DNA of 64,000 nucleotides, taken from the NCBI GenBank assembly GCA_943914465.1, contig CALUCD010000006.1:67234-131233 (forward strand), in the 5' to 3' direction. Under the pieces are notes generated by a model, which made no database searches, had not been told where the DNA came from, and worked only from the letters and a program-made list of their open reading frames with translations. This document shows positions 1-64,000 of the stretch, one piece after another. The first letter of the stretch is position 1; each line of letters opens with the position of its first letter. The stretch is from an uncultured Corynebacterium sp. (GTDB lineage Bacteria > Actinomycetota > Actinomycetes > Mycobacteriales > Mycobacteriaceae). The position numbers were made by a program, and so were the translations under genes.

Positions 1-129
1 TTCGTGCTCGTGGTCGGTCATAGCCTCGGTGGTAGTAGGAGTGCTGGTTTCATCAGATTGCGCGCATCCAGTCAAAGTCATGCCTGTGGCGAGGATGGCA
101 GCGGCGGCAACGGTGAGTGTTCGTGTAGT
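1..129 (-). CDS. Partial putative lipoprotein (N-terminus only; gene continues beyond window start)
   Basis: Reverse-strand ATG (complement of 127-129) followed by MHMTTRTLTVAAAAILATGMTLTGC..., a classic signal peptide plus lipobox (LTGC). Sits immediately downstream of copZ on the same strand. Only about 43 codons are inside the window. Confidence 0.3.
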
Positions 130-172
130 CATGTGCATTGCTCCTTGGTGTCGGGCTTTTCAGTTTTGGGCT

Positions 173-385
173 CTAGTTTCGGGTTGCTGTGTAGCCAGCC
201 TCATCGACTGCGGCGAGCACGGCAGCATCGTCAATCCTCTGTTCGCTCGTGATAGAGAGATCGCCGGTTTGAGCGCTGACATCAATGTCGGTGACTCCGG
301 GAATTTGCGAGACTTCCTCACGTACTGCGTTTTCGCAGTGCCCGCAGCTCATCCCGGTCACGGTATAGGAGGTGGTAGTTGCCAT
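173..385 (-). CDS. copZ: Copper chaperone CopZ (heavy-metal-associated domain protein)
   Basis: About 70 aa with the GMSCGHC metal-binding motif of HMA domains. The internal ATG at 385 is preceded by GGAAAGGGG, a better start than ORF-track M1 at 406. Confidence 0.8.
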   Translation of the reverse strand: MATTTSYTVTGMSCGHCENAVREEVSQIPGVTDIDVSAQTGDLSITSEQRIDDAAVLAAVDEAGYTATRN

Positions 386-436
386 TGTGCATAAACCCCT
401 TTCCAATCTTCAGTGAGTGGGAACACACGCCACGAT

Positions 437-453
437 ATACCCCTAGGGGGTAT
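437..453. promoter_or_regulatory. CsoR-type operator-like GC-rich inverted repeat ATACCCC-TAG-GGGGTAT in the copZ / CDF divergent promoter region
   Basis: Seen directly: 7-bp perfect arms with a 3-bp spacer, between copZ (minus) and the CDF transporter (plus). Resembles published CsoR/RicR operators (ATACCC...GGGGTAT type) of Bacillus, Corynebacterium and Mycobacterium. Confidence 0.5.
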
Positions 454-520
454 TTGTCGAGGGTTAATCCGGATGGCGCCCCCATCCTAGGCGCTACTAC
501 GGCGAGGCTCTGGGGTACCA

Positions 521-1138
521 TTGCTGGCCATGGCGGCGGATCGGATCAGGCGCGCGGTGCTCATCGTCGCGCTGCTCAACCTTGCATACTTTTTCGTCGA
601 ATTCATCGTGGCTGCCTCAATCGGGTCGGCAGCGCTTTTCGCAGACTCCGCAGATTTTTTAGAAGACACCGCCATTAACCTGCTCGTGTTTTTCGCGGTC
701 GCGTGGTCAGCCCCGCGCCGGCGCGCCGTTGGCGGTGTCCTGGCATTGCTTATCCTCATTCCTGCGGTCGCTGCGCTGGGTGTTGTGATCTACAAGCTCA
801 TCAACCCAGTCGCGCCGCCACCGGAAGGCTTGACGCTGACCGCAGCGGGCGCACTGATTGTCAACGTGGTTTGCGCGATTATCCTCCTACGCGTGCGCAA
901 CACCGGGTCATCGCTGACCACCGGAGCATGGCTGGCAGCACGCAATGACGCGTTGGCAAACGTTTTGATCATTGTCGCTGGCCTACTCACGTTTGTCTGG
1001 TCAACCGCCTGGTTCGACATCATTGCAGGAGCCGTCATCGCCGCAGTGAACTTTTCCGCGTTCAAAGAGGTATGGGAAGAATCGCGCGAAGAACACGATT
1101 CCGTGGAGGAAGCCTTTGCGGAGATGGACGACGACTAA
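521..1138 (+). CDS. Cation diffusion facilitator (CDF) family metal efflux transporter, short form without C-terminal cytoplasmic domain
   Basis: 205 aa, six predicted TM helices. CDF-like TM2 and TM5 metal-site segments are FADSADFLED and ARNDALANV. Confidence 0.55.
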   Translation: MLAMAADRIRRAVLIVALLNLAYFFVEFIVAASIGSAALFADSADFLEDTAINLLVFFAVAWSAPRRRAVGGVLALLILIPAVAALGVVIYKLINPVAPPPEGLTLTAAGALIVNVVCAIILLRVRNTGSSLTTGAWLAARNDALANVLIIVAGLLTFVWSTAWFDIIAGAVIAAVNFSAFKEVWEESREEHDSVEEAFAEMDDD

Positions 1139-1202
1139 CCGGCACTTACGCCTCCGCACCGCCTTCCGAGGTGGCGTGGTGGACGGGTCGGCCATTTTTT
1201 CG

Positions 1203-1787
1203 CTACACCCAAACCCCTGAGGCGCCGCGGCGCCACGTTCCAACCAGGTTGGTATCCACGATGCCGACTGATTCCATGAGCGCATACATATTGACTGGCC
1301 CCACCAAGGTGAAGCCACGGTTTTTCAACTCCTTTGCCAGTGCCTCTGACTCAGGCGAGCGTGAAGGTACCTCTTGCATTGTGCGTGGTTCAGGGGTGCG
1401 CTCCGGTTGGTAGGACCAGATCAGATCCGCGAGATTGGTATCGTCTTCGCGCAGCTGCAGCGTGGCCTGTGCGTTTGTCACCACAGCGCCGAGTTTTCGC
1501 CGGTTGCGTATCACTGAAGCGTCGTCAAGCAGGTGCTCAATGCTGCACATACGGGCGACGCGGTCAGGGTCAAACCCGTAGAACGCCCGGCGCAGCGCAT
1601 CCCTTCGTTGCAAAACGAGCCGCCACGATAAACCCACTTGAAACCCCTGAAGGCAGACGTGTTCGAACATTGCGGCTTCATTGCGTACCGGCATGCCCCA
1701 TTCGGTGTCGTAGTACACCTGCAAGAGTGGGTCTGTCGTTGCCCACGGTGGGCGCGCCAGTCCATCAGGACCGACAACAGGACACAT
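1203..1787 (-). CDS. tag: DNA-3-methyladenine glycosylase I
   Basis: Tag-family motifs CPVVG...YYDTEWGMP...FEHVCLQGFQVGLSW...IRNRRKLGAVVTNA. The long ORF-track N-terminus (to 1931) is arginine-rich junk; start placed at MCPVVG (195 aa). Confidence 0.75.
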   Translation of the reverse strand: MCPVVGPDGLARPPWATTDPLLQVYYDTEWGMPVRNEAAMFEHVCLQGFQVGLSWRLVLQRRDALRRAFYGFDPDRVARMCSIEHLLDDASVIRNRRKLGAVVTNAQATLQLREDDTNLADLIWSYQPERTPEPRTMQEVPSRSPESEALAKELKNRGFTLVGPVNMYALMESVGIVDTNLVGTWRRGASGVWV

Positions 1788-1863
1788 CTGTTTCGTTTGT
1801 CGTATTGGCATAGCTATTCGACGTTTGCTGTCCCGGCTCGGTTCCATGGGTAGGGTGAGTGCC

Positions 1864-2271
1864 ATGAATCGGCCAGCTGTCCGCGACTTCGCTCTACTCC
1901 TTTTGCGCCTCGTTCTCGGCGCTGTGTTCATCGCCCGCGGCTACCAGCGGTGGTTTGGGGAAGGTATGGCCCGATCGGCTGACGACCTCGCTGCTGCCGG
2001 TGTGCCACAACCCCAGATCAGTGCGTATGTGGTCGGCACGGTTGAGCTGATTGCCGGTGCGTTTCTCATCGTTGGGCTACTCACCACCATCGCGGCCGCG
2101 GTGCTGGCGGTGCTGGTGCTGGCCTCCGGGTACTTCTTCAACCTGGGCAACGGCTTCTTTGTCCAAGATGGCGGAATTGAGTACGCGCTGGTGCTCGCAG
2201 CTGCACTGTTCATCCTCATGGTGTTTGGAACCGGACGCGCCAGCCTAGACGGCGCTCTCACGCGGGCCTGA
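1864..2271 (+). CDS. DoxX family membrane protein
   Basis: Small hydrophobic protein with a DoxX-like pattern (LLLLRLVLGAVFIARGYQ...). Start placed at MNRPAVRD. Confidence 0.55.
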   Translation: MNRPAVRDFALLLLRLVLGAVFIARGYQRWFGEGMARSADDLAAAGVPQPQISAYVVGTVELIAGAFLIVGLLTTIAAAVLAVLVLASGYFFNLGNGFFVQDGGIEYALVLAAALFILMVFGTGRASLDGALTRA

Positions 2272-2300
2272 TCAACCGCAGAGGCGCTCAATGGGTGGTG

Positions 2301-3824
2301 CTAACTCCAGCTCGGCAGCCACATGATGGATTGGAAGTAACCTTCAGGGATCGTGATCCCGTAGAGGATCGGGCCCCAGTAAAAGAAACTCGCGGCGACG
2401 ACGACGAGGTACGCCAAGGCTGCAAGCTGGCCTGACCGCACCGGCACACCTGTGATCTTGAGCAGCGACGGCGAACGCACGAGTTGGCCTCGCTGCGCGA
2501 GGTTGCCCAACGCGAGGGCGATCAATACTGCGCTGAACGGCAGCAACGCGGTGGCGTAGAAGAAGTACATCTGCCGGTCAAACGCTGCAAGCCACGGCAC
2601 AAAGCCAGCGAGAAAGCCGATCAACGGCACGATGACGCGGTAATCCTGGCGGGTCAGCCACACCCAGCCTGCCCAGACTAAGACCGGTACCGTCAGCCAC
2701 CAGATCGCAGGTGTGCCAAAGAGGTAGATCATCTCGCGGCAGGTCCCGCCATTGCCGCATTCAATTTCCGTGGCGGAAGAGTAGAGGATCGGGCGAGCGG
2801 CGACCAACCACGCCCACGGTTTTGAATCCCATGGGTGTGAATGTCCAGCTGAAGATGTCAGCGATCCGTGAAAGTTGAGAACAGACAGGTGATAGTACAA
2901 CCAGTTCGCTGCGGTGTCCGGCAGGTGCGCAAGCCACGGCCAGTCCGATTCGCCGACTGTGCCGTCCTCAACGGCATGGCGATACACCGAGGTCTCAGAC
3001 GCGAACCAGGCGCGCCAGGACCAGATGTAGAGCAATGCCGGCACCGCGACGATCGAAGCGAGCGCTGAGGGGACATCTCGAATGAGTGTCGCCGCAACCG
3101 GCTTGGCTACTCCGTAGCGTCTCCGCAGCCACAGATCCCAAAACGAGCTGAGCAGACCGAAAAACGCGATGTAGTACAAACCTGACCACTTGACCCCCAA
3201 CGCTAGGCCGAGCAGTACACCCGTGGAAAAACGCCACCACCGGAATCCCAGCCGTGGACCGTAGCTGCCAGTTGTGTCCAGCTTGCCGCTTTCCCACGCG
3301 TCGTGCCATCGGTGGTGCACCTGGCGCATGTCACCCGCGAGCGTCCACGCCGCGGCGGTGACAAACCACACCTGGAAGATATCGAGCATGCCGAATTTAG
3401 ATGAGACAAGCAAAACCCCATCGAACAGGGCGATCGTCCCCGCGAACACGCCGATTGTGGTCGACTGAGATAACCGGCGTGCGAGGAGAAAAACGAACAC
3501 GACAACCGCGCTGCCAAAGAGAGCGGTCATAATGCGCCACCCGAGCGGGGTATACCCAAACAGTGCCTCACCCATGGCAAGCAGTTGCTTGCCCAGCGGG
3601 GGGTGGACTACAAGACCGTAGCCCGGGTTTGATTCGATGCCACCAAGGATGGGGTTGAACGTGCTGCGCACCATATCCCAGCCCTGAGGGACATAGTGCT
3701 TCTCATCGAAAATGGGTGTGCCGGATGACGTGGGCTGTGTTAGCCCCAAAAATCGCGTAAACAGCGCCAAGGCTGTGAGCGTCGCCGCAGCGATGGTGTC
3801 TCGTCGGCTCCAGGGCACTGTCAC
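2301..3824 (-). CDS. pmt: Protein O-mannosyltransferase (dolichyl-phosphate-mannose protein mannosyltransferase family)
   Basis: PMT signature HPPLGKQLLAMGEALFGYTPLGWR and a multi-TM profile. Gene order pmt-rsmI-betP-metG matches C. glutamicum and M. tuberculosis Rv1002c. The ORF-track 5' extension to 4193 is antisense to rsmI; start placed at a GTG (3822-3824), but the exact start is uncertain. Confidence 0.75.
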   Translation of the reverse strand: MTVPWSRRDTIAAATLTALALFTRFLGLTQPTSSGTPIFDEKHYVPQGWDMVRSTFNPILGGIESNPGYGLVVHPPLGKQLLAMGEALFGYTPLGWRIMTALFGSAVVVFVFLLARRLSQSTTIGVFAGTIALFDGVLLVSSKFGMLDIFQVWFVTAAAWTLAGDMRQVHHRWHDAWESGKLDTTGSYGPRLGFRWWRFSTGVLLGLALGVKWSGLYYIAFFGLLSSFWDLWLRRRYGVAKPVAATLIRDVPSALASIVAVPALLYIWSWRAWFASETSVYRHAVEDGTVGESDWPWLAHLPDTAANWLYYHLSVLNFHGSLTSSAGHSHPWDSKPWAWLVAARPILYSSATEIECGNGGTCREMIYLFGTPAIWWLTVPVLVWAGWVWLTRQDYRVIVPLIGFLAGFVPWLAAFDRQMYFFYATALLPFSAVLIALALGNLAQRGQLVRSPSLLKITGVPVRSGQLAALAYLVVVAASFFYWGPILYGITIPEGYFQSIMWLPSWS

Positions 3825-3972
3825 CGGCGCACCAGGGGCAGGGCGCAGAGGCCGCGGCGGCTGCGTCGAGCTCGAGGCGCGCGGGTCGGGGGCCTGCGCG
3901 CTGTCCTCGGTGGTGGGGGCGATCGTGTTCACGCGAATGGATATTAGCTCGCCGCGCGTAGGCTGTGGACCT

Positions 3973-4839
3973 ATGGTCGCCACATCGGATAACGTCGTGC
4001 CCGATTTTCCGCAAACCGGAGTGGTGCTTGCAGCTACTCCGCTGGGCAATATCGGCGATGCATCCCCGCGGCTGCGCATGGCGCTTGAACAGGCGGATGT
4101 CATCGCGGCTGAAGACACGCGTCGGACCCGCGCACTGGCGGCGGCCCTCGGGGTTGAACTCGGGGCGCGCGTGGTGTCGAACTTCGACCACAACGAAGAA
4201 CAACGCAGGGAGGAGTTACTTCGTCACGCTAGGAGCGGCGTTGTGGTGGTTGTTACCGATGCGGGCATGCCGCTGGTCTCCGACCCAGGGCATGCGATTG
4301 TTGCTGCCGCGCACGACATGGGTGTGCCGGTGACGTGCATCCCCGGGCCGTCGGCTGCGACCACTGCGCTCGCGCTCAGCGGGTTGAATGTCGGGCAGTT
4401 CATTTTCGACGGCTTTGCGCCCCGCAAGCCTGGTGCGCGCGAGACGTGGTTGGAATCGCTGGTTCATGAACGACGCGCGATCTGCTTTTTTGAATCCCCG
4501 CACCGCATTGCGGTGACCCTGGCAGACGCCGCTCGAATCCTCGGCCCCGAACGGCGTGCTGCGGTGTGCCGGGAACTGACCAAAACCTATGAGGAAGTCA
4601 AACGTGCACCTCTCGGTGAGCTTGCCCAGTGGGCGCAGGACGGTCTACGAGGGGAGATCACCGTCGTTGTTGAAGGCGGTCAGGCACGCGAGGTCGAACC
4701 GGACGCGCTGGTCACAGAGGTGGCGCGTCAAATCGAGGCAGGGCAGCGGATGAAGGATGCGGTCAAGGAGGTAGCGAAGCGCTACGACGTGAAGGTGGGT
4801 GACCTCTACGCAGCGGTCGTCGAAAAGCGGAAATGGTAG
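3973..4839 (+). CDS. rsmI: 16S rRNA (cytidine1402-2'-O)-methyltransferase RsmI (tetrapyrrole-methylase fold)
   Basis: LAATPLGNIGDASPRL...DTRRTRAL...VTDAGMPLVSDPG...IPGPSAATTALALSGL match the RsmI family. Start taken at MVATSD (3973); an alternative ATG lies at 3937. Confidence 0.8.
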   Translation: MVATSDNVVPDFPQTGVVLAATPLGNIGDASPRLRMALEQADVIAAEDTRRTRALAAALGVELGARVVSNFDHNEEQRREELLRHARSGVVVVVTDAGMPLVSDPGHAIVAAAHDMGVPVTCIPGPSAATTALALSGLNVGQFIFDGFAPRKPGARETWLESLVHERRAICFFESPHRIAVTLADAARILGPERRAAVCRELTKTYEEVKRAPLGELAQWAQDGLRGEITVVVEGGQAREVEPDALVTEVARQIEAGQRMKDAVKEVAKRYDVKVGDLYAAVVEKRKW

Positions 4840-4926
4840 CACATATTGCGGAGGGTCATGAATGTTGCGGCGATTGGGTACTCTTCATGTGCTTTACGTT
4901 TATCCGATGATTTTTGAGGAGTCTTC

Positions 4927-6729
4927 ATGTCGCAACGTGATGTGAGCCAGAAATCGACTGCACATCCTGACGCACAACCCGAGACGCAAGAAGAAACCTC
5001 GGCGGCGGGCGCGCTCGCCGCGCTGATAGAGGCAGACCAACGCGGCGAGTTAGACACCGCTTTAGCCGCAACCCCCGAAGACCATGTTGAGATGCGGTCA
5101 GAGGATGAAAATGCCCGGATCGACTGGGTCATTGTCTTTCCTCTCGCTGTCATTATTGCCGCGGTTGTGGCGTGGGGTTTGTTCGGAAGCGCGAGCTTCA
5201 CACATTTCTCAAGTGAGGCGTTTAGCTGGGTGCTTGCCAACCTTGGCTGGGCGTTCGTGTTGTTCGGGACCGGATTCGTCGCCTTTGTCCTCGTCATTGC
5301 CTTTTCCGGGTTTGGCAAGATCCGGCTTGGTGCCAATGATGAGCAGCCGGAGTTTCGCACCTCAAGCTGGATTGCGATGATGTTCGCTGCCGGTATGGGG
5401 ATCGGCCTGATGTTCTACGGGGCATCCGAACCACTCGCGATGTATCGCGACGGAGTGCCTGGACATGACCCGCATGAGGTCGACACCGCTATGGCACAGA
5501 CCATGTTCCACTGGACGCTGCACCCTTGGGCGGTGTACGCGATCATCGGGCTCGCCATCGCCTACTCCACGTTTCGGCTGGGGCGCAAACAGCTCCTGTC
5601 CTCCGCGTTCGTGCCGCTGATTGGGCAAAGGTTAGCGGACGGATGGCTGGGCAAGCTGATTGATGGCCTAGCAATCTTTGCGACGATCTTTGGCACCGCC
5701 TGTTCGCTTGGTTTAGGCGCGTTACAGATCACTTCCGGCCTGCAAGCATCGGGGTTTGTGGACAATCCTTCGACGCGGCTGACGATCGGTATTATTACTG
5801 TGCTGACCCTGGCTTTTTTGCTTTCTGCAATGTCAGGTGTGAGCAAGGGGATTCAATGGTTGTCGAACTTCAACATGGTCGTCGCCGCACTGCTGGCCAT
5901 CTTCGTGTTTGTCGTCGGCCCGACGGTGTCCATACTCAACATGCTGCCAACCTCGCTGGGTATGTACCTGCAGCAATTCTTCGAGATGGCCAGTCGCACC
6001 GCAGAAAGCGCCGATGGTGAAGCTGGTGAATTCCTCTCTGGATGGACCATCTTCTACTGGGCCTGGTGGATCTCTTGGTCACCGTTCGTGGGGATGTTCC
6101 TTGCCCGTATCTCCCGCGGTCGAACAATTCGTGAATTCTGCCTCGGCGTGATGCTGGTGCCGGCTGGGTTGTCGACAGTGTGGTTTGCCATCTTCGGCGG
6201 CACCGCGATCAAGTTCGAGCAGATGGGCGATTCGATCTACGGCGACGGCACCAACGAGGAGCAGCTGTTCAACCTGCTGCATGCATTGCCCGGGGGGTAT
6301 TTCATGGGAATCTTCGCCGTGATCTTGCTGGGCACCTTCTTCATCACCTCCGCAGATTCAGCCTCCACGGTGATGGCATCGATGTCTCAAAACGGCAAGG
6401 CCAACGCGAAGCCATGGTTGGCCGCGATCTGGGGCGTAGCCACCGCGTTTGTTGGTCTCACCCTATTGATAACCGGCGGTTCGGACGCGCTCGGCGCATT
6501 GCAGAACGCGACCATCGTGGCCGCCTCACCGTTTCTCATTATTCTGATTGCTTTGACGTTTGCCATCGTCAAAGACGTCTCCAACGACTCGCTTTACCTG
6601 GCGCGGAAGGAGGAACAGCGCTTCTCACGCCAACTGGCGATCGAGCGCCGGGCGCATCGTGACCAGGCAGAGTTTGAGGCGCGTAAGCGGCAGGTGAAGG
6701 ACATGTTGAAGACAAGGGAGCGTCGCTAA
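4927..6729 (+). CDS. betP: Glycine betaine transporter BetP (BCCT family)
   Basis: 600 aa BCCT protein with long conserved stretches ([24 protein letters not shown]..., [58 protein letters not shown]) that, from memory and not a database search, closely match C. glutamicum BetP. Same position between rsmI and metG as in C. glutamicum. AGGAG lies before the ATG. Confidence 0.8.
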
Positions 6730-6761
6730 GTGGCGCAGCCCAATCACTTATGCTTGGTGGC

Positions 6762-8597
6762 ATGACTGGTTCCCAAAACGTTCTTGTGTGTGTGGCGTGG
6801 CCTTATGCAAACGGGCCGCGCCACATTGGGCATGTCGCCGGATTCGGTGTCCCATCCGACGTTTTCGCACGCTACCAGCGAATGTCGGGCAAGAACGTGC
6901 TGATGGTCTCAGGCACGGACGAGCACGGCACACCGCTGCTGGTGCAAGCCGACAAAGAAGGCGTGACCGTCAAAGAACTGGCGGATCGCTACAACGAGCA
7001 GATTGTGCGTGACCTTGCGGGCCTGGGATTGTCCTACGACCTGTTCACTCGCACCACAACGCGCAACCACTACGCAGTGGTGCAACAACTGTTTAAAGGC
7101 CTGTATGCCAATGGGTACATGGTCAAGGAAACGACCCAAGGCGCAATCTCTCCATCAACCGGGCGCACGTTGCCGGACCGCTACATCGAAGGCACGTGCC
7201 CGATCTGTGGTGCCAGTGATGCCCGCGGCGATCAGTGCGATACGTGCGGCAATCAGCTCGACCCGGCGGACCTGATCAATCCGGTCTCTAAAATCAACGG
7301 TGAGACTCCAAAGTTCGTCGAGACGGAGCACTTTCTGCTCGACTTGCCAGCGCTGCACGACGCGCTCGAACAGTGGCTGAATCAGCGCCAAGATTGGCGC
7401 CCCAACGTTTTGAAGTTCTCCCTGAACCTGCTCGACGATATGCGCCCGCGAGCCATGACGCGCGACATCGACTGGGGCATCCCTGTGCCGGTAGAAGGAT
7501 GGGCAGATAACCCATCGAAAAAGCTCTACGTCTGGTTTGACGCGGTAGTGGGATACCTCTCCGCCTCCATTGAATGGGCGAAGCGCAGCGGCGACCCGCA
7601 GGCTTGGAAGCAGTTCTGGCAAGACCCCGACACCGAGGGTTACTACTTCATGGGGAAGGACAACATCACCTTCCACTCCCAGATCTGGCCAGCGGAGTTG
7701 CTCGGATACGCCGGACGCGGAGCAAAGGGTGGGAGCGAGCATGCACTCGGCCGGTTGAATCTGCCAACTGAGGTTGTCTCCTCAGAGTTTTTAACGATGT
7801 CCGGGTCCAAATTCTCGTCCTCCAAGGGGGTTGTCATCTACGTGAAGGACTTCCTTGAGGAATTCGGGCCCGACCCCCTGCGCTATTTCATCGCCGTTGC
7901 AGGACCGGAGAACAATGACACCGACTTCACCTGGGACGAGTTCGTCCGTCGTGTGAACAACGAGCTAGCAAATGGGTGGGGAAACTTAGTCAACCGGACC
8001 GTATCGATGGCGTTCAAGAACTTCGGGCGTGTCCCTCAGCCAGGCACCCTGTTACCCGCAGATGAAGCCATCTTGGCACTGGCGCAAGACACCTTCGCGA
8101 CGGCAGGTGCGGACCTGGACCGCGCGCACTTCAAAAACGCGATCTCGAAGATCATGCACGTGGTTGGTGAAGCGAACGCCTACATCGCTGAGATGGAACC
8201 GTGGAAGCTGGCCAAAGATGACACACAAACCGAGCGATTGGCCACTGTTCTGTGGACGTCGCTGCAGGTGGTCTCTGACTGCAACGCCATGTTGACGCCG
8301 TTTTTGCCGCACACTGCTCAGCAGGTGCACGAAACACTTGGTCGCAGCGGTCAATGGACAGTACCACCGCGCGTTGAGGAAGTGGTAGACGATGCTGACG
8401 TGGAGCTTGTCGGTGTAGGCCTGCCGGAAGTGGGACAGACCTACCTCACCATCACCGGTGCGTATGACCAGGAACAAGCGGTGTGGAGCCGGGTTGACGT
8501 TAACCCGGGTGCGGAGTTGGCCAAGCCACAGCCGCTGATTGCGAAGTTGGATCCCGAGCTCGGCGAGACCGGCCCGGCATGGGCTCCGGTGCAGTAG
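6762..8597 (+). CDS. metG: Methionine--tRNA ligase
   Basis: Class I aaRS N-terminus [21 protein letters not shown], Zn knuckle CPICG...CDTCG, KMSKS-like KFSSSKG. Start placed at MTGSQNV. Confidence 0.9.
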
Positions 8598-8662
8598 GTT
8601 CACGTGCAACTTACAACAGGTGCTTGTGCAACTGGGCGCGCGGGTGCTTACGCTTCGATCCT

Positions 8663-9496
8663 ATGAGTAAAAAACCTCGACCCGAGCCTCGGCCAGCGGA
8701 ACGCATCCCGGGCCTGTGCGATGCACATACCCACCTCGCATCAGCGAACGCGCGCACCAAATCCGAAGTCGACGCCATGGTGGCACGTGCGGTAGATGCC
8801 GGGGTGGAGCGGATGTGCACCGTGGGCGATGGGCTGGCGGAGGCTGAACTTGCCCTTGAAGCGGCGCACTTCAACGAGCGGGTGTTTGCGGCCTGTGCCA
8901 TTCACCCCACCCGCGCGCACGAGCTTGACGCCGCCACCCGTGAGCGTTTGCGCACAATGGCGGCCGATCAACGCTGTGTGGCAGTGGGCGAGACGGGTAT
9001 TGACACATATTGGTTGAAGCACGACCCGACGCGTACCGCCCCGCTAGAAGTGCAGGAGGAAGCATTGCGGTGGCACATCGACCTCGCGGTGGCGACAGGT
9101 AAAACGCTGATGATTCACAACCGTGAGGCAGATGGGGATCTTTTCCGCATCCTCGCCGATGCACCGGAGCCCCCGCACGTGATGTTGCATTGTTTCTCAT
9201 CATCACTGGAAGTCGCGCGCGAAGCATTAGACCGTGGCTACATTCTGAGCTTCGCCGGCAACGTGACATTCAAGCCAAATCACCACTTACGCGAAGCAGC
9301 ACAGCTGGCGCCGGCGGGGCAATATCTGATTGAGACCGACGCGCCGTATATGACGCCCGAGCCGTATCGCGGAGCCCGTAACGAGCCAACCTTCATCGGC
9401 CATACAGCTCAACGAGTGGCAGACGTACGGGGGGTAGATGTGACGGTTGTTGCTGAAGAAACTCGAGAGACGTTCTCCCGCGTATTCGGTGTGTGA
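8663..9496 (+). CDS. tatD: TatD family deoxyribonuclease
   Basis: CDAHTHL metal-binding start motif and TatD-like body (ETGIDTYW..., MIHNREA..., IETDAPYMTPEPYRG). Start placed at MSKKPRPE. Confidence 0.8.
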   Translation: MSKKPRPEPRPAERIPGLCDAHTHLASANARTKSEVDAMVARAVDAGVERMCTVGDGLAEAELALEAAHFNERVFAACAIHPTRAHELDAATRERLRTMAADQRCVAVGETGIDTYWLKHDPTRTAPLEVQEEALRWHIDLAVATGKTLMIHNREADGDLFRILADAPEPPHVMLHCFSSSLEVAREALDRGYILSFAGNVTFKPNHHLREAAQLAPAGQYLIETDAPYMTPEPYRGARNEPTFIGHTAQRVADVRGVDVTVVAEETRETFSRVFGV

Positions 9497-9571
9497 CACG
9501 CCACCTTTTTGTTGCAATGGCTTGTCATACCCATGCTTGTTACCGTATTGTTACCGAGAACTAAAGTCTGA

Positions 9572-10816
<1,245 letters not shown>

Positions 10817-10870
10817 TCAAGATCTGGGGATTCGCGAGACGCAGCGGTGCGAGTGACTCATTGACATCAC

Positions 10871-11734
10871 ATGAGTGACTCACACCTGTTAGGACCGGTT
10901 GAGATCCGTCAGCTAGCGGATGAGCTGCACCTCACGCCGACGAAGAAGCTTGGCCAGAACTTCGTCCACGACCCGAACACTGTTCGCCGCATTGTCGCGG
11001 CAGCGCAGTTGGAGGATTCAGACGTGGTTGTGGAGGTAGGTCCTGGCCTTGGTTCGCTTACGCTCGGCCTCATTGACACAGCGAGTCGCGTGATCGCACT
11101 CGAAATTGACCAACGTCTCGCGGGGCGGCTGCCAGCTACTGTGGATCAGCGCGCGCCGGTTTACTCGGAACGGTTGATTGTGCGCAATGTCGATGCGCTG
11201 CACGTCACGCAAGGCGATATGCCGCATCAACCGACAGCCTTGGTGGCCAATCTGCCGTACAACGTATCTGTCCCCGTGCTGCTTCACCTGTTGGAAGAGT
11301 TCCCAAGCATTGCTCGAGTGCTGGTGATGGTGCAAAAGGAAGTCGCCGACCGTTTGGCTGCGAAACCTGGTTCGAAAATATATGGGGTCCCCAGCGTGAA
11401 ATCCGCGTTCTATGGTGATGTGTCTCGTGCCGGTACCATTGGAAAACACGTTTTCTGGCCTGCGCCGAACATTGAATCAGGTCTGGTCCGCATCGACGTG
11501 ACGTCTGCACATCATCGCGCATTGCGGGAGCCAGTGTTCATGTTGGTTGACGCGGCATTCGCTCAGCGCCGAAAGACTTTACGCTCGACGCTTGCAGGAG
11601 TGTTCGGATCCCCTGCCGAGGCAGAAGATGCCTTGCTAGCTGCGGGAATTGACCCGGGGCTTCGCGGTGAGGCATTATCCGTGGATGACTTTGTGAGGCT
11701 AGCGCAGCGGTTAGGGGAGCACCGTGTCAGTTGA
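10871..11734 (+). CDS. rsmA: 16S rRNA (adenine1518/1519-N6)-dimethyltransferase
   Basis: KsgA/RsmA motifs [28 protein letters not shown]. Confidence 0.9.
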
Positions 11735-12758
11735 GGGTACATCCCAGGATCTTGCACCAGACATCCAGTTCGCGGCATCAGCGCCCGCCAAGGTCAACTT
11801 GCATCTTGGGGTTGGCGAGGTGCGGGCGGATGGTTACCACGATTTGGTGAGCGTTTTCCATGCGGTGGACCAACGCGATATCGTTCGTTTGCGCCTTGAC
11901 AATTCCAGCGCTGGAGTGAATCCCGCTGCAGCTGAAGCGGCCCCCGGCAGTGTGGTCACCGGTATTGACACAAAGTGGTTCTTCGATATTGAACTTGAAG
12001 AGAACTTGGATACGCCGAAGAACCTGGCGTGGCGCGCGGTGGACGCTGTAGTGGATGCTTATCGCGCCGATAACCCTGGCGCTTCCTTGTTGGACCTACC
12101 GAAGGTTCGCATCGAGATAGAGAAGGGCATTTTTGTTGCCGGTGGCATGGCGGGCGGTTCTGCGGATGCTGCCGCTGCGATGGTAGCTGCGAACGCGTAT
12201 CTGAAGTATTTGACGGGCGGTGAGCTCGATGAACTGCGTTTACTCGAGATTGCCAAGGGCCTGGGGGCGGACGTGCCATTCGCCTTAATGGGCGGCAACG
12301 CGATTGGCACAGGCCGGGGAGATGAGCTGGTAGAGATGCTCGGCCGGGGGGAGTATTGGTGGGTGTTTGTCAATCTCGGGACCACGATTAGCACTGCCGA
12401 AGCGTACTCACGCCTCGACGACATGCGCCACAACAATCCCGCGCTCGTTCCGCACCTAGATACGACGAAGGTGGCGCAGGCCCTCATCACCGGCGACGCC
12501 TTCGCCCTTGGCTCGGCCTTGCACAACGATCTGCAAGACGCAGCCGTAGCGATGCGACCGGAGCTCGCGCGGCTCATTCAGCTCGGCAATGAGTATGGCG
12601 TCCGCGCGGTGGTCTCCGGTTCCGGGCCGACCGTGGCGGTGTTGTGTAGGGACGAGCGGCACGCGAAGAAAACTCACGAGATGTTGGGAATGTACGTACC
12701 GGAAGGTGGCGGGATCATCGCTGCCCCAGGTCCTGCAGCTGGGGCAGCGTTACTCTAG
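11724..12758 (+). CDS. ispE: 4-diphosphocytidyl-2-C-methyl-D-erythritol kinase
   Basis: GHMP kinase motifs [37 protein letters not shown]. Overlaps the rsmA stop by 11 nt (operon). Confidence 0.85.
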
Positions 12759-12768
12759 GCTCGTTCGA

Positions 12769-14598
12769 ATGGCCAACCTCATTAGCCTTGAAAACGTCTG
12801 CAAATCCTGGGGGCTGAAAACGCTGCTTGACGGGGTCTCGCTCGGTGTACAAGAGCAGGATCGAATTGGCATTGTCGGTGTCAATGGTGGTGGGAAAACC
12901 ACCCTGCTTGAGGTGCTCACAGGGATCGAACCGCCAGATGCAGGGAGAGTGTCGCACAACTCCACGCTGCGAATGGCAGTGGTGACCCAGCGCTTTGAGC
13001 TTGAAGAGTCGATGACGGTGGGCCAGGCAGTGGTGGAACCGCTTGGGTTGGAAACGTACCAGTGGGCATCGAACGCAAACGTCCGTGAGGTGTTGCACGG
13101 CACCGGGGTGGCGGCGTTAGGGCTAGACACACCGGTGGGGGAACTGTCTGGCGGGGAGCGGCGTCGCGTGAACCTCGCCGCGGCGCTGGTACAAGATTTG
13201 GACTTGGTGGTGCTGGATGAGCCGACCAACCACCTTGACATCGAGGGGGTGCGGTGGCTGGCAGATCACCTGCTTAGCCGTAAGGTCGCCGTCGCTGTGG
13301 TTACCCACGACCGCTGGTTCCTCGACACGGTGGCCAATACCACCTGGGAGGTGCACGACGGTACCGTCGACATCTACGACGGTGGCTACAACGATTGGAC
13401 GTTCGCTCGCGCGGAGCGTGCCAGGCAGGCGGATGCGATTGAACAGCGACGCCGTAACCTTGCGCGCAAAGAGCTCGCGTGGCTTCGGCGTGGGGCGCCC
13501 GCGCGAACATCGAAGCCGCGCTACCGGATCGAGGCTGCGGAGGCCTTGATCGCAGACGTGCCTGCGCCCCGCGACACTGTTGAGCTCATGGCGTTTTCAA
13601 AACAGCGCCAAGGCAGGGTGGTCATTGAGCTTGAAGATGCCCGCATCGATGCACCTGACGGGCGGATGTTAGTAGACCACCTGACGTGGCGGCTCGCCCC
13701 GGGTGAGCGCATCGGCTTAGTTGGGGTCAACGGTTCCGGCAAGACAACGCTGCTGCGCACACTTGCCGGGGCGCACCCGCTCGCTGCAGGCAAGCGTGTT
13801 GAAGGGCAGACCACCCGCATCGGGTGGCTGCGCCAAGAACTCGATGATTTAGATCCCAACCGCCGCGTGATCGACGCTGTTGAGGAGGTGGCGAGCTACA
13901 TCGAGCTTGGCAACAAACAAATATCCGCTTCACAGCTGGCTGAGCGGCTCGGGTTTGCCCCGAAGCGGCAACGTACCCCTGTGGGCGACCTGTCTGGTGG
14001 TGAGCGTCGCCGACTTCAGCTGACACGCGTGCTGATGGGCGAGCCGAACGTGTTGTTGTTGGATGAGCCGACGAACGATCTGGATATTGACACGCTGCAG
14101 GAGCTAGAGGACTTGCTCGACGGCTGGCCGGGCACCCTCGTGGTCATCTCTCACGACAGGTACCTCATTGAGCGAATAGCAGATTCGACCTATGCGCTAT
14201 TTGGAGACGGCCGGTTGACCCACCTCCCCGGTGGCATTGAGCAATACCTCACCCGCCGCGCCGCGGAGGAGGAGCACCCGCGCGTGTTGCACTTGGACAC
14301 GCAGGCTGAGGCCGAGCAGCGCGGTGCAGGGCAGACGGGTGGTGCTGCCGCGCACAGAGCTCTCTCGTCGCAACAGGAGCGGGCCTTGCGCAAACAAATG
14401 AACGCGCTGGAGCGGCGCATTGAGAAAGCAGATGCGCGCGCTGAAGAAATCGAGGCACGCATCGCGCAGCTATCGGCGCAACCCACGCCTGACTTTGCCA
14501 AGATTGGGGAGCTGAGCAGCGAGTTATCTGCAGTCCGAGCTGCGCGCGAGGAGGATGAACGTGAGTGGCTCGACGTGGGGGAACAGTTGGAGCGGTAG
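12769..14598 (+). CDS. ABC-F family ATPase (two ABC domains, no TM domain; ribosome-associated translation factor type)
   Basis: Two Walker A motifs (GVNGGGKT, GVNGSGKT), two LSGGERRR signatures and a C-terminal coiled-coil. Start placed at MANLISLE, just after the ispE stop. Confidence 0.85.
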   Translation: MANLISLENVCKSWGLKTLLDGVSLGVQEQDRIGIVGVNGGGKTTLLEVLTGIEPPDAGRVSHNSTLRMAVVTQRFELEESMTVGQAVVEPLGLETYQWASNANVREVLHGTGVAALGLDTPVGELSGGERRRVNLAAALVQDLDLVVLDEPTNHLDIEGVRWLADHLLSRKVAVAVVTHDRWFLDTVANTTWEVHDGTVDIYDGGYNDWTFARAERARQADAIEQRRRNLARKELAWLRRGAPARTSKPRYRIEAAEALIADVPAPRDTVELMAFSKQRQGRVVIELEDARIDAPDGRMLVDHLTWRLAPGERIGLVGVNGSGKTTLLRTLAGAHPLAAGKRVEGQTTRIGWLRQELDDLDPNRRVIDAVEEVASYIELGNKQISASQLAERLGFAPKRQRTPVGDLSGGERRRLQLTRVLMGEPNVLLLDEPTNDLDIDTLQELEDLLDGWPGTLVVISHDRYLIERIADSTYALFGDGRLTHLPGGIEQYLTRRAAEEEHPRVLHLDTQAEAEQRGAGQTGGAAAHRALSSQQERALRKQMNALERRIEKADARAEEIEARIAQLSAQPTPDFAKIGELSSELSAVRAAREEDEREWLDVGEQLER

Positions 14599-14746
14599 CG
14601 CGTGCGAGCGTCTGCGCCATCCTGTTCGACCGCCCAGGCCAGTCACATCGCAGAAGTTCTAGCCAAGAACCGTGATCTTCCTGGCTGCGATGCCTTAATA
14701 TAACCTGGGTCACTATCAACGCTGTTCTGAAAGGGGTGTCGCCGAA

Positions 14747-16015
14747 ATGACTACCTCCGACCCGGCTTCATCAAAGGCCGCCGCCCAGCCCGAGTTCACC
14801 AACCAGCCCGATACTGCGGCTCAGCCCGCTGCACCTCGCGGTATCGGCCCGATGGTTGGCGCGGTGTTTCTCATGGCGACGTCCTCGATCGGCCCGGGCT
14901 TTCTCACACAAACGTCGGTATTCACCGTGCAACTCGGTGCCGCGTTTGCGTTCGCCATCTTGCTCTCGATCCTGGTTGACATCGCGATCCAGCTCAATGT
15001 GTGGCGAATCTTGGGTGTCTCGGGCCTGCGCGCCAGCGAGTTGGCAAACGCGATCCTCCCCGGCCTCGGGTGGGTCCTGGCCGTCTTGGTGGCCATCGGC
15101 GGGTTGGTGTTCAACATCGGCAACATCGCCGGCACCGGACTGGGGCTCAACGCACTCGCAGGGCTCGACCCGAAGATCGGCGGGGCAATCTCAGCTGCGA
15201 TCGCGATCTTTGTGTTCTTGTCCAAGCGCGCCGGGGTCGCGCTTGACCGCATTGTTGCGGCACTGGGCGCCATCATGATCCTGCTCATGCTTTACGTTGC
15301 TGTCGTGTCTCGGCCACCGCTGGGTGAGGCGCTGAAACAAACGGTCATGCCTGAGCAGGTGGATTTTTTGGTCATCACCACCCTGATCGGTGGAACAGTT
15401 GGCGGCTACATCACCTTCGCGGGTGTGCACCGGTTGATCGATTCAGGACACACAGGGCCGGAAAACGTCCGCCATCTGGCGAACTCCTCGATCATGGGCA
15501 TCGTCGTCACCGGCATCATGCGTGTGCTGTTGTTCCTCGCCGTGCTTGGTGTCGTTGCAACCGGTGTGACGCTCTCGCAAGATAACACCGCAGCAGATGT
15601 GTTCTACCAGGCGGCAGGCGAATTTGGGCTGCGTGCTTTTGGGCTGGTGCTGTGGGCAGCGGGTCTGTCGTCCGTAATCGGCGCGTCGTTTACCTCGGTG
15701 TCATTTTTGACCAAGCAGGGATTCGATGAAAAGAAACGTTCTTGGCTCACCGTCGGCTTCATCCTCATCTCGACCGTGATCTATCTTTTCCTGGGCGCAG
15801 CACCGCAAGCCCTGCTCATTTTCGCCGGCGCATTCAACGGATTGATCTTGCCGCTCGGCTTCGGCATCGTATTGTGGGCGGGCTGGCGCCGCAAGGACCT
15901 GCTGCGCGGGTACAACCACCCCACGTGGTTACTGGTGTTGGGTGCGCTGGTGCTCGTGCTCACCATCTGCATGGGTGCGCGCTCGCTGACCGGGCTAGCT
16001 GCGCTGTGGGCGTAG
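14747..16015 (+). CDS. Nramp-family divalent metal (Mn2+/Fe2+) transporter, MntH-like
   Basis: About 420 aa, 11-12 TM helices, N-terminal MATSSIGPGFL resembling the Nramp DPGN-region consensus. AAAGGGG before the ATG. Confidence 0.6.
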   Translation: MTTSDPASSKAAAQPEFTNQPDTAAQPAAPRGIGPMVGAVFLMATSSIGPGFLTQTSVFTVQLGAAFAFAILLSILVDIAIQLNVWRILGVSGLRASELANAILPGLGWVLAVLVAIGGLVFNIGNIAGTGLGLNALAGLDPKIGGAISAAIAIFVFLSKRAGVALDRIVAALGAIMILLMLYVAVVSRPPLGEALKQTVMPEQVDFLVITTLIGGTVGGYITFAGVHRLIDSGHTGPENVRHLANSSIMGIVVTGIMRVLLFLAVLGVVATGVTLSQDNTAADVFYQAAGEFGLRAFGLVLWAAGLSSVIGASFTSVSFLTKQGFDEKKRSWLTVGFILISTVIYLFLGAAPQALLIFAGAFNGLILPLGFGIVLWAGWRRKDLLRGYNHPTWLLVLGALVLVLTICMGARSLTGLAALWA

Positions 16016-16024
16016 CGCCTACAC

Positions 16025-16855
16025 GTGCGCCACAATAGGGCCATGGATCACGCTGCCCTTGCTTCTGCGCACCCCGCCTGTTTAAGTCCCGCGCAGGCCC
16101 GCGCGCTGTTTCGCGAATCGCCGGAGAACATCACCACCACGGCGGGGTATAGCGCCGGTTACGCGCAGGCGAACCTGATCGCCTTAGACAAGCGCTACGC
16201 TTTCGATTTCCTCCTCTTTGCTCAGCGAAATCCGAAGCCGTGCCCGATCCTGGGAGTGTTAGAACCAGGGGAGATCAACTCTGAGCTGCTCGCGGGCGGT
16301 GATATCCGCACCGACATCCCCGCCTACCGCATCTATCGCAACGGCGTGTTGGTGGATGAGACCTACGATGCCACGGCTTACTGGTCCGATGACACCGTCG
16401 CGTTTCTCATTGGCTGCTCATTCACCTTCGAGCAGGCCCTGATCGACAACGCAGTGCCAGTCGCCCACATTGAACAAGGCCGCAACGTGCCAATGTTTTT
16501 GACCAACATTGATTGCGCCCCAGCCGGTGTGTTCGCGGGGAAGATGGTTGTGTCAATGCGTCCGATTCCGGCCTCGAAGGTTGCGGATGCGGTGCGGATC
16601 ACCTCGCGCTACCCAGCAGTCCATGGAGCACCGATTCACGTTGGCGACCCGGCAGCGATCGGCATTGCTGACCTGGCTGCGCCAGACTTTGGGCAGGCGG
16701 TAGACCTGCCTGCCGGTTCAGTGCCCGTGTTCTGGGCCTGCGGGGTGACACCGCAGGCCATCGTGATGCAGTCCAAACCCGACCTGGCGATCTGCCACGC
16801 GCCGGGCAACATGCTGATCACCGACCGGCGCGATTCCTTCTACCAAGTGCCGTAG
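16025..16855 (+). CDS. DUF1445 / D-glutamate cyclase-family putative hydro-lyase
   Basis: AGYAQANLIALDKRYAFDFLLFAQRNPKPCPILG...HGAPIHVGDP pattern typical of PF07286-family proteins. Convergent with the pxp/biotin carboxylase operon. Confidence 0.55.
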   Translation: MRHNRAMDHAALASAHPACLSPAQARALFRESPENITTTAGYSAGYAQANLIALDKRYAFDFLLFAQRNPKPCPILGVLEPGEINSELLAGGDIRTDIPAYRIYRNGVLVDETYDATAYWSDDTVAFLIGCSFTFEQALIDNAVPVAHIEQGRNVPMFLTNIDCAPAGVFAGKMVVSMRPIPASKVADAVRITSRYPAVHGAPIHVGDPAAIGIADLAAPDFGQAVDLPAGSVPVFWACGVTPQAIVMQSKPDLAICHAPGNMLITDRRDSFYQVP

Positions 16856-16864
16856 GGCAACCAA

Positions 16865-16913
16865 GTGCACTGTGTACTGTGCACTGTGCACAGTGCACTT
16901 AGGCACTGTGCAC
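16865..16913. repeat. Repeat-dense palindromic intergenic element (GCACTGTGCAC repeats; perfect 20-bp palindrome GTGCACTGTGCACAGTGCAC at 16879-16898)
   Basis: Seen directly between two convergent stop codons (16855 and 16943). GCACTGTGCAC occurs at 16881-16891 and 16903-16913, and TAGGCACT twice. Likely a bidirectional terminator hairpin or REP-like element. Confidence 0.6.
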
Positions 16914-16942
16914 CAGATGTTAGGCACTCGGGGCACTCCGCG

Positions 16943-18694
16943 CTAGGAGATGGTGGCGATGGTCGCGTTCGCCTTCACGCGCTCACCGGCAGCGGCGCCA
17001 AGCGCAATCTGCCCACCGCGAGGTGCTTTGAGGGTGGACTCCATCTTCATCGCCTCAATGGTGGCTACTGGGTCACCTTCTTGGACGTTATCGCCGTCGG
17101 CGACCAGCCACTGGACAATTGTGGCCTCGTATTTAGTGGTCACAGCCCCCGCAGAGGATCCACCTGCTGCAAAACCAGCCGACCCGCTTGGATTCGCCGA
17201 GGGGTCGGAGCTCCCAGCACCGCCGCCTGCGCCCAGCAGCGCGGCCGGGTAGCCGATGGTGTGCAGACGCCCGTCGATTTCAATGGTGACGGTGGCGCGT
17301 TCGTCGTAAAGATGCTCGATGTCCGAAACCTCGTGTTGTGCGGACGGCGAATAGTGATGGTCAACCCAGTCGGTGTAGACGTCGAGCGAATCCCCGGTGA
17401 GCGCCTCGGAGCTGATCATGTCTTTATGGAACGGCAGCACTGTTCGCACGCCACGAATGTCGAACTCCTCAAGCGCCTGCTTGGCGCGTCGGATCGCGGC
17501 ATCTCGGTCGGGGCCCCAAACCACGAGCTTGGCCATGAGGGAGTCATAGTAGGCCGGGATGGTGGTGCCGGTTCGCACCCCGCTATCAACACGAATGCCA
17601 GGTCCGGTGGGAACGTTGAACTGAGAAATCGTGCCCGGTGATGGGGCAAAACCGTTGACAACGTCCTCACAGTTGATGCGAAACTCGAATGCGTGACCGT
17701 TGAGCGTCGGGTCCGCGCCTGCGAAAGAAAGCGGCTCACCGGCAGCGATGCGGAATTGCTCCGCGATGATGTCCACCCCGGTGACCATCTCGGTGACGGG
17801 GTGTTCGACCTGCACGCGGGTGTTGACTTCCAAGAATGACACCGTGCCGTCTTCAGACACGATGAACTCGACGGTGCCCGCTGAGACGTAGCCCGCTTTC
17901 GCGCAAATATCGCGAGCGCCTTCCTCAATGGAGCGGCGTTGATCACTGGTCAGAAACGGCGCCGGGGCTTCTTCGATGAGCTTCTGAAACCGTCGCTGGG
18001 TGGAGCAATCGCGCGTGCCCAACACCGCAACGTTGCCGTGCGTATCGGCAAGCACCTGAGCTTCCACGTGGCGTGGGTGAATGAGGAATTTCTCCACGTA
18101 GCATTCACCGCGCCCGAATGCTTCCGTTGCCTCACGCCCGGCAGAGGCGAAACCTTCCTCAATGTCTGCCTCATCAAACACCACTTTCAGGCCTCGGCCA
18201 CCGCCACCAAACGCAGCCTTGATGGCAATTGGCATGCCGTGCTCGGCTGCGAAGTCGCGTGCCCCCTCCCAGGTTGACAGGGGCTCCGGCGTGCCGGGGG
18301 CAAGTGGGGCGCCGACTTCAACGGCAAGTGCGCGGGCTGAAAGCTTATCGCCGAGCATCTCGATGGACTCGGGCGAGGGGCCAATCCACGTCAGTCCTGC
18401 TTGCTGCACGGTGCGGGCGAAATCTGCGTTCTCAGACAAGAACCCGTAACCGGGGTGCAAGCAATCCGCCCCGGCGCGGTGCGCAATGTCAATAAGGGCG
18501 GGGATGTTCATGTAGGTTTCGGCGGACGTGTTGCCGGGCAGCAGGTACGCCTCATCGGCTACAAGCGTGTGAGGTGCGCCGGTATCTGGTTCTGAATACA
18601 CCGCGATCGAGCGGATGCCAAGCGCGCGGGCGCTGTGGGCGATGCGCGCAGCGATTTCTCCGCGGTTGGCAATGAGTACGGCTTGAAACGTCAT
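16943..18694 (-). CDS. Biotin carboxylase with C-terminal biotin carboxyl carrier (BCCP) domain (acyl-CoA/urea carboxylase alpha-subunit-like)
   Basis: ATP-grasp biotin carboxylase body (IANRGEIA..., GGGGRG-type loop) and a C-terminal biotinyl domain with EAMKME. Start codon overlaps the upstream pxpBC stop (ATGA). Confidence 0.8.
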   Translation of the reverse strand: MTFQAVLIANRGEIAARIAHSARALGIRSIAVYSEPDTGAPHTLVADEAYLLPGNTSAETYMNIPALIDIAHRAGADCLHPGYGFLSENADFARTVQQAGLTWIGPSPESIEMLGDKLSARALAVEVGAPLAPGTPEPLSTWEGARDFAAEHGMPIAIKAAFGGGGRGLKVVFDEADIEEGFASAGREATEAFGRGECYVEKFLIHPRHVEAQVLADTHGNVAVLGTRDCSTQRRFQKLIEEAPAPFLTSDQRRSIEEGARDICAKAGYVSAGTVEFIVSEDGTVSFLEVNTRVQVEHPVTEMVTGVDIIAEQFRIAAGEPLSFAGADPTLNGHAFEFRINCEDVVNGFAPSPGTISQFNVPTGPGIRVDSGVRTGTTIPAYYDSLMAKLVVWGPDRDAAIRRAKQALEEFDIRGVRTVLPFHKDMISSEALTGDSLDVYTDWVDHHYSPSAQHEVSDIEHLYDERATVTIEIDGRLHTIGYPAALLGAGGGAGSSDPSANPSGSAGFAAGGSSAGAVTTKYEATIVQWLVADGDNVQEGDPVATIEAMKMESTLKAPRGGQIALGAAAGERVKANATIATIS

Positions 18695-20298
18695 CGGGGT
18701 GATCCATCCTTAGGAGTTGGGGTATAACGCTCAAAGCGAAGGGTACTCCCCGGTGGGAGCTGAGCAGCGATGTCTACGTCTTCGCTGATCACAGTGGCGA
18801 TGACGGGGTAACCGCCGGTGACGGCGTGATCACGAAGGAACACCACGGGCTGACCGGAGGGAGGGATCTGGATTGAACCGGCGACCATCCCTTCGCTGGG
18901 CAGTTCTCCTTCGCGGCTGCGCTCGATTGCATTGGCGCCGTCGAGGCGGAGGCCAACACGGTTGGAGTCTGCCGATACGGTGAACTCGGTTGAGAAAAAC
19001 CGCTCTACTGCTTCGAGCGTGAACCAATCGTTGCGTGGTCCGAGTACGCAGCGAACGGTGGCGGCAGAGACACCAGTACTCGTGCCAGCACCAGTACCAG
19101 CAGGTTTGACGCGCAGGGGGTTGGTCAACAGCGCGTTGGCTGACTCGGGGGGCGTAAGCGCCATCGCGATCGTATCTCCTGCTGCGATTGGATCCGGGCC
19201 GAGGCCGGAGAGTATGTCGGTGGCGGCGGAGCCAAGCTCTGTGTCAGCGATGAGCCCGCCGCGAACCGCGATGTAGGAGCGCATACCAACCCGCGCCGGG
19301 CCGATAGTGAGCTGGGCTCCTCCGGGAACGATGGTGGGCGTGGCAAGTAGCACCGGCCGCCCGCTCACCGTCACATCTGCTTCAGCGCCGGTTACACAGA
19401 CCACCGTTTCTGCCAACGCGGTGAGTGCGCAACCGCCAACGTTTTCAAGCAGCGTCGCATTGGCTTTATTGCCCACTGCGGCATTCGCCGTGTAGGCGGA
19501 TGCGCGGTCGGCGGAGCCGGATGTGGTCACGCCAAGGTTGCCGTTGCCTTGGCGGCCAAGGTCTTGGTACAAGGTTTGCAGCCCTGGATCATCAACGGTG
19601 AAGATGGGCCGCCGCGGTGGGTGCTCGAGGTGGCGGTGGCTCGATGCCCCCTGCGCATCGAGCGTGTCGACGCTAACGTAGCGGACCTTATCCCCAGGAG
19701 CCACCAGCGCGGGCGGCGTGGCTGAGGAGTCCCACATCGGCGCGTCAGTGGTGCCGATGAGCTGCCAACCGCCGGGGGAGACCCGTGGGTAGACGGCTGA
19801 GAATTCCCCAGCAAGCGCCACTGCTCCGGCAGGTACCTCTGTGCGCGGGGAGCCCAAGCGCGGCACAGCCAGTCCCTGCCCCAATTCGGGTACGCAGTAG
19901 GCAAACCCCGGCGCGAATCCCCCGAACGCCGCCACCCAGGTGGTGGAGGTATGCCAGTCGATGAGGCCTTCTGGGGTCATCCCCAGTGTTTTGGCGAGCG
20001 GGTCCAGATCCTCACCGTCATAACGGACGCTGATCGTGATGTCACGAGGCGCCTCCCGTGTGACCGCCTTTGGGTGGAAAGAGGCGAGCGTGGCGGCAGC
20101 TTGTTCGGTAGCGGCCGGGGAGTCGAACGTGATCAGCACTGTGCGTGCGGCGGCAATCACGTCGGTTTGTCGCGCTAAAGGCTGCTCGACTAATGCCGCG
20201 TGCCAGTTCATGACGGCGTTGAGGTCCACAAGATCGACCAACAGAGCTCGAGAGCCAACCCGCTTGATGTTGGGGTTTGTCGGGTCTGTAGGAGTCAT
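18691..20298 (-). CDS. Fused 5-oxoprolinase subunits B/C (KipI/KipA; allophanate-hydrolase subunit 1+2 / carboxyltransferase-like)
   Basis: N-terminal KipI-like and C-terminal KipA-like (cyclophilin-fold) halves in a 535-aa protein. Translationally coupled to pxpA upstream and the biotin carboxylase downstream. Confidence 0.7.
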   Translation of the reverse strand: MTPTDPTNPNIKRVGSRALLVDLVDLNAVMNWHAALVEQPLARQTDVIAAARTVLITFDSPAATEQAAATLASFHPKAVTREAPRDITISVRYDGEDLDPLAKTLGMTPEGLIDWHTSTTWVAAFGGFAPGFAYCVPELGQGLAVPRLGSPRTEVPAGAVALAGEFSAVYPRVSPGGWQLIGTTDAPMWDSSATPPALVAPGDKVRYVSVDTLDAQGASSHRHLEHPPRRPIFTVDDPGLQTLYQDLGRQGNGNLGVTTSGSADRASAYTANAAVGNKANATLLENVGGCALTALAETVVCVTGAEADVTVSGRPVLLATPTIVPGGAQLTIGPARVGMRSYIAVRGGLIADTELGSAATDILSGLGPDPIAAGDTIAMALTPPESANALLTNPLRVKPAGTGAGTSTGVSAATVRCVLGPRNDWFTLEAVERFFSTEFTVSADSNRVGLRLDGANAIERSREGELPSEGMVAGSIQIPPSGQPVVFLRDHAVTGGYPVIATVISEDVDIAAQLPPGSTLRFERYTPTPKDGSPR

Positions 20299-21053
20299 AG
20301 AACGCTCCTGACCGCGATGCCCTCAGCGTTGAGCCGAGCGACGATGCTGCGGGTCATCTCCACTGCACCGGGGGAGTCACCGTGCACGCAGACAGACTCC
20401 GCGTGCACGTCAACAATCGTGCCATCGGTCGCGGTCACCGAGCCGGTAGCTGCGACCTGGAGCACTCGTGCTGCTACCTCCTCTGGGTCGTGCAGCACCG
20501 CGTTGGGCTCGCGCCGGGAAACAAGGGTTCCATCGGGGTTGTACCCACGGTCGGCGAACGCCTCCCGGATTACCCGCATGCCGGCTGCCTCGGCAATGTC
20601 TACGGCGACGCCGCCGGGCAGGAGCATGAGTGCAAGCTCCGTGCTGAATGCCTTGACCCCGTCGACGACAGCGCGTGCGTGCGCCTCGTGGTGCACGATG
20701 GTGTTATACAGCGCGCCGTGTGGTTTGACGTAGCTGATTTTGGTGCCATTTGCTCGGGCGAGTGCGTCTAAGGCGCCGAGCTGGTACAGAATTTCATCTG
20801 CCAGCTCGCCTGGTGCATAGTCAACAAACCGGCGCCCGAAGGCGGTGGGGTCGTTGTAGGCGGGGTGAGCGCCAACTGTCACGCCGGAAGCCGCGGCTTG
20901 CGCAAGCGTGGCTGCAATGGAGTGCGGGTCCCCGGCATGAAAGCCAGTGGCCACATTTGCGCTAGAGACCATGTTGAGCATGGCGGTATCGTCCGCGACC
21001 GGGTTGCCCGCCGTTGTTTCACCCAGATCGGCATTGAGATCTATCCCTTGCAT
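20295..21053 (-). CDS. pxpA: LamB/YcsF family 5-oxoprolinase subunit A
   Basis: IDLNADLGE...GFHAGDP...YVKPHGALYN motifs of the LamB/YcsF family. Start placed at MQGIDLN (253 aa); the ORF-track M1 at 21185 would overlap the divergent ppk2 region. Confidence 0.75.
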   Translation of the reverse strand: MQGIDLNADLGETTAGNPVADDTAMLNMVSSANVATGFHAGDPHSIAATLAQAAASGVTVGAHPAYNDPTAFGRRFVDYAPGELADEILYQLGALDALARANGTKISYVKPHGALYNTIVHHEAHARAVVDGVKAFSTELALMLLPGGVAVDIAEAAGMRVIREAFADRGYNPDGTLVSRREPNAVLHDPEEVAARVLQVAATGSVTATDGTIVDVHAESVCVHGDSPGAVEMTRSIVARLNAEGIAVRSVL

Positions 21054-21138
21054 GCCCTTAGTTATACCTCTGGGTGCGCACGCAGGTGTCGGGATCTGCC
21101 GCCTTGGTGCAGGTGGGCCAATCAAATCGGTTACGGTT

Positions 21139-22011
21139 ATGAGCATGAGCGATGAGTCAACCAACCAACCCCCAAAGCTATCCAAAAAGGCTTACGAAAA
21201 AGAGCTGCTACGCCTGCAAGCGGAGTTAGTGGCGATGCAGCAGTGGGTGGTCGAAACTGGCGCCCGGCTCGTGGTCATCATGGAGGGCCGCGACGCAGCA
21301 GGGAAAGGCTCTGCAATTAAGCGCATAACGCAGTACCTCAATCCGCGCACGTGCCGCATCGAGGCGTTGCCAAAACCGACTGAGCGCGAGCAGGGACAGT
21401 GGTACTTTCAGCGCTACGTTGAGAAGCTGCCGGCAGCGGGCGAGATCGTTATCTTCGATCGTTCGTGGTACAACCGCGCGGGCGTGGAGCGAGTGATGGG
21501 TTTTTGCACCTCGCAGGAGTACCGCCGGTTTTTGCACCAGGCCCCCATCTTTGAGCGGCTGCTGGTTGAAGACGGCATTATGCTGCGCAAATATTGGTTT
21601 TCCGTCTCGGATGAGGAGCAGTACAACCGCTTTGTCTCCCGCCGAGAAGATCCGCTGCGGCAGTGGAAGCTCTCTCCAATGGATTTAGAGTCCATCACGA
21701 AGTGGGAGGATTACTCCCGGGCGAAAGACGAGATGTTCATCCACACCGACATCCCTGCCGCGCCCTGGTACACGGTGGAAAGTGAGGACAAGAAGCGCTC
21801 CCGCATTAACGTCATTTCCCACTTGTTGTCCACCGTTCCGTATGAACACATTGCTCCTGAGTTGCCGGAGATTCCTCCGCGGCCGGAGACCACTGACTAT
21901 GAGCGCCCTCCGCGTGAGGAATTTCGCTATGTCCCCGATGCTGCTGCAAAGCTCGAGCAGGACAAAAACGGCAAGGGCAAGAAATCCAAAAAGCACAAGA
22001 AGGATGCGTAA
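21139..22011 (+). CDS. ppk2: Polyphosphate kinase 2 (PPK2, single-domain)
   Basis: PPK2 Walker A region IMEGRDAAGKGSAIK, Walker B/lid IFDRSWYNRAGVERVMGF, and a C-terminal lysine-rich tail. Start at MSMSDEST. Confidence 0.8.
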   Translation: MSMSDESTNQPPKLSKKAYEKELLRLQAELVAMQQWVVETGARLVVIMEGRDAAGKGSAIKRITQYLNPRTCRIEALPKPTEREQGQWYFQRYVEKLPAAGEIVIFDRSWYNRAGVERVMGFCTSQEYRRFLHQAPIFERLLVEDGIMLRKYWFSVSDEEQYNRFVSRREDPLRQWKLSPMDLESITKWEDYSRAKDEMFIHTDIPAAPWYTVESEDKKRSRINVISHLLSTVPYEHIAPELPEIPPRPETTDYERPPREEFRYVPDAAAKLEQDKNGKGKKSKKHKKDA

Positions 22012-22029
22012 CCTGCCCGCAAGCGCCGC

Positions 22030-22605
22030 TTAGGTGGCAATTGGGCGCTTCGGGTACCCGCGCGGAGTGGACACGGTCTTGTCGCCCGGTATCCAAAACC
22101 GCAGCGCAGCATCGGCGTTCTTGCTGATCCCGATGCGCGGGCCGGCGACCCACACCGGTTCGCTGTCGCGCTCCTGCAGCACAACCGGGGTCCCGTTATC
22201 ACTCAACTCGAGTCCAAGCGCTTGGCCGAGGTTGCCGGGGCCGCGGGCGAGGTTTTCAAATACGATCGGCGCGCGCTCGGGGCGCTGCCTGCGAGCGCGG
22301 GCGAGGTCCTCACCGGCTACAACTTCGCCTGCGCGCATCAAGCAGCCTTGGCCGTCTCCTTCCGGTGCGCACACGATGTTTCCGTTGTGGTGCAACCCAT
22401 AGGAGAAGTACACGTAGAGGTGCCCGGGTGGGCCGAACATCGTTGCGTTGCGTGCAGTTTTGCCATTGAATGTGTGCGCCGCCGCGTCTGCAGCACCTAG
22501 GTACGCCTCCACCTCTGTTAAGCGAATGCTGACGCCATTGTGGGAAATGACGCAGCCGAGCAGTTGTGGGGCGACGATATTCGCGGGTTCGGAAAAGTCG
22601 ATCAT
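22030..22605 (-). CDS. mpg: DNA-3-methyladenine glycosylase, Mpg/AAG family
   Basis: PF02245-like pattern (LLGCVI...EVEAYLG..D.AAHTF.GKT.RN..MFGPPGHLYVYFSYGLHH..N.V). Confidence 0.75.
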   Translation of the reverse strand: MIDFSEPANIVAPQLLGCVISHNGVSIRLTEVEAYLGAADAAAHTFNGKTARNATMFGPPGHLYVYFSYGLHHNGNIVCAPEGDGQGCLMRAGEVVAGEDLARARRQRPERAPIVFENLARGPGNLGQALGLELSDNGTPVVLQERDSEPVWVAGPRIGISKNADAALRFWIPGDKTVSTPRGYPKRPIAT

Positions 22606-22619
22606 CCTATCCTCGGCGC

Positions 22620-23450
22620 TCACGCTAGCCATTGTTCGAGCCGGGTGACGGCGGCGTGGCTGTCATTGTCGCCGATGACCTCGTCAGCGATCGCCTGGAG
22701 GTCTTCATGCGCGTTGCCCATCGCTACGGCAATACCCGCTGACTGGAGCATGACGAAGTCGTTGAGGTAATCACCAATCGCGGCGGTATCGGCCTGGGCG
22801 ATCCCCAGCGCATCTGAAAGCGCCAGCAGCGCTGTGCCCTTGTCGGCGTCAGGGTCCATGATGTCTAGCCAATGCTTCGAACTGACCAATATGCGCAACT
22901 CAGGCACAGTCTCGTTTACCCACGGCAGGGCATCCGCCTCGGCATCGGATTCGACGTACAGCGCGATCTTGATTGTTCCGCCCGTGGGGGCCTGTGTCAA
23001 CGCCTCAAGTTCTTCGCGCGCCGTGTAGTACTTCGCCACCTCCGCATCGATCTGCTCCGGAAGGCCGGAAACGGTGTAAGCAACCTCGGGTGTGCACACG
23101 ACCGCGTGCGCGCGAAACGGAGCATCAGCCAAGGCATCTAGCAGCCGGCGTACGGGCGCGTCCGGCATCGTGGTGGTGGAGACGATCTCACCGTCGTGGA
23201 ACACCACTGCGCCGTTTTCGGCGATGAACGTTGCAGGGGAGCAGCCATGTGTCTCGTTATCGAACATGGCGCGCAACGTCGCGAGTTGCCGTCCAGACGC
23301 CGGAGTGATGATCATGTCAGCTGCGCTCGCTCGCTTGAGCACTGGCCAAAATCGTTGCGGTATGTCGCCATCGCTGGTGAGCAGGGTGCCGTCCATATCA
23401 AGGGCAACAAGGCGAGGGTGCGGGGACTTCGGCGGGGTGTGTGGAGCCAA
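22620..23450 (-). CDS. Cof-type HAD-IIB family hydrolase
   Basis: LVALDMDGTLL motif, C-terminal GD..ND motif, Cof-like length (276 aa). Confidence 0.7.
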   Translation of the reverse strand: MAPHTPPKSPHPRLVALDMDGTLLTSDGDIPQRFWPVLKRASAADMIITPASGRQLATLRAMFDNETHGCSPATFIAENGAVVFHDGEIVSTTTMPDAPVRRLLDALADAPFRAHAVVCTPEVAYTVSGLPEQIDAEVAKYYTAREELEALTQAPTGGTIKIALYVESDAEADALPWVNETVPELRILVSSKHWLDIMDPDADKGTALLALSDALGIAQADTAAIGDYLNDFVMLQSAGIAVAMGNAHEDLQAIADEVIGDNDSHAAVTRLEQWLA

Positions 23451-23542
23451 CTGTGACCTTTCGTCGGAAAGTGTTCGCTGCCACGACCGTACCCTGTTAT
23501 GCGGACAACCCCGCCCCGTGTGTGATGTGGAACACTGGGTGC

Positions 23543-24535
23543 ATGACGCAACCAGAATCGCAACCGGTACTTACTGATGTCCGCGGCTCCACCGGGATAC
23601 TCACCCTCAACCGTCCGAAGGCCTTGAATTCGCTGAACTACGACATGGTCAAAATTATCGATGCTGCTCTACGCGAATGGGCGGATGATGATGCGGTGGA
23701 GCAGGTGGTTATTTGCTCAAGTTCTCCGCACTTCTGCTCGGGGGGTGACGTCAAAACTGCCCGCGCTGAGATTCTCGCTGGCAACGAGGCCCTGATCGAC
23801 GAGTTTTTCGCCTTTGAGTACACCATGAACGGGTTCATCGCGAAGTACCCGAAGCCGTACGTCACGCTTGCATCCGGCGTGATCATGGGGGGTGGCATGG
23901 GCGTGTCTGCGCACGGATCTCACCTGGTTGTCACCGAAGATGCGTTCGCTTCAATGCCGGAGATGAACATCGGCTACATCACGGATGTCGGCATGAGCTG
24001 GACACTGCAACACCTACCGGGGTACTCCTCGACCCAGCTGGGAAAGTTCCTTGGGCTCACCGGGTACCGCATGACACCGGATGACATGCTCGCGCTCGGA
24101 CTGGCTTCACACAAGGTCGCCACAGTAGACGGCATACTCGATCAGCTCGTTGATCAGGGGCTTTCTTCGCTTGACGACGCCTCATTGCAACCCGATCACA
24201 GTCAACTAGCCACCTGGTTTGATCAGATCGATGCGACCTTTATCGGACCGTGGACGGAGATTGAAGGCCGGTTAGACGGGCAGTTTGGTGACATGGTGCG
24301 CACACTCACCGCGCAGGCCTCGCCGTCGTCACTGGTAGCGGCCGCCGAACTTTTCGAGGCCAACGCCGCGCACGACCTCGCGGGCGCCTTGGAAAATGAG
24401 CGAGTGCTTGGCGCGCAGATGCGACGCGAGCCTGACTTTGTTGAAGGCGTGCGTGCAGTGCTCGTTGATAAAGACCAGTCGGCACAGTTCGCCCCCGCAC
24501 CGGACGCGGAGCAGTACCGCAGTCTGCTGAGTTAG
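23543..24535 (+). CDS. Enoyl-CoA hydratase/isomerase family protein, 3-hydroxyisobutyryl-CoA hydrolase-like
   Basis: Crotonase fold (GILTLNRPKALNSL, FCSGGDV, YVTLASGVIMGGGMGVS) with the C-terminal extension typical of HIBYL-CoA hydrolases. Start at MTQPESQ. Confidence 0.7.
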   Translation: MTQPESQPVLTDVRGSTGILTLNRPKALNSLNYDMVKIIDAALREWADDDAVEQVVICSSSPHFCSGGDVKTARAEILAGNEALIDEFFAFEYTMNGFIAKYPKPYVTLASGVIMGGGMGVSAHGSHLVVTEDAFASMPEMNIGYITDVGMSWTLQHLPGYSSTQLGKFLGLTGYRMTPDDMLALGLASHKVATVDGILDQLVDQGLSSLDDASLQPDHSQLATWFDQIDATFIGPWTEIEGRLDGQFGDMVRTLTAQASPSSLVAAAELFEANAAHDLAGALENERVLGAQMRREPDFVEGVRAVLVDKDQSAQFAPAPDAEQYRSLLS

Positions 24536-24686
24536 CGTGTCTTCGCCCGCGGCGTGCGCGAATACCCGTCTACCTTCACTGCCCCGAACGCTGTTGCGGA
24601 CGTTAGTATGGGGGGGACGGATTGGGCAGAATATGCCCCCATAAACCACACATGCGATTGATTTCAATGACCGCTTAAGGAGCGAC

Positions 24687-26147
24687 GTGACCGAAAACCA
24701 GGTGGACACCACCCCCCGCGATGACTGGAACCACAAGATTGAGCTCGCGCAGGAGATGCTCCCGCTAATCAGCCGCCTACACCGCGAGCACAACGCAGTG
24801 ACCTCAATTCACGGCCGCCTGCTCATTGGCCTGACCGACATCGAGATCATCAAGGCGCACCGCTACGCGCGTCGCATTGTGGAAAAAGAGCTGCCGTTAG
24901 ATGAGACGCTGCCGATCCTGCGCGAGCTCGTAGAAATGGATCTGGGTACCGCCTCGATCGACCTCGGTCACCTGGCACACCTGTATAAGGAGTCCGGCCA
25001 GGAGGATCTGCGTGCGTTCTTGGAAGCACAGCTCGCGGATGTAGTTGGGACGTCATCTGAACTCGAGGGCCGCGATGTAGTGCTGTACGGTTTTGGCCGC
25101 ATCGGCCGTCTGCTGGCTCGCATCCTTATCGCTCGGGAAGCGACCTATGGTGGGGTGCGGCTGCGCGCGGTCGTCGTGCGCAAGAAGGGCGACGGTGACA
25201 TCATTAAACGCGCCTCGCTCCTGCGTCGTGACTCTGTCCACGGAGCATTCAACGGCACCATCACCGTCGACGAAGAAAACGAGATCATCTGGGCGAACGG
25301 CACCCCGATCAAGATGATCTACGCCGATAACCCGGCTGAGATTGACTACACCGCCTACGGCATCAACAACGCCATCGTGGTCGACAACACCGGTGCATGG
25401 CGCGACCGTGAAGGGCTGTCCCGCCACCTTGAATCCGCAGGAGTGGACCGCGTGCTGTTGACCGCGCCGGGCAAAGGTGACATCCCCAACATCGTCTACG
25501 GCATTAACCAGGACATGATCGGCGATGACAAGATTCTCTCCGCGGCGTCGTGTACCACCAACGGCATTACCCCAGTGCTGAAGGTCATCAACGACCGCTA
25601 CGGAGTCAAGCATGGACATGTTGAAACCGTGCACTCGTACACGAATGACCAAAATTTGGCCGATAACTTTCACAAGGGTCCGCGCCGCGGTCGCGCAGCA
25701 GGGCTGAACATGGTGCTCACCGAGACCGGCGCGGCGAAGGCTGTCTCCAAGGCGTTGCCGGAGTTTGCAGGCAAACTCACCGGCAACGCGATTCGCGTGC
25801 CCACGCCGGACGTGTCTATGGCCGTGATCAACCTCGACTTGGAAACCGAAGTGGATAAGGACGAGGTGAACAACTTCCTGCGCCGCGTGTCCACCGACTC
25901 TGATCTGCGCCAGCAGATCGACTACATCCACTCGCCTGAAGTGGTATCTACTGACCTACTCGGCTCCACTCACGCCGGTGTGGTCGACGGCTTAGCTACC
26001 ATCGCCTCCGGCAACCACCTGGTGCTCTACGTCTGGTACGACAACGAGTACGGGTACTCCAACCAGGTCGTGCGCGTGGTCGAGGACATCGCAGGGGTAC
26101 GCCCGAAGGTTTATCCAGCACGTAAGGCACCGGCTGAAATCCAGTAG
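24687..26147 (+). CDS. Glyceraldehyde-3-phosphate dehydrogenase family protein, long form with about 120-aa N-terminal extension
   Basis: GAPDH core (VVLYGFGRIGRL, SAASCTTNGITPVLKV, C-terminal WYDNEYGYSNQVVR) preceded by a non-GAPDH N-terminal region. GTG start with AAGGAG 6 nt upstream. Confidence 0.7.
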   Translation: MTENQVDTTPRDDWNHKIELAQEMLPLISRLHREHNAVTSIHGRLLIGLTDIEIIKAHRYARRIVEKELPLDETLPILRELVEMDLGTASIDLGHLAHLYKESGQEDLRAFLEAQLADVVGTSSELEGRDVVLYGFGRIGRLLARILIAREATYGGVRLRAVVVRKKGDGDIIKRASLLRRDSVHGAFNGTITVDEENEIIWANGTPIKMIYADNPAEIDYTAYGINNAIVVDNTGAWRDREGLSRHLESAGVDRVLLTAPGKGDIPNIVYGINQDMIGDDKILSAASCTTNGITPVLKVINDRYGVKHGHVETVHSYTNDQNLADNFHKGPRRGRAAGLNMVLTETGAAKAVSKALPEFAGKLTGNAIRVPTPDVSMAVINLDLETEVDKDEVNNFLRRVSTDSDLRQQIDYIHSPEVVSTDLLGSTHAGVVDGLATIASGNHLVLYVWYDNEYGYSNQVVRVVEDIAGVRPKVYPARKAPAEIQ

Positions 26148-26196
26148 CGCGGTCTATGTTCGCGAGCCCGGCGCCCGGCCGTACCGCGTCGCAGAT

Positions 26197-26628
26197 TTAA
26201 TCAGCGGCGGACGCGGCCCGCCGGACGAGTTGTGCGACCTTCTCTCGTGCTTGGTCATCCAAGTTGGCGATCGCAAAGCTGGTTGCCCACATCGTCCCGT
26301 CATCAAGCCGCGCGCCCTCGTTGAACCCCAACGTTGCGTAGCGCACCCCGAATTTGCTCTTGACCTGAAGGAATACGACCACGCCGTCCTCGTTTTCGTA
26401 GGCGGGTATGCCGTACCAGGTGCGTGCATCCAGATGCGGGGCTTCACGGAGAACAATGCCGTGGATCTCTGCGGCAAGAGCGCGGTCGTCGTCGGGCATA
26501 TTGTCAATCAGTTCTTGCAGGGCTTCGAGGTTTTTGGCCTTCTTGTTCCCGCCCTTTTCTCGGCGCAGTTCTTCCGCGCGCTCTCGCATCGCCTCGCGCT
26601 CTGCGGGGCTAAACCCGGTTTCGCTCAT
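26197..26628 (-). CDS. DUF1801 (YdhG-like) domain protein
   Basis: MSETGFSPAEREAMRERAEELRR... pattern typical of DUF1801. The ORF-track N-terminal 44 aa are antisense-looking; start at MSETGF. Confidence 0.5.
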   Translation of the reverse strand: MSETGFSPAEREAMRERAEELRREKGGNKKAKNLEALQELIDNMPDDDRALAAEIHGIVLREAPHLDARTWYGIPAYENEDGVVVFLQVKSKFGVRYATLGFNEGARLDDGTMWATSFAIANLDDQAREKVAQLVRRAASAAD

Positions 26629-27757
26629 GTGCACGTATCGCTTTATCGTAGACTTCAACGACGGCCTCGGTGGAGGAGCGCCAGTTCCACCGCCCCGCCT
26701 CTGCGCGTGCAGCGTGCGCCATCTGGGTGCGCAGGGGGGCGTCGACAAGCAACTGCTCAAGCTTTTTCGCCCACGCAGAATCTGGCAGGGATGGATCGAC
26801 TAGGAACCCGGTTGAGCCGTCGTCGACAACAAAGGGTAGTCCGCCCGCATTCGCCGCGACCACTGGGACGCCAGAGGCGAACGCCTCGAGCGCCGCGAAG
26901 CCGAGCGTTTCCGTCGTCGACGGGAAGAGCAGCGCGTCGCCGGATGCATACGCGGCATGCAACTCCTCGCCGGAGAGATAGCCGGTCAGCGTGATCCAGT
27001 CGCGGTCGAATAATTTCCTGATCTCTCGAAACTGTGGTCCGCCACCAATCACCGCGAAGCGTGTGCCGGGGACGCGCTCACGCACGCCCTCCATGATCGG
27101 CAGGCAGCGTTCAACAGATTTCTCGGCGGAAACGCGACCGACGAAGATCACCAGTGGAGCGTCTGGGCAGCCGCCGGTCAGTCGCGAACGCATCGCTGTG
27201 GTGCGCTTTTCCGGCGAGAAACTTTTCGTATCCACCGCTTTTGGCCACAGCTCAGTATTGGGGATGCCGTATCCCGCGGCTCGCTCCATCATCGGACCGG
27301 AAGTGACTAAGTTGTACTGCGCCTTGCCGTGGAAGGTGCGCAACCCCCACTCCGCAGCCGGCTTGGCCCACGGAATGCCCAGCTTCACAGTGTATTCGGG
27401 CACGTCGGTATGAAACGAGCCCACAAGCGGGAGACCCTGGAAGTGGGCGATGAGGCTGGACCAACCGGCTGTCCACATCGGATTGATCGCATGCACCACA
27501 TCGGGCTGGAATTGCGCCAGCCGACGGGGAATGACCGGGGTGATGAGACCGAATTTGATCTCGGGGTACACGGGCTTGAAGCTTAGCGACGGCACGTGCA
27601 CCACCTCAAACCCTGCACACTCATCCGGAGCGTCACCGGTGGCGAAGATGAGCACGTCGTGGCCCAGCTGCGCGAGTTGCTCCAGGTGGCGAAGAGTGCG
27701 GGTGACGACACCGTCGATCTTCGGTAGGAAGACCTCGGTGAGGATGGCGATGCGCAC
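26609..27757 (-). CDS. GT4-family glycosyltransferase (SqdX/MgtA-like retaining glycosyltransferase)
   Basis: GT-B fold with an EX7E-type C-terminal motif (LFPSTTETLGFAALEAFASGVPVVA). Immediately downstream of the sqdB homologue in the same orientation (6 bp gap). Confidence 0.75.
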   Translation of the reverse strand: MRIAILTEVFLPKIDGVVTRTLRHLEQLAQLGHDVLIFATGDAPDECAGFEVVHVPSLSFKPVYPEIKFGLITPVIPRRLAQFQPDVVHAINPMWTAGWSSLIAHFQGLPLVGSFHTDVPEYTVKLGIPWAKPAAEWGLRTFHGKAQYNLVTSGPMMERAAGYGIPNTELWPKAVDTKSFSPEKRTTAMRSRLTGGCPDAPLVIFVGRVSAEKSVERCLPIMEGVRERVPGTRFAVIGGGPQFREIRKLFDRDWITLTGYLSGEELHAAYASGDALLFPSTTETLGFAALEAFASGVPVVAANAGGLPFVVDDGSTGFLVDPSLPDSAWAKKLEQLLVDAPLRTQMAHAARAEAGRWNWRSSTEAVVEVYDKAIRAHERNRV

Positions 27758-27762
27758 TGCGG

Positions 27763-28959
27763 TTACTTCTCGCCTTCCGGCACACCCTCGTGCTGCTCTT
27801 TAGTCCACAGCGAGCGTGCCGGGATCTTGCTACGATCGGCGCGATCGGCGTACTTGCGTGCGACGTCCTCGACTTCCTGGAGCAAGCCTTCCGCGAGGTA
27901 GGTCGGTTCGAGGCCGAGACCGATGAAGGTGTCGTTCGCCACGTGCAGTTCATTCTCGGCGGACTCTTTGCGCGGGTTCGGCACCATCTGCACCTCCGCG
28001 CCGGAAATTTTGCCGATCAGCTCGGCGAGGTCGCGCACACGGTGGGTCTCCGTCATTTGATTGAAGATCTTGACGCGCTCACCCTTCGCCGGCGGGTTCT
28101 CCACCGCGAGCTGAATGCATTTCACCATGTCCTGGATATGGATAAAGGCGCGGGTTTGACCACCCGTGCCGTGCACGGTGAGGGGGTAGCCCACCGCAGC
28201 CTGCATGAGGAAGCGGTTGAGCACCGTGCCGTAGTCGCCGTCGTAGTCGAACCGGTTGATCAGTCGCTCGTCGCGCTGTGTCTGGGGAGTGTGGGTTCCC
28301 CAGATGATGCCCTGGTGCAGATCAGTGACCCGTAGTTCATCGTTCTTTGCGTAGTACGCGAACAGGCTTTGATCCAGCACCTTGGTCATGTGGTAGACCG
28401 AGCCAGGGTTAGTGGGGTAGAGGATCTGTTGCTCCACAACGCCGCTATCACCGGCGTCAACTTGAATGTCGAGGTAGCCCTCAGGAATCTTCATACCGGC
28501 CGTGCCATAGCCATACACGCCCATGGTGCCAAGGTGAATAACGTGGATATCAAGGCCCGACTCCACGATTGCTACGAGCAGATTGTGGGTCGCGTTGACG
28601 TTGTTGTCGACCGTGTAGCGCTTTGTGCGCTGATTTTTCATTGAGTACGGGGCGGCGCGTTGTTCCGCGAAGTGAATGATTGCGTCTGGCTCAAATTCGG
28701 TGATGAAGCTCAACAGCGCTTCGAAGTCTTGAGCGACGTCGATCTGCCGGAAGCCGATGTCTTTGCCGGAGATTTCCTTCCACGCTGCCAATCGCTGCTC
28801 AATGGATGCGATCGGTGTCAGTGATTCGGCACCGAGTTCTTTGTCGATGGCGCGGCGCGAGAGGTTGTCTACAATTACCACGTCATGGCCGATATCTGAG
28901 AGGTGCAGTGAAGCGGGCCATCCGCAGAATCCGTCCCCGCCTAGAACCGCAATCTTCAT
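27763..28959 (-). CDS. sqdB: UDP-sulfoquinovose synthase (SqdB/SQD1 family NAD-dependent epimerase/dehydratase)
   Basis: Very strong family match over the whole length (VLGGDGFCGWP..LHLS, VIVDNLSRR..D.ELG.ESLTPIASI, EQRAAPYSM, HLGTMGVYG, VYHMTKV, RVTDLHQGIIWG, NRFDYDGDYGTVLNRF, VPNPRKE.AENELHVAN), comparable to plant SQD1 and cyanobacterial SqdB. Confidence 0.85.
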   Translation of the reverse strand: MKIAVLGGDGFCGWPASLHLSDIGHDVVIVDNLSRRAIDKELGAESLTPIASIEQRLAAWKEISGKDIGFRQIDVAQDFEALLSFITEFEPDAIIHFAEQRAAPYSMKNQRTKRYTVDNNVNATHNLLVAIVESGLDIHVIHLGTMGVYGYGTAGMKIPEGYLDIQVDAGDSGVVEQQILYPTNPGSVYHMTKVLDQSLFAYYAKNDELRVTDLHQGIIWGTHTPQTQRDERLINRFDYDGDYGTVLNRFLMQAAVGYPLTVHGTGGQTRAFIHIQDMVKCIQLAVENPPAKGERVKIFNQMTETHRVRDLAELIGKISGAEVQMVPNPRKESAENELHVANDTFIGLGLEPTYLAEGLLQEVEDVARKYADRADRSKIPARSLWTKEQHEGVPEGEK

Positions 28960-29085
28960 GAACTGACCTTCCGTCTCACATCACCCGCACTCCGGCGCCG
29001 TCGCCAGAGCTTCCGCACCACGTTACATTCGCTGCCGCGCATGTGGGGCAGATCGAAGATGAACGTTGGGTGAAACCCACTGTGC

Positions 29086-29114
29086 GTGCTCTAGCGTATC
29101 TGACGCTAGAGCAC
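29086..29114. promoter_or_regulatory. Perfect 12-bp-arm palindrome GTGCTCTAGCGT-ATCTG-ACGCTAGAGCAC, about 125 bp upstream of sqdB and about 250 bp downstream of the ATPase gene
   Basis: Seen directly. No T-tract, so not a classical intrinsic terminator; candidate operator or recombination site at the left edge of the ATPase/Mrr insert. Confidence 0.45.
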
Positions 29115-29364
29115 CAGGCTGAGCGCATTCGCAATTGAATCCCACAGGCCAGTTATAGAAAAACTTAAGTCTGTGATAGAGTTTTGCCATGATGCTGGTA
29201 GCCACTGCTTGGCTAAGTCACTATTCACAAGGCTGCGGAGGTCGGCCGCGCCGGAGTGGAAATGAGCATCAAGCTGTGAGCTGAGCGGGGTCGGACCCGA
29301 TGTTGGACGAGAGTTCATGAAGCCGATAGTAACCCGCTGGGTTTGATCCGCGTGTAACCCGCGT

Positions 29365-30495
29365 TTAATCCCACCCCATATCCCGGGTGCCGCCGGAGAG
29401 CAAGTGGTGGGACATGTGGGGGATGATGAAGTTCAGGTACCCGCGCTGCGGGCAGTACACCAGCTCGCGCTCAATCAAACCGTGGCGGGGCATCGAAAGA
29501 TCTCGTGGCTCCTTATTGAGACGCCCAGCAATCGCGCCGGTGGACACAGGTTTTTCTCCGTCCTGAAGTTCAGCCATTGCGCGGAGATATTCCATCTGCG
29601 AATTCGGGATGCCGGCCAGCGCGGGCTTGTGAATGAGCTGGCCGAGGGTGTCCAACACGTCCGGTGTGACCGCACGGAGGTCATCAGCACTGACGACGCC
29701 GTCGCGCCCGGCTGCTTGTTCGTAGAGGTGGTAACCCAGCAGCTGGATGAGGAATGGGTAGCCGCGGGTGAGCTTCACCGCGTCATCGAGCACTGTGCCC
29801 TCGAAAGTGAGCCCTCCCTTCTTCGCGGTTGTAGAGAGAATCTCGCGGGTTTCCTCCGGGCTTAGCGGCGTGAGGCTGAGCTGCTGAGCCCGTTGGAGGA
29901 ACGTTGCGCCGGGGTGGCGAAGCAGGTCGTGAATTCCAGCGGGCAGGCCGGCGGCGGCGAATGCGATCTGGCGGTTGTCGCGGCGCAGATCTTGGATGGT
30001 GGTTGCGAGCTCCCAAAGCTCTGCAGGGTCGATGCTTTGGACCTCGTCCACAGAAACAAGCACGCCCGATTCTGGGCCGATCACATCGCACAGCTCGTTG
30101 AGCGAGGTAATGAGCGACGGTGAAGACGAAATTTCCCCGTTTTGTTCGTTTTGTTTAGTTTCTGGGGTTGAAACCTTGTTCACCAACCCGATTTGACGCT
30201 TCGAACCTTCGCGTTTGAGCGCCGCGATGGTCTGCGGGATAACGGTGTCAACGAGTGGCTGAACGAGGTTGTGTGGTTGGGCGCGGAGCACAACCCAGCC
30301 GTGAGCTGCTGCCTCATCCTCAATGATGTTGAGCGTCACAGTCTTGCCAAATCCTTTTGGCCCCGAAATAAGTAGAGCTCGGCGGGGGTCTCCGATGCCG
30401 GAGTCCAGGCTTTTGCCGAAAGCGCTCACCAAATGCTCACGGCCTTTCAAGATGGCGGGGGACACGCCAAACGTTGGCGCGAACGGATTACTCAT
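29365..30495 (-). CDS. AAA+ ATPase of the archaeal-type/ORC-Cdc6-like (PF01637/AAA_16-like) family with a C-terminal winged-helix domain; function unknown, candidate defence-associated NTPase
   Basis: N-terminal F..GRE.L motif (FGVSPAILKGREHLVSAF), Walker A GPKGFGKT, Walker B VLVSVDEVQ, C-terminal wHTH-like region (YLRAMAEL...GAIAGRL...LIERELV). Start placed at the ATG at 30495 (GAAAGGA 9 nt upstream); the ORF-track start at 30552 is a TTG. An internal Q/N/E/S-rich insert is encoded by an AT-rich patch. Confidence 0.65.
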   Translation of the reverse strand: MSNPFAPTFGVSPAILKGREHLVSAFGKSLDSGIGDPRRALLISGPKGFGKTVTLNIIEDEAAAHGWVVLRAQPHNLVQPLVDTVIPQTIAALKREGSKRQIGLVNKVSTPETKQNEQNGEISSSPSLITSLNELCDVIGPESGVLVSVDEVQSIDPAELWELATTIQDLRRDNRQIAFAAAGLPAGIHDLLRHPGATFLQRAQQLSLTPLSPEETREILSTTAKKGGLTFEGTVLDDAVKLTRGYPFLIQLLGYHLYEQAAGRDGVVSADDLRAVTPDVLDTLGQLIHKPALAGIPNSQMEYLRAMAELQDGEKPVSTGAIAGRLNKEPRDLSMPRHGLIERELVYCPQRGYLNFIIPHMSHHLLSGGTRDMGWD

Positions 30496-30577
30496 CCCTG
30501 AATCGTCCTTTCTACGATTTGAGGGTTTAGAAACGTTAGATTCTTTAGACAAAGATCGCTAGCGCTCAGGAATCGTT

Positions 30578-30601
30578 ACAAATGTCGTTGAGGACATTTG
30601 T
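30578..30601. promoter_or_regulatory. Inverted repeat ACAAATGTC-GTTGAG-GACATTTGT, about 85-105 bp upstream of the ATPase start codon
   Basis: Seen directly: 9-bp perfect arms with a 6-bp spacer, in the AT-rich ATPase/Mrr divergent intergenic region. Candidate operator. Confidence 0.4.
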
Positions 30602-30862
30602 CAGAAATCGCCCGGTGGCCGGTCTTGAACAGCGGAAATGATGGATTTGGTCAGGCCTAGACCGGGGGGCAATTTTCCCCAGAGATAGCTGGGGGGACCC
30701 CGCAAAACTATAGTCTGTGACTAAGCTGTGCAAAGGCTCTCAATAAAATAAATATAGGTTGTATCAATCATTAGTAACGCCGAAGTTGTGTGGCCTTTTA
30801 ACGAAACAAGTGAATATGATTACCGGGCTCGGGCTTCGGTGACGGCCAGTGGCGTCTCCTTA

Positions 30863-31090
30863 TTACTGCTGCGTCGGCTTGGGCCAGACGAGCTCAAACG
30901 TCTCGCACTGTACGGCTGCAGCGAACTGCGGCGTGCCCTCGAGAAAGGGAGTCTGCTCGACCTTCACGGCCTTGATAATCGCGGCGGGCTCGCCTCGACC
31001 GTCGAGCACAACGCTACGTTCGTCAACCTGGATCGCCGGGTCACAGTGTCGGGTCGTACGAGTGGGCGAACTACCACAGAATGACACCAT
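30863..31090 (-). CDS. Possible small ORF (75 aa) in the ATPase/Mrr divergent intergenic region; hypothetical
   Basis: Codon-position GC by hand: pos1 about 64%, pos2 about 41%, pos3 about 78% for this minus-strand frame, which fits host coding statistics better than the overlapping plus-strand ORF. No recognisable domain and no clear RBS. Confidence 0.3.
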   Translation of the reverse strand: MVSFCGSSPTRTTRHCDPAIQVDERSVVLDGRGEPAAIIKAVKVEQTPFLEGTPQFAAAVQCETFELVWPKPTQQ

Positions 31091-31220
31091 TGCTATTCAT
31101 AGGAAGTTTTCGCTTATCGTCGCAATTCGTGGTGGTACCTTACCTAGAGCATCGGAGACTCTAAATTCCGCTGGTTAGAGAGCTTGTTACTTTGCTGTTA
31201 CTTGTTAGAAGGGGACCGGA

Positions 31221-32288
31221 ATGGACGTTGTTGGAATAATGGCAAAGTGCTGGGGAGTCAACACGGATAGCGTGGGGAACATCTCCGGGGAGGAGGGCAC
31301 GATCGCGATCGGCTGGGATGAGGTGGGCGACCTGCGCCAACTTGCGACGACCCGGGATGCGATCAAAAAGGCGCTTACCGCGAATGCGCCGCAGGAGACG
31401 CCACAACGCGCTGCCAGCGCGACGGGTGCGCTGTATAAATTCGCGCACGAAATGAAACCCGGCGACATTGTCGTCGTCTCGTCCAAGTACGATGGCGCAA
31501 TCAACATCGGGAAGGTCGCAGGCTCGTACTACTACGACTGTGAGGCAACCTCGAACCGGCATCGCAGGTCCGTTGAGTGGCTGCGGGTGGGTATCGCCCG
31601 GACCGTCTTCAGCCAAGCCGCGCTCTATGAATTCGGGTCTGCCCTTGCGGTCTTTCCCATCCGGAGCCACAAGGCTGAAGTAGAGGCCCTACTCAATAGT
31701 GAGTCTGAGGATTTGGACGCGATTTCCAAGTCGCTCGGCCAACTGACGTTCGATCTGGGAACGGAGGATGAGATCGCCGTTCCTTGTGCAGGGCAGGTAG
31801 AGCAACGAACTCGAGATTTTATTGTCGGCAAGCTCCAAGACGCGATCTCGCCCGCTGACTTCGAGCGGTTCATTGCAGACCTGGTGGGGTGTTTTGGCTA
31901 CCACGCGCGTGTGACGCGACAGGTGCACAGTGACACCGCGAGTGTTCTGGCCAGCAAGGATCCCCTTGGATTGGAATCCCCGCACATCGTCATCCGATTG
32001 GCGCAGCAGGTCAATGAGATCAGTAGTGCTGATATTGAGAGCGTCCTCGCCGCACAGGACGGACACGGTGCGCATAGTCTGCGCGAGGCCGATGAGTTGA
32101 ATGTGCTTGTGACTCTCGGCGGGTTTTCAGATGAGGCGTTGGCTATCGAACAGCAACGCCCGGGGGTGCGCTTACTTTCGGGGGAGGACGTCGCCCGCCT
32201 TGTCACTGAAGTTTATGATCGCCTCCCGCTGCGGTGGCAAACACTCATCCCGCTCCAACCAGTGCTCGCCGTCGCCGAAAACAGTTGA
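31221..32288 (+). CDS. Mrr-like restriction endonuclease: N-terminal putative modified-base reader domain (by-eye resemblance to an EVE-like fold; the least certain element) fused to a C-terminal Mrr-cat (PD-(D/E)xK) nuclease domain; predicted type IV modification-dependent restriction enzyme
   Basis: C-terminal half (about aa 205-340) matches the Mrr_cat pattern (FERFIADLVGCFGY, KDPLGLE, VLVTLGGFSDEA, RLLSGEDVARLV) and aligns by eye with E. coli Mrr. The N-terminal about 150 aa carry GDIVVVSSK and IGKVAGSYYYD motifs reminiscent of EVE-type folds, not the winged-helix Mrr_N. AGAAGGGG RBS lies 6 nt before the ATG. Confidence 0.7.
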   Translation: MDVVGIMAKCWGVNTDSVGNISGEEGTIAIGWDEVGDLRQLATTRDAIKKALTANAPQETPQRAASATGALYKFAHEMKPGDIVVVSSKYDGAINIGKVAGSYYYDCEATSNRHRRSVEWLRVGIARTVFSQAALYEFGSALAVFPIRSHKAEVEALLNSESEDLDAISKSLGQLTFDLGTEDEIAVPCAGQVEQRTRDFIVGKLQDAISPADFERFIADLVGCFGYHARVTRQVHSDTASVLASKDPLGLESPHIVIRLAQQVNEISSADIESVLAAQDGHGAHSLREADELNVLVTLGGFSDEALAIEQQRPGVRLLSGEDVARLVTEVYDRLPLRWQTLIPLQPVLAVAENS

Positions 32289-32296
32289 CAGGGCCA

Positions 32297-32728
32297 CTAG
32301 CTCTGAACAATTAATCCCAGATGGATGCTTTCCAGCTCGTGTTCACCCGGGCCGGCTGGGAGCGCTTGGAGCTCACGCGCCGTGGCGGGGGAGACGGGGA
32401 TGATCCATCCGCGTTTCGGGTCGAGCACTGGGTTCACGCCCGACCGTGATGGCGTGAACGTCACAGCGCGCTCGGCGGTGTCGCTGACGAGCTGGATGGC
32501 GCCACGCAGCTGTTGCAATGCAGCCAGCGCCGATGCTGTGGTGGTGATGATGACGAGTTTTTCATCAGTGTCCGGAGACAGGTTCGCGGTGTGTACGGCC
32601 AGTGTCTCAACGTGGACCTGCTCCACGCGGGTGGGGTATTCCACCAGTGTGTTTTGCTTCGCGGCTGCTCGGCGGCGGGCACCCATCAACCTGCGGATCC
32701 GATCCATGAAGGACTGTGTAAATGACAT
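32297..32728 (-). CDS. Hypothetical protein (about 143 aa)
   Basis: ORF with host-like composition and no domain I can recognise. Start placed at MSFTQSF; the ORF-track upstream extension looks non-coding. Confidence 0.35.
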   Translation of the reverse strand: MSFTQSFMDRIRRLMGARRRAAAKQNTLVEYPTRVEQVHVETLAVHTANLSPDTDEKLVIITTTASALAALQQLRGAIQLVSDTAERAVTFTPSRSGVNPVLDPKRGWIIPVSPATARELQALPAGPGEHELESIHLGLIVQS

Positions 32729-32773
32729 GGTCGGAAGTGTAGTGCGGCCAAGCGCAGGGCTTAGAGTGAACGC

Positions 32774-33913
32774 ATGGCAAAAATACCGGAGGGGACCTCG
32801 CACCGAGCGGAGCTGATCTTGCCGTATGGTGTCGGTGAGCTTCAGCTGGCCCAGCCGCGGGCGCACTTTGACGATCCGCTGGCACCAGGCCAGCGCCTGA
32901 CTCGTGCTGCCTGGAAGCTCGTGCTCAAACGAGTGGTGTCGGATTTCTCCAACGATGCGATGGTGGATCGCGGCGCGACGCTGACGTACTACACGGTGCT
33001 CTCGCTTGCACCCCTCCTGCTTGCGGTGTACTCAATTGTGGCGCTGGTATTGCCCCGGGAGGAGACATCGGTCAATGCGTTGTTGAGAGACCTTATCGGC
33101 AACTCTGTGCCGGCTGAGCTGCAACAAGAGACGCTGGGCCTTTTGCTGTCCATTATCGGCACACCGTCGCAGAGTACTGTGGCGCTTTCGGCGTCGGTGG
33201 TCATCTCGCTGCTGTCGGCCTCTGCATACGTACGCTCGTTTGCCCGCAACGCAAACCTTATCTATGGGCGTACGGAAGGGCGCAACATTGTGGTGACGTG
33301 GACGACGATGTGGATAATCACGCTCGTCATGGTGGTGGGAGCGGTCATCATCATCCTTGGTGCGTTACTCACCGATTCAATCGTGACGGCCGTGCTCGGC
33401 CCGATTGCGCGTCCGCTGCAGCTTGAAGCCGCCTTGGAATACCTCACTGGAATCTTCTTGCCGGTGTGGGCGTACGTACGGGTACCGGTGATTGTCATTA
33501 CTGCGATCGCGTTGATTTCTGTGCTGTATTACTTCGCGCCGAATGTGCGGCCGGGCCGGTTCCGGTTGCTGTCCTTGGGGGCAACGGTGGCGCTCCTTGT
33601 GATTGGCCTAATTTGGTTCGCTTTTGGCTGGTACCTCTCGGCGGTTGGTGTGCGATCGCCTTATGGAGCGTTTGGCACGGTGCTGGCAGTGTTGGCGCTG
33701 GTGTGGGTGATGAACATCGTGCTGCTCGAAGGCGTGAAAATCGACGCCGAGGTGCTTCGCGCCAAAGAACTGCAAGTCGGTATGGATTCAGCTTCGCTCA
33801 TCCAGGCGCCAGCGCGCTCGAATGAGGCAGTGAAGTTTCGTCTGCAGCTCGAGGCGTGGGCGCAGCGCTCGGTGCGGGAAATCCAAGCTCGCGTATCGCG
33901 CGATGAGGAGTAG
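32774..33913 (+). CDS. YihY/BrkB family inner-membrane protein (formerly annotated ribonuclease BN-like)
   Basis: TLTYYTVLSLAPLLL... and a six-TM profile typical of YihY family proteins. Confidence 0.7.
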   Translation: MAKIPEGTSHRAELILPYGVGELQLAQPRAHFDDPLAPGQRLTRAAWKLVLKRVVSDFSNDAMVDRGATLTYYTVLSLAPLLLAVYSIVALVLPREETSVNALLRDLIGNSVPAELQQETLGLLLSIIGTPSQSTVALSASVVISLLSASAYVRSFARNANLIYGRTEGRNIVVTWTTMWIITLVMVVGAVIIILGALLTDSIVTAVLGPIARPLQLEAALEYLTGIFLPVWAYVRVPVIVITAIALISVLYYFAPNVRPGRFRLLSLGATVALLVIGLIWFAFGWYLSAVGVRSPYGAFGTVLAVLALVWVMNIVLLEGVKIDAEVLRAKELQVGMDSASLIQAPARSNEAVKFRLQLEAWAQRSVREIQARVSRDEE

Positions 33914-33967
33914 GGTGGGCGATCACCCAAGCATTATTGCTTATCGACGACAGATTTAAGGAGCCCC

Positions 33968-34852
33968 ATGCCGCTCATTGACCCCCGTACGAAACACCCG
34001 TCTGACTTTGATTCAGAAGCCCGGCAGAAAAACCCGGGTCTGGATGTGAAGATGAGCACGGAACCGGATTTGGGGCTGTCATCCTACGAAGGCTCAGGCA
34101 AGCTGACCGGGCGCAAAGCTCTGATCACTGGTGGTGATTCGGGCATCGGTGCAGCCGTTGCGGTGGCGTTTGCGCGTGAAGGGGCAGATGTAGCGATCGC
34201 CTATCTGCCTGAGGAGCAGGAAGATGCTGATCGGATCTTGAGCGCGATCGAGGACGCTGGGCGTACCGCAGTCGGTATCCCAGGAGATCTGCGTGAGCTT
34301 TCCGTTTGTGAGGAGACGATCGCGACAGCAGTAGACAAGCTCGGCGGGTTGGACATCCTGGTCAACAACGCTTCACGTCAGGTGTGGCATGACGGGATTT
34401 CGAACATCTCCGACGAGGACTTTGACGCGACAATGAAGTCCAACATCTACGCCTCATTCCGGTTAACGAAGGAAGCGGTCAAACACATGCCTGCGGGGTC
34501 CTCCATCATCTTCTCCAGCTCAATTCAAGCGTATGACCCCTCGAAGGAGCTGCTGGATTACGCGGTTACAAAGGCGGCGATGAATAACCTGGCCAAGGGC
34601 CTTTCCGGTGAGTTGCTGCCGGATAAGGGCATTCGGGTCAACGCGGTCGCACCTGGGCCGATCTGGACGGTCATCCAGCCGGCAGAAGGCCAGCCGCAGG
34701 ATGTGGTGGATAGCTTCGGCAAGGGCTCCGATATGGGCCGACCTGGCCAGCCGGCAGAACTCGCAGGTGCCTACGTGTTCCTCGCATCCGAAGATGCCTC
34801 GTACATCACGGGTGAGACGTTGGGCGTGACCGGCGGAGCGCTCACGCCGTAG
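33968..34852 (+). CDS. SDR family NAD(P)-dependent oxidoreductase (YhxC/glucose-1-dehydrogenase-like)
   Basis: TGGDSGIG cofactor motif, NNAS, catalytic Y-x3-K region (YAVTKAA), C-terminal ASYITGETL. Confidence 0.8.
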   Translation: MPLIDPRTKHPSDFDSEARQKNPGLDVKMSTEPDLGLSSYEGSGKLTGRKALITGGDSGIGAAVAVAFAREGADVAIAYLPEEQEDADRILSAIEDAGRTAVGIPGDLRELSVCEETIATAVDKLGGLDILVNNASRQVWHDGISNISDEDFDATMKSNIYASFRLTKEAVKHMPAGSSIIFSSSIQAYDPSKELLDYAVTKAAMNNLAKGLSGELLPDKGIRVNAVAPGPIWTVIQPAEGQPQDVVDSFGKGSDMGRPGQPAELAGAYVFLASEDASYITGETLGVTGGALTP

Positions 34853-36288
34853 GCGCGGTTTGCTCGCGTGGTCAGCGCGACCCCCAGGCCGAGCACAAGG
34901 GGGACGAGACCGAGCGTCGCTAAGTACAAGCGCTCTGCAGCGGGATTGCCCGGGTCATAGAGCGCTGACGCGGTGCCTGCAAGTGAAGTGCCGATCGCCA
35001 TGGTGAGGAAGTAGAGCGCCGCAAACCGGGTGCGAAATGCTTCCGGGGCGTAGGCACCGGTAGATGACATGCCGACAGGCCCGATGCACAGCTCGCCAAG
35101 TGACATGCACAGTACACAGGATGCGAATGCGACCAGCGGCGTTGAATTCGCGCCCCCGCCAACCCACGGCATCAGGATGAACATTCCTCCACCGGCCAAA
35201 GCGAGGCCAAGGCCCATGGCCACCCGCCGCGGGGGAGAAAACCTAGCCATGAGCAGCGCAACCGGTACGGAAAACACGAGGATATACAGCGGGTTGAGCG
35301 ATTGGGTCCACGCCGCAGGGATGGTGTACTCACCCACTGTGCGGTCAAGGCGCTGGTCCGAATAGACAGCGAACACGCCAGCAGTCTGGGCGAACAGTGC
35401 CCAGTACGCGGTGGAGCAGACAAACAGAGGAATGAACCCTTGTACTCGCTTGCGCTCTTGTGCGCTGACTTGGCCGGACGTGAGTACTTGCGCGAACAAG
35501 CCGAGTGCTGCCGCAACGGTAAGCACGAGCAGGCCAGAGACCACCGTATCGGGGTGCAGCATCCCGTTACCCATGAACCCGAGCACCGCTGCGATGCTAG
35601 CTCCGATGGTGCCAATCACGCCGATCGCGCGCGATATTGCGATGGGCTGGGCCGGCCGGTTGATGTCCTCGTGGCGCAACACTGCCCGCACGCGGCTTCG
35701 CAGTGTGAGGTAAAAGATCACCCCGATGACCATCAGCACCGCGGCAGCAGCGAAACCGGCGTGGTAGCCGTATCGCTGCGCGAGCCAGCCAGTAGTCAGC
35801 GGCCCGCAGAGCGCACCGACGTTGATGCCGAGGTAGAAGAATTGGAACGCCGCGTCACGCCTGCCGCTGTGTGCGCCCTGGTGTGCAGGAAAGGCGAGGC
35901 CGAGCAGGGTAATCGCAGCTGTTTTGAGCAACCCTGAGCCCATTGCGACAGCCAACAGCCCGGCACCTAACCCGGCGTAGCCAGGCAGAATTGCAAGCAT
36001 GAGGTGCCCGCTGACCAGCAGCCCACAGCCGGTGAGCAACGTGCGCTCGGCGCCGAGCAGCCGGTCACCGACCCAGCCGCCAGCGTAGGTGAACAGGTAG
36101 AGACAGGCCCCATAGGCGCCGACAAGCGCGGTCGCTTGTTGCTCCGGCATGCCCAGGTCCTGGTACAGGTAGTACACCAAAATGGCTTGCACGCCGTAAA
36201 AGCTGAACCGCTCCCAGGCTTCCACCCCGGCAAGGGCGGTGACGACAGGCCGGTGATCCTCGGTTGAACGGTGTTCAATTTCGCGCAT
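34771..36288 (-). CDS. POT/PTR2 family proton-dependent di/tripeptide transporter
   Basis: PTR2 signature ERFSFYGVQAILVYYL near the N-terminus and a 12-14 TM profile. Start at MREIEH (36288); the ORF-track continuation to 37056 is antisense to bioA and rejected. Confidence 0.7.
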   Translation of the reverse strand: MREIEHRSTEDHRPVVTALAGVEAWERFSFYGVQAILVYYLYQDLGMPEQQATALVGAYGACLYLFTYAGGWVGDRLLGAERTLLTGCGLLVSGHLMLAILPGYAGLGAGLLAVAMGSGLLKTAAITLLGLAFPAHQGAHSGRRDAAFQFFYLGINVGALCGPLTTGWLAQRYGYHAGFAAAAVLMVIGVIFYLTLRSRVRAVLRHEDINRPAQPIAISRAIGVIGTIGASIAAVLGFMGNGMLHPDTVVSGLLVLTVAAALGLFAQVLTSGQVSAQERKRVQGFIPLFVCSTAYWALFAQTAGVFAVYSDQRLDRTVGEYTIPAAWTQSLNPLYILVFSVPVALLMARFSPPRRVAMGLGLALAGGGMFILMPWVGGGANSTPLVAFASCVLCMSLGELCIGPVGMSSTGAYAPEAFRTRFAALYFLTMAIGTSLAGTASALYDPGNPAAERLYLATLGLVPLVLGLGVALTTRANRAYGVSAPPVTPNVSPVMYEASSDARNT

Positions 36289-36354
36289 ACTAGCGCATAG
36301 TAGGCAACACGCAGCGCTGCGGCTGCTGATAGGCTCAGGTTCCGAACTTGGACT

Positions 36355-36367
36355 TGAACAGCGTTCA
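36355..36367. promoter_or_regulatory. BioQ-type operator-like palindrome TGAAC-AGC-GTTCA overlapping the bioA ribosome-binding site
   Basis: Seen directly: perfect TGAACnnnGTTCA, 12 bp upstream of the bioA GTG start and directly abutting AGGAGG. Matches, from memory, the palindrome reported for the TetR-type biotin regulator BioQ in Corynebacterium/Mycobacterium. Confidence 0.5.
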
Positions 36368-36378
36368 GGAGGCGGAGC

Positions 36379-37668
36379 GTGGACCACACCCTTTCCCCGG
36401 AAGACATCGCCCGCATTGACGCGGCCCATATCTGGCACCCCTACGCCGAGCCCGGCCTGTTCACGTATCCGGTTGCCAGTGCACAGGGAACACAGATCAC
36501 GCTCCACGACGGCCGGGTGCTCATCGACGCAATGTCCTCCTGGTGGGCTGCCATCCATGGTCACAGCAACCCGCGGCTCATCGCTGCAGCACAGCAGCAG
36601 ATCAACACCATGAGCCACGTCATGTTCGGCGGATTGACCCACGAACCGGCGGCGCGATTGACCAACCGCCTGCTTACCCTTACCGAGGGCCACTACAGTC
36701 AGGTCTTCTACTCGGACTCGGGCTCTGTCGGCGTTGAAGTGGCAATGAAAATGGCACTGCAGTACGCCCGCGGCAGTGGGCATCCCGAACGCACCCGCTT
36801 CCTTACCTGGCGCTCCGGTTACCACGGCGACACCTTTGCAACGATGAGTGTGTGCGACCCCGATGGCGGGATGCACTCCATGTGGGGTTCGGGTGTATTG
36901 GCACAGCAGGTGTTCGCGCCGGCTCCACCGATCACGGGGGCGTCCACACGCGAATGCGAACGCTACCTCGACGGCGTCGCCGCGCTCATCAGCGACGATA
37001 TCGCCGCAGTCATCATCGAGCCTGTCGTACAGGGAGCAGGGGGAATGCGCTTCCACGATCCGGCACTTGTACAGGGGGTCCGCCGGATGTGCGACGCTGC
37101 AGGCATTCCCCTGATCGCCGATGAAATTGCCACCGGCTTCGGACGCACCGGCGCACTATTCACCACACTGTCCCACGGGGTGGTGCCAGACATCCTGTGC
37201 GTGGGAAAGGCGCTCACCGGTGGGTTTATGACCTTGGCAGCCACGCTGGCTACCGAGCGGATCGCTACTGGGATGCAGCCGCGCGCACTCATGCACGGCC
37301 CGACGTTTATGGCCAACCCGCTCGCATGCGCGGTTGCTGCCGAGTCTCTGGCGATCATCGCCGAAGGAACGTGGAGCGACCAAGTAGCCACGATTGAGGC
37401 GCGACTTCAGCGTGGCTTGGCTGCGTTGCGGGACGTTCCGGGGGTGGTCGATGTGCGTGTGCTCGGTGCGATCGGGGTAGTGGAGATGGACCACGACGTT
37501 GACATGTGCGCAACCACTGAGGCTGCCATAGATGAAGGTGTGTGGATCCGACCGTTCGGGCGGCTGATCTACACCATGCCTCCGTACGTGTGCACCCCCG
37601 AGGAGATAGACACTATCTGCCGGGGTATCACAGCAGCGACGATGGTCGCAGGAAGCAAGAAGCCATGA
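36379..37668 (+). CDS. bioA: Adenosylmethionine-8-amino-7-oxononanoate aminotransferase
   Basis: Class III aminotransferase (DAMSSWWAAIHGH, PLIADEIATGFGRTG), BioA length, directly followed by bioD. Confidence 0.85.
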   Translation: MDHTLSPEDIARIDAAHIWHPYAEPGLFTYPVASAQGTQITLHDGRVLIDAMSSWWAAIHGHSNPRLIAAAQQQINTMSHVMFGGLTHEPAARLTNRLLTLTEGHYSQVFYSDSGSVGVEVAMKMALQYARGSGHPERTRFLTWRSGYHGDTFATMSVCDPDGGMHSMWGSGVLAQQVFAPAPPITGASTRECERYLDGVAALISDDIAAVIIEPVVQGAGGMRFHDPALVQGVRRMCDAAGIPLIADEIATGFGRTGALFTTLSHGVVPDILCVGKALTGGFMTLAATLATERIATGMQPRALMHGPTFMANPLACAVAAESLAIIAEGTWSDQVATIEARLQRGLAALRDVPGVVDVRVLGAIGVVEMDHDVDMCATTEAAIDEGVWIRPFGRLIYTMPPYVCTPEEIDTICRGITAATMVAGSKKP

Positions 37669-38381
37669 TTATCTGCATAACCGGGACGAACACCGACGTG
37701 GGCAAAACTATCGCTACGGCGGCGCTCGCGAGCACCATTGCACAAGCCGGCAGTGACGTCGTCGCAGCGAAACCGGTGCAAACCGGCGAAGCACCAGGAC
37801 ACGGGGATGCCACCGCGATCAGTACACTGGCCGGTGTGCCCGCCTTCGAGGGCTGGCGCTACCCGGAACCACTCGCCCCGAATATGGCCGCGCGCCGGGC
37901 GGGGATGGAAACACCACCGCTTGAAGACGTCGCGGCGTGGGTACGCGGCCTCGACGCAAAAAACCGCGTCGTATTGGTTGAAGGAGCCGGCGGCCTCCTT
38001 GTTCGCCTCGGCGGCGCGCCGGACAATGAGTACACTCTCGCAGACATCGCGGTAGAACTTGGCGCACCGCTGGTGGTAGTGACGTCGCTTGGTCTTGGCA
38101 GCCTCAACCTCGCAGAGCTGACCTGCGTCTACGCGCGTAGCCGCGGGCTTGAGATCAAGGGGCTTATCGGCGGAATGCTGCCCACAGACGCTGACCTTGC
38201 AACTCGGCTCAATGTGGAAGAACTGCCCCGAGTGACCGGGGTCGCCTACTGGGGCTCATTGCCCGCAGGCGCAGGCTCACTGCGAGCCGGTAGAGAAGGC
38301 GGTGTCGGTGCTGGCAATACGGCGTTCGCCGCGATGGCGCGCGAGTGTCTGCAGCCCGCCGCAGCGGCCCTGTTGGGCTAA
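37665..38381 (+). CDS. bioD: ATP-dependent dethiobiotin synthetase
   Basis: MIICITGTNTDVGKT P-loop, LVEGAGGLLV. ATG overlaps the bioA stop (ATGA). Confidence 0.85.
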   Translation: MIICITGTNTDVGKTIATAALASTIAQAGSDVVAAKPVQTGEAPGHGDATAISTLAGVPAFEGWRYPEPLAPNMAARRAGMETPPLEDVAAWVRGLDAKNRVVLVEGAGGLLVRLGGAPDNEYTLADIAVELGAPLVVVTSLGLGSLNLAELTCVYARSRGLEIKGLIGGMLPTDADLATRLNVEELPRVTGVAYWGSLPAGAGSLRAGREGGVGAGNTAFAAMARECLQPAAAALLG

Positions 38382-40030
38382 TCCGCAACCAGCGGGTCCA
38401 TCGTTAGCTCGGGATGCTCCTTTTCTACAAAGGCGAGCTTCCACTTATCCCCAAACAACGCGATCAGCTCACCATCTGAACGTGTGAAAATCTCAACCCC
38501 GCGCTGGCGACCGAGTGCAGCGGCCGATTCCGCATCCGTGCGCCGTGCCACCGTATACGGGATTGCCTCGGTGACTGTCTCTACGTTGTATTCAAGCTCC
38601 ATTCGTGCCTGCATGACCTCGAACTGCATCGGCCCCACAGCGGCCATGACGGGGGCGGCATCACCGCGGGTGTCATTGCGCAAAATCTGCACCACGCCCT
38701 CTGCGTCCAGCTGCTCCAGACCCTTCCTGAATTGCTTATATTTGCCCAGAGACTTCGCGCGCAGCGTGCGGAAGTGCTCCGGGGCGAACTGCGGCATTGG
38801 CGGGTACTGCACCTTGCGGCCCGCGAAAATCGTGTCTCCTGGAGCAAGTGCACCGGCGTTGACAAGACCGATGATGTCGCCCGGAAACGCGGTCTCCACT
38901 GTGTCGCGTGTTCGACCGAACACAGTCAGCGCGTACTTGGTGGAAAAGCTGCGGCCAGACTGGGCGTGGGTGACTTGCATGCCCCGGTCGAACTCACCCG
39001 AGACCACACGCATGAACGCCAGCGTGTCGCGGTGGTTGCGGTCCATACCAGCCTGCACTTTGAACACCACACCCGAGAAGTCATCATCGATCTCGCGCTG
39101 CGTGTCCATCGCCGTTGCCGATGCCTCAACTGCCTGCGCGTCACCAGCCCTGCCTTCGGGTGCGGGCGCGATCGCACACAAAGTATCCAAAATCTGGTGC
39201 ACGCCGAAGTTCAGCATGGCAGACGCGAAGATGATCGGGGAGGTCACGCACTGCTCGAAGAGCTGTTGGTCGTGCAGGGCGCCGTCGGCAAGCAAAAGCT
39301 CTGCCTCCTCAACTGCCGTCTCCCACGCATCGCCCTCGCGCTCGAGTGCCTCCTGCGGCGAGTAGTGCTCCTCGGGCGCGATGGTGGAGCCACCAGCGGT
39401 ACGAATGAAGTGCACATAGCCGTCAATATCGCCTGAGCCATCAATGTGGGCGAGCCCGCGGAAGTCACCAGCTTCGCCCACCGGCCAGTACAGGGGAGTT
39501 GGCTGGAGGTCGATTTCAGTGACAATCTCGTCGACCAATTCCAGCGGTTCGCGGCCAACCCGGTCCCATTTGTTAATCACGGTGATGATCGGCAATCCGC
39601 GCGCCTTGCACACCCGAAACAGTTTCAGCGTCTGCGGCTCAAGACCTTTAGCGGCATCGATGAGCATGACGGCGGCGTCAACAGCAGAAAGCACCCGGTA
39701 GGTGTCTTCCGAGAAGTCGGCGTGCCCAGGGGTGTCCACCAGATTGATCACGTACGGATCACCACTATGCCCGCTCGGTGCGTACTCAAACTGCAGTGCT
39801 GAAGAGGCGATAGAGATCCCGCGGTCTTTTTCCATCTCCATCCAGTCCGACACCGTCGCGCTTCGCCCGGCTTTGCCGTGCACCGCCCCGGCCTCAGCAA
39901 TCATGTGGGCATGCAGCGCCAGTGCCTCGGTCAGTGTGGACTTACCCGCATCGGGGTGGGCAATCACGGCGAAGGTACGGCGGCGAGCTGCCTCCGATGC
40001 CGTCGACCGGGTAGAGGTAGCAGTGCTCAT
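38378..40030 (-). CDS. prfC: Peptide chain release factor 3
   Basis: Translational GTPase motifs AHPDAGKST, DTPGHADF, NKWD; RF3-like length (550 aa). Confidence 0.9.
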   Translation of the reverse strand: MSTATSTRSTASEAARRRTFAVIAHPDAGKSTLTEALALHAHMIAEAGAVHGKAGRSATVSDWMEMEKDRGISIASSALQFEYAPSGHSGDPYVINLVDTPGHADFSEDTYRVLSAVDAAVMLIDAAKGLEPQTLKLFRVCKARGLPIITVINKWDRVGREPLELVDEIVTEIDLQPTPLYWPVGEAGDFRGLAHIDGSGDIDGYVHFIRTAGGSTIAPEEHYSPQEALEREGDAWETAVEEAELLLADGALHDQQLFEQCVTSPIIFASAMLNFGVHQILDTLCAIAPAPEGRAGDAQAVEASATAMDTQREIDDDFSGVVFKVQAGMDRNHRDTLAFMRVVSGEFDRGMQVTHAQSGRSFSTKYALTVFGRTRDTVETAFPGDIIGLVNAGALAPGDTIFAGRKVQYPPMPQFAPEHFRTLRAKSLGKYKQFRKGLEQLDAEGVVQILRNDTRGDAAPVMAAVGPMQFEVMQARMELEYNVETVTEAIPYTVARRTDAESAAALGRQRGVEIFTRSDGELIALFGDKWKLAFVEKEHPELTMDPLVAD

Positions 40031-40101
40031 AATCGCGTGATTCTAGTGGCCAGCAGCTTGGCAGTGGGAATCGTGCGTCACCCGCCGGTAGTCTCGCCTC
40101 C

Positions 40102-40674
40102 ATGACAGATTCCGATACCGCTACCTCACCCAAAACCGTGGGCATCGTCCTCGGTTCTGTACGCGACGGACGCTTTGGCGAACACGTCGCCCACTGGGTG
40201 CTCGACGCGGCCACCGCCCGCGACACGGACGTCACCTATCAGCTCATCGACCTTGCAACATTCGATGTTCCGGCGCTCACTGCCGCGGCAGTACCCGGTG
40301 CGGCGAACAAGCACTACGAAGTCGAAGCAGTCACCCGCTGGTCAGAAGCCATTGACGCGTGTGATGGATTCATCTTCGTCACACCCGAGTACAACCACTC
40401 CGTGCCTGGCACCATGAAAAACGCCTTTGACTCCCTCGGGCCCGAATGGGCGGGCAAGCCGGTTGCCTTCGTGGGCTACGGCGCCGACGGTGCGGTTCGT
40501 GCGGTCGAGCACTGGCGCCAGATCGTCGCCAACTTTTCCATGTTTGGGGTACGCAACCAAGTGGCGCTCTCGCTTTTCGACGACACCTCCGATAACCAAT
40601 TCGCCCCGCGCGACCTCAAAGCCAGCGATCTGGACAAGGTGCTCACCGATCTGGAGCACGCGTTGACCCGCTAG
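40102..40674 (+). CDS. NAD(P)H-dependent FMN reductase family protein
   Basis: Flavodoxin-like fold with IFVTPEYNHSVPG motif. Confidence 0.7.
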   Translation: MTDSDTATSPKTVGIVLGSVRDGRFGEHVAHWVLDAATARDTDVTYQLIDLATFDVPALTAAAVPGAANKHYEVEAVTRWSEAIDACDGFIFVTPEYNHSVPGTMKNAFDSLGPEWAGKPVAFVGYGADGAVRAVEHWRQIVANFSMFGVRNQVALSLFDDTSDNQFAPRDLKASDLDKVLTDLEHALTR

Positions 40675-40686
40675 AGCACCGTCAAG

Positions 40687-41328
40687 TCAGCGGGCGTGAA
40701 TGATGTTCTGCGCCTGCGCGAGGCCCTGCTCGGTGGTCAACCGTGCCGCCCGGGCTGCCAGGGCGATCTGGTCTGCAACCCCTGCTGGGCCACCAGCAAC
40801 CGGTCCGAGTACCCAATCGATGATTGAGTCGCCTTTTGGTGGGCGGCCAATGCCGACCCGCACCCGCGGGTACTCACGCGTTCCCAGGTGCTGAGTGATT
40901 GACTTCAGACCGTTGTGGCCGTTTTCATTGCCGCCCATGCGCAACTTCACCGTGCCGGGAGGAAGATCCAACTCGTCGTGCACCACCAGCACACGATCCG
41001 GGGCGATGCCAAGGCGCGCCGCCAAGGGGCCCACACCTTGCCCGGACTCGTTCATAAACGTCGTTGTTCGCGCATAGGCAACGTGGTCGGCGATTGCCAC
41101 ACGGGCTTTGACACCCTCCACGGGTTCAAGCTCGAGCGGGCTGTCAGAAATCTCAGCAATAAGCCGGTCAAGAACCATATAGCCCACATTGTGGCGCGTG
41201 GCGTCGTACTTGGCCCCGGGGTTGCCGAGGCCGACGACAAGCCATTTGGCATCCCCAAGTGTCGCTGGTTTTTCCGTGCGGTGACGCGATTTGGAGGGGC
41301 GAAACAAAGCGCGTAAGGATTTGAACAC
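40687..41328 (-). CDS. pth: Peptidyl-tRNA hydrolase (paralogue 1)
   Basis: LVVGLGNPGAKYDATRHNVG...HNGLKS motifs. The N-terminal about 20 aa may be an extension; start could be internal. Confidence 0.8.
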   Translation of the reverse strand: MFKSLRALFRPSKSRHRTEKPATLGDAKWLVVGLGNPGAKYDATRHNVGYMVLDRLIAEISDSPLELEPVEGVKARVAIADHVAYARTTTFMNESGQGVGPLAARLGIAPDRVLVVHDELDLPPGTVKLRMGGNENGHNGLKSITQHLGTREYPRVRVGIGRPPKGDSIIDWVLGPVAGGPAGVADQIALAARAARLTTEQGLAQAQNIIHAR

Positions 41329-41393
41329 GCCGGCCAGTCTATTCGGCTGCTGGCCTGTTGCACACCCACACAGATCGCGCTTAGGCTGCCGGT

Positions 41394-42344
41394 ATGGCCC
41401 AACGCCCGAATACCGCCGGGACCTCGTTCACACTGCCACCAGTCATCGCTGCGCCGATGGCGGGTGGGCCCTCCACCCCCAAGCTGGTCAATGCCGTGAA
41501 CTTCGGCTTTTTGGCGTGGGGAACCTGCACACCCACTACCGCCCGTGAAGAGCTTGGTAACACATCTGTCCCATTTGGGATCAACCTGTTCTACCCCCAG
41601 TCCTACCAGCCATCTCAGGCTGACCTCGAGGCCGTGGTACAGCGTCTCGGTCCGGATACGGGGACGAGACTGCCCCAGGTTGATCTCACGGCGGGATTTG
41701 CCGAAAAGTTCACGCTCGCGCTCAATTCCCCAGCCCAGGTCGTCTCTTCGACCTTCGGTTGTTTTTCTCGAGACGAAATCGCCGCCCTCCACGACAGCGG
41801 CAAGCAAGCTTGGATCACGGTGACAACTGCCGAACACGCGGCAGTCGCGTTCAGCCGCGGTGCGGATGCGGTCGTGGTCCAAGGGCCTCGCGCTGGTGGT
41901 CACCGGGGAACCTGGGATCCACGCGACGCACCTGGCACCGATACCCTTGAAGAGCTGCTTGTCAGCATCGAAGGTCGCCGCATCGCCGCTGGGGGTGTGC
42001 GCTGCGCCGGTGACGTCGACACGCTGCTCGCGCTCGGTGCCGAAGCCGTGGCGTGCGGCACCGCGTTTCTGCTTGCTGATGAAGCTGGCACCAGTGAGCG
42101 CAACCGCAGCCTTGTGCGAAGCGATCGACCGAGTGTGTTGAGTAGGGCATTTTCTGGCCGCTGGGCGCGCGGGGTGGAAACTGACTTCACCGTGCGCAAC
42201 CCAGATTTGCCTGCTGTTTACCCGTACTTGCGGCCAATGACGAAGGACAACGACTATTGCCTTGCGGGCGATGAGCGCGCGCAGCTGATGGAAGCATCTG
42301 CCGCTGCTATTGAGCGGGAGCTCACCCCGACGCGGTTTCAGTAA
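41394..42344 (+). CDS. Nitronate monooxygenase (2-nitropropane dioxygenase family, FMN-dependent)
   Basis: VIAAPMAGG...AGGHRG...TIM-barrel NMO pattern. Confidence 0.7.
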
Positions 42345-43174
42345 ACCCGCACCGTGTTTTCAATCGCGCCAAGACCCGCAACCTCAACGCGCACGATGTC
42401 ACCATCCGCAAGGTAGCGCTGCGGGTCGCGCGCGTGGCCAACCCCGTCTGGTGTGCCGGTGGCGATGACGTCACCGGGCGCCAGTGGGTAGAGATGCGAG
42501 ATGAACTCGATGAGTTTTTCGGGGGTAAACACCAAGTCATCGGTGGGGGAGTGTTGGAGTTGTTCACCATTGACGGTGGTTGTGATCGTCGGGCCGGGTC
42601 GCCAGTCTATGTCTAACCAGGGCCCGAAACCGGCTGAATGCTCCAACGATTTGCCCTGGTGCCACTGTTTGGTGCGGTTTTGTAGTTCGCGATTGGTCAA
42701 ATCGTTGATGATTGCGTAGCCCGCAATATAGGCTTCTGCGTCGGCCGCGTGCACATGGCGCGCCTGCTTAGCGACGACCACGGCAACCTCCCCCTCAAAA
42801 TCCAGCGCACCCGCATTGAAGCTGGCAATGGCGGTGTCGTCGAAGGGGCCGATGAGCGCCTCAGGAAACTTGATGAACAGCGTTGGCACGTCGGGGCGGT
42901 CATGACCCATTTCTACAATGTGTTTGGCGTAGTTCAGGCCAACGCAAATGATTTTTCCCGGACGGGGGATCACAGGCGCGAGCTGGTGCGAATTGAACAT
43001 GCGCGGTGTGCTTGCCGTTTCCGCGATCTCACGCCAGTTCGGCTCCGCAAGCAACGCCCCTACATCCGCAAAGCCGGGAATCGGTGTTGCGCGTATCGTC
43101 TGCTCGCTTGCGTCGGTGTCGATGCGGGCAGCAAGCGTGTCAGTGGCGGAGGTGCGGATGGTGGCAAGACGCAT
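42338..43174 (-). CDS. Fumarylacetoacetate hydrolase (FAH) family protein
   Basis: FAH fold motifs ([27 protein letters not shown]). Confidence 0.75.
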
Positions 43175-43229
43175 GCGCCCAGGCTATCGTGCTCACGCTT
43201 TTCGCGTTTGTAGCGGCTAAGTACAGTCC

Positions 43230-43829
43230 TTAGCGCAGGGCAGCGAGTATGTCGTCCGCAGCGGCCGTCGCCGCTAGCGTGACATCGATTTCTTCTGCGG
43301 TTGTAAAAGGCTTGAGTACATAGTCGCGCGGGGCCATCCGGCCAGGCGGGCGGCCGATGCCTACCGCTAGCTTGTTGTACGGCGCGTCGCCGAATGTTTT
43401 GCGCAGTGCTTTCGTCACTGACTTCAGGCCGTTGTGCCCATGGTCACCGCCACCGCAGCGCAGCTTGACTTCGCCGAGCGGCAGATCCAACTCGTCGTAC
43501 GCCACGTAGAGGTCATGGGGGCTGACCCGGAAGTAGTCCATCAGCGCCTTGACCGGGCCGCCTGAGACGTTCATGAACGCTCGCGTGCGTGCCAGTACAA
43601 CCTGACGGTCGGGGCAGAGTCGCCCGGCGGTCAGCTCAGCCACCTCGGTGTTTGTGCGTTTATGTGCTGAGAGCTGCGCCGGCGTCGGAAAGACGCGTCC
43701 GCAGAGCTCATCGACAACCCGAACTCCCACGTTGTGTCGGGTCGCGGCGTACTGCGGGCCAGGATTGCCCAAACCGACAATCAACGCGGAAGAATCAGAA
43801 GAAGATGAGGCGGCGTTCACCCCAGCCAT
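43230..43829 (-). CDS. pth: Peptidyl-tRNA hydrolase (paralogue 2)
   Basis: LIVGLGNPGPQYAATRHNVG...DHGHNGLKS. Adjacent to rplY, as in the canonical pth-rplY arrangement. Confidence 0.85.
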   Translation of the reverse strand: MAGVNAASSSSDSSALIVGLGNPGPQYAATRHNVGVRVVDELCGRVFPTPAQLSAHKRTNTEVAELTAGRLCPDRQVVLARTRAFMNVSGGPVKALMDYFRVSPHDLYVAYDELDLPLGEVKLRCGGGDHGHNGLKSVTKALRKTFGDAPYNKLAVGIGRPPGRMAPRDYVLKPFTTAEEIDVTLAATAAADDILAALR

Positions 43830-43843
43830 GGTAGGCGGGGCTG

Positions 43844-44515
43844 TTAGGAGTTTGCTCCCTCATCGCCCTTGCCAGCGTCGGCGTTGTCGCCAGCATCGTC
43901 TGCGTCTGCGCCAGCCTCAGCACCGCCTTCTTCTGCCTCAGCTGCAGCAGCCTCCAGTTCCTCGTCAACCTGCTCGAAGGTGACGTTGACCAGGAGCGAC
44001 TCGGGGTCGGAGATGAGCTCAGCGCCGTCCGGCAGTGTGAGGTCAGAGGCGAAGAGCTGGTCGCCGATCTCTTTGCCTTCGATGGAGATAGTGAGCTCGT
44101 CCGGGATCTTGAGGGCGTCGATCTCGATCTCGACTTCGGTTGCTTCTTGCAACACGACAGCACCCGGAACCGCTTCACCCTCGGTGACCACAGGCACGAA
44201 GACGATAACCTTCTCACCGCGCTTGATGCCGAGCAGGTCCACGTGGTCGATTTCAAGAGTGATCACATTTTGATCGATGTGCCGGACCATGGACAGCAGT
44301 TGCTTGCCCTCGACCTCAAGCTCCAGAATCGCGTTCACACCGTCATTGCGCACAAGGGCGGTGAACTCGATGCGATCTACCGCGAAGTGGGTGTTTTCAA
44401 TGCCGGCCTCGTAGAGTACGCCAGGGATTTTGCCAGCGCGGCGGAGGCGGCGGGCAGAACCTTTACCAAACTCTTCACGCTTTTCGGCTTGGATGACCGG
44501 TGGGGTAGTAGCCAT
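43844..44515 (-). CDS. rplY: 50S ribosomal protein L25 / general stress protein Ctc
   Basis: L25 N-terminal domain (REEFGKGSARRLRRAGKIPGVLY) with an acidic, Ala-rich C-terminal tail. Start at MATTPPV. Confidence 0.85.
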   Translation of the reverse strand: MATTPPVIQAEKREEFGKGSARRLRRAGKIPGVLYEAGIENTHFAVDRIEFTALVRNDGVNAILELEVEGKQLLSMVRHIDQNVITLEIDHVDLLGIKRGEKVIVFVPVVTEGEAVPGAVVLQEATEVEIEIDALKIPDELTISIEGKEIGDQLFASDLTLPDGAELISDPESLLVNVTFEQVDEELEAAAAEAEEGGAEAGADADDAGDNADAGKGDEGANS

Positions 44516-44709
44516 GTTGAAAACTCCTTCTATCTCAATGAGAAGGGTCGCAAGCAAACAAAAACCGCGACCACTTCAACGGGTGCGTGCTCGTCGAGTG
44601 ATCGCAGCATAAGGATCGCATCGCGTCGATAACGGCTTCGTTTCTAGATAACTTCAGCCCTCGCCGAGACCGCTTCATGCTAACAGGGAGCACCTTGGAG
44701 ACAAAATAG

Positions 44710-46614
44710 CTAACGCTGCGGCAACAGCGCCTTGCCAAAGTACGCCTCCAAGCCAGCGCAATCGTCGAGGGGGAGCACCGCACCGACGTACTGGTCTGGC
44801 CGCACAATCACCACTGCGCCGTCGCGGGAGATGCCGCGCGCGTCGAAAATGTCCTCCTCAGTGAGCGCGGACCACACCTTGCCCCAGTACTCCACGCGCA
44901 GAGAACCGGTGCGTGGACGGAACACCTCCGGTGCGTCAGTGACCTCGAAGTCGTGGTAGTGTTGCTGGTAAATAACGTTGATGTCGAACATCGCATCGTC
45001 GTCGACGCCGTCGACAGTGTAGCGGTGGTAGAACGAATCCTCACGCTGGATGTACTCGGCGAGGCGCGCCACCTTCGAGTCTTGCGCTGATGTGTTCGGC
45101 GCGGCGCGATCAGCGAAGACGTAGATGCGGTAGCGGCCATCGGCAGTGTGCATGTGGCCGAGGTGCCGTGGGTTTGCGTCGCAGCGGCGCATCGCGCGAT
45201 ACGACTTGAAACGTCGACCCACCGGGAACCCTGCGGCCAACTCCTGGTGCTCTGTGTCGGCCGTGATCGCGTTATTGGTGTACTCGGTGAGGAATCCTGC
45301 GGCAAACTCCTCGGCGGCGACGTAGTAGTCCTCTACCGCGGTAGGGTTATCTAGTTTTTCGACTGGGGTGGCCATCAGTGTGGACCATTCTTTGTCAAAC
45401 CTGATCAAGTTGGCTGCCGCTGGTTGGCGCTCGGTGTGGTAGGTCAACAGCAGTGACTCCGGTGCCCGGCCGGAGAGCACATGCCCCAGCTTCCACGCGA
45501 TGTTCCACCCGTCTTGCATGGACACGTTCATACCCTGGCCGGCTTTGGCGGAGTGGGTGTGGCAGGCATCGCCGGTGAGGAACACGCGCGGGGTGGGAGA
45601 GTCGGTGTTGTGGTCGGCGTCGTCGAAACCGTCGACAAGTCGGTGTCCGACTTCGTAGATGGAGCTCCACGCGACGTTTTTCACGTCGATGGTGTAGGGC
45701 TCCATGATCTGGTTCGCTTTTTCAATGATTGTCTCCACCGGCGTTTGGCGGATCTTGCTCTTCTCCTCGGGTGAGTCGGCGGCGGACACGACCCCGAGGT
45801 CAACGTACATGCGAGCCAGGTAGCCACCTTCGCGCGGGATGTGCAGGATCGAGCCTGCCTTTGAGTGGATCGAGCACTTGGTGCGCCAATCCGGAAAGTC
45901 GGTGTCTACTACTACGTCCATCACGCCCCAGGCCTGGTTCGCCTGGTCGCCTTCGAGCTTGCGCTGGATGGATTTGCGCACACCGGAGTGGGCCCCGTCG
46001 CAGCCGATGACGTACTTCGCGCGGACGGTGTGTGTGGCACCCTTGTCTTCGCCTGCGGTGCGGGTCAGTTCGACTTTGACCGGATAGTCGTGTCCTTCCT
46101 CCACGGTGAGCGTGTTGAATTCCCAGCCGTAGTTCGGGGTCAGTTGTGTTGGTGAGCGCTGCGCGAAGCGCAGGAAGTAATCCAGCACGCGGGCCTGGTT
46201 CACAATCAGGTGCGGGAATTCCGAAATACCGTGTTCATCATCAATGGGGCGCGCCCCGCGCACGATGTTGTTGGGGTTTTCCGGATCTGGATTCCAAAAA
46301 GACATCTCGGTGATGCGGTAGGCCTCCTCGGTGATCTCTGATGCAAAACCGAATGCTTGGAATGTTTCTACCGAGCGTGACTGGATGCCGTCTGCTTGAC
46401 CGAGTACCAGGCGCCCGTCACGACGCTCGATGATGTGCGTGCGCACCTGCGGGAACATCGAAAGCTGCGCAGCGGCGATCGCACCTGCCGGACCACTGCC
46501 TACGATGAGGACATCCATCTCGTCGGGGAGTTCGTCGGTGCGGTGTATCCAGTTTTCGTTGGGGCTGTGGCAGCGGGGGTCCTGTGAAACGTAGCCGTTG
46601 TGGTGAAACTGCAT
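44710..46614 (-). CDS. FAD-dependent aromatic-ring hydroxylase, PheA/TfdB/MobA (phenol 2-monooxygenase) family with C-terminal thioredoxin-like dimerisation domain
   Basis: FAD-binding GxGxxG (VGSGPAGAIAA), DG..S.VR and GDACH motifs, about 630 aa, typical of group A flavoprotein hydroxylases with a Phe_hydrox_dim domain. Start at MQFHHNGY. Confidence 0.75.
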   Translation of the reverse strand: MQFHHNGYVSQDPRCHSPNENWIHRTDELPDEMDVLIVGSGPAGAIAAAQLSMFPQVRTHIIERRDGRLVLGQADGIQSRSVETFQAFGFASEITEEAYRITEMSFWNPDPENPNNIVRGARPIDDEHGISEFPHLIVNQARVLDYFLRFAQRSPTQLTPNYGWEFNTLTVEEGHDYPVKVELTRTAGEDKGATHTVRAKYVIGCDGAHSGVRKSIQRKLEGDQANQAWGVMDVVVDTDFPDWRTKCSIHSKAGSILHIPREGGYLARMYVDLGVVSAADSPEEKSKIRQTPVETIIEKANQIMEPYTIDVKNVAWSSIYEVGHRLVDGFDDADHNTDSPTPRVFLTGDACHTHSAKAGQGMNVSMQDGWNIAWKLGHVLSGRAPESLLLTYHTERQPAAANLIRFDKEWSTLMATPVEKLDNPTAVEDYYVAAEEFAAGFLTEYTNNAITADTEHQELAAGFPVGRRFKSYRAMRRCDANPRHLGHMHTADGRYRIYVFADRAAPNTSAQDSKVARLAEYIQREDSFYHRYTVDGVDDDAMFDINVIYQQHYHDFEVTDAPEVFRPRTGSLRVEYWGKVWSALTEEDIFDARGISRDGAVVIVRPDQYVGAVLPLDDCAGLEAYFGKALLPQR

Positions 46615-46648
46615 GGTGCTTTCCTTGAAAGTGAGGATGATGAAGGTG

Positions 46649-48004
46649 TTATCGGGTTGCGGTGGGAATGTGCGACGCCGGCTGCCAGATGAAATGGCCG
46701 CTCCTTTGTAAAGCCGTGTGCTCGTGTCCAAGCGGAATGCCGTTTCGCTCTCGTAGGCACACCGCTGCCAGAAGTCCAAGAAGCGACGCGGTCACGAGGT
46801 AGATGGTGATGGACCATGTTGTACCGGTAGACGCGTAGAGCGATGCGGCAATCGTGGGAGCGAAAGCGCCGCCCAGGATCGAACCGAGCGCGTAGGAAAT
46901 TGAAGCGCCAGACGCACGCACTTCCGTCGGGAAAATCTCCGCGAATGTGGCCCCTGTCTGCCCGTAGGTCAGGCCCAGACCCACAGCTAGGAAACAGAGC
47001 GAGAGGTAGATATTTGCCAGCGAGCCAGTGTTCACCAGGGGGAAGAGGGCCACAGCTCCGGCTGCCTGGACGATAAAACCAATGATGTAGGTCATGCGCC
47101 TACCGATGTAATCTGAGATGAATCCAGCGAAGGCAGTGCTAAGTAGCCAAACCACTGCGGAAACAGTCACTGCAAGCAAGATGTCGCCACGATCAAGGGC
47201 AAGACCGTCTTCACGGGTGGTGTAGTTCTGGATGTAGCCACCGGTAGTCATATAACCCACGGTGCCGTTTGCGGCGAACAGCAGCGCAGTAACGATGACC
47301 AGCGGGGTGTAGTTGCTGAACAGTGTGCCGATTGGATTTTTGGTTTCGACCTTCCTGATCTCCGTCATCTCCTCGAACACGGGAGACTCATCTACTCCCT
47401 TGCGGATGTAAAACCCGATCAGGACGAGCACGGCGGAGAAGAGGAACGGCACACGCCAGCCCCACTCCATGAATGCATCACCAGGCGCGATCACATTCAT
47501 GAGCGCTAACGCTGCTGAGGAGACGAGGAGGCCAAGCGGCACACCTGTTTGCGGGCCTGCTCCGTAGAGGCCTCGTTTGCTAGGAGGTGCGTGCTCGACT
47601 GCGAGCAGAACCGCAGAACCCCATTCGCCACCTGCGGAAATGCCTTGCACGATTCGTAGGAGGATCAGCAGGGTGGGTGCCCACACCCCGATCGTTTCGT
47701 AGGTGGGCAAAAGACCAATCAGCGTTGTGGCCGCACCCATTGCGATCAGGGTGATCATCAACGGGATGCGTCGACCGTAGCGGTCAGCAAAGTGGCCGAC
47801 GAGAAAAGCTCCCAAGGGGCGGAACAGGAATGAAAGTCCCATGGTGAGGAACGCGACAATGGTTGCTGCGTCTGATCCGAAGCCGGCAAACATCAGCTGG
47901 TTGAACACCAGACCTGCGGTGGCAGCGTACAGAAAGTAGTCGTACCACTCGATTGCGGTGCCGATGGTGGTAGCAGCTACTACTCTGCCGCGTTCTTGAG
48001 TCAT
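46649..48004 (-). CDS. MFS transporter, metabolite:H+ symporter (MHS) family; putative aromatic acid permease
   Basis: IEWYDYFLYA signature, 12 TM profile, cotranscribed upstream of the hydroxylase. Start may be 48004 or 48040. Confidence 0.75.
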   Translation of the reverse strand: MTQERGRVVAATTIGTAIEWYDYFLYAATAGLVFNQLMFAGFGSDAATIVAFLTMGLSFLFRPLGAFLVGHFADRYGRRIPLMITLIAMGAATTLIGLLPTYETIGVWAPTLLILLRIVQGISAGGEWGSAVLLAVEHAPPSKRGLYGAGPQTGVPLGLLVSSAALALMNVIAPGDAFMEWGWRVPFLFSAVLVLIGFYIRKGVDESPVFEEMTEIRKVETKNPIGTLFSNYTPLVIVTALLFAANGTVGYMTTGGYIQNYTTREDGLALDRGDILLAVTVSAVVWLLSTAFAGFISDYIGRRMTYIIGFIVQAAGAVALFPLVNTGSLANIYLSLCFLAVGLGLTYGQTGATFAEIFPTEVRASGASISYALGSILGGAFAPTIAASLYASTGTTWSITIYLVTASLLGLLAAVCLRERNGIPLGHEHTALQRSGHFIWQPASHIPTATR

Positions 48005-48178
48005 TGCAATATCGGAGGGCGAGTGTGTCTCAGAGGCCACCTGAATCCATCCTTTCGGTTATGTCGTACGTCTCGATATTTGCCTGTATGTGATTTGAAC
48101 CACTTGTGTTGCCAGGAATGATAATATACGATCAGGGGCACATTGCAAGGCCTTCTTTCATCAAAGGAGTTCCATCGA

Positions 48179-49651
48179 ATGGTGCAAGTACCTCCACTAC
48201 CGGTTGTGCCCGGCAAGATTATTGCCGTGCATGTTGCTTTTGAGTCGCGTGCCGCCCAACGTGGCAGGCGACCAAAGCAACCCTCATATTTTTTGAAAGC
48301 AACCAGCTCACTGGCTGGAACGCAGAGCGAAGTAGTTCGTCCTCAGGGCTGCGAGCTCCTCGCTTTCGAGGGTGAAATCGCACTCATTATCGGTAAGGCT
48401 GCACACCGTGTGCCGGTGGAAAAGGCGTGGGATCACGTCGCCTGGGTGACCGCTTCGAACGATCTAGGCATATACGATTACCGCGCGCAGGATAAGGGCT
48501 CCAACACCAGATCGAAATCGCGCGATGGTTATACCCCCATCGGGCCTGAACTGATCGATGCCCGCGCTGTCGGCCCAGACGCATTCCGGATCCGCACCTG
48601 GGTAAACAATGAGCTCGTGCAGGAGGGCACCACCTCCGAAGATGACCTCATCTTCTCGCTGCCGCAGTTCGTTGCGGACCTATCTCAGCACATGACGCTT
48701 GCAGAGGGCGACATTATTCTCACTGGCACCCCGGCTGGATCCACCGTTATCGTTCCGGGTGATGTGGTTGAAGTTGAGGTCGACGCACCGCACGCCGAGG
48801 GCAGCCCAACATCGGGACGACTGATAACCACCGTCGTCGAGGGGCCGGGCGACTTTGATGCATTGATAGGCATGCTGCCCTCGATTGACGATAAGCAGCG
48901 CGAGGATGCCTACGGCAGCCGCGCTGCAGCTGGCCTTCCTGAGAACCCAAACGCAATCAGTGAGCAGCTGCGAGAAAAGCTCATGCAGGCCCCCACCGCG
49001 GGCCTGTCCGCAGAGCTCCGCAACCGCGGGCTCAACCAAGTCGTCATCGAGGGTGTGTTCCCGCAGGACCCAGCCACAAAGATGGTGGGACCAGCACGTA
49101 CGCTGCGCTTTGTACCTGAACGCGAAGACCTGTTCAAGTCACACGGTGGCGGCTACAACGCGCAAAAACGGGCCTTTGACAGCCTGCGGGAGGGTGAAGT
49201 GCTGGTCATCGAGGCACGGCGTGGCGCCGAATCTGGCACCCTGGGTGACATTCTCGCCCTGCGCGCCCGTCACTTGGGGGCAGCTGGTGTGGTCACCGAC
49301 GGCTGTGTGCGTGACTACGCTGCGGTCAAAGAGATCGGGCTGCCTGTGTTTACGCAGGGGCCGCACCCCGCAGTCTTGGGCCGACGTCACGTACCGTGGG
49401 ATGCCGATATTGCCGTGGCATGCGGCAACGCCACGGTAGTGCCGGGTGACATCATCGTCGGCGACTCGGATGGTGTGGTTGTCATTCCCCGTGACATCGC
49501 TGAAGAGGTCGCGGATAAGGCACTGGCCAAAGAACGTGAGGACGAGTGGGTCGCCGAGCAGATCGCGGCGGGCGCCAAGCTTGACGGCATGTTCCCGCCC
49601 ACGGGAGAAAACCGCACGGCCTATGAACGCTACGCTGGGGGCGAGCAGTGA
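48179..49651 (+). CDS. Fusion protein: N-terminal FAH-family domain (HpaG-like HHDD isomerase/OPET decarboxylase type) + C-terminal RraA-like (class II aldolase/decarboxylase-like) domain
   Basis: aa about 1-230 are FAH-like (ALIIGKAAH..., GDIILTGTPAG); aa about 270-490 match the RraA/HMG-CPH aldolase family (GDILALRARHLGAAGVVTDGCVRD, GDIIVGDSDGVVVIP). ATG with AAAGGAG 8 nt upstream. First gene of the hpa operon. Confidence 0.7.
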   Translation: MVQVPPLPVVPGKIIAVHVAFESRAAQRGRRPKQPSYFLKATSSLAGTQSEVVRPQGCELLAFEGEIALIIGKAAHRVPVEKAWDHVAWVTASNDLGIYDYRAQDKGSNTRSKSRDGYTPIGPELIDARAVGPDAFRIRTWVNNELVQEGTTSEDDLIFSLPQFVADLSQHMTLAEGDIILTGTPAGSTVIVPGDVVEVEVDAPHAEGSPTSGRLITTVVEGPGDFDALIGMLPSIDDKQREDAYGSRAAAGLPENPNAISEQLREKLMQAPTAGLSAELRNRGLNQVVIEGVFPQDPATKMVGPARTLRFVPEREDLFKSHGGGYNAQKRAFDSLREGEVLVIEARRGAESGTLGDILALRARHLGAAGVVTDGCVRDYAAVKEIGLPVFTQGPHPAVLGRRHVPWDADIAVACGNATVVPGDIIVGDSDGVVVIPRDIAEEVADKALAKEREDEWVAEQIAAGAKLDGMFPPTGENRTAYERYAGGEQ

Positions 49652-50337
49652 CTGTGGTTGAGACGCATACTCCGCCTGCGAAATCCAAGGCGGAGTTGTC
49701 CTACGACTGGATTCGCGAGCGCATCCGCGTGCGCGATTTCGAACCCGGTTATCGCCTTGTGCTTTCGCAAATCGCCGATGAGCTTGACGTGAGCGTGGTG
49801 CCGGTGCGCGAGGCAATCCGCCAGCTCGAGGCGGAGGGGCTAGTCACCTACGAGCACAACGTCGGCGCTCGCGTCTCCGAGCTCAACCGCCGCTCCTATT
49901 ACGAACTTATGGAGTCGGTAGCGGTGCTCGAGGCGGCAGCTACCGCGCTTTCGGCGCCCTTGCTTGAAGACGTTGCCCTGCACCGCGCCCACGCCCTCAA
50001 CGAAGACATGCGCGTGCTTCTTAGTGACTTCGACCCAGTGGAGTTCACCAGGCTCAACCAGGAGTTTCACCAGACACTGTTCTCGGCGTGTCCGAATCAG
50101 CGTCTGGTGTCGCTCGTGCACCGGGAGTGGGAAGAACTCGACCGCTACCGGGTGTCGACATTTCGCTACGTTCCCGAGCGTGCGGAGGCGTCGGTTGCCG
50201 AACATGACCAGCTCGTATCCCTCATCGTCGCCAACGCGTCACCGCACGTCATCGAGGACATAGCCCGCAACCATCGACTGAAGACCAAAGACGCCTATAA
50301 ACACAGTTCTCACCGTTTGACCTCAAAGGAGAAATAG
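49648..50337 (+). CDS. GntR family (FadR/FCD subfamily) transcriptional regulator of the hpa operon
   Basis: N-terminal wHTH (LVLSQIADELDVSVVPVREAIRQLEAEGLV) and a C-terminal FCD domain. GTG start overlapping the upstream stop. Confidence 0.75.
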   Translation: MTVVETHTPPAKSKAELSYDWIRERIRVRDFEPGYRLVLSQIADELDVSVVPVREAIRQLEAEGLVTYEHNVGARVSELNRRSYYELMESVAVLEAAATALSAPLLEDVALHRAHALNEDMRVLLSDFDPVEFTRLNQEFHQTLFSACPNQRLVSLVHREWEELDRYRVSTFRYVPERAEASVAEHDQLVSLIVANASPHVIEDIARNHRLKTKDAYKHSSHRLTSKEK

Positions 50338-50342
50338 ACACC

Positions 50343-51842
50343 ATGGCCAAGCCGAACAACCTGCCCGATAAGATCTTGCACTACATCAACGGGGAATTCG
50401 TTTCCTCGATCGACGGTGACGAATTCGATGTCATCGACCCAGTGACCAACCAGCCATACATCAAAGCGGCATCCGGAAAGCCTGAGGACATTGATGCTGC
50501 GGTCGCGGCCGCGAAGGCTGCGTTTGCGGACGGAGAGTGGTCCAAGGCGTTGCCGCGCCAGCGTGCTCGAGTGCTGCACAAAATCGCAGACATTGTGGAA
50601 ACCCGAAACGACACACTGGCCGAATGGGAATCGTTCGACTCCGGCCTGCCAATCTCACAGGCGAAAGGCCAAGCAGCGCGCGCAGCAGAGAATTTCCGCT
50701 TCTTCGCGGATCTCATCGTCGCCCAAACCGATGACGCTTTCAAGGTGCCGGGCCGCCAAATCAACTACGTGAACCGGAAACCGATCGGCGTGGCCGGTCT
50801 CATCACCCCGTGGAACACCCCGTTCATGCTTGAGTCGTGGAAGTTGGCGCCGGCCATTGCCACTGGTAACTGCGTTGTGCTCAAGCCAGCTGAGTTCACC
50901 CCACTGTCCGCGCAGCTGTGGGCCGGCATCTTCGAAGAGGCTGGCCTGCCTAAAGGGGTGTTCAACCTGGTCAACGGCTTCGGCGAAGAAGGTTTTGCGG
51001 GTGACCCGCTGGTGAAACACCCAGACGTGCCGCTGATCTCTTTTACTGGCGAGTCCCGTACCGGCCAGATCATCTTCGCCAACGCGGCCCCATACCTCAA
51101 AGGATTATCCATGGAGCTCGGCGGCAAATCCCCGGCAGTGGTGTTCGAAGACGCCGACTTGGACATCGCTATTGACGCCACCATTTTCGGCGTGTTTTCG
51201 CTCAACGGTGAGCGCTGCACCGCCGGCTCTCGCATCCTGGTGCAGCGCTCAATCTATGACGAATTCGTCGAGCGCTACGCTGCCCAAGCCTCCCGAGTGA
51301 AAGTGGGATTGCCGTCTGACCCAACCACCGAAGTCGGTGCGCTGGTCCACCCGGAGCACTACGACAAGGTGATGAGCTATATCGAAATTGGTAAGCAGGA
51401 AGCTCGCCTGGTGGCTGGCGGCGGACGCCCGGAGGGGTTCGACGAGGGAAACTTCGTTGCTCCCACCGTCTTTGTTGACGTAGCACCCGATGCCCGTATC
51501 TTCCAGGAAGAGATCTTCGGCCCGGTTGTGGCTATCACACCGTTTGATACCGAAGAAGAAGCGCTGGAGCTGGCAAACAACACGAGCTACGGGCTGGCTG
51601 CCTACATCTGGACATCCGACCTGCAGCGCGCCCACAACTTCGCCCAGAACGTCGAAGCCGGCATGGTGTGGATGAACTCGAACAACGTACGCGACCTGCG
51701 CACCCCCTTCGGCGGTGTGAAGGCCTCCGGCCTCGGCCACGAGGGTGGCTACCGCTCCATCGATTTCTACACGGACCAGCAAGCCGTGCACGTCAACCTG
51801 GGGGAGGTACACAACCCAGTCTTCGGCAAACAGCAGCCGTAG
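50343..51842 (+). CDS. hpaE: 5-carboxymethyl-2-hydroxymuconate semialdehyde dehydrogenase
   Basis: ALDH superfamily (ELGGKSP, catalytic Cys region GERCTAGSR) in the hpa operon context. AAAGGAG RBS. Confidence 0.8.
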   Translation: MAKPNNLPDKILHYINGEFVSSIDGDEFDVIDPVTNQPYIKAASGKPEDIDAAVAAAKAAFADGEWSKALPRQRARVLHKIADIVETRNDTLAEWESFDSGLPISQAKGQAARAAENFRFFADLIVAQTDDAFKVPGRQINYVNRKPIGVAGLITPWNTPFMLESWKLAPAIATGNCVVLKPAEFTPLSAQLWAGIFEEAGLPKGVFNLVNGFGEEGFAGDPLVKHPDVPLISFTGESRTGQIIFANAAPYLKGLSMELGGKSPAVVFEDADLDIAIDATIFGVFSLNGERCTAGSRILVQRSIYDEFVERYAAQASRVKVGLPSDPTTEVGALVHPEHYDKVMSYIEIGKQEARLVAGGGRPEGFDEGNFVAPTVFVDVAPDARIFQEEIFGPVVAITPFDTEEEALELANNTSYGLAAYIWTSDLQRAHNFAQNVEAGMVWMNSNNVRDLRTPFGGVKASGLGHEGGYRSIDFYTDQQAVHVNLGEVHNPVFGKQQP

Positions 51843-51910
51843 AGCATCAAGACACCCGCCACCATCCAACACAGCATCTGAGACAGCACCCGACAAGGAG
51901 CCCCTGCGAA

Positions 51911-52993
51911 ATGACCGCCCAAGCCCCCGATATCCTGCGCTGCGCCTACATGGAGATCATTGTTACCGACCTTGCCGAGTCCCGCCGCTTCTACGTGGAC
52001 ACTCTCGGCTTGGTGGTCACCTACGAAGACGATGAAAGCATCTACCTGCGCACATTCGAAGAATTCATCCACCACAATCTCGTTCTTCGCCAAGGCGACG
52101 AGGCTGCGGTTGCCGCGTTCTCCTACCGCGTACGTGCGCCGGAAGACCTGGATCTTGCCGTGGCGTTCTACCAAGAGCGCGGCTGCCGCGTCGAGCGCAA
52201 CCCGCACGGTTTTGTCCGCGGCATCGGCGACTCCGTGCGGGTTATGGACCCACTTGGTTTCCCATACGAATTCTTCCACGACGTGGAGCACGTCGAGCGC
52301 CTTGCCTGGGCTTATGACGCACACATCCCAGGTGCGCTGGTACGCCTAGACCACTTCAACCAGATCACTCCGGATGTTCCCTCCGCGGTGGACTACATGG
52401 AAGATCTCGGCTTCCGGATCACGGAGGACATCCGTGACGCGGAAGGTACCGTCTACGCCGCATGGATGCGTCGCAAAGCAACTGTGCACGATACTGCAAT
52501 GACCGGCGGCGACGGCCCGCGCATGCACCACATTGCGTTTGCTACGCACGAAAAGCACAACATCATTGCGATCTGTGACAAACTCGGCGCGCTGCGCGAG
52601 TCTGATCGCATCGAGCGTGGCCCCGGGCGCCACGGCGTGTCGAATGCGTACTACCTCTACCTGCGCGACCCGGACGGCCACCGGGTGGAAATCTACACCC
52701 AGGATTACTACACCGGCGACCCAGACAACCCGGTAGTGACCTGGGATGTGCACGACAACCAGCGCCGCGACTGGTGGGGCACACCGGTCGTGCCGTCGTG
52801 GTACACCGACGGTTCACGGGTTCTCGACCTCGACGGCAAGGTCGTGGAACTGACCACACGCACCGACAAGTCCGAAATGGAAGAAACGATCGGCGCCGAC
52901 GGCTTTTCCTACACCCGACCGGAGGATGCAGATGAAAAAGGCGACATGCCGGAGTGGAAACAAGGCGAATACAAACTCGGACACAGTCTTTAA
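51911..52993 (+). CDS. hpaD: 3,4-dihydroxyphenylacetate (homoprotocatechuate) 2,3-dioxygenase, type I extradiol dioxygenase
   Basis: About 360 aa two-module vicinal-oxygen-chelate fold, operon context. ATG at 51911 with AAGGAG upstream; the ORF-track 5' extension is rejected. Confidence 0.75.
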   Translation: MTAQAPDILRCAYMEIIVTDLAESRRFYVDTLGLVVTYEDDESIYLRTFEEFIHHNLVLRQGDEAAVAAFSYRVRAPEDLDLAVAFYQERGCRVERNPHGFVRGIGDSVRVMDPLGFPYEFFHDVEHVERLAWAYDAHIPGALVRLDHFNQITPDVPSAVDYMEDLGFRITEDIRDAEGTVYAAWMRRKATVHDTAMTGGDGPRMHHIAFATHEKHNIIAICDKLGALRESDRIERGPGRHGVSNAYYLYLRDPDGHRVEIYTQDYYTGDPDNPVVTWDVHDNQRRDWWGTPVVPSWYTDGSRVLDLDGKVVELTTRTDKSEMEETIGADGFSYTRPEDADEKGDMPEWKQGEYKLGHSL

Positions 52994-53017
52994 AAAAGTT
53001 GAGGAGGGGATTGATCC

Positions 53018-53803
53018 ATGTTGGACAAGGACACGATTCGGTCAATCGCTGACGAGCTCGCCGCGGCAGAAGCCAACCGCTCAATGGTTCCGCTGCTCAC
53101 CGCCCGCTATTCCGCGATGGAGGTCGAAGACAGCTACGCGGTGCAGGCTGAATGGGTGCGCCGCGGGCAGGAGGCTGGCCGCCGGCTTGTAGGCCACAAA
53201 ATCGGCCTGACATCTAAAGTGATGCAGGAAGCCACCGGGATCACCGAGCCCGATTACGGTGCGATATTCGCAGACATGGTGTATGAAAACGGTGCGCACA
53301 TCGAGTGCAACAAGTTTTCTAATGTCCGCATCGAAGTAGAACTTGCGTTCGTTTTAGACAAAGACCTCAGTGGACCTGACACCACCATTTTCGACGTCCT
53401 TGAGGCCACGAAGTACGTGGTGCCGGCACTAGAAATCCTGTCGTCGCGCATTGAGATGCAAGGGCGCACCATCGTTGACACGATCGCCGACAACGCCGCG
53501 ATGGGCGCGATGGTCTACGGGGGCAACCCGGTGGCCCCGGATGCTGTTGATCTGCGCTGGTGCTCCGCGTTGCTGTATCGCAACGAAGCGATCGAAGATA
53601 CCGGTGTTGCCGCTGCCGTATTAAACCACCCAGCAATGGGCGTCGCGTGGCTGGCGAACAAACTGCACCAACATGGCACGGTGTTGCAGGCGGGAGAAAT
53701 TGTGCTCGCCGGCTCATTTACCAAGCCGATGTGGGTTGAGCCAGGCGACACGGTGCACGCAGACTACAACGAACTGGGAGCAATTACATGCCGTTTCATT
53801 TAA
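53018..53803 (+). CDS. hpaH: 2-oxo-hept-4-ene-1,7-dioate hydratase
   Basis: HpaH/MhpD hydratase-decarboxylase family (261 aa) between hpaD and hpaI. GAGGAGGGG RBS. Confidence 0.75.
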   Translation: MLDKDTIRSIADELAAAEANRSMVPLLTARYSAMEVEDSYAVQAEWVRRGQEAGRRLVGHKIGLTSKVMQEATGITEPDYGAIFADMVYENGAHIECNKFSNVRIEVELAFVLDKDLSGPDTTIFDVLEATKYVVPALEILSSRIEMQGRTIVDTIADNAAMGAMVYGGNPVAPDAVDLRWCSALLYRNEAIEDTGVAAAVLNHPAMGVAWLANKLHQHGTVLQAGEIVLAGSFTKPMWVEPGDTVHADYNELGAITCRFI

Positions 53804-54582
53804 CGTTGCCGGCGACGTTGCCGCAGCGAATCGTTGCTCAGCAACCGCTTGTGGGTGCTTGGGTATCGTCAGGTTCTGATACCGCCGCCGAGATCATCGC
53901 CACAGCAGGCTTTGATTGGGTGCTTATCGACGCAGAGCATTCCCCATATGGGTTGGAAACCGTTACCTCGCTGCTGCGGGCAACCAACGGCACTGCGGCA
54001 ACCCCAGTCGTGCGGCTGCCACAGGGCGATACCGCGCTGATCAAACAGTACCTGGATCTAGGCGCGCAAAACCTCATGATTCCAATGGTGCACACCGTCG
54101 AAGATGCGCAACGCATCGTCGCGGCGATGCACTATCCGCCGCGCGGTGTACGGGGTGTGGGCTCTGCTCTCGCGCGCTCTTCACGGTGGAATGGGGTTAA
54201 GAACTACCTGGCAAATGCATCCGACACGATTAGTCTCACCGTGCAGATCGAATCTGCACAAGCAGTGGAAAACGCTGCCGAAATCGCCGCTCTTGACGGT
54301 GTCGATGCTGTGTTCGTGGGACCTGCCGACCTTGCGGCATCCATGGGTCTGCTCGGACAACCAGCACACCCAGACGTCGTGGCAGCTGTGGAGCACACAT
54401 TTCGCGCCGTGCTTGACGCAGGCAAACCAGTCGGAGTCAACACATTTGACACCACACAGGCGAAGAAATACCTCGAAGCGGGCGCTTCATTCGTGTGTGT
54501 TGGCGCCGATGTGCAACTTCTTGCAAACTCAGCGCGCACCTTGGCGGCAACGTTTGATGACCATCGCAATGGTGCCAACTAA
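53788..54582 (+). CDS. hpaI: 4-hydroxy-2-oxoheptanedioate (2,4-dihydroxyhept-2-ene-1,7-dioate) aldolase
   Basis: HpcH/HpaI class II aldolase family (LIDAEHSPY, VRLP, PMV). Overlaps the hpaH stop. Confidence 0.8.
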   Translation: MPFHLTLPATLPQRIVAQQPLVGAWVSSGSDTAAEIIATAGFDWVLIDAEHSPYGLETVTSLLRATNGTAATPVVRLPQGDTALIKQYLDLGAQNLMIPMVHTVEDAQRIVAAMHYPPRGVRGVGSALARSSRWNGVKNYLANASDTISLTVQIESAQAVENAAEIAALDGVDAVFVGPADLAASMGLLGQPAHPDVVAAVEHTFRAVLDAGKPVGVNTFDTTQAKKYLEAGASFVCVGADVQLLANSARTLAATFDDHRNGAN

Positions 54583-54688
54583 CTCCAAGGAAACAACCAA
54601 TGCCGAATAGCGAGTTAGTTAGTGAACAAAGTAGAAAAGCGCCTGTAATCTCAACGGAGAGCGGAAGGACGGCTCGGAGGGCGAAGCG

Positions 54689-56014
54689 ATGCACAATTCT
54701 TCTCCAGCAGGCACTGCGACGCCGACAGCGGCGGCGGAGCGGATGACCCCAGGGTCGCGCAAGGCACTGTTCGCAGCGGTGACCGGAACTGTCATCGAGT
54801 GGTATGACTACGCGTTGTACGGTGCTGCCGCTGGCGTAGTCATCGGCCCGTTATTCTTCCACGGCACCGAAGCTGGGACCACAATCGCGGCGTTTGCCAC
54901 CTTCGCCGTCGGGTTTGTTGCCAGGCCGCTCGGGGGTCTGTTGGTTGGTTACCTCGGTGACCGGTACGGGCGTCGGCTGGCGATGCTGCTCACCATGTTG
55001 ATGATGGCGGTGGCCACCGTCGGCATTGGACTGTTGCCCACAGCACAGTCCATCGGCGTGCTAGCACCGGTTCTTCTGGTGGCCCTCCGGTTATTGCAAG
55101 GCATGGGCGCAGGTGCGGAACTCGCTGGCGCAATGACCATCGTGGCCGAGTTCGCACCTTCCTCGAAACGCGGGCTATTGACATCTTTTGTACTGGCCAC
55201 GCCACCGCTTGGCATCTCGTTAGCTACTTTGGCTTTTCTTGGGGTGTCTGCACTCGGCGATCAGGCCCTCATGTCATGGGCGTGGCGGGTGCCATTTTTG
55301 GCGTCGGCGGTACTGTTCATTTTGGCCATCTGGGTGAGGCGGCAACTCGAAGAGACCCCGGAGTACCTGCTTGCACAGCAGCGCGTGCAGGGGCGCGGGG
55401 AGCGCGACCGCGTTCCCGTTTCAACGTTGCTCACCAATCACGCACGGGGTTTGTTTTCTGGATTCCTGGCGATGACGGGCCACAATGCAGTCAACTACGC
55501 ACTTGCCGTGTTCGCCATCTCGCTCATGGCCTCCGAGGCAGTTGGGTTGACCCGCAGCGCGGCACTTACTGCGGTGACATTGGGCTCACTAGTGGGGGTA
55601 ATCACCACACCAGTCGGCGGATTCTTCAGCGACCGCCTCGGATCCGGACGTACCGTGGCGCTTGGCTCAGCTGCCGGAGTGGTCACCGCGTACCCAATTT
55701 TGCTCATGCTCACCTCCGGCAACGCATTTATCGGAGGTCTCGGGGTTGCGCTTGGTTACGCACTGGTGATCACGTTCACCGCGGGCGGACAGGGAGCATA
55801 CCTTGCCAGCCTGTTCCCGCCGCGCGAACGCATGAGCGGGATTGCCCTTGCGCGCGAGTGCAACGGTGCGCTTGTCGCGGGTTTTACCCCGTTGATGCTG
55901 ACCTGGCTGCTTGAAATCGGCGGCGGCATTATACTGCCGGCAGTCTACCTAGCCATGTGCTGTGCGCTGTCTATTCTCGCGGTCGTTATCAGCCCTACCA
56001 GCCAGCGCTACTAA
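54689..56014 (+). CDS. MFS transporter, metabolite:H+ symporter (MHS) family; candidate 4-hydroxyphenylacetate/aromatic acid permease
   Basis: IEWYDYALYG signature, 12 TM profile, immediately downstream of hpaI. Confidence 0.75.
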   Translation: MHNSSPAGTATPTAAAERMTPGSRKALFAAVTGTVIEWYDYALYGAAAGVVIGPLFFHGTEAGTTIAAFATFAVGFVARPLGGLLVGYLGDRYGRRLAMLLTMLMMAVATVGIGLLPTAQSIGVLAPVLLVALRLLQGMGAGAELAGAMTIVAEFAPSSKRGLLTSFVLATPPLGISLATLAFLGVSALGDQALMSWAWRVPFLASAVLFILAIWVRRQLEETPEYLLAQQRVQGRGERDRVPVSTLLTNHARGLFSGFLAMTGHNAVNYALAVFAISLMASEAVGLTRSAALTAVTLGSLVGVITTPVGGFFSDRLGSGRTVALGSAAGVVTAYPILLMLTSGNAFIGGLGVALGYALVITFTAGGQGAYLASLFPPRERMSGIALARECNGALVAGFTPLMLTWLLEIGGGIILPAVYLAMCCALSILAVVISPTSQRY

Positions 56015-56050
56015 ACTCCTAGAACATTCGGCAAGGAAGGAATATGCACC

Positions 56051-57310
56051 GTGGCTCACCTTGAGCGGCGTCTCCCTGACCCCAAAGAACTTTTCTCCCT
56101 GCTTCAGTTCTCATTGCCCACGCTTAACCGGCGTGAAGCCCGCCTCGAACGGGCAGCAGATGTAGAGGATCTGCGCGCAATCGCGAAACGGCGAACCCCG
56201 ACCCCTGCGTTTGATTATGTCGACGGGGCAGCAGAAAACGAAGCTACCGCGCGACGGGCGCGCGAGGCATTCGATGCTGTTGAACTTGTCCCCAAAGTGC
56301 TCAGCCCGACACCCAACATCAACCTAGAGACGACGATCGCTGGACGCCGATCACAACTCCCGTTTGGAATCGCCCCGACTGGGTTCACGCGTTTTATGCA
56401 CTCTGAAGGCGAGGACGCCGGCGCAGCGGCCGCGCGCCGGGCAGGCATTCCTTTCTCGCTTTCGACGATGGGAACTCGCTCGATCGAAGAAGTCGCCGAG
56501 GTGTCTCAAGAAGGGATCCGGTGGTTCCAGCTCTACGTGTGGAAAGACCGCGAAGCATCCTTAGAACTGGTGCAGCGCGCCTGGGACAGCGGCTTTGACA
56601 CGCTGCTTGTCACTGTGGATACCCCGGTGGCTGGACAGCGTCTGCGCGATGCGCGCAACGGGATGACAATTCCGCCGCGGCTCACATTGAAAACCGTTGT
56701 GGATGCCTCGTATCGGCCGGAGTGGTGGTTCAACTTCCTGACCACGGATTCGTTGAAGTTCGCCTCGCTGAGCGATTCAGCTACGGATCTGCCGACGTTG
56801 ATCAACGGCATGTTCGACCCGAGCATTTCTCTCCAGGATGTGGAATGGATTCGCTCGGTGTGGCCGGGCAAGCTTGTGATCAAGGGCATTCTCACCCCGG
56901 AAGATGGGCAAAGAATGGTTGCGGTTGGCGCCGATGGGTTGGTTGTTTCAAACCATGGTGGCCGCCAGTTGGACAAGGCACCTGTATCTATTCAGGCCCT
57001 CCCTGCTCTTCGGGAGGCGGTTGGTGATGCCACAGAGTTGATCCTTGATTCCGGTGTGCTGCGCGGTAGCGATATCATTGCCGCGCTTGGGCTCGGTGCA
57101 GATTTTGTGCTCATCGGCCGGGCGTACCTCTATGGTTTGATGGCCGGCGGAGAGCAAGGTGTGCAGCGCGTGATCAGTATCCTCGAACAGGAGCTGCGGA
57201 CCACCATGACGCTGATGGGCATTGGTAGTGTGGCCGAGCTGAAGACAGGTGGGCAGGTGAGGCCGCGGTGGAGCCTCACTGAGCAGGCGGGCGAGAGCTT
57301 TTTTGCTTGA
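56051..57310 (+). CDS. FMN-dependent alpha-hydroxy acid dehydrogenase (L-lactate/(S)-mandelate dehydrogenase family)
   Basis: TIM-barrel FMN oxidase motifs (PFGIAPTGF, SNHGGRQLD, SGVLRGSDI), 419 aa. Confidence 0.75.
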   Translation: MAHLERRLPDPKELFSLLQFSLPTLNRREARLERAADVEDLRAIAKRRTPTPAFDYVDGAAENEATARRAREAFDAVELVPKVLSPTPNINLETTIAGRRSQLPFGIAPTGFTRFMHSEGEDAGAAAARRAGIPFSLSTMGTRSIEEVAEVSQEGIRWFQLYVWKDREASLELVQRAWDSGFDTLLVTVDTPVAGQRLRDARNGMTIPPRLTLKTVVDASYRPEWWFNFLTTDSLKFASLSDSATDLPTLINGMFDPSISLQDVEWIRSVWPGKLVIKGILTPEDGQRMVAVGADGLVVSNHGGRQLDKAPVSIQALPALREAVGDATELILDSGVLRGSDIIAALGLGADFVLIGRAYLYGLMAGGEQGVQRVISILEQELRTTMTLMGIGSVAELKTGGQVRPRWSLTEQAGESFFA

Positions 57311-57323
57311 CGACGTCAACGCC

Positions 57324-58697
57324 TTACGCCCCGCTGTAGCCGCCCAGCCCCAATGACTCAATCGCCCCGGCAATCTTGAACATTGTCGGCTCGTTATAGG
57401 CACCGGTACCGATTTGGATGCCGATTGGCAGCTCGTCGATGAACCCGGCCGGAATGCTCATCGCCGGCAGGCCAGCAAGGTTGAATGGGCTGGTGAACCG
57501 GGTAAGCGTGCGCAGCTGGTCGTCTTTTGTTGCGTCGGCGAACATGGCGGGTAGCACCGGGGTGATGATGGCATCGACGGTGCCGAAGGCGTAGGTGAAG
57601 TCGCGCCGGATGTCGAAGCGGGCGCGTTGCGCACGCAGGTATTCGTCGGCGGAGACGTCACCAGTGCGCTGGTGTCGGTTCCTGATGTCGGGGCCGAACT
57701 CGTCTAAGCGGTGTTCCAAATCCGCGCCGAGAATCGTCCGGGCTTCGGCAGTAACTGTGCTGGTGAGCGCCCAATCGCTGCGCTCGATCCTGGGTAGCTC
57801 CACTGGAACAATCGCCGCGCCTAGGTTTTCTAGTTCCTGGATGACGGCGTTGGTGACAGCTGCGATACGCGGGTCCACTTCATTGAAGAAGTATTTGCGC
57901 TCTACTCCGATGACGGAGTTTTGGACTCCAACCCCGAGGTTGGCGGTGAAGTCTGGTGGGGTGCCCGGGGTGGAAAACGGTTCGCGTGCATCGAAGCCGG
58001 CGATTGCTCGGAGTGTAATCGCGGCGTCTTCGACGTTGCGTGCCAGCGGGCCGACTTCATCGAGCGACCAGGCGAGTGGGTAGCTGCCGACTGTTGAGAC
58101 AAGCCCGCGAGTGGCCTTCACACCGACGAGACCGCAGACGGATGCCGGGATTCTCACCGAACCTCCTGTGTCGGTGCCGAGTGCGGCAAATGCCATGTCG
58201 GCCGCTACCGCCGCAGCTGACCCGCCGCTGGAACCAGACGCTGTGGTGGCTGTGTTCCACGGATTGCGGACTTCACCGGTGTGCGGGTTGACACCGCTGA
58301 CACCCCATGCGTATTCATCCATTGTGGTTTTGGCGATGATCACGGCACCTGCTGCGCGCAGGCGGCGCACCACGAACGCATCGGTGTACACAGTGCGTTC
58401 GGCGCTGATCGTTGAGCCTGCTGCAGTTGGTTCTCCGGCGATATCGATGTTGTCTTTCACCATCACGGGCACGCCGTGCAGTGGGCCGCGGTACTCGCTG
58501 CTGAGGATTTCTTTCTCAGCTTCGGTGGCGTCTTGCATCGCTTGCTCGTCGCGGAAGTGCGAGACCGCGTTGAGCTCGTCGTTACGCGCATGCGCAGATT
58601 CGAGCTGGGCTCTGGTCAGTTCGACAGGGGACAGTTGGCGAGACGAGATGAGGTTGGCAACTTCAGTAATGGACGCGGACAGTAGCTCCGAGTTCAT
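57324..58697 (-). CDS. Amidase (amidase-signature family)
   Basis: AS-family Gly/Ser-rich signature GGSSGGSAAAVA and catalytic region. 457 aa. Confidence 0.75.
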   Translation of the reverse strand: MNSELLSASITEVANLISSRQLSPVELTRAQLESAHARNDELNAVSHFRDEQAMQDATEAEKEILSSEYRGPLHGVPVMVKDNIDIAGEPTAAGSTISAERTVYTDAFVVRRLRAAGAVIIAKTTMDEYAWGVSGVNPHTGEVRNPWNTATTASGSSGGSAAAVAADMAFAALGTDTGGSVRIPASVCGLVGVKATRGLVSTVGSYPLAWSLDEVGPLARNVEDAAITLRAIAGFDAREPFSTPGTPPDFTANLGVGVQNSVIGVERKYFFNEVDPRIAAVTNAVIQELENLGAAIVPVELPRIERSDWALTSTVTAEARTILGADLEHRLDEFGPDIRNRHQRTGDVSADEYLRAQRARFDIRRDFTYAFGTVDAIITPVLPAMFADATKDDQLRTLTRFTSPFNLAGLPAMSIPAGFIDELPIGIQIGTGAYNEPTMFKIAGAIESLGLGGYSGA

Positions 58698-59038
58698 GGG
58701 ATCCTCCTAAAGCCGGTAATGGTGTCCGGATGAGCGCGATGTGGGAACTAGCATACGTGCTATAACTCACGGATATCCCAGTTCCCGGCATTTATTGACC
58801 AATCGTTCAGTATTTCTATCGTGCTTAGACGTTTTGCTCGGCGGTACCCGGGCACTCTCGGCGTGTTGGGGTGGGTGTCGTGTCGAGTCTGGAGATCTTT
58901 GCGAGTGGGGTAGTTCCGGGTGTAAAACAGACCGATTATCCGTCGGGGTGATTGTCATTACATGCCAGAATTAGTTGTTATGTAGATCTCAAGTCACTAT
59001 CTTGTCTATGACGCAGCCACGACTACAAGGAGTACCGC

Positions 59039-60463
59039 ATGGCGTTTCCAACGTATTCGTCCTACCAGGCGCTACTCGCGGCGATTGATGCCGGAGACCA
59101 GGGACGTGAAATCTTGAACCCAGCCACCGGGGGGCTCATCGGCCACGCAGACACCCACACCGTGGACGACCTCAACGCCGCCGTCACCAAAGCGCGTACA
59201 GCGTATGCGGCAGTGCGGCACACCACCCACGACAAGCGCAGTGCGTTGCTGATGGAGGTTGCCGACGCAATCGAGGCGAACGCTGAGCCGCTTGCGCAGC
59301 TGCTCTCACGCGAGCAGGGCAAGCCATTGAACGGGCCGAATGCGAGATTTGAGATTGCAGGTGCCGCCGCGTGGACGCGTGCAACAGCGTCTTTCACGCT
59401 GGAACCGGAGGTGCTGGTCGACGACGATCAGACCTATTCCACAGTGACCTACCGCCCGCTCGGCGTAGTCGGTGCGATCGGCCCGTGGAACTGGCCAATC
59501 ATGATTACTGTGTGGCAGATCGCACCAGCGCTGCGCATGGGCAACACCGTCATTGTCAAACCTTCCGAGTACACGCCGCTGAGCGTGAAGGCGCTGGTGC
59601 ATCTCTACCAGTGCGTCTTCGCGGCGGACACGATCCACTACGTTTCCGGCGACCGCGAAATCGGCGCCGCATTAGCGAGCCACCCGGACGTGGACAAGAT
59701 CATGTTCACCGGCTCCACCGCCACCGGCAAGAAGATCATCGAGGCTTCCGCATCCACCTCTAAGCGCCTCACGCTTGAGCTCGGCGGCAACGACGCGGGC
59801 ATTGTGCTTGACGACGTTGACCCCGCCGCCATCGCCGAGGACCTGTTTTGGGGTGCGTTCATCAACACCGGCCAAACATGCGCGGCACTGAAGCGTCTCT
59901 ACGTGCCAGCGTCTCTGTACGAGGAGGTTTGCGAGGCGTTGGTGAATTACGCCAAGAACGTGCCCATGGGAGAGGGCTTGAACGAAAATAACCTGCTCGG
60001 CCCACTGCAGAACAAGATGCAGTATGACATCGTCGCCGACCTTGTGAAACAGGCGAAGGGCTCAGGGGCACGCGTGCTGCTCGGCGGTGACCCACAGCAG
60101 GAGCAACCAGGCTATTTCTATCCGACGACGCTGATCGCCGACATTGACCGCGATCACCCGCTGGTGGTAGAGGAGCAGTTTGGTCCAGCATTGCCAATCA
60201 TCAAGTACTCCACGATCGATGAAGCGATCGAGGAGGCGAACAAGCTCAATGTTGGCCTCGGGTCGTCGGTCTGGTCTTCGAGCCGTGAGCGTGCTCTTGA
60301 GGTGGCAGACCGTCTTGAGGCGGGCACCACCTGGATTAACAAGCACGGCACTATCGACCCGCGCATTCCGTTTGGCGGTGCGAAGCAATCCGGCTACGGC
60401 GTTGAGTTCGGAGTCGACGGTTTAAAGGCGCTTGGCCAGCCCCATGTAATCACCATTAACTAG
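59039..60463 (+). CDS. NAD(P)-dependent aldehyde dehydrogenase (phenylacetaldehyde/benzaldehyde dehydrogenase-like)
   Basis: ALDH motifs ELGGND, catalytic Cys (GQTCAAL), GSSVWS. 474 aa. Confidence 0.8.
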   Translation: MAFPTYSSYQALLAAIDAGDQGREILNPATGGLIGHADTHTVDDLNAAVTKARTAYAAVRHTTHDKRSALLMEVADAIEANAEPLAQLLSREQGKPLNGPNARFEIAGAAAWTRATASFTLEPEVLVDDDQTYSTVTYRPLGVVGAIGPWNWPIMITVWQIAPALRMGNTVIVKPSEYTPLSVKALVHLYQCVFAADTIHYVSGDREIGAALASHPDVDKIMFTGSTATGKKIIEASASTSKRLTLELGGNDAGIVLDDVDPAAIAEDLFWGAFINTGQTCAALKRLYVPASLYEEVCEALVNYAKNVPMGEGLNENNLLGPLQNKMQYDIVADLVKQAKGSGARVLLGGDPQQEQPGYFYPTTLIADIDRDHPLVVEEQFGPALPIIKYSTIDEAIEEANKLNVGLGSSVWSSSRERALEVADRLEAGTTWINKHGTIDPRIPFGGAKQSGYGVEFGVDGLKALGQPHVITIN

Positions 60464-60467
60464 GGCG

Positions 60468-62165
60468 CTAAGCACAAGAACTCTCGGTTCCGTTGTTGCG
60501 CGGCCCTCGCGGGCCGAAGTCGAACTCTGCAGTCGACGGGCCAAAGGTTTGCAGACCCTGCGGCGCATCAAAGGCATCGAGGTGCAACTCGATGAAGGCG
60601 CCGTGTGGCGAGGTGCCTGCTTGGTTCAATACCTGCGCCAGCTCGCCTTCTGTGCGCGCCTGAAACGTCGGCATTTTCGCATTGGGGGCGAACACCTGCA
60701 CTAAGTCAGCGTACTGCCAGTTCGCCACGTCGTTGTAGTCGCGCTGCATGCCTAAAATGAAGCGCTCAATGGTGTATCCCCGGTTGTTGATGAGAAAGAT
60801 GATCGGGCTTTGCCCCTCCCGCAGAATCGTGGAAAGTTCTTGGGCGGTGAGCTGGAAAGACCCATCACCGATGAAGAGCAGATGTCGACGTTGCGGTGCC
60901 GCCATCTGACTGCCAAGCAGTGCCGGGAGGGTAAAGCCAATCGAGCCCCAGATGGGTGAGTTGATGTACTGCACCCCGTCAGGCATTCGTACCGATCCAA
61001 GTCCGATATTGGCTGTGCCTGATTCGGCGATCACCACGTCGTCCTCCGCGATGAAGGTGGCGATCTGTGGCCAAAGGCGAGCCTGGGTCAGTGCCGCATC
61101 CAGATCTGGTGTGAACACCTCGGGTGCGACACGCTGTTGCGAGCTCTTTGGTTGCTTTGGGATGCGCTCGGCGATCAGCTCCAGGGCTTCGAGCGAGTTG
61201 ATGCCGACAAAGAACTCATCGCCCATGCTGAAGTGCTGGTCTCCGATGTTTACGATGTCGTCTTCCGGCAAGTTGTGCGTGAAGCTGCCGGAGTTGACTT
61301 CGATAAAGCGCGGGTTGGTGGTGATGCAGAAGTCGGAGTTTTCGATCCTTTCCTGCACACCAGGGGCCGAAGCTGCGCCGTTGTAGGTGCCAAGGCACAG
61401 CGGGTCCTGCTCCGCGAGCACAGCTTTCCCGGATGTCATATGAGCGTAGGGGATCTGCGCTTTGTCGATGATCGTGCGGAAGAGCTCGCTGAACCCATGA
61501 CGGTCGGTGTCTTGGTCGAGGAGGAACACTGGGCGCTGTGCTTGTGCGTAAAGCTCGAGGAAACGGTTCACCGTTGTCTCGAGGCGCTCCGCATCCGAGC
61601 GTGGCAGCTCAACACTGAACTGCTCGTCCGGTACCTCAATTTCAAGGTGCGTGATGTCGGAGGGGATTTGGATATGCACGGGGCGCTTCTCGCGCAGACA
61701 GGTGCGAATCGCCCGGTCGACCTCCTCGACCACGTTCATCGGAGAGACGCGGGTGACAACCTCAGTGAACGGGCGGATGGAGTCGAGCATGTTCGCAAAG
61801 TCCCCATCGGCCAGAGAGTGGTGCAAGTGCCAACGGTACTCGGTTGCGTACTGAGGCGGTGCTCCGGAAATTGAGATGACCGGCACGTGCTCAGCACGCG
61901 AACCGGCAATGCCGTTCAGTGCCGACAACTCGCCGACACCATAGGTGGTCAGCAGCGCGCCGACACCGTGCTGGCGGGCGTACCCGTCAGCGGCGTAGGC
62001 CGCGTTGAGCTCGTTGCACGTGCCCACGAAGCGGAAATCCTCCGCCTCCTCGATCTGCTCGAGGAAGCTGAGGTTGAAATCTCCAGGCACCCCCAAAATC
62101 TCGCGGATGCCGAGTGCCTTCAAACGGCCAATGATGAATTCGCCAACAGTCGTCACAGCCATCAA
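60468..62165 (-). CDS. Thiamine-diphosphate-dependent 2-keto acid decarboxylase (indolepyruvate/phenylpyruvate decarboxylase, KdcA/IpdC family)
   Basis: N-terminal Pyr domain (GVPGDFNL), C-terminal PP domain with the ThDP-binding GDGSFQ...NN motif. 565 aa. Confidence 0.8.
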   Translation of the reverse strand: MMAVTTVGEFIIGRLKALGIREILGVPGDFNLSFLEQIEEAEDFRFVGTCNELNAAYAADGYARQHGVGALLTTYGVGELSALNGIAGSRAEHVPVISISGAPPQYATEYRWHLHHSLADGDFANMLDSIRPFTEVVTRVSPMNVVEEVDRAIRTCLREKRPVHIQIPSDITHLEIEVPDEQFSVELPRSDAERLETTVNRFLELYAQAQRPVFLLDQDTDRHGFSELFRTIIDKAQIPYAHMTSGKAVLAEQDPLCLGTYNGAASAPGVQERIENSDFCITTNPRFIEVNSGSFTHNLPEDDIVNIGDQHFSMGDEFFVGINSLEALELIAERIPKQPKSSQQRVAPEVFTPDLDAALTQARLWPQIATFIAEDDVVIAESGTANIGLGSVRMPDGVQYINSPIWGSIGFTLPALLGSQMAAPQRRHLLFIGDGSFQLTAQELSTILREGQSPIIFLINNRGYTIERFILGMQRDYNDVANWQYADLVQVFAPNAKMPTFQARTEGELAQVLNQAGTSPHGAFIELHLDAFDAPQGLQTFGPSTAEFDFGPRGPRNNGTESSCA

Positions 62166-62237
62166 AGCTCCTCCCCGCCGTGTTGTGCCACAGCATATTC
62201 TCCCATGCGCTTTGCCGCGATCACACCGCAGCGTCGG

Positions 62238-64000
62238 CTACGCGTAGGTGGTGCTGACCTTTTCCACGAGGGTGAGCACGTCGTAGGTGGCCACGATTTC
62301 ATCGTGCTGGTTATAGAGCACCGTGTCCCACGCGACTTCGCCGTATGCGTCGGTCACACGCGGGGTGATCCGCTTGGCGGTCAGCTCGACACGAATCGAA
62401 TCGTCATAGGTCACCGGGGTGATAAACCGGAGGTTGTCCAGGCCGTAGTTGGCTAGCACCGGACCGGGCTGCGGCTCGACAAACAGCCCCGCCGCCCAGG
62501 AGACGAGCAGGTAGCCGTGGGCGACACGACGCGGGAAGAATGGGTTCGCGGTTGCAGCCTCCTCATCGGTGTGCGCGTAGAACGTGTCCCCAGTCTTCTC
62601 AGCGAACTCGAGAATCTCCTCCAAGCTGACTTTGCGCAGATCTGATGCGAACTGGTCACCGAGTTGCAGCGTCGCCAAGTCCTTGCGGAACGGGTGCTCA
62701 GCGGTGCCGTTCGCCACTTCTTGGCGGGTCACTCGCTGCACCTTCGCGCCGGTATGCCACTGGCCGGTGATGGCGGTGAGGTGGTCTGGGGTGCCCTGAA
62801 TTGCGGTGCGGTGCATGTAATGCTTGATGGCACGCACGCCACCGAGCTCCTCGCCACCGCCGGCGCGACCCGGGCCGCCGTGGATGAGGTGGGGCAGGGG
62901 GGAGCCGTGGCCGGTAGATGTCTTCGCATCCTCGCGGTCGAGGAAGTGGAGGCGGCCGTGATGGCTGGCAATTCCGCGGGTGAAGGCGACCGCTGTCTCC
63001 GGATCATGCGTGATCACGGAAGCAACCAAAGAACCTTTGCCTAATGCTGCAAGCTCGATCGCGTCGTCGATGCTGGTGTAGCCAATGATGGATACGACGG
63101 GGCCGAAAGCCTCGGTGTCGTGCACCCGCTCAGCGCGGGCATCGTCGAAGGTAAGCACGGTGGGTGCCATAAAGGCACCGCTGATGGTGTCGGGGCCACC
63201 GGTGATGACGTTGCCGCCAGCGTCGATAAGCTTTTCAAGTGCCTCTTTCACATCCTGGGCCTGGTCTTCGGAGACGAGGGGGCCCATCGTGGTCTGCTCG
63301 TTGCGAGGGTCGCCGACAATGATCTTCTCCTCGAGTTTCGCCTGCAACGCCTCAGCGACATCGCCAATCAAGGCTTGCGGCACAATTGCACGGCGCACCG
63401 CGGTGCATTTCTGGCCAGCCTTGACTGTCTGCTCCACAAAGAGCGTTTTGATGTACGCCTCGAACTCTGGGGTGCCTGGCTCGGCGTCGGGGCCGAGGAT
63501 CGCGGCGTTGAGCGAGTCCGCCTCGGCAGTGAAGTGGACGCCGTTTTCCTGCACAGCCTCGCGGCTGCGCAGTGCGTGCGCGGTGGCCGCCGAACCGGTA
63601 AAGGCCACGTGGTCGTTGTAGTCGAGACGGTCGAGCACGTCACCCAGAGAACCGGAGATGAGCTGAATTGCACCGTCGGGCAGCACACCGGACTCCACCA
63701 TCAGGCGGACGCACTCAGCAGTGATGTAGCCAGTCGGGGTAGCGGGTTTGACAATCGTTGGCATGCCGGCGATGAACGCGGGGGCGAACTTTTCCAGCAT
63801 GCCCCAAACCGGGAAGTTGAACGCGTTGATCTGCACCGCCACGCCTTCTAGTGGGGTGTAGATGTGGCGGCCCTGGAAAGAAAAGTCCTTGGCAAACACT
63901 TCTGCCGGACCGTCGACCACCACGTTAGCGTTGGGCATCTCGCGGCGTCCCTTGGAGGAAAAGGTGAACATGGTGGAGATGCCGCCGTCGATGTCTGGAA
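62238..64000 (-). CDS. paaZ: Bifunctional PaaZ (oxepin-CoA hydrolase / 3-oxo-5,6-dehydrosuberyl-CoA semialdehyde dehydrogenase), C-terminal part only; N-terminus lies beyond window end
   Basis: ALDH domain (catalytic Cys region GQKCTAV, FGPVVS) followed by a C-terminal MaoC-like hotdog hydratase domain (HTDEEAA...RRVAHGYLL). The window-internal ATG at 63971 is probably not the real start. Confidence 0.75.

What the first reader, a model, noticed from the sequence alone, without database searches (positions are those of the whole stretch)
28960..32300. Compact insert carrying an orphan AAA+ ATPase and a divergently transcribed Mrr-cat nuclease with a possible EVE-like reader domain: candidate modification-dependent defence locus
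Between two clearly housekeeping or metabolic genes (sqdB and a YihY membrane protein) sits a roughly 3.3-kb stretch holding two divergently oriented genes around a 725-bp AT-rich spacer. One is a 376-aa AAA+ NTPase with a C-terminal winged helix. The other is a 355-aa protein whose C-terminus is an Mrr-cat restriction nuclease domain, and whose N-terminus does not look like the usual Mrr_N winged helix. Instead that N-terminus has a beta-rich pattern (GDIVVVSSK..., IGKVAGSYYYD) reminiscent of EVE-like modified-base readers. A reader domain plus Mrr-cat is the architecture of type IV enzymes such as the MspJI family; an EVE-like reader fused to Mrr-cat here, if confirmed, with an NTPase neighbour, would be a poorly characterised combination. 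No integrase or transposase is present. The left edge carries a perfect 12-bp-arm palindrome, and direct repeats GTAACCCGC (29329-29337 and 29354-29362) lie just 3' of the ATPase stop.
Basis: partly seen in the sequence, partly recalled or inferred. Interest (0 to 1): 0.75.

Follow-up and report, generated by a model that had tools for sequence, protein, structure and literature searches.

The report
Nuclease-dead reader–Mrr restriction-enzyme relic
The segment holds a lone AAA+ ATPase, the wreck of an ASCH gene, and a protein built like a modification-dependent restriction enzyme (EVE/YTH-like reader plus Mrr nuclease) that has lost its essential cutting residues but is still kept by selection, so it is probably a DNA reader, not a working defence nuclease.

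Summary
Two divergent genes (ATPase 29365-30495 minus strand; 355-aa protein 31221-32288 plus strand) flank a 725-bp spacer of lower GC content.

The defence-locus reading fails on three points:
- In this copy and its two orthologues, the Mrr motif II and III residues (D-x3-D, Q-x-K) are S, S, R and A. Alanine substitutions at three of these positions (both Asp, Lys) abolish cleavage in LlaGI. Yet dN/dS is about 0.13, so the gene is retained.
- The ATPase is not a partner.
- The "spacer" hides a YhfF-type ASCH pseudogene that is intact in close relatives.

The segment is lineage-specific cargo in a variable sqdB-orf143 site. Verdict: a degenerate, possibly repurposed member of a known but uncharacterised candidate family. 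Interest is moderate to low.

The parts
29365..30495 (-). Solitary AAA+ (AAA_16) ATPase of 376 aa. Walker A GPKGFGKT lies at 30340-30363 and Walker B LVSVDEVQ at 30037-30060. The C-terminal approx. 80 aa look like a winged helix, but this is not confirmed by any profile.
   Evidence: Pfam AAA_16 5e-12. No PADLOC system hit, best E 0.009. 91% aa identity to L001 and 97% to L104. dN/dS 0.06-0.08. Motifs located. The C-terminus gives only a weak Fe_dep_repress HTH hit, E 0.045.
31221..32288 (+). 355-aa DUF8426 + Mrr_cat protein (PADLOC PDC-S02 family). It has a reader-plus-nuclease architecture, but the nuclease is predicted to be inactive.
   Evidence: PADLOC PDC-S02 1.7e-78 over the full length. 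The identical protein P0001 carries precomputed PF28530 (DUF8426) plus PF04471. Foldseek hits MspJI at E 1.8e-8. dN/dS 0.12-0.16.
31221..31715 (+). N-terminal EVE/YTH-like PUA-fold domain (residues 1-165), the predicted modified-base reader.
31839..32201 (+). Mrr_cat PD-(D/E)XK domain (residues 207-327). Motif I (F214-E215) is kept. Motif II D-x3-D is changed to S237...S241 (31929-31943). Motif III Q-x-K is changed to R259-L-A261 (31992-32006).
   Evidence: Pfam Mrr_cat 43.8 bits. 74 of 76 homologues keep D...(Q/E)xK. 83 of 96 cluster representatives keep it, and only this clade lost all of it. 10 of 31 conserved C-domain positions are changed. LlaGI D74A, D78A and K94A are inactive (PMC2790908).
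30875..31042 (-). Pseudogene remnants of a YhfF-type ASCH gene. Two deletions of about 104 and 107 bp removed the start, the GRKTATT motif and the EGEGD...W..H motif.
   Evidence: tblastn with the L001 ASCH protein. L001 ASCH matches Pfam ASCH at 7e-20. The gene is intact (142 aa) in L104, which is 94-95% nt identical to the window. Homologues are named YhfF or ASCH.
29086..29114 (.). Perfect hairpin with a 12-bp stem and 5-nt loop, overlapping the stop codon of orf70. It is probably a terminator-like element at the end of the ATPase-orf70 unit, facing the sqdB promoter region.
   Evidence: No U-tract follows the stem. The left arm is not conserved in L001.
29106..29318 (-). Conserved 70-aa ORF of unknown function, downstream of the ATPase.
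   Evidence: 89% aa identity to L001, dN/dS 0.21. Homologues occur in the same variable region in L011 and L014. No Pfam or PHROG hit.
30496..30602 (.). Block upstream of the ATPase that is about 95% identical to L001. It contains the 9-bp inverted repeat ACAAATGTC-N6-GACATTTGT (30578-30601), a possible operator.
31131..31220 (.). It contains tandem TGTTACTT copies (31185, 31196) and a GAAGGGGA ribosome-binding site.
32297..32728 (-). 143-aa conserved core gene (orf143). It marks the right border of the variable segment and is not part of the insert.
   Evidence: It lies next to BrkB in C. riegelii, Q4381, MSK041, C. mucifaciens, C. senegalense and C. lubricantis. In C. lubricantis it directly abuts sqdB.

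Best explanation
About 3.3 kb of lineage-specific cargo sits in a variable site between sqdB and a conserved 143-aa gene in one Corynebacterium lineage. It carries three unrelated items.

1. A solitary AAA_16 ATPase with intact Walker motifs under strong constraint. Its role is unknown and independent of the neighbouring gene.
2. A recently destroyed YhfF-type ASCH gene.
3. A member of the DUF8426-Mrr_cat family (PADLOC PDC-S02).

As a family, DUF8426-Mrr_cat proteins are built like stand-alone modification-dependent (type IV, MspJI-like) restriction enzymes. An EVE/YTH-like N-terminal domain is predicted to recognise a modified base, and the C-terminal Mrr PD-(D/E)XK domain cuts. In this lineage the common ancestor replaced both motif II aspartates and the motif III Q-x-K with S, S, R and A. 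The reader domain kept its conserved residues, and the whole gene stayed under purifying selection.

The most likely present-day activity is therefore binding to (modified) DNA without cleavage. The protein would be a repurposed reader or regulator, not a restriction enzyme, and it would not act together with the ATPase.

Shown: the fold, the motif loss, the selection, the lack of conserved linkage and the decay of ASCH. Inferred: modified-base binding, loss of catalysis and the present role.
For: - Family identity: PDC-S02 at 1.7e-78; DUF8426 + Mrr_cat on the identical protein.
- Whole-protein similarity to MspJI and AspBHI.
- DUF8426 is also fused to McrB-type AAA_5, GmrSD, HSDR_N and type I R modules. 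These are the partners expected of a specificity domain in type IV restriction.
- Homologues lie in defence islands beside type I and type IIG restriction-modification systems, SMC-like ATPases, HNH, NERD and PLD-helicase genes.
- Motif loss: S237, S241, R259 and A261, against D-x3-D...Q-x-K in 74 of 76 homologues. The loss is shared by the window, L104 and L001.
- LlaGI D74A, D78A and K94A abolish cleavage (PMC2790908).
- Purifying selection: dN/dS 0.12-0.16 in three pairwise comparisons at dS up to 0.86, similar in both domains.
- Asymmetric change: 2 of 28 conserved N-domain positions altered, against 10 of 31 in the C-domain.
- The upstream region is about 95% conserved.
- No linkage: ATPase homologues sit alone in five different contexts. 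Six independent contexts of reader-Mrr homologues lack the ATPase and ASCH.
Against: - No binding or cleavage data exist for any member of the family.
- The EVE/YTH similarity is at fold level only. There is no Pfam EVE hit, and Foldseek on the domain alone gives E about 0.02.
- I could not inspect the model's pocket.
- PD-(D/E)XK sites occasionally migrate. D238 sits one residue from the lost D237, so residual activity is not formally excluded.
- ATPase, ASCH and reader-Mrr are neighbours in all three related genomes. A lineage-specific functional link therefore cannot be ruled out.
- dN/dS comes from only three closely related sequences.
Confidence: 0.6

Rival explanations
1. One reading: a working modification-dependent (type IV) restriction locus. 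The EVE-like-Mrr protein cuts modified DNA, possibly powered or regulated by the neighbouring AAA+ NTPase in a McrBC-like manner.
For: The architecture and fold fit MspJI-type enzymes. The family is a PADLOC defence candidate found in defence islands. Both genes are intact and constrained. They are neighbours in three related genomes.
Against: - All four key motif II and III residues are replaced. Alanine substitution of either motif II Asp or of the motif III Lys abolishes cleavage in LlaGI; Q92A only reduces it.
- The ATPase is AAA_16, not McrB-type AAA_5.
- There is no co-occurrence outside this lineage.
- The one PDC-S02 representative tested in E. coli B was not among the four of eight candidate systems reported to protect against T7, T5 or T4 (10.1101/2024.09.26.614923).
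Confidence: 0.08
2. A lineage-specific three-part system in which the nuclease-dead reader protein acts as a sensor, the AAA+ ATPase as effector or motor, and ASCH as an accessory second reader.
For: The trio ATPase-ASCH-reader is syntenic in L001-L003 and L104. Bell et al. 2020 report recurrent EVE + ASCH + AAA-ATPase neighbourhoods in prokaryotes (PMC7641849). Both intergenic promoter blocks are highly conserved. ATPase homologues often lie near defence-type genes such as a SauUSI-like enzyme, SIR2/SNase and an RNase_T giant protein.
Against: - ASCH is deleted in the window while the other two genes stay constrained.
- The ATPase occurs alone, even among metabolic genes.
- The ATPase has no effector domain beyond a likely wHTH and no PADLOC match.
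- Synteny among three genomes of 82-95% nt identity is expected from vertical descent alone.
Confidence: 0.14
3. A decaying relic with no remaining function. The reader-Mrr gene would be a dead restriction gene on its way to loss, like the ASCH gene beside it.
For: The catalytic residues are lost. The adjacent ASCH is freshly pseudogenised. Sporadic motif loss occurs in about 13 of 96 cluster representatives of the family.
Against: The ORF is full-length in three lineages separated by dS about 0.8. dN/dS is 0.12-0.16 in both domains, close to the housekeeping neighbour BrkB at 0.10. The reader domain keeps 26 of 28 conserved positions. The promoter block is conserved.
Confidence: 0.1

Closest known systems
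PADLOC candidate system PDC-S02 (Pfam DUF8426 PF28530 + Mrr_cat PF04471), annotated as 'restriction endonuclease' or 'restriction system protein'
   Same: Full-length profile match (E 1.7e-78). Same two-domain order and size. Single-gene organisation.
   Different: This copy and its two orthologues lack motif II D-x3-D and motif III Q-x-K, which 74 of 76 close homologues keep. It lies in a variable site without other recognised defence genes. The family itself has no demonstrated activity. The one representative tested was not among the systems reported to protect against T7, T5 or T4.
MspJI / AspBHI family (type IIM/IV modification-dependent endonucleases: N-terminal SRA-like reader plus C-terminal PD-(D/E)XK)
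   Same: Reader-then-nuclease architecture. These are the best full-length structural matches (Foldseek E 1.8e-8 to 7e-7).
EVE-HNH enzymes VcaM4I / TspA15I (Lutz et al. 2019, PMC6765204)
   Different: The nuclease there is HNH, not Mrr PD-(D/E)XK. That paper found PUA-PD-(D/E)XK fusions to be rare, with YenY4I as its one example, which also carries a DUF3427 domain.
E. coli Mrr and LlaGI Mrr-family nuclease domains
   Same: Mrr_cat profile match. Motif I F-E is present.
   Different: No Mrr_N winged helix. Motifs II and III are destroyed. In LlaGI, alanine substitutions at both motif II aspartates and the motif III lysine abolish cleavage, while Q92A only reduces it. That paper also notes naturally inactivated LlaGI-like copies in Bartonella, which is a precedent.
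McrB homologues with YTH/EVE-like N-terminal DNA-binding domains (for example T. gammatolerans McrB)
   Different: The neighbouring ATPase is AAA_16 and is unlinked elsewhere.

Membership tests
Mrr-family PD-(D/E)XK nuclease (Pfam Mrr_cat) | Profile match above the gathering score | tested here: met
   43.8 bits against a cutoff of 21, residues 207-327
Mrr-family PD-(D/E)XK nuclease (Pfam Mrr_cat) | Motif I glutamate (F-E in helix 1) | tested here: met
   F214-E215 present; E in 27 of 35 aligned homologues
Mrr-family PD-(D/E)XK nuclease (Pfam Mrr_cat) | Motif II D-x3-D (both Asp essential in LlaGI) | tested here: not met
   S237 and S241, against D/E and D in 33 of 35 and in 74 of 76 homologues; PMC2790908
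Mrr-family PD-(D/E)XK nuclease (Pfam Mrr_cat) | Motif III Q-x-K (Lys essential) | tested here: not met
   R259-L-A261
Mrr-family PD-(D/E)XK nuclease (Pfam Mrr_cat) | DNA cleavage activity | not testable with these tools
   Requires biochemistry
PADLOC PDC-S02 / DUF8426-Mrr_cat | Full-length match to the PDC-S02 models | tested here: met
   PDLC04819 1.7e-78, residues 7-348 against profile positions 1-326 of 334
PADLOC PDC-S02 / DUF8426-Mrr_cat | N-terminal DUF8426 (PF28530) domain | tested here: met
   Precomputed PF28530 on the identical protein P0001 and on all 76 homologues. The model is not in the local Pfam copy.
PADLOC PDC-S02 / DUF8426-Mrr_cat | Anti-phage activity | not testable with these tools
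   The only published test found (a cold-seep representative in E. coli B, challenged with T7, T5 and T4) did not list it among the protective systems
EVE domain (Pfam PF01878) / PUA-like superfamily | Sequence match to the EVE, YTH, ASCH or SRA profiles | tested here: not met
   No Pfam hit on residues 1-165 even at E <= 10. A profile search against PDB sequences found nothing relevant.
EVE domain (Pfam PF01878) / PUA-like superfamily | PUA-like pseudobarrel fold closest to EVE/YTH | tested here: met
EVE domain (Pfam PF01878) / PUA-like superfamily | Conserved pocket that accepts a flipped modified base | not tested
Only the conservation of W11, W32, F74, Y103, W120, D82 and R116 was seen.
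MspJI-type modification-dependent endonuclease | N-terminal reader plus C-terminal PD-(D/E)XK in one chain | tested here: met
   Foldseek full-length alignments to 4f0q, 4f0p and 4oc8, E 1.8e-8 to 7e-7
MspJI-type modification-dependent endonuclease | Intact catalytic site | tested here: not met
McrBC-like NTPase-dependent type IV system | McrB-type (AAA_5) GTPase | tested here: not met
   The neighbour is AAA_16/AAA_22 with no AAA_5 hit
McrBC-like NTPase-dependent type IV system | Conserved NTPase-nuclease gene pairing | tested here: not met
   Absent from 5 ATPase contexts and 6 reader-Mrr contexts outside this lineage

The most novel reading that the evidence does not exclude
A type IV restriction enzyme has been domesticated. 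After losing its Mrr catalytic site, the EVE/YTH-like reader-Mrr protein was kept for long periods (dS about 0.8) as a non-cutting reader of modified DNA. It could be a bacterial 'epigenetic reader' or regulator, possibly working with the neighbouring, equally conserved AAA+/wHTH ATPase.
Probability: 0.3. Interest if true: 0.6.

Novelty: new variant of a known kind. Interest (0 to 1): 0.35.

Why it matters
At family level, the result gives a structural and contextual rationale for a large, uncharacterised candidate family. PDC-S02/DUF8426-Mrr_cat has 638 cluster representatives at E <= 1e-10 (this count includes hits to either domain alone). DUF8426 is an EVE/YTH-like reader module that is also attached to McrB, GmrSD and HsdR-type effectors, so it is a good target for discovering new modification specificities.

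At locus level, the result is a caution. A domain-architecture hit, or a PADLOC or DefenseFinder call, would score this gene as a defence system although its nuclease motifs are gone.

The retained, constrained, nuclease-dead copy is a small natural experiment on what a reader-only derivative of a restriction enzyme can be used for. It is not a new kind of system.

Tried and rejected
- Sequence-level assignment of the N-domain failed. Pfam at E <= 10, NCBIfam and a profile search against PDB sequences gave nothing. Only structure prediction resolved it.
- I looked for conserved flanks that would mark the ATPase as a mobile cassette. Similarity to other ATPase loci stops at the ORF ends.
- The 28-nt imperfect repeat flanking the ATPase (29160-29187 and 30704-30731, 75% identical) has one copy inside orf70 and the other in a poorly conserved promoter-like stretch. 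I treat it as chance.
- Rfam found nothing (only t44 at E 0.47). No tRNA gene is present.
- The hairpin and the GTAACCCGC repeat were tested as island borders and rejected. Neither is conserved in L001, and the 9-mer repeat is within chance.
- ASCH as a conserved partner of the family was rejected. It is absent from six independent contexts.
- orf143 was first considered part of the insert. It is a core gene beside BrkB in many species.
- PHROGs gave only families of unknown function.

Full report
**1. What is there**

The region holds a 376-aa ATPase gene (29365-30495, minus strand; the mechanical ORF extends to a TTG at 30552). It also holds a 355-aa gene (31221-32288, plus strand). The two are divergently oriented across 725 bp, where GC falls to 0.49 against about 0.60 nearby.

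On the left is sqdB (27763-28959, minus strand; Pfam Epimerase family). On the right is a BrkB/YihY membrane protein (32774-33913).
- a 70-aa ORF (29106-29318, minus strand) just downstream of the ATPase;
- a 143-aa ORF (32297-32728, minus strand) between the 355-aa gene and BrkB.

The 12-bp-arm hairpin (29086-29114) is real. It is unique in the 64-kb window and was not seen in 30 simulated sequences. The two GTAACCCGC copies are real, but repeats of that kind are common by chance. Neither feature is conserved in the sister locus. The hairpin overlaps the orf70 stop codon and looks like a local terminator-type stem (z = -3.6), not an insertion scar.

**2. The 355-aa protein**

Pfam finds only Mrr_cat (residues 207-327). 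No Mrr_N, EVE, YTH, ASCH or SRA profile matches, even at E <= 10 on the isolated N-terminus. PADLOC matches the candidate single-gene system PDC-S02 over the full length (E 1.7e-78). The identical database protein and all 76 homologues carry precomputed PF28530 (DUF8426) plus PF04471.

Foldseek on the domain alone points the same way but weakly (YTH and EVE hits, E about 0.02). The full-length model aligns end to end with MspJI and AspBHI (E 1.8e-8 to 7e-7). The domain is not a member of the Pfam EVE family.

**3. Family-level evidence that DUF8426 is a specificity module of type IV restriction**

An exhaustive HMMER search finds 2887 cluster representatives at E <= 1e-3 and 638 at E <= 1e-10. 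Besides the roughly 340-aa reader-Mrr form, the N-domain alone matches much longer proteins. Pfam shows these to be of several types:
- McrB-type AAA_5 GTPases (five examples);
- a GmrSD enzyme;
- an HSDR_N nuclease;
- a type I R-subunit fragment;
- an Mrr_N + DNA_binding_1 protein.

Reader-Mrr homologues sit beside type I restriction-modification systems (C. flavescens), MmeI/Eco57I-like type IIG enzymes, SMC-like ATPases, HNH and NERD proteins, and PLD-helicase genes. In two other contexts they sit among ordinary genes.

Lutz et al. 2019 searched for PUA-nuclease fusions and reported PUA-PD-(D/E)XK fusions as rare (PMC6765204). Bell et al. 2020 do not mention an EVE-Mrr fusion (PMC7641849). 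The one PDC-S02 representative tested experimentally was not among the four of eight candidates that protected E. coli B from T7, T5 or T4 (10.1101/2024.09.26.614923). The family is catalogued but functionally uncharacterised.

**4. This copy is catalytically disabled**

Mrr-family nucleases have motif I (E), motif II (D-x3-D) and motif III (Q-x-K). In LlaGI, D74A, D78A and K94A abolish cleavage, and Q92A and E38A reduce it (PMC2790908).

The family consensus here is (D/E)GG(V/I)D...KVQ(C/V)K. The window protein reads S237-D-T-A-S241...I-R259-L-A261. Motif I (F214-E215) is kept.
- Among 76 homologues, 74 keep D...(Q/E)xK. The exceptions are the identical protein and the 81%-identical orthologue.
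- Among 96 cluster representatives covering the motifs, 83 are intact and 13 have at least one change. Only this clade has lost all of them.
- Of the positions that are at least 90% conserved in the family, 10 of 31 in the C-domain are changed here, against 2 of 28 in the reader domain.

**5. Yet it is maintained**

Three related contigs carry the same arrangement: L104 (94-95% nt identity), and L001-L003 (82-85%). All three orthologues share the dead motifs.

| Gene | Pairwise dN/dS |
|---|---|
| Reader-Mrr gene | 0.116-0.157 (window vs L001: N-domain 0.105, Mrr domain 0.127) |
| ATPase | 0.063-0.077 |
| sqdB | 0.05 |
| BrkB | 0.09-0.11 |
| orf143 | 0.25-0.35 |

That is higher than in the coding regions. 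These blocks contain an inverted repeat (30578-30601) and tandem TGTTACTT copies (31185, 31196). This is not the signature of a pseudogene.

**6. The spacer hides an ASCH pseudogene**

In the window, two deletions of about 104 and 107 bp removed its start, the GRKTATT motif and the EGEGD...W..H block. Fragments remain at 30875-31042. Because L104 is only about 5% diverged and still has the gene, with dN/dS 0.27 between L104 and L001, the loss is recent.

**7. The ATPase is not a partner**

It is an AAA_16/AAA_22 P-loop protein with Walker A GPKGFGKT and Walker B LVSVDEVQ. Its C-terminus looks like a winged helix, but only a weak HTH hit supports this. No PADLOC system matches it.

Its homologues (39-60% identity) are widespread in Corynebacterium and always solitary:
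- between lpd, prpD, citrate synthase and pyc genes in C. appendicis and a relative;
- next to DUF1648-SNase-SIR2 and a YoeB/YefM pair in C. riegelii;
- next to a 1080-aa RNase_T + Sigma70_r4 protein;
- next to a SauUSI-like PLD-helicase-DUF3427 enzyme, a ParA-like ATPase and a DUF222 protein.

DNA similarity to these loci ends at the ORF borders. None of them has a reader-Mrr or ASCH gene. None of the six independent reader-Mrr contexts has this ATPase.

**8. Is it an insert?**

Yes, in the sense of lineage-specific cargo at a variable site. A scan of species-representative genomes with sqdB shows the following:
- In C. lubricantis, sqdB, orf143 and BrkB are adjacent.
- C. riegelii has an HNH protein and a peptidase there.
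- C. sp. Marseille-Q4381 has a 1052-aa RNase_T + Sigma70_r4 protein plus an orf70 homologue.
- MSK041 has PALP and FAD-dependent enzymes.
- C. mucifaciens and LK2522 carry long ORFs that I did not scan against Pfam. From their N-terminal sequences they look like an MMPL-type transporter and a TetR-type regulator; this is my reading, not a tool result.
- C. senegalense has a sulfate symporter.

None has the ATPase-ASCH-reader block. dS values of the cargo genes match those of the flanks. The block has therefore been inherited vertically since before the window and L001 lineages split. No tRNA gene is present, none of the ORFs I scanned in and beside the segment matched an integrase or transposase family, and there are no conserved terminal repeats. 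The mechanism of arrival is unknown.

**9. Interpretation**

Best supported (about 0.6): the block contains three independent items. The fold, motif loss, selection and lack of linkage are shown. Modified-base binding, loss of cleavage and any present role are inferred.

Rivals:
- a working restriction locus with an NTPase partner (about 0.08);
- a lineage-specific sensor-ATPase(-ASCH) system (about 0.14);
- a functionless relic (about 0.1).

**10. Novelty and score**

The architecture is already in Pfam and PADLOC, and it works like the MspJI and EVE-HNH classes. What is new here is the fold assignment of DUF8426, its fusion spectrum, and the finding that this clade is a constrained, nuclease-dead variant. 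That makes it a new variant of a known kind. It is useful as a caution for automated defence annotation and as a pointer to an untested reader module, but it is not a surprising system. Interest 0.35.

Noticed in passing
window 30875-31042 (-): Remnants of a YhfF-type ASCH gene inside the 'spacer'. The gene is intact in the 94-95% identical contig L104 (7881-8309) and in L001. Two deletions of about 105 bp each in the window removed its start and conserved motifs.
   Followed up: yes
window 29106-29318 (-): Conserved 70-aa ORF downstream of the ATPase. It is 89% aa identical to L001 with dN/dS 0.21. Homologues lie in the same variable region of C. sp. Q4381 (L011 4527-4709) and C. mucifaciens (L014 2264-2464). 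It matches no known family.
   Followed up: partly
window 32297-32728 (-): 143-aa ORF with no family hit. It is a conserved core neighbour of BrkB in many Corynebacterium species, with dN/dS about 0.25. The mechanical ORF call of 189 aa overextends it.
   Followed up: partly
They contain a 9-bp inverted repeat ACAAATGTC-N6-GACATTTGT (30578-30601) and tandem TGTTACTT copies (31185, 31196). These are possible operators for an unknown regulator.
   Followed up: partly
L011 4713-7871 (-) and L096 3330-6572 (-): A 1050-1080-aa protein with an N-terminal RNase_T exonuclease domain and a Sigma70_r4 HTH. It occupies the same sqdB-proximal variable site in C. sp. Marseille-Q4381, and it lies directly beside an ATPase homologue in another contig. 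Its function is unknown.
   Followed up: no
L098 1621-4740 (+): A SauUSI-like type IV enzyme (PLDc_2 + DEAD/ResIII helicase + DUF3427) followed by a ParA/CbiA-like ATPase. It lies immediately upstream of a 60%-identical homologue of the window's ATPase, with a DUF222 protein downstream.
   Followed up: no
proteins P0250, P0287, P0289, P0310, P0320, P0295, P0316, P0244, P0242: The DUF8426 reader domain is fused to McrB-type AAA_5 GTPases, GmrSD, HSDR_N, a type I R-subunit domain and Mrr_N + DNA_binding_1. It is a widely reused specificity module that appears undescribed in the papers consulted.
   Followed up: partly
window 29160-29187 and 30704-30731: An imperfect 28-nt direct repeat (75% identity) brackets the ATPase gene. 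One copy is inside orf70. The other overlaps a sigma-70-like promoter match (30734-30707, minus strand). It is probably chance.
   Followed up: partly

What the first reader, a model, noticed from the sequence alone, without database searches (positions are those of the whole stretch)
48179..49651. FAH-RraA domain fusion as first gene of a homoprotocatechuate meta-cleavage operon that lacks hpaF
The operon reads fusion gene - GntR regulator - hpaE - hpaD - hpaH - hpaI. There is no separate CHM isomerase (HpaF), and only one FAH domain instead of the two-domain HpaG (decarboxylase + isomerase) of E. coli. Instead the single FAH domain is fused to an RraA-like domain (the family of 4-hydroxy-4-methyl-2-oxoglutarate aldolase/oxaloacetate decarboxylase). 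The RraA-like half may supply the missing isomerase or decarboxylase step, or a tautomerase-like activity. This would be an undescribed solution for the CHM to OPET to HHDD to OHED section of the pathway.
Basis: partly seen in the sequence, partly recalled or inferred. Interest (0 to 1): 0.55.

Follow-up and report, generated by a model that had tools for sequence, protein, structure and literature searches.

The report
FAH–RraA fusion "HpaG" of Actinobacteria
The first gene of this hydroxyphenylacetate-degradation operon really is a fusion of a decarboxylase-type FAH domain with an RraA-like domain; the fusion is widespread in Actinobacteria and already catalogued, but what its RraA-like half does has never been tested.

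Summary
ORF 48179-49651 (+) encodes 490 aa: a FAH domain, a flexible linker and an RraA-like domain. It heads a tight operon: fusion, GntR, hpaE, hpaD, hpaH, hpaI. No CHM isomerase (HpaF) gene lies in the 64-kb window.

It is not a new architecture. It matches NCBIfam NF009399/PRK12764 end to end. The same gene order, hpaGLEDHI, was published for Corynebacterium aurimucosum in 2010.

I found the fusion in 59 loci from more than 25 actinobacterial genera. It sits next to hpaE and hpaD in 56 of them, and none has an HpaF within 10 kb. Eight clusters with two FAH domains all have HpaF.

The FAH half resembles the metal-binding C-terminal (decarboxylase) domain of E. coli HpcE, and the metal triad is kept. 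The RraA-like half keeps all four catalytic or metal residues of HMG/CHA aldolase, invariant in 23 fusion proteins.

Best reading: an actinobacterial HpaG in which the RraA-like domain replaces the metal-less second FAH domain and perhaps HpaF, probably as a metal-dependent keto-enol tautomerase. That role is inferred, not shown. A Chloroflexota hpa operon also lacks both genes and has no RraA domain, so the missing steps may not need replacing.

Interest is moderate.

The parts
48179..49651 (+). Fusion gene, the actinobacterial 'hpaG'; 490 aa
   Evidence: ORF with a ribosome-binding site. Full-length match to NCBIfam NF009399/PRK12764: 786 bits against a cut-off of 444. All 120 best homologues carry both Pfam domains.
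48200..48844 (+). FAH domain (aa 8-222), resembling the C-terminal decarboxylase domain of HpcE; metal triad E64/E66/D95 and K113
   Evidence: PF01557, E 3e-49. Best PDB match is the C-terminal domain of 1gtt/1i7o (aa 215-414), E 3.7e-55. Identity is 40% to the C-domain and 33% to the N-domain. The triad aligns with HpcE E276/E278/D307, while N-type domains lack both Glu. These residues are invariant in 23 fusions.
48845..48964 (+). Interdomain linker (aa 223-262), poorly conserved and variable in length
   Evidence: Mean identity 59%, against 74-77% for the domains. Insertions of up to about 60 aa occur in other genera. pLDDT is about 48-57.
48965..49639 (+). RraA-like domain plus C-terminal helices (aa 263-487), with putative active-site residues D357, R378, D379 and D455
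   Evidence: PF03737, E 1e-33. NF006093/PRK08245 subfamily: 230 bits against a cut-off of 208. Best PDB match is 5x15, E 8e-39. The alignment to HMG/CHA aldolase 3noj places D102/R123/D124/E199 on D357/R378/D379/D455. All four are invariant in alignment A1.
49648..50337 (+). GntR/FCD transcriptional regulator ('hpaL'), translationally coupled to the fusion gene
   Evidence: PF00392 plus PF07729. GTGA start/stop overlap. Adjacent to the fusion in 55 of 59 loci.
50343..51842 (+). hpaE, CHMS dehydrogenase
   Evidence: TIGR02299, 652 bits against a cut-off of 638. 47% identical to E. coli HpaE.
51911..52993 (+). hpaD, homoprotocatechuate 2,3-dioxygenase, VOC (type I extradiol) class
   Evidence: TIGR02295, 415 bits against a cut-off of 321. 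ATG at 51911 with an AAGGAG ribosome-binding site.
53018..53803 (+). hpaH, 2-oxo-hept-4-ene-1,7-dioate hydratase
   Evidence: TIGR02312, 357 bits against a cut-off of 351.5. 52% identical to E. coli HpaH.
53788..54582 (+). hpaI-like HpcH-family class II aldolase
   Evidence: PF03328, E 2e-50. TIGR02311, 305 bits, below the cut-off of 369. 46% identical to E. coli HpaI.
54689..56014 (+). MFS metabolite/H+ symporter downstream in the same orientation; membership of the operon is likely but not shown
   Evidence: PF00083/PF07690. TIGR00883, 347 bits, below cut-off.
46649..48040 (-). Divergently transcribed MFS transporter, conserved next to the fusion in about half of the loci
   Evidence: 32 of 59 loci.
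44710..46614 (-). Single-component flavoprotein monooxygenase resembling phenol 2-monooxygenase; candidate 3- or 4-hydroxyphenylacetate hydroxylase that makes homoprotocatechuate. The maximal ORF runs to 46779; the true start is probably near 46614.
   Evidence: NF006144/PRK08294, 948 bits against a cut-off of 560. PF01494 plus PF07976. Present in 30 of 59 fusion loci. The substrate is inferred.
48041..48178 (.). Divergent intergenic region, presumably holding promoters and the GntR operator; no element identified
   Evidence: No inverted or direct repeat found. Promoter-like matches are not above the shuffled expectation.

Best explanation
The gene encodes the actinobacterial counterpart of HpaG/HpcE. 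It is the enzyme that carries the ring-fission tri-acid (CHM/OPET) to the di-acid (HHDD/OHED) in homoprotocatechuate meta-cleavage.

The N-terminal FAH domain resembles the C-terminal domain of HpcE and has an intact Glu-Glu-Asp metal site. It is the OPET decarboxylase. This is strongly inferred from homology and gene position.

The RraA-like domain takes the place of the metal-less N-terminal 'HHDD isomerase' FAH domain of HpcE. The stand-alone CHM isomerase HpaF is also gone from these clusters.

The RraA-like domain retains the full Mg2+-binding and enolate-stabilising site of class II pyruvate aldolases of the RraA fold. That site is built to hold a 2-oxo-acid head group on a metal and to add or remove a proton at C3. 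I therefore propose it is a metal-dependent keto-enol tautomerase on the 2-hydroxy-dienoate intermediates.
- Most simply, it would convert HHDD to 2-oxo-hept-4-ene-1,7-dioate, the named substrate of HpaH.
- It might also speed CHM/OPET interconversion.

The flexible tether would keep the tautomerase next to the decarboxylase at 1:1 stoichiometry.

Shown: domain identities, conserved catalytic residues, operon membership, and absence of HpaF and of a second FAH domain across the phylum. Inferred: which reaction each half catalyses.
For: 1. Position and synteny. The fusion sits where hpaG sits in E. coli.
2. Linkage. Of 59 fusion loci from more than 25 actinobacterial genera, 56 have hpaE and hpaD adjacent. 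39 have hpaH and 38 have an HpcH-type hpaI; 8 others have a DapA-type HpaI.
3. HpaF. None of the 59 fusion loci or the window has a CHMI hit, even with an 8-sequence HMM, filters off and E<=10. All 8 clusters with two FAH domains have one.
4. FAH half. It is closest to the HpcE C-domain, and the triad E64/E66/D95 is invariant, whereas N-type domains lack it. The literature assigns the C-domain as the decarboxylase and finds no clear catalytic role for the N-type partner (PMC12718150).
5. RraA half. D357/R378/D379/D455 align with D102/R123/D124/E199 of HMG/CHA aldolase and are invariant. In that enzyme Arg-123 stabilises the pyruvate enolate, Asp-124 and Glu-199 bind the metal, and the enzyme catalyses C3 proton exchange and oxaloacetate decarboxylation (PMC5065237).
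6. Constraint. The RraA core is as conserved as the FAH domain (77% against 74% mean identity), while the linker is not (59%).
7. Context of relatives. The closest stand-alone relatives (5x15 type) sit in metabolic operons, which fits enzymes of this subfamily.
Against: - There is no biochemical or genetic data for any member of this family in the literature I could search.
- All fusion loci belong to one phylum. The anticorrelation with HpaF may therefore reflect one ancestral event rather than many independent ones.
- A Chloroflexota hpa operon (L072) has one FAH gene and no hpaF, N-type FAH or RraA domain. CHMI is only an accelerator in vitro. Nothing may need replacing.
- A single FAH domain can presumably homodimerise, so the RraA half is not needed as a structural partner either.
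- CHM to OPET requires protonation at C5. That is remote from the C3 position handled by known RraA-fold enzymes.
- The catalytic residues are also kept in RraA proteins described as RNase E regulators (3c8o), so their conservation does not prove catalysis.
- The AlphaFold model gives no confident interdomain geometry (pTM 0.51).
- I could not search whole genomes for a distant hpaF. The 2010 paper claims one, cauri_0890.
Confidence: 0.5

Rival explanations
1. The roles are reversed or shared. The RraA-like half is the OPET decarboxylase, acting on a vinylogous beta-keto acid in the way the family's known oxaloacetate decarboxylase activity works. The FAH half acts as the isomerase.
For: RraA-fold HMG/CHA aldolase decarboxylates oxaloacetate at about 2 s-1 using the same residues that are conserved here. 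Functional assignment of the HpcE domains rests on structure alone and is called ambiguous.
Against: The FAH half is the type that carries the metal triad and matches the subunit shown to decarboxylate in A. baumannii (OPETD is 69% identical to the HpcE C-domain). Every hpa cluster sampled keeps a C-type FAH, whether or not an RraA domain is present.
Confidence: 0.15
2. The RraA-like half is not catalytic in this pathway. It serves as an oligomerisation or activation scaffold (RraA-fold proteins form trimers and hexamers). Alternatively it is a regulatory module, for example binding RNase E or sensing a 2-oxo acid.
For: In A. baumannii the partner subunit HHDDI stimulates the decarboxylase by forming a complex, without a demonstrable isomerase effect on the hydratase step. 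The closest solved structure, 5x15, is 100% identical to the Streptomyces lividans protein named 'ribonuclease activity regulator RraA'. Reviews describe RraAS1 and RraAS2 as RNase ES inhibitors.
Against: All four metal and enolate residues are invariant across fusions that have diverged to about 50-65% identity. A pure scaffold would not need them. The flexible linker of variable length argues against a fixed activating interface. The stand-alone relatives lie in catabolic operons.
Confidence: 0.15
3. The RraA-like half is a class II aldolase or oxaloacetate decarboxylase acting at the end of the pathway or on a side product. It might cleave 4-hydroxy-2-oxoheptanedioate, backing up or replacing HpaI.
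For: Aldol cleavage of 4-hydroxy-2-oxo acids is the only well-proven chemistry of the fold. Five full-flank fusion loci (L028, L038, L039, L040, L042) show neither type of HpaI within 10 kb.
Against: 46 of the 59 loci already carry an aldolase: an HpcH-type HpaI in 38 and a DapA-type in 8. The LigK/ProA equivalog model scores 79 bits against a cut-off of 304.5. Fusion to the decarboxylase rather than to the hydratase is hard to explain under this reading.
Confidence: 0.1
4. The steps that seem to be missing are supplied from elsewhere in the genome, as the 2010 C. aurimucosum paper asserted for hpaF (cauri_0890). The RraA-like half is then an evolutionary passenger unrelated to those steps.
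For: PMC2830990 states that the hpaF function is encoded elsewhere. Only 64 kb of this genome and +/-10 kb of the others could be examined.
Against: The paper gives no evidence for that assignment. Stand-alone FAH proteins are routinely mislabelled as 'isomerase'; PDB entries 4pfz and 4dbf are examples. The stand-alone FAH of this window is a core Corynebacterium protein also present in C. glutamicum. A passenger domain would not stay 77% identical with an invariant active site across a phylum.
Confidence: 0.1

Closest known systems
E. coli HpaG/HpcE (PDB 1gtt, 1i7o), the bifunctional OPET decarboxylase / HHDD isomerase
   Same: It is the first gene of the hpa meta-cleavage operon, and the order of hpaE, hpaD, hpaH and hpaI is the same. 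The FAH domain is 40% identical to the HpcE C-terminal domain, with the Glu-Glu-Asp metal triad conserved.
   Different: There is one FAH domain, not two. The metal-less N-terminal FAH domain is replaced by an RraA-like domain, and that domain is placed at the C-terminus rather than the N-terminus. The protein scores far below the HpaG models: NF011750 145 bits against 811, and TIGR02303 151 against 276. No hpaF accompanies it.
A. baumannii OPETD-HHDDI complex plus CHMI (PMC12718150, J Biol Chem 2025)
   Same: It covers the same section of the pathway. A metal-bearing C-type FAH decarboxylase works with a physically associated partner protein.
   Different: In A. baumannii the partner is a separate N-type FAH protein and CHMI is a third protein. 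Here the partner is covalently fused, belongs to an unrelated fold (RraA) and has a full metal site. No CHMI is present.
HMG/CHA aldolase / oxaloacetate decarboxylase (LigK, GalC, ProA; PDB 3noj), the catalytic branch of the RraA fold
   Same: It has the PF03737 fold. D102, R123, D124 and E199 are all conserved as D357, R378, D379 and D455. It also acts in aromatic meta-cleavage catabolism.
   Different: The relationship is distant (E 3.5e-13 for the RraA-like half alone; TIGR02798 79 bits against 304.5). It belongs to the PRK08245 subfamily, which has extra C-terminal helices. It is fused to FAH. The pathway already has its own aldolase.
Streptomyces coelicolor/lividans RraA-like protein of PDB 5x15 (NCBIfam PRK08245 subfamily)
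   Same: It is the closest solved structure to the RraA-like half (E 8e-39, full length including the C-terminal helices).
   Different: It is a stand-alone protein of about 262-272 aa named an RNase E regulator. It lies in a sugar-acid-type operon rather than an hpa cluster. I recall 5x15 as RraAS2, but the tools identify it only as 'putative transferase' / S. lividans RraA.
Corynebacterium aurimucosum ATCC 700975 hpaGLEDHI-gabD2 cluster (PMC2830990, 2010)
   Same: The gene order is identical (hpaG, the GntR-type hpaL, hpaE, hpaD, hpaH, hpaI), and hpaF is missing from the cluster.
   Different: The paper treats HpaG as an ordinary OPET decarboxylase. It does not mention the RraA-like half and assigns hpaF to a distant gene without evidence. 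Its cluster is linked to amine oxidase genes rather than to the flavoprotein hydroxylase seen here.

Membership tests
NCBIfam NF009399 / PRK12764 (FAH-RraA fusion family, named only 'FAH family protein') | Full-length match to the 501-position model above the curated cut-off of 444 bits | tested here: met
   786 bits; protein residues 6-488 on model positions 16-496.
HpaG/HpcE bifunctional isomerase/decarboxylase (NF011750, TIGR02303 plus TIGR02305) | Two tandem FAH domains (N-type and C-type), scoring above the equivalog cut-offs | tested here: not met
   There is one FAH domain only. Scores: NF011750 145 bits against 811; TIGR02303 151 against 276.4; TIGR02305 103 against 228.65.
HpaG/HpcE bifunctional isomerase/decarboxylase | Glu-Glu-Asp metal triad of the decarboxylase (C-terminal) domain | tested here: met
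   E64/E66/D95 align with HpcE E276/E278/D307 and are invariant in 23 fusions.
HpaG/HpcE bifunctional isomerase/decarboxylase | Encoded within an hpa meta-cleavage cluster with hpaE and hpaD | tested here: met
   True in the window and in 56 of 59 fusion loci.
HpaG/HpcE bifunctional isomerase/decarboxylase | OPET decarboxylase and HHDD isomerase activities | not testable with these tools
   This needs enzymology with enzymatically generated CHM/OPET.
RraA / HMG-CHA aldolase superfamily (Pfam PF03737) | Pfam domain match above the gathering score | tested here: met
   117 bits against 24.5, covering model positions 1-152 of 152.
HMG/CHA aldolase (LigK/ProA/GalC; TIGR02798, NF006731) | Equivalog-level score | tested here: not met
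   TIGR02798 79 bits against 304.5; NF006731 85 against 179.
HMG/CHA aldolase (catalytic RraA-fold enzymes) | Catalytic Arg-123, metal ligands Asp-124 and Glu-199, and Asp-102 | tested here: met
   R378, D379, D455 and D357 by alignment to 3noj, all invariant. The roles of these residues come from PMC5065237.
RraA, regulator of RNase E (NF006875) | Equivalog-level score; small stand-alone protein of about 160 aa | tested here: not met
   54 bits against 136. Here it is a domain of a 490-aa enzyme inside a catabolic operon.
NCBIfam NF006093 / PRK08245 (RraA-like subfamily with C-terminal helices; function unknown) | Score above the cut-off of 208 bits | tested here: met
   230 bits; residues 260-485. 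PDB 5x15 is of this type.
CHM isomerase HpaF/HpcD (tautomerase superfamily) | A CHMI-family gene in or near the cluster | tested here: not met
   No hit in the window or in 59 fusion loci. Present in 8 of 8 two-FAH clusters. Whole genomes could not be searched.

The most novel reading that the evidence does not exclude
The RraA-like domain is a true metal-dependent dienol/2-oxo-acid tautomerase. That would be a catalytic activity not yet described for the RraA fold. In one fused polypeptide it would replace both the tautomerase-superfamily enzyme HpaF and the 'HHDD isomerase' FAH domain throughout the Actinomycetota. This would be a phylum-wide non-orthologous displacement in a textbook aromatic pathway. 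It would also imply that stand-alone PRK08245-type 'RraA' proteins, including the Streptomyces RNase E 'regulators', are primarily enzymes.
Probability: 0.3. Interest if true: 0.6.

Novelty: new variant of a known kind. Interest (0 to 1): 0.45.

Why it matters
The homoprotocatechuate meta-cleavage route is a classic pathway, yet its middle section is still unclear. A 2025 study states that it remains ambiguous how the two HpaG domains function.

An entire phylum carries a differently built enzyme for this section. That phylum includes genera I recall as classical homoprotocatechuate dioxygenase models (Arthrobacter, Brevibacterium) and human-associated Corynebacterium and Rothia. The enzyme has one metal-bearing FAH domain tethered to an RraA-fold domain with an intact active site, and no CHM isomerase accompanies it.

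Characterising it would show which of the isomerisation steps really need a catalyst. It could add a new reaction to the RraA fold, whose members are often annotated as RNase regulators or methyltransferases. It would also correct annotation of thousands of genes now labelled 'FAH family protein' or 'bifunctional isomerase/decarboxylase'.

If the RraA half proves dispensable, the finding is only an annotation curiosity.

Tried and rejected
- **Stand-alone FAH gene at 42341-43183 (-) as the missing second HpaG domain or 'HpaF'.** Rejected. It lies next to pth. Its best PDB match is 6j57 (E 7e-102). It is conserved across Corynebacterium, including C. glutamicum, and is absent from the neighbourhood of the fusion in other genera.
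- **Hidden small genes or a conserved unknown ORF in the clusters that could act as a tautomerase.** Clustering of unassigned ORFs from 60 loci gave only a TPP enzyme, an IclR regulator, a DapA-type aldolase and alternative-frame shadow ORFs. The shadow-ORF clusters were judged from their positions and were not all scanned with Pfam. A 4-OT-type (PF01361) profile was not run.
- **Operator or promoter in the divergent intergenic region.** No repeats were found, and promoter-like matches were at the shuffled expectation.
- **Split versions (adjacent FAH and RraA genes).** None was seen among 21 FAH-only loci. The stand-alone 5x15-type genes are not next to FAH genes.
- **Literature on the fusion.** Three full-text searches found no paper linking RraA and FAH in this pathway. 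The supplement of the 2010 paper was not available, so cauri_0890 could not be checked.
- **AlphaFold2 model (mean pLDDT 79, pTM 0.51).** The domains fold as expected, but their relative orientation is not reliable, so no channelling argument was made. No fold search was run because the sequence matches to solved structures were already unambiguous.
- **My recalled 'GX20RDX2E/D' motif for catalytic RraA proteins.** I dropped it because I could not verify it. Residue-by-residue alignment to 3noj was used instead.
Full report
**Observation**

The ORF at 48179-49651 (+) starts at an ATG preceded by AAAGGAG and ends at TGA 49649-49651. Its 490-aa product carries two Pfam domains: PF01557 FAA_hydrolase (aa 18-219, E 3e-49) and PF03737 RraA-like (aa 273-435, E 1e-33).

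- GntR/FCD regulator, 49648-50337. Its GTG overlaps the fusion's stop as GTGA.
- HpaE, 50343-51842.
- HpaD of the VOC type, 51911-52993.
- HpaH, 53018-53803.
- HpcH-family aldolase, 53788-54582.
- An MFS transporter and an FMN-dependent 2-hydroxy-acid dehydrogenase further downstream.

Intergenic gaps are under 110 bp, so the operon hides no further gene.

Upstream and divergent lie an MFS transporter and a phenol-2-monooxygenase-like flavoprotein. E. coli has hpaG-hpaE-hpaD-hpaF-hpaH-hpaI. The fusion therefore sits exactly at the hpaG position, and hpaF is the gene missing between hpaD and hpaH.

No CHMI homologue was found in the 64-kb window. tblastn with E. coli HpaF gave a best E of 0.44. 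An HMM built from eight CHMIs gave nothing at E<=10 with filters off.

One correction is needed. A stand-alone FAH gene lies 5 kb upstream at 42341-43183 (-), next to pth. It is a core Corynebacterium protein found in many species, including C. glutamicum, and is not linked to the fusion elsewhere.

**Is it new?**

No, not as an architecture. The protein matches NCBIfam NF009399/PRK12764 over its whole length, with 786 bits against a cut-off of 444. The best 120 database homologues (64-100% identity) all carry both domains. They come from Corynebacterium, Kocuria, Rothia, Auritidibacter and Nocardia. They are annotated 'FAH family protein' or 'homoprotocatechuate catabolism bifunctional isomerase/decarboxylase'.

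The 2010 genome paper on C. aurimucosum describes the same cluster as hpaGLEDHI plus gabD2. It notes that hpaF is not in the cluster and asserts, without evidence, that cauri_0890 supplies that function. It does not mention the RraA-like half (PMC2830990).

Three full-text searches found no study of the fusion itself.

**Comparative genomics**

One scan of species-representative genomes returned 59 loci with the full-length fusion, at 48-72% identity. They come from more than 25 actinobacterial genera: Corynebacterium, Rothia, Brevibacterium, Microbacterium, Cellulomonas, Rhodococcus, Arthrobacter, Leifsonia, Amycolatopsis, Streptomyces, Actinomadura, an Acidimicrobiales MAG and others. The scan also returned 21 FAH-only loci.

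Profile searches of all six-frame ORFs gave the following counts for the 59 fusion loci:

| Gene found within 10 kb of the fusion | Fusion loci (of 59) |
|---|---|
| GntR regulator | 55 |
| hpaE | 56 |
| VOC-type hpaD | 56 |
| hpaH | 39 |
| HpcH-type hpaI | 38 |
| DapA-type aldolase (TIGR02313-like), in loci without hpaH and HpcH-type hpaI | 8 |
| HpaF (CHMI) | 0 |

The zero for HpaF held with the sensitive HMM as well. By contrast, E. coli and all seven sampled clusters with two FAH genes or domains (Proteobacteria and Bacillota) carry HpaF next to them. No other conserved unknown gene that could stand in for HpaF emerged from clustering the unassigned ORFs.

There are two caveats:
- All fusion loci belong to one phylum, so the anticorrelation may trace to a single ancestral event.
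- A Dictyobacter (Chloroflexota) operon, hpaD-hpaB-dapA-type aldolase-FAH-hpaE, has one C-type FAH and none of hpaF, N-type FAH, hpaH or RraA. Absence of these genes from an hpa cluster is therefore not unique to the fusion clusters.

**The two halves**

*FAH half.* Its best match in the PDB is the C-terminal domain of HpcE (E 3.7e-55). It is 40% identical to that domain and 33% identical to the N-terminal one. The C-domain metal triad E276/E278/D307 aligns with E64/E66/D95, which are invariant in 23 fusions. N-type domains have Gly/Thr or Gly/Ala at the two Glu positions.

A 2025 study of the A. baumannii enzymes (PMC12718150) reports the following:
- The C-type protein is the OPET decarboxylase.
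- The N-type 'HHDD isomerase' boosts decarboxylation by forming a complex, but does not accelerate the hydratase step.
- CHM isomerase accelerates the process but is not essential.

*RraA-like half.* It belongs to the PRK08245 subfamily (230 bits against 208). Its best structure match is 5x15 (E 8e-39). The sequence of 5x15 is 100% identical to the S. lividans protein annotated as RraA.

Aligned to HMG/CHA aldolase (3noj), residues D102, R123, D124 and E199 correspond to D357, R378, D379 and D455. All four are invariant in the fusion alignment. In the aldolase, Arg-123 stabilises the pyruvate enolate, and Asp-124 and Glu-199 bind Mg2+. The enzyme also catalyses pyruvate C3 proton exchange and oxaloacetate decarboxylation (PMC5065237).

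Mean identity across the 23 fusions is 74% for the FAH domain, 77% for the RraA core and 59% for the linker. The linker also varies in length by up to about 60 residues. AlphaFold2 folds both domains, leaves the linker disordered and gives no reliable interdomain orientation (pTM 0.51).

Stand-alone 5x15-type genes in Streptomyces and Microbacterium sit in a conserved operon. It encodes an ABC sugar transporter, DUF8034, an aldo-keto reductase, an SDR (Streptomyces only) and an amidohydrolase_2. That is an enzyme-like context.

**Mechanism**

*Firmly inferred.* The protein is the HpaG equivalent of Actinomycetota, and its FAH half is the metal-dependent OPET decarboxylase.

*Proposed.* The RraA-like half replaces the metal-less N-type FAH domain, and HpaF has been lost from these clusters. 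Its conserved site is designed to chelate a 2-oxo-acid head group and move a proton at C3. The most economical role is therefore ketonisation of the dienol product HHDD to 2-oxo-hept-4-ene-1,7-dioate, the named substrate of HpaH. It might also help CHM/OPET tautomerisation. The tether would ensure proximity and 1:1 stoichiometry.

*Weaknesses.*
- CHM to OPET needs protonation at C5, not C3.
- The same residues are retained in RraA proteins described as RNase E regulators.
- Some hpa operons manage without any such partner.

*Rivals, all untested.*
- The RraA half is itself the decarboxylase.
- It is a scaffold or regulator.
- It is an accessory aldolase.
- The missing steps are encoded elsewhere in the genome.

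**Verdict**

The 'missing hpaF and second FAH domain' pattern is real and phylum-wide, and the RraA half looks catalytically competent. However, the architecture is already catalogued, the cluster was published in 2010, and the necessity argument is weaker than stated.

In the pathway sense this is an uncharacterised variant of a known enzyme. It is directly testable with standard enzymology, and interest is moderate.

Noticed in passing
L082/L083 6001-6819 (Streptomyces); L084 6001-6792 (Microbacterium): The stand-alone RraA-like protein of PDB 5x15 is named an RNase E regulator in Streptomyces. It lies in a conserved operon with a GntR/FCD regulator, an ABC sugar transporter, DUF8034, an aldo-keto reductase and an amidohydrolase_2, plus an SDR in Streptomyces. 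This context suggests a sugar-acid catabolic enzyme, such as a 2-keto-3-deoxy-acid aldolase, rather than only a ribonuclease regulator.
   Followed up: partly
L034, L035, L041, L045, L048, L052, L055, L057, between the fusion/GntR genes and hpaE (e.g. L055 12092-13141): Eight fusion loci carry a DapA-like aldolase instead of hpaH plus an HpcH-type hpaI. They come from Streptomyces, Streptosporangiaceae, Cryobacterium, Galbitalea, Acidimicrobiales and uncultured Actinomycetota. Two of them, L055 and L045, were scored against TIGR02313 'HpaI-NOT-DapA' and gave 354 and 345 bits (cut-off 397). No hydratase was seen within 10 kb.
   Followed up: partly
L072 6310-12155 (Dictyobacter sp., Chloroflexota): This is a compact hpa operon: hpaD (VOC type), hpaB, a DapA-type aldolase, a single C-type FAH and hpaE. 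It has no hpaF, N-type FAH, hpaH or RraA domain. A one-FAH pathway therefore exists outside the Actinobacteria.
   Followed up: partly
window 44710-46779 (-) and 46649-48040 (-): A single-component flavoprotein of the phenol-2-monooxygenase/MobA type (PRK08294, 948 bits) and an MFS transporter are transcribed divergently from the operon. They are conserved next to the fusion in about half of the loci. The flavoprotein is a candidate 3- or 4-hydroxyphenylacetate hydroxylase, unlike the two-component HpaBC of E. coli. The substrate was not tested.
   Followed up: partly
window 42341-43183 (-): This stand-alone FAH-family gene lies next to pth. Its best PDB match is 6j57 (E 7e-102), and orthologues occur throughout Corynebacterium, including C. 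glutamicum. It is variously annotated as ureidoglycolate lyase, acylpyruvate hydrolase or HHDD isomerase. It may be the kind of gene that older annotations call the 'isomerase' of the hpa pathway.
   Followed up: partly
window 56051-63998: The region looks like an aromatic-acid catabolic island. It holds an FMN-dependent 2-hydroxy-acid dehydrogenase (56051-57310), an amidase (57327-58706, -), an aldehyde dehydrogenase resembling phenylacetaldehyde dehydrogenase (59012-60460), an indolepyruvate-decarboxylase-like TPP enzyme (60471-62237, -) and PaaZ, which is cut by the window end (62241-63998, -). A TPP enzyme clustering with this one (blastp) occurs in 18 of the fusion loci, but the one checked (L058) best matches acetolactate-synthase-type models, not indolepyruvate decarboxylase.
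   Followed up: partly
L060 9821-11466 and 6715-7643 (Leucobacter coleopterorum); L044 67-1899: The FAH part of the fusion is split over two reading frames in L060 and L044. In L060 hpaI is also split. These may be pseudogenes in a decaying cluster, or sequencing errors.
   Followed up: no
L043 (5.4-kb contig labelled Stenotrophomonas maltophilia P13): This is the only fusion locus not labelled as Actinomycetota. It is a short contig carrying the fusion and a GntR gene, 52% identical to the window protein. It is probably actinobacterial contamination of the assembly.
   Followed up: no
L039 9046-9963 (-) and L042 9084-9914 (-): In a Streptosporangiaceae MAG and in an uncultured actinomycete, an extra stand-alone FAH gene lies divergently next to the fusion. 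It is 42-43% identical to the window's stand-alone FAH. Its role is unknown.
   Followed up: no
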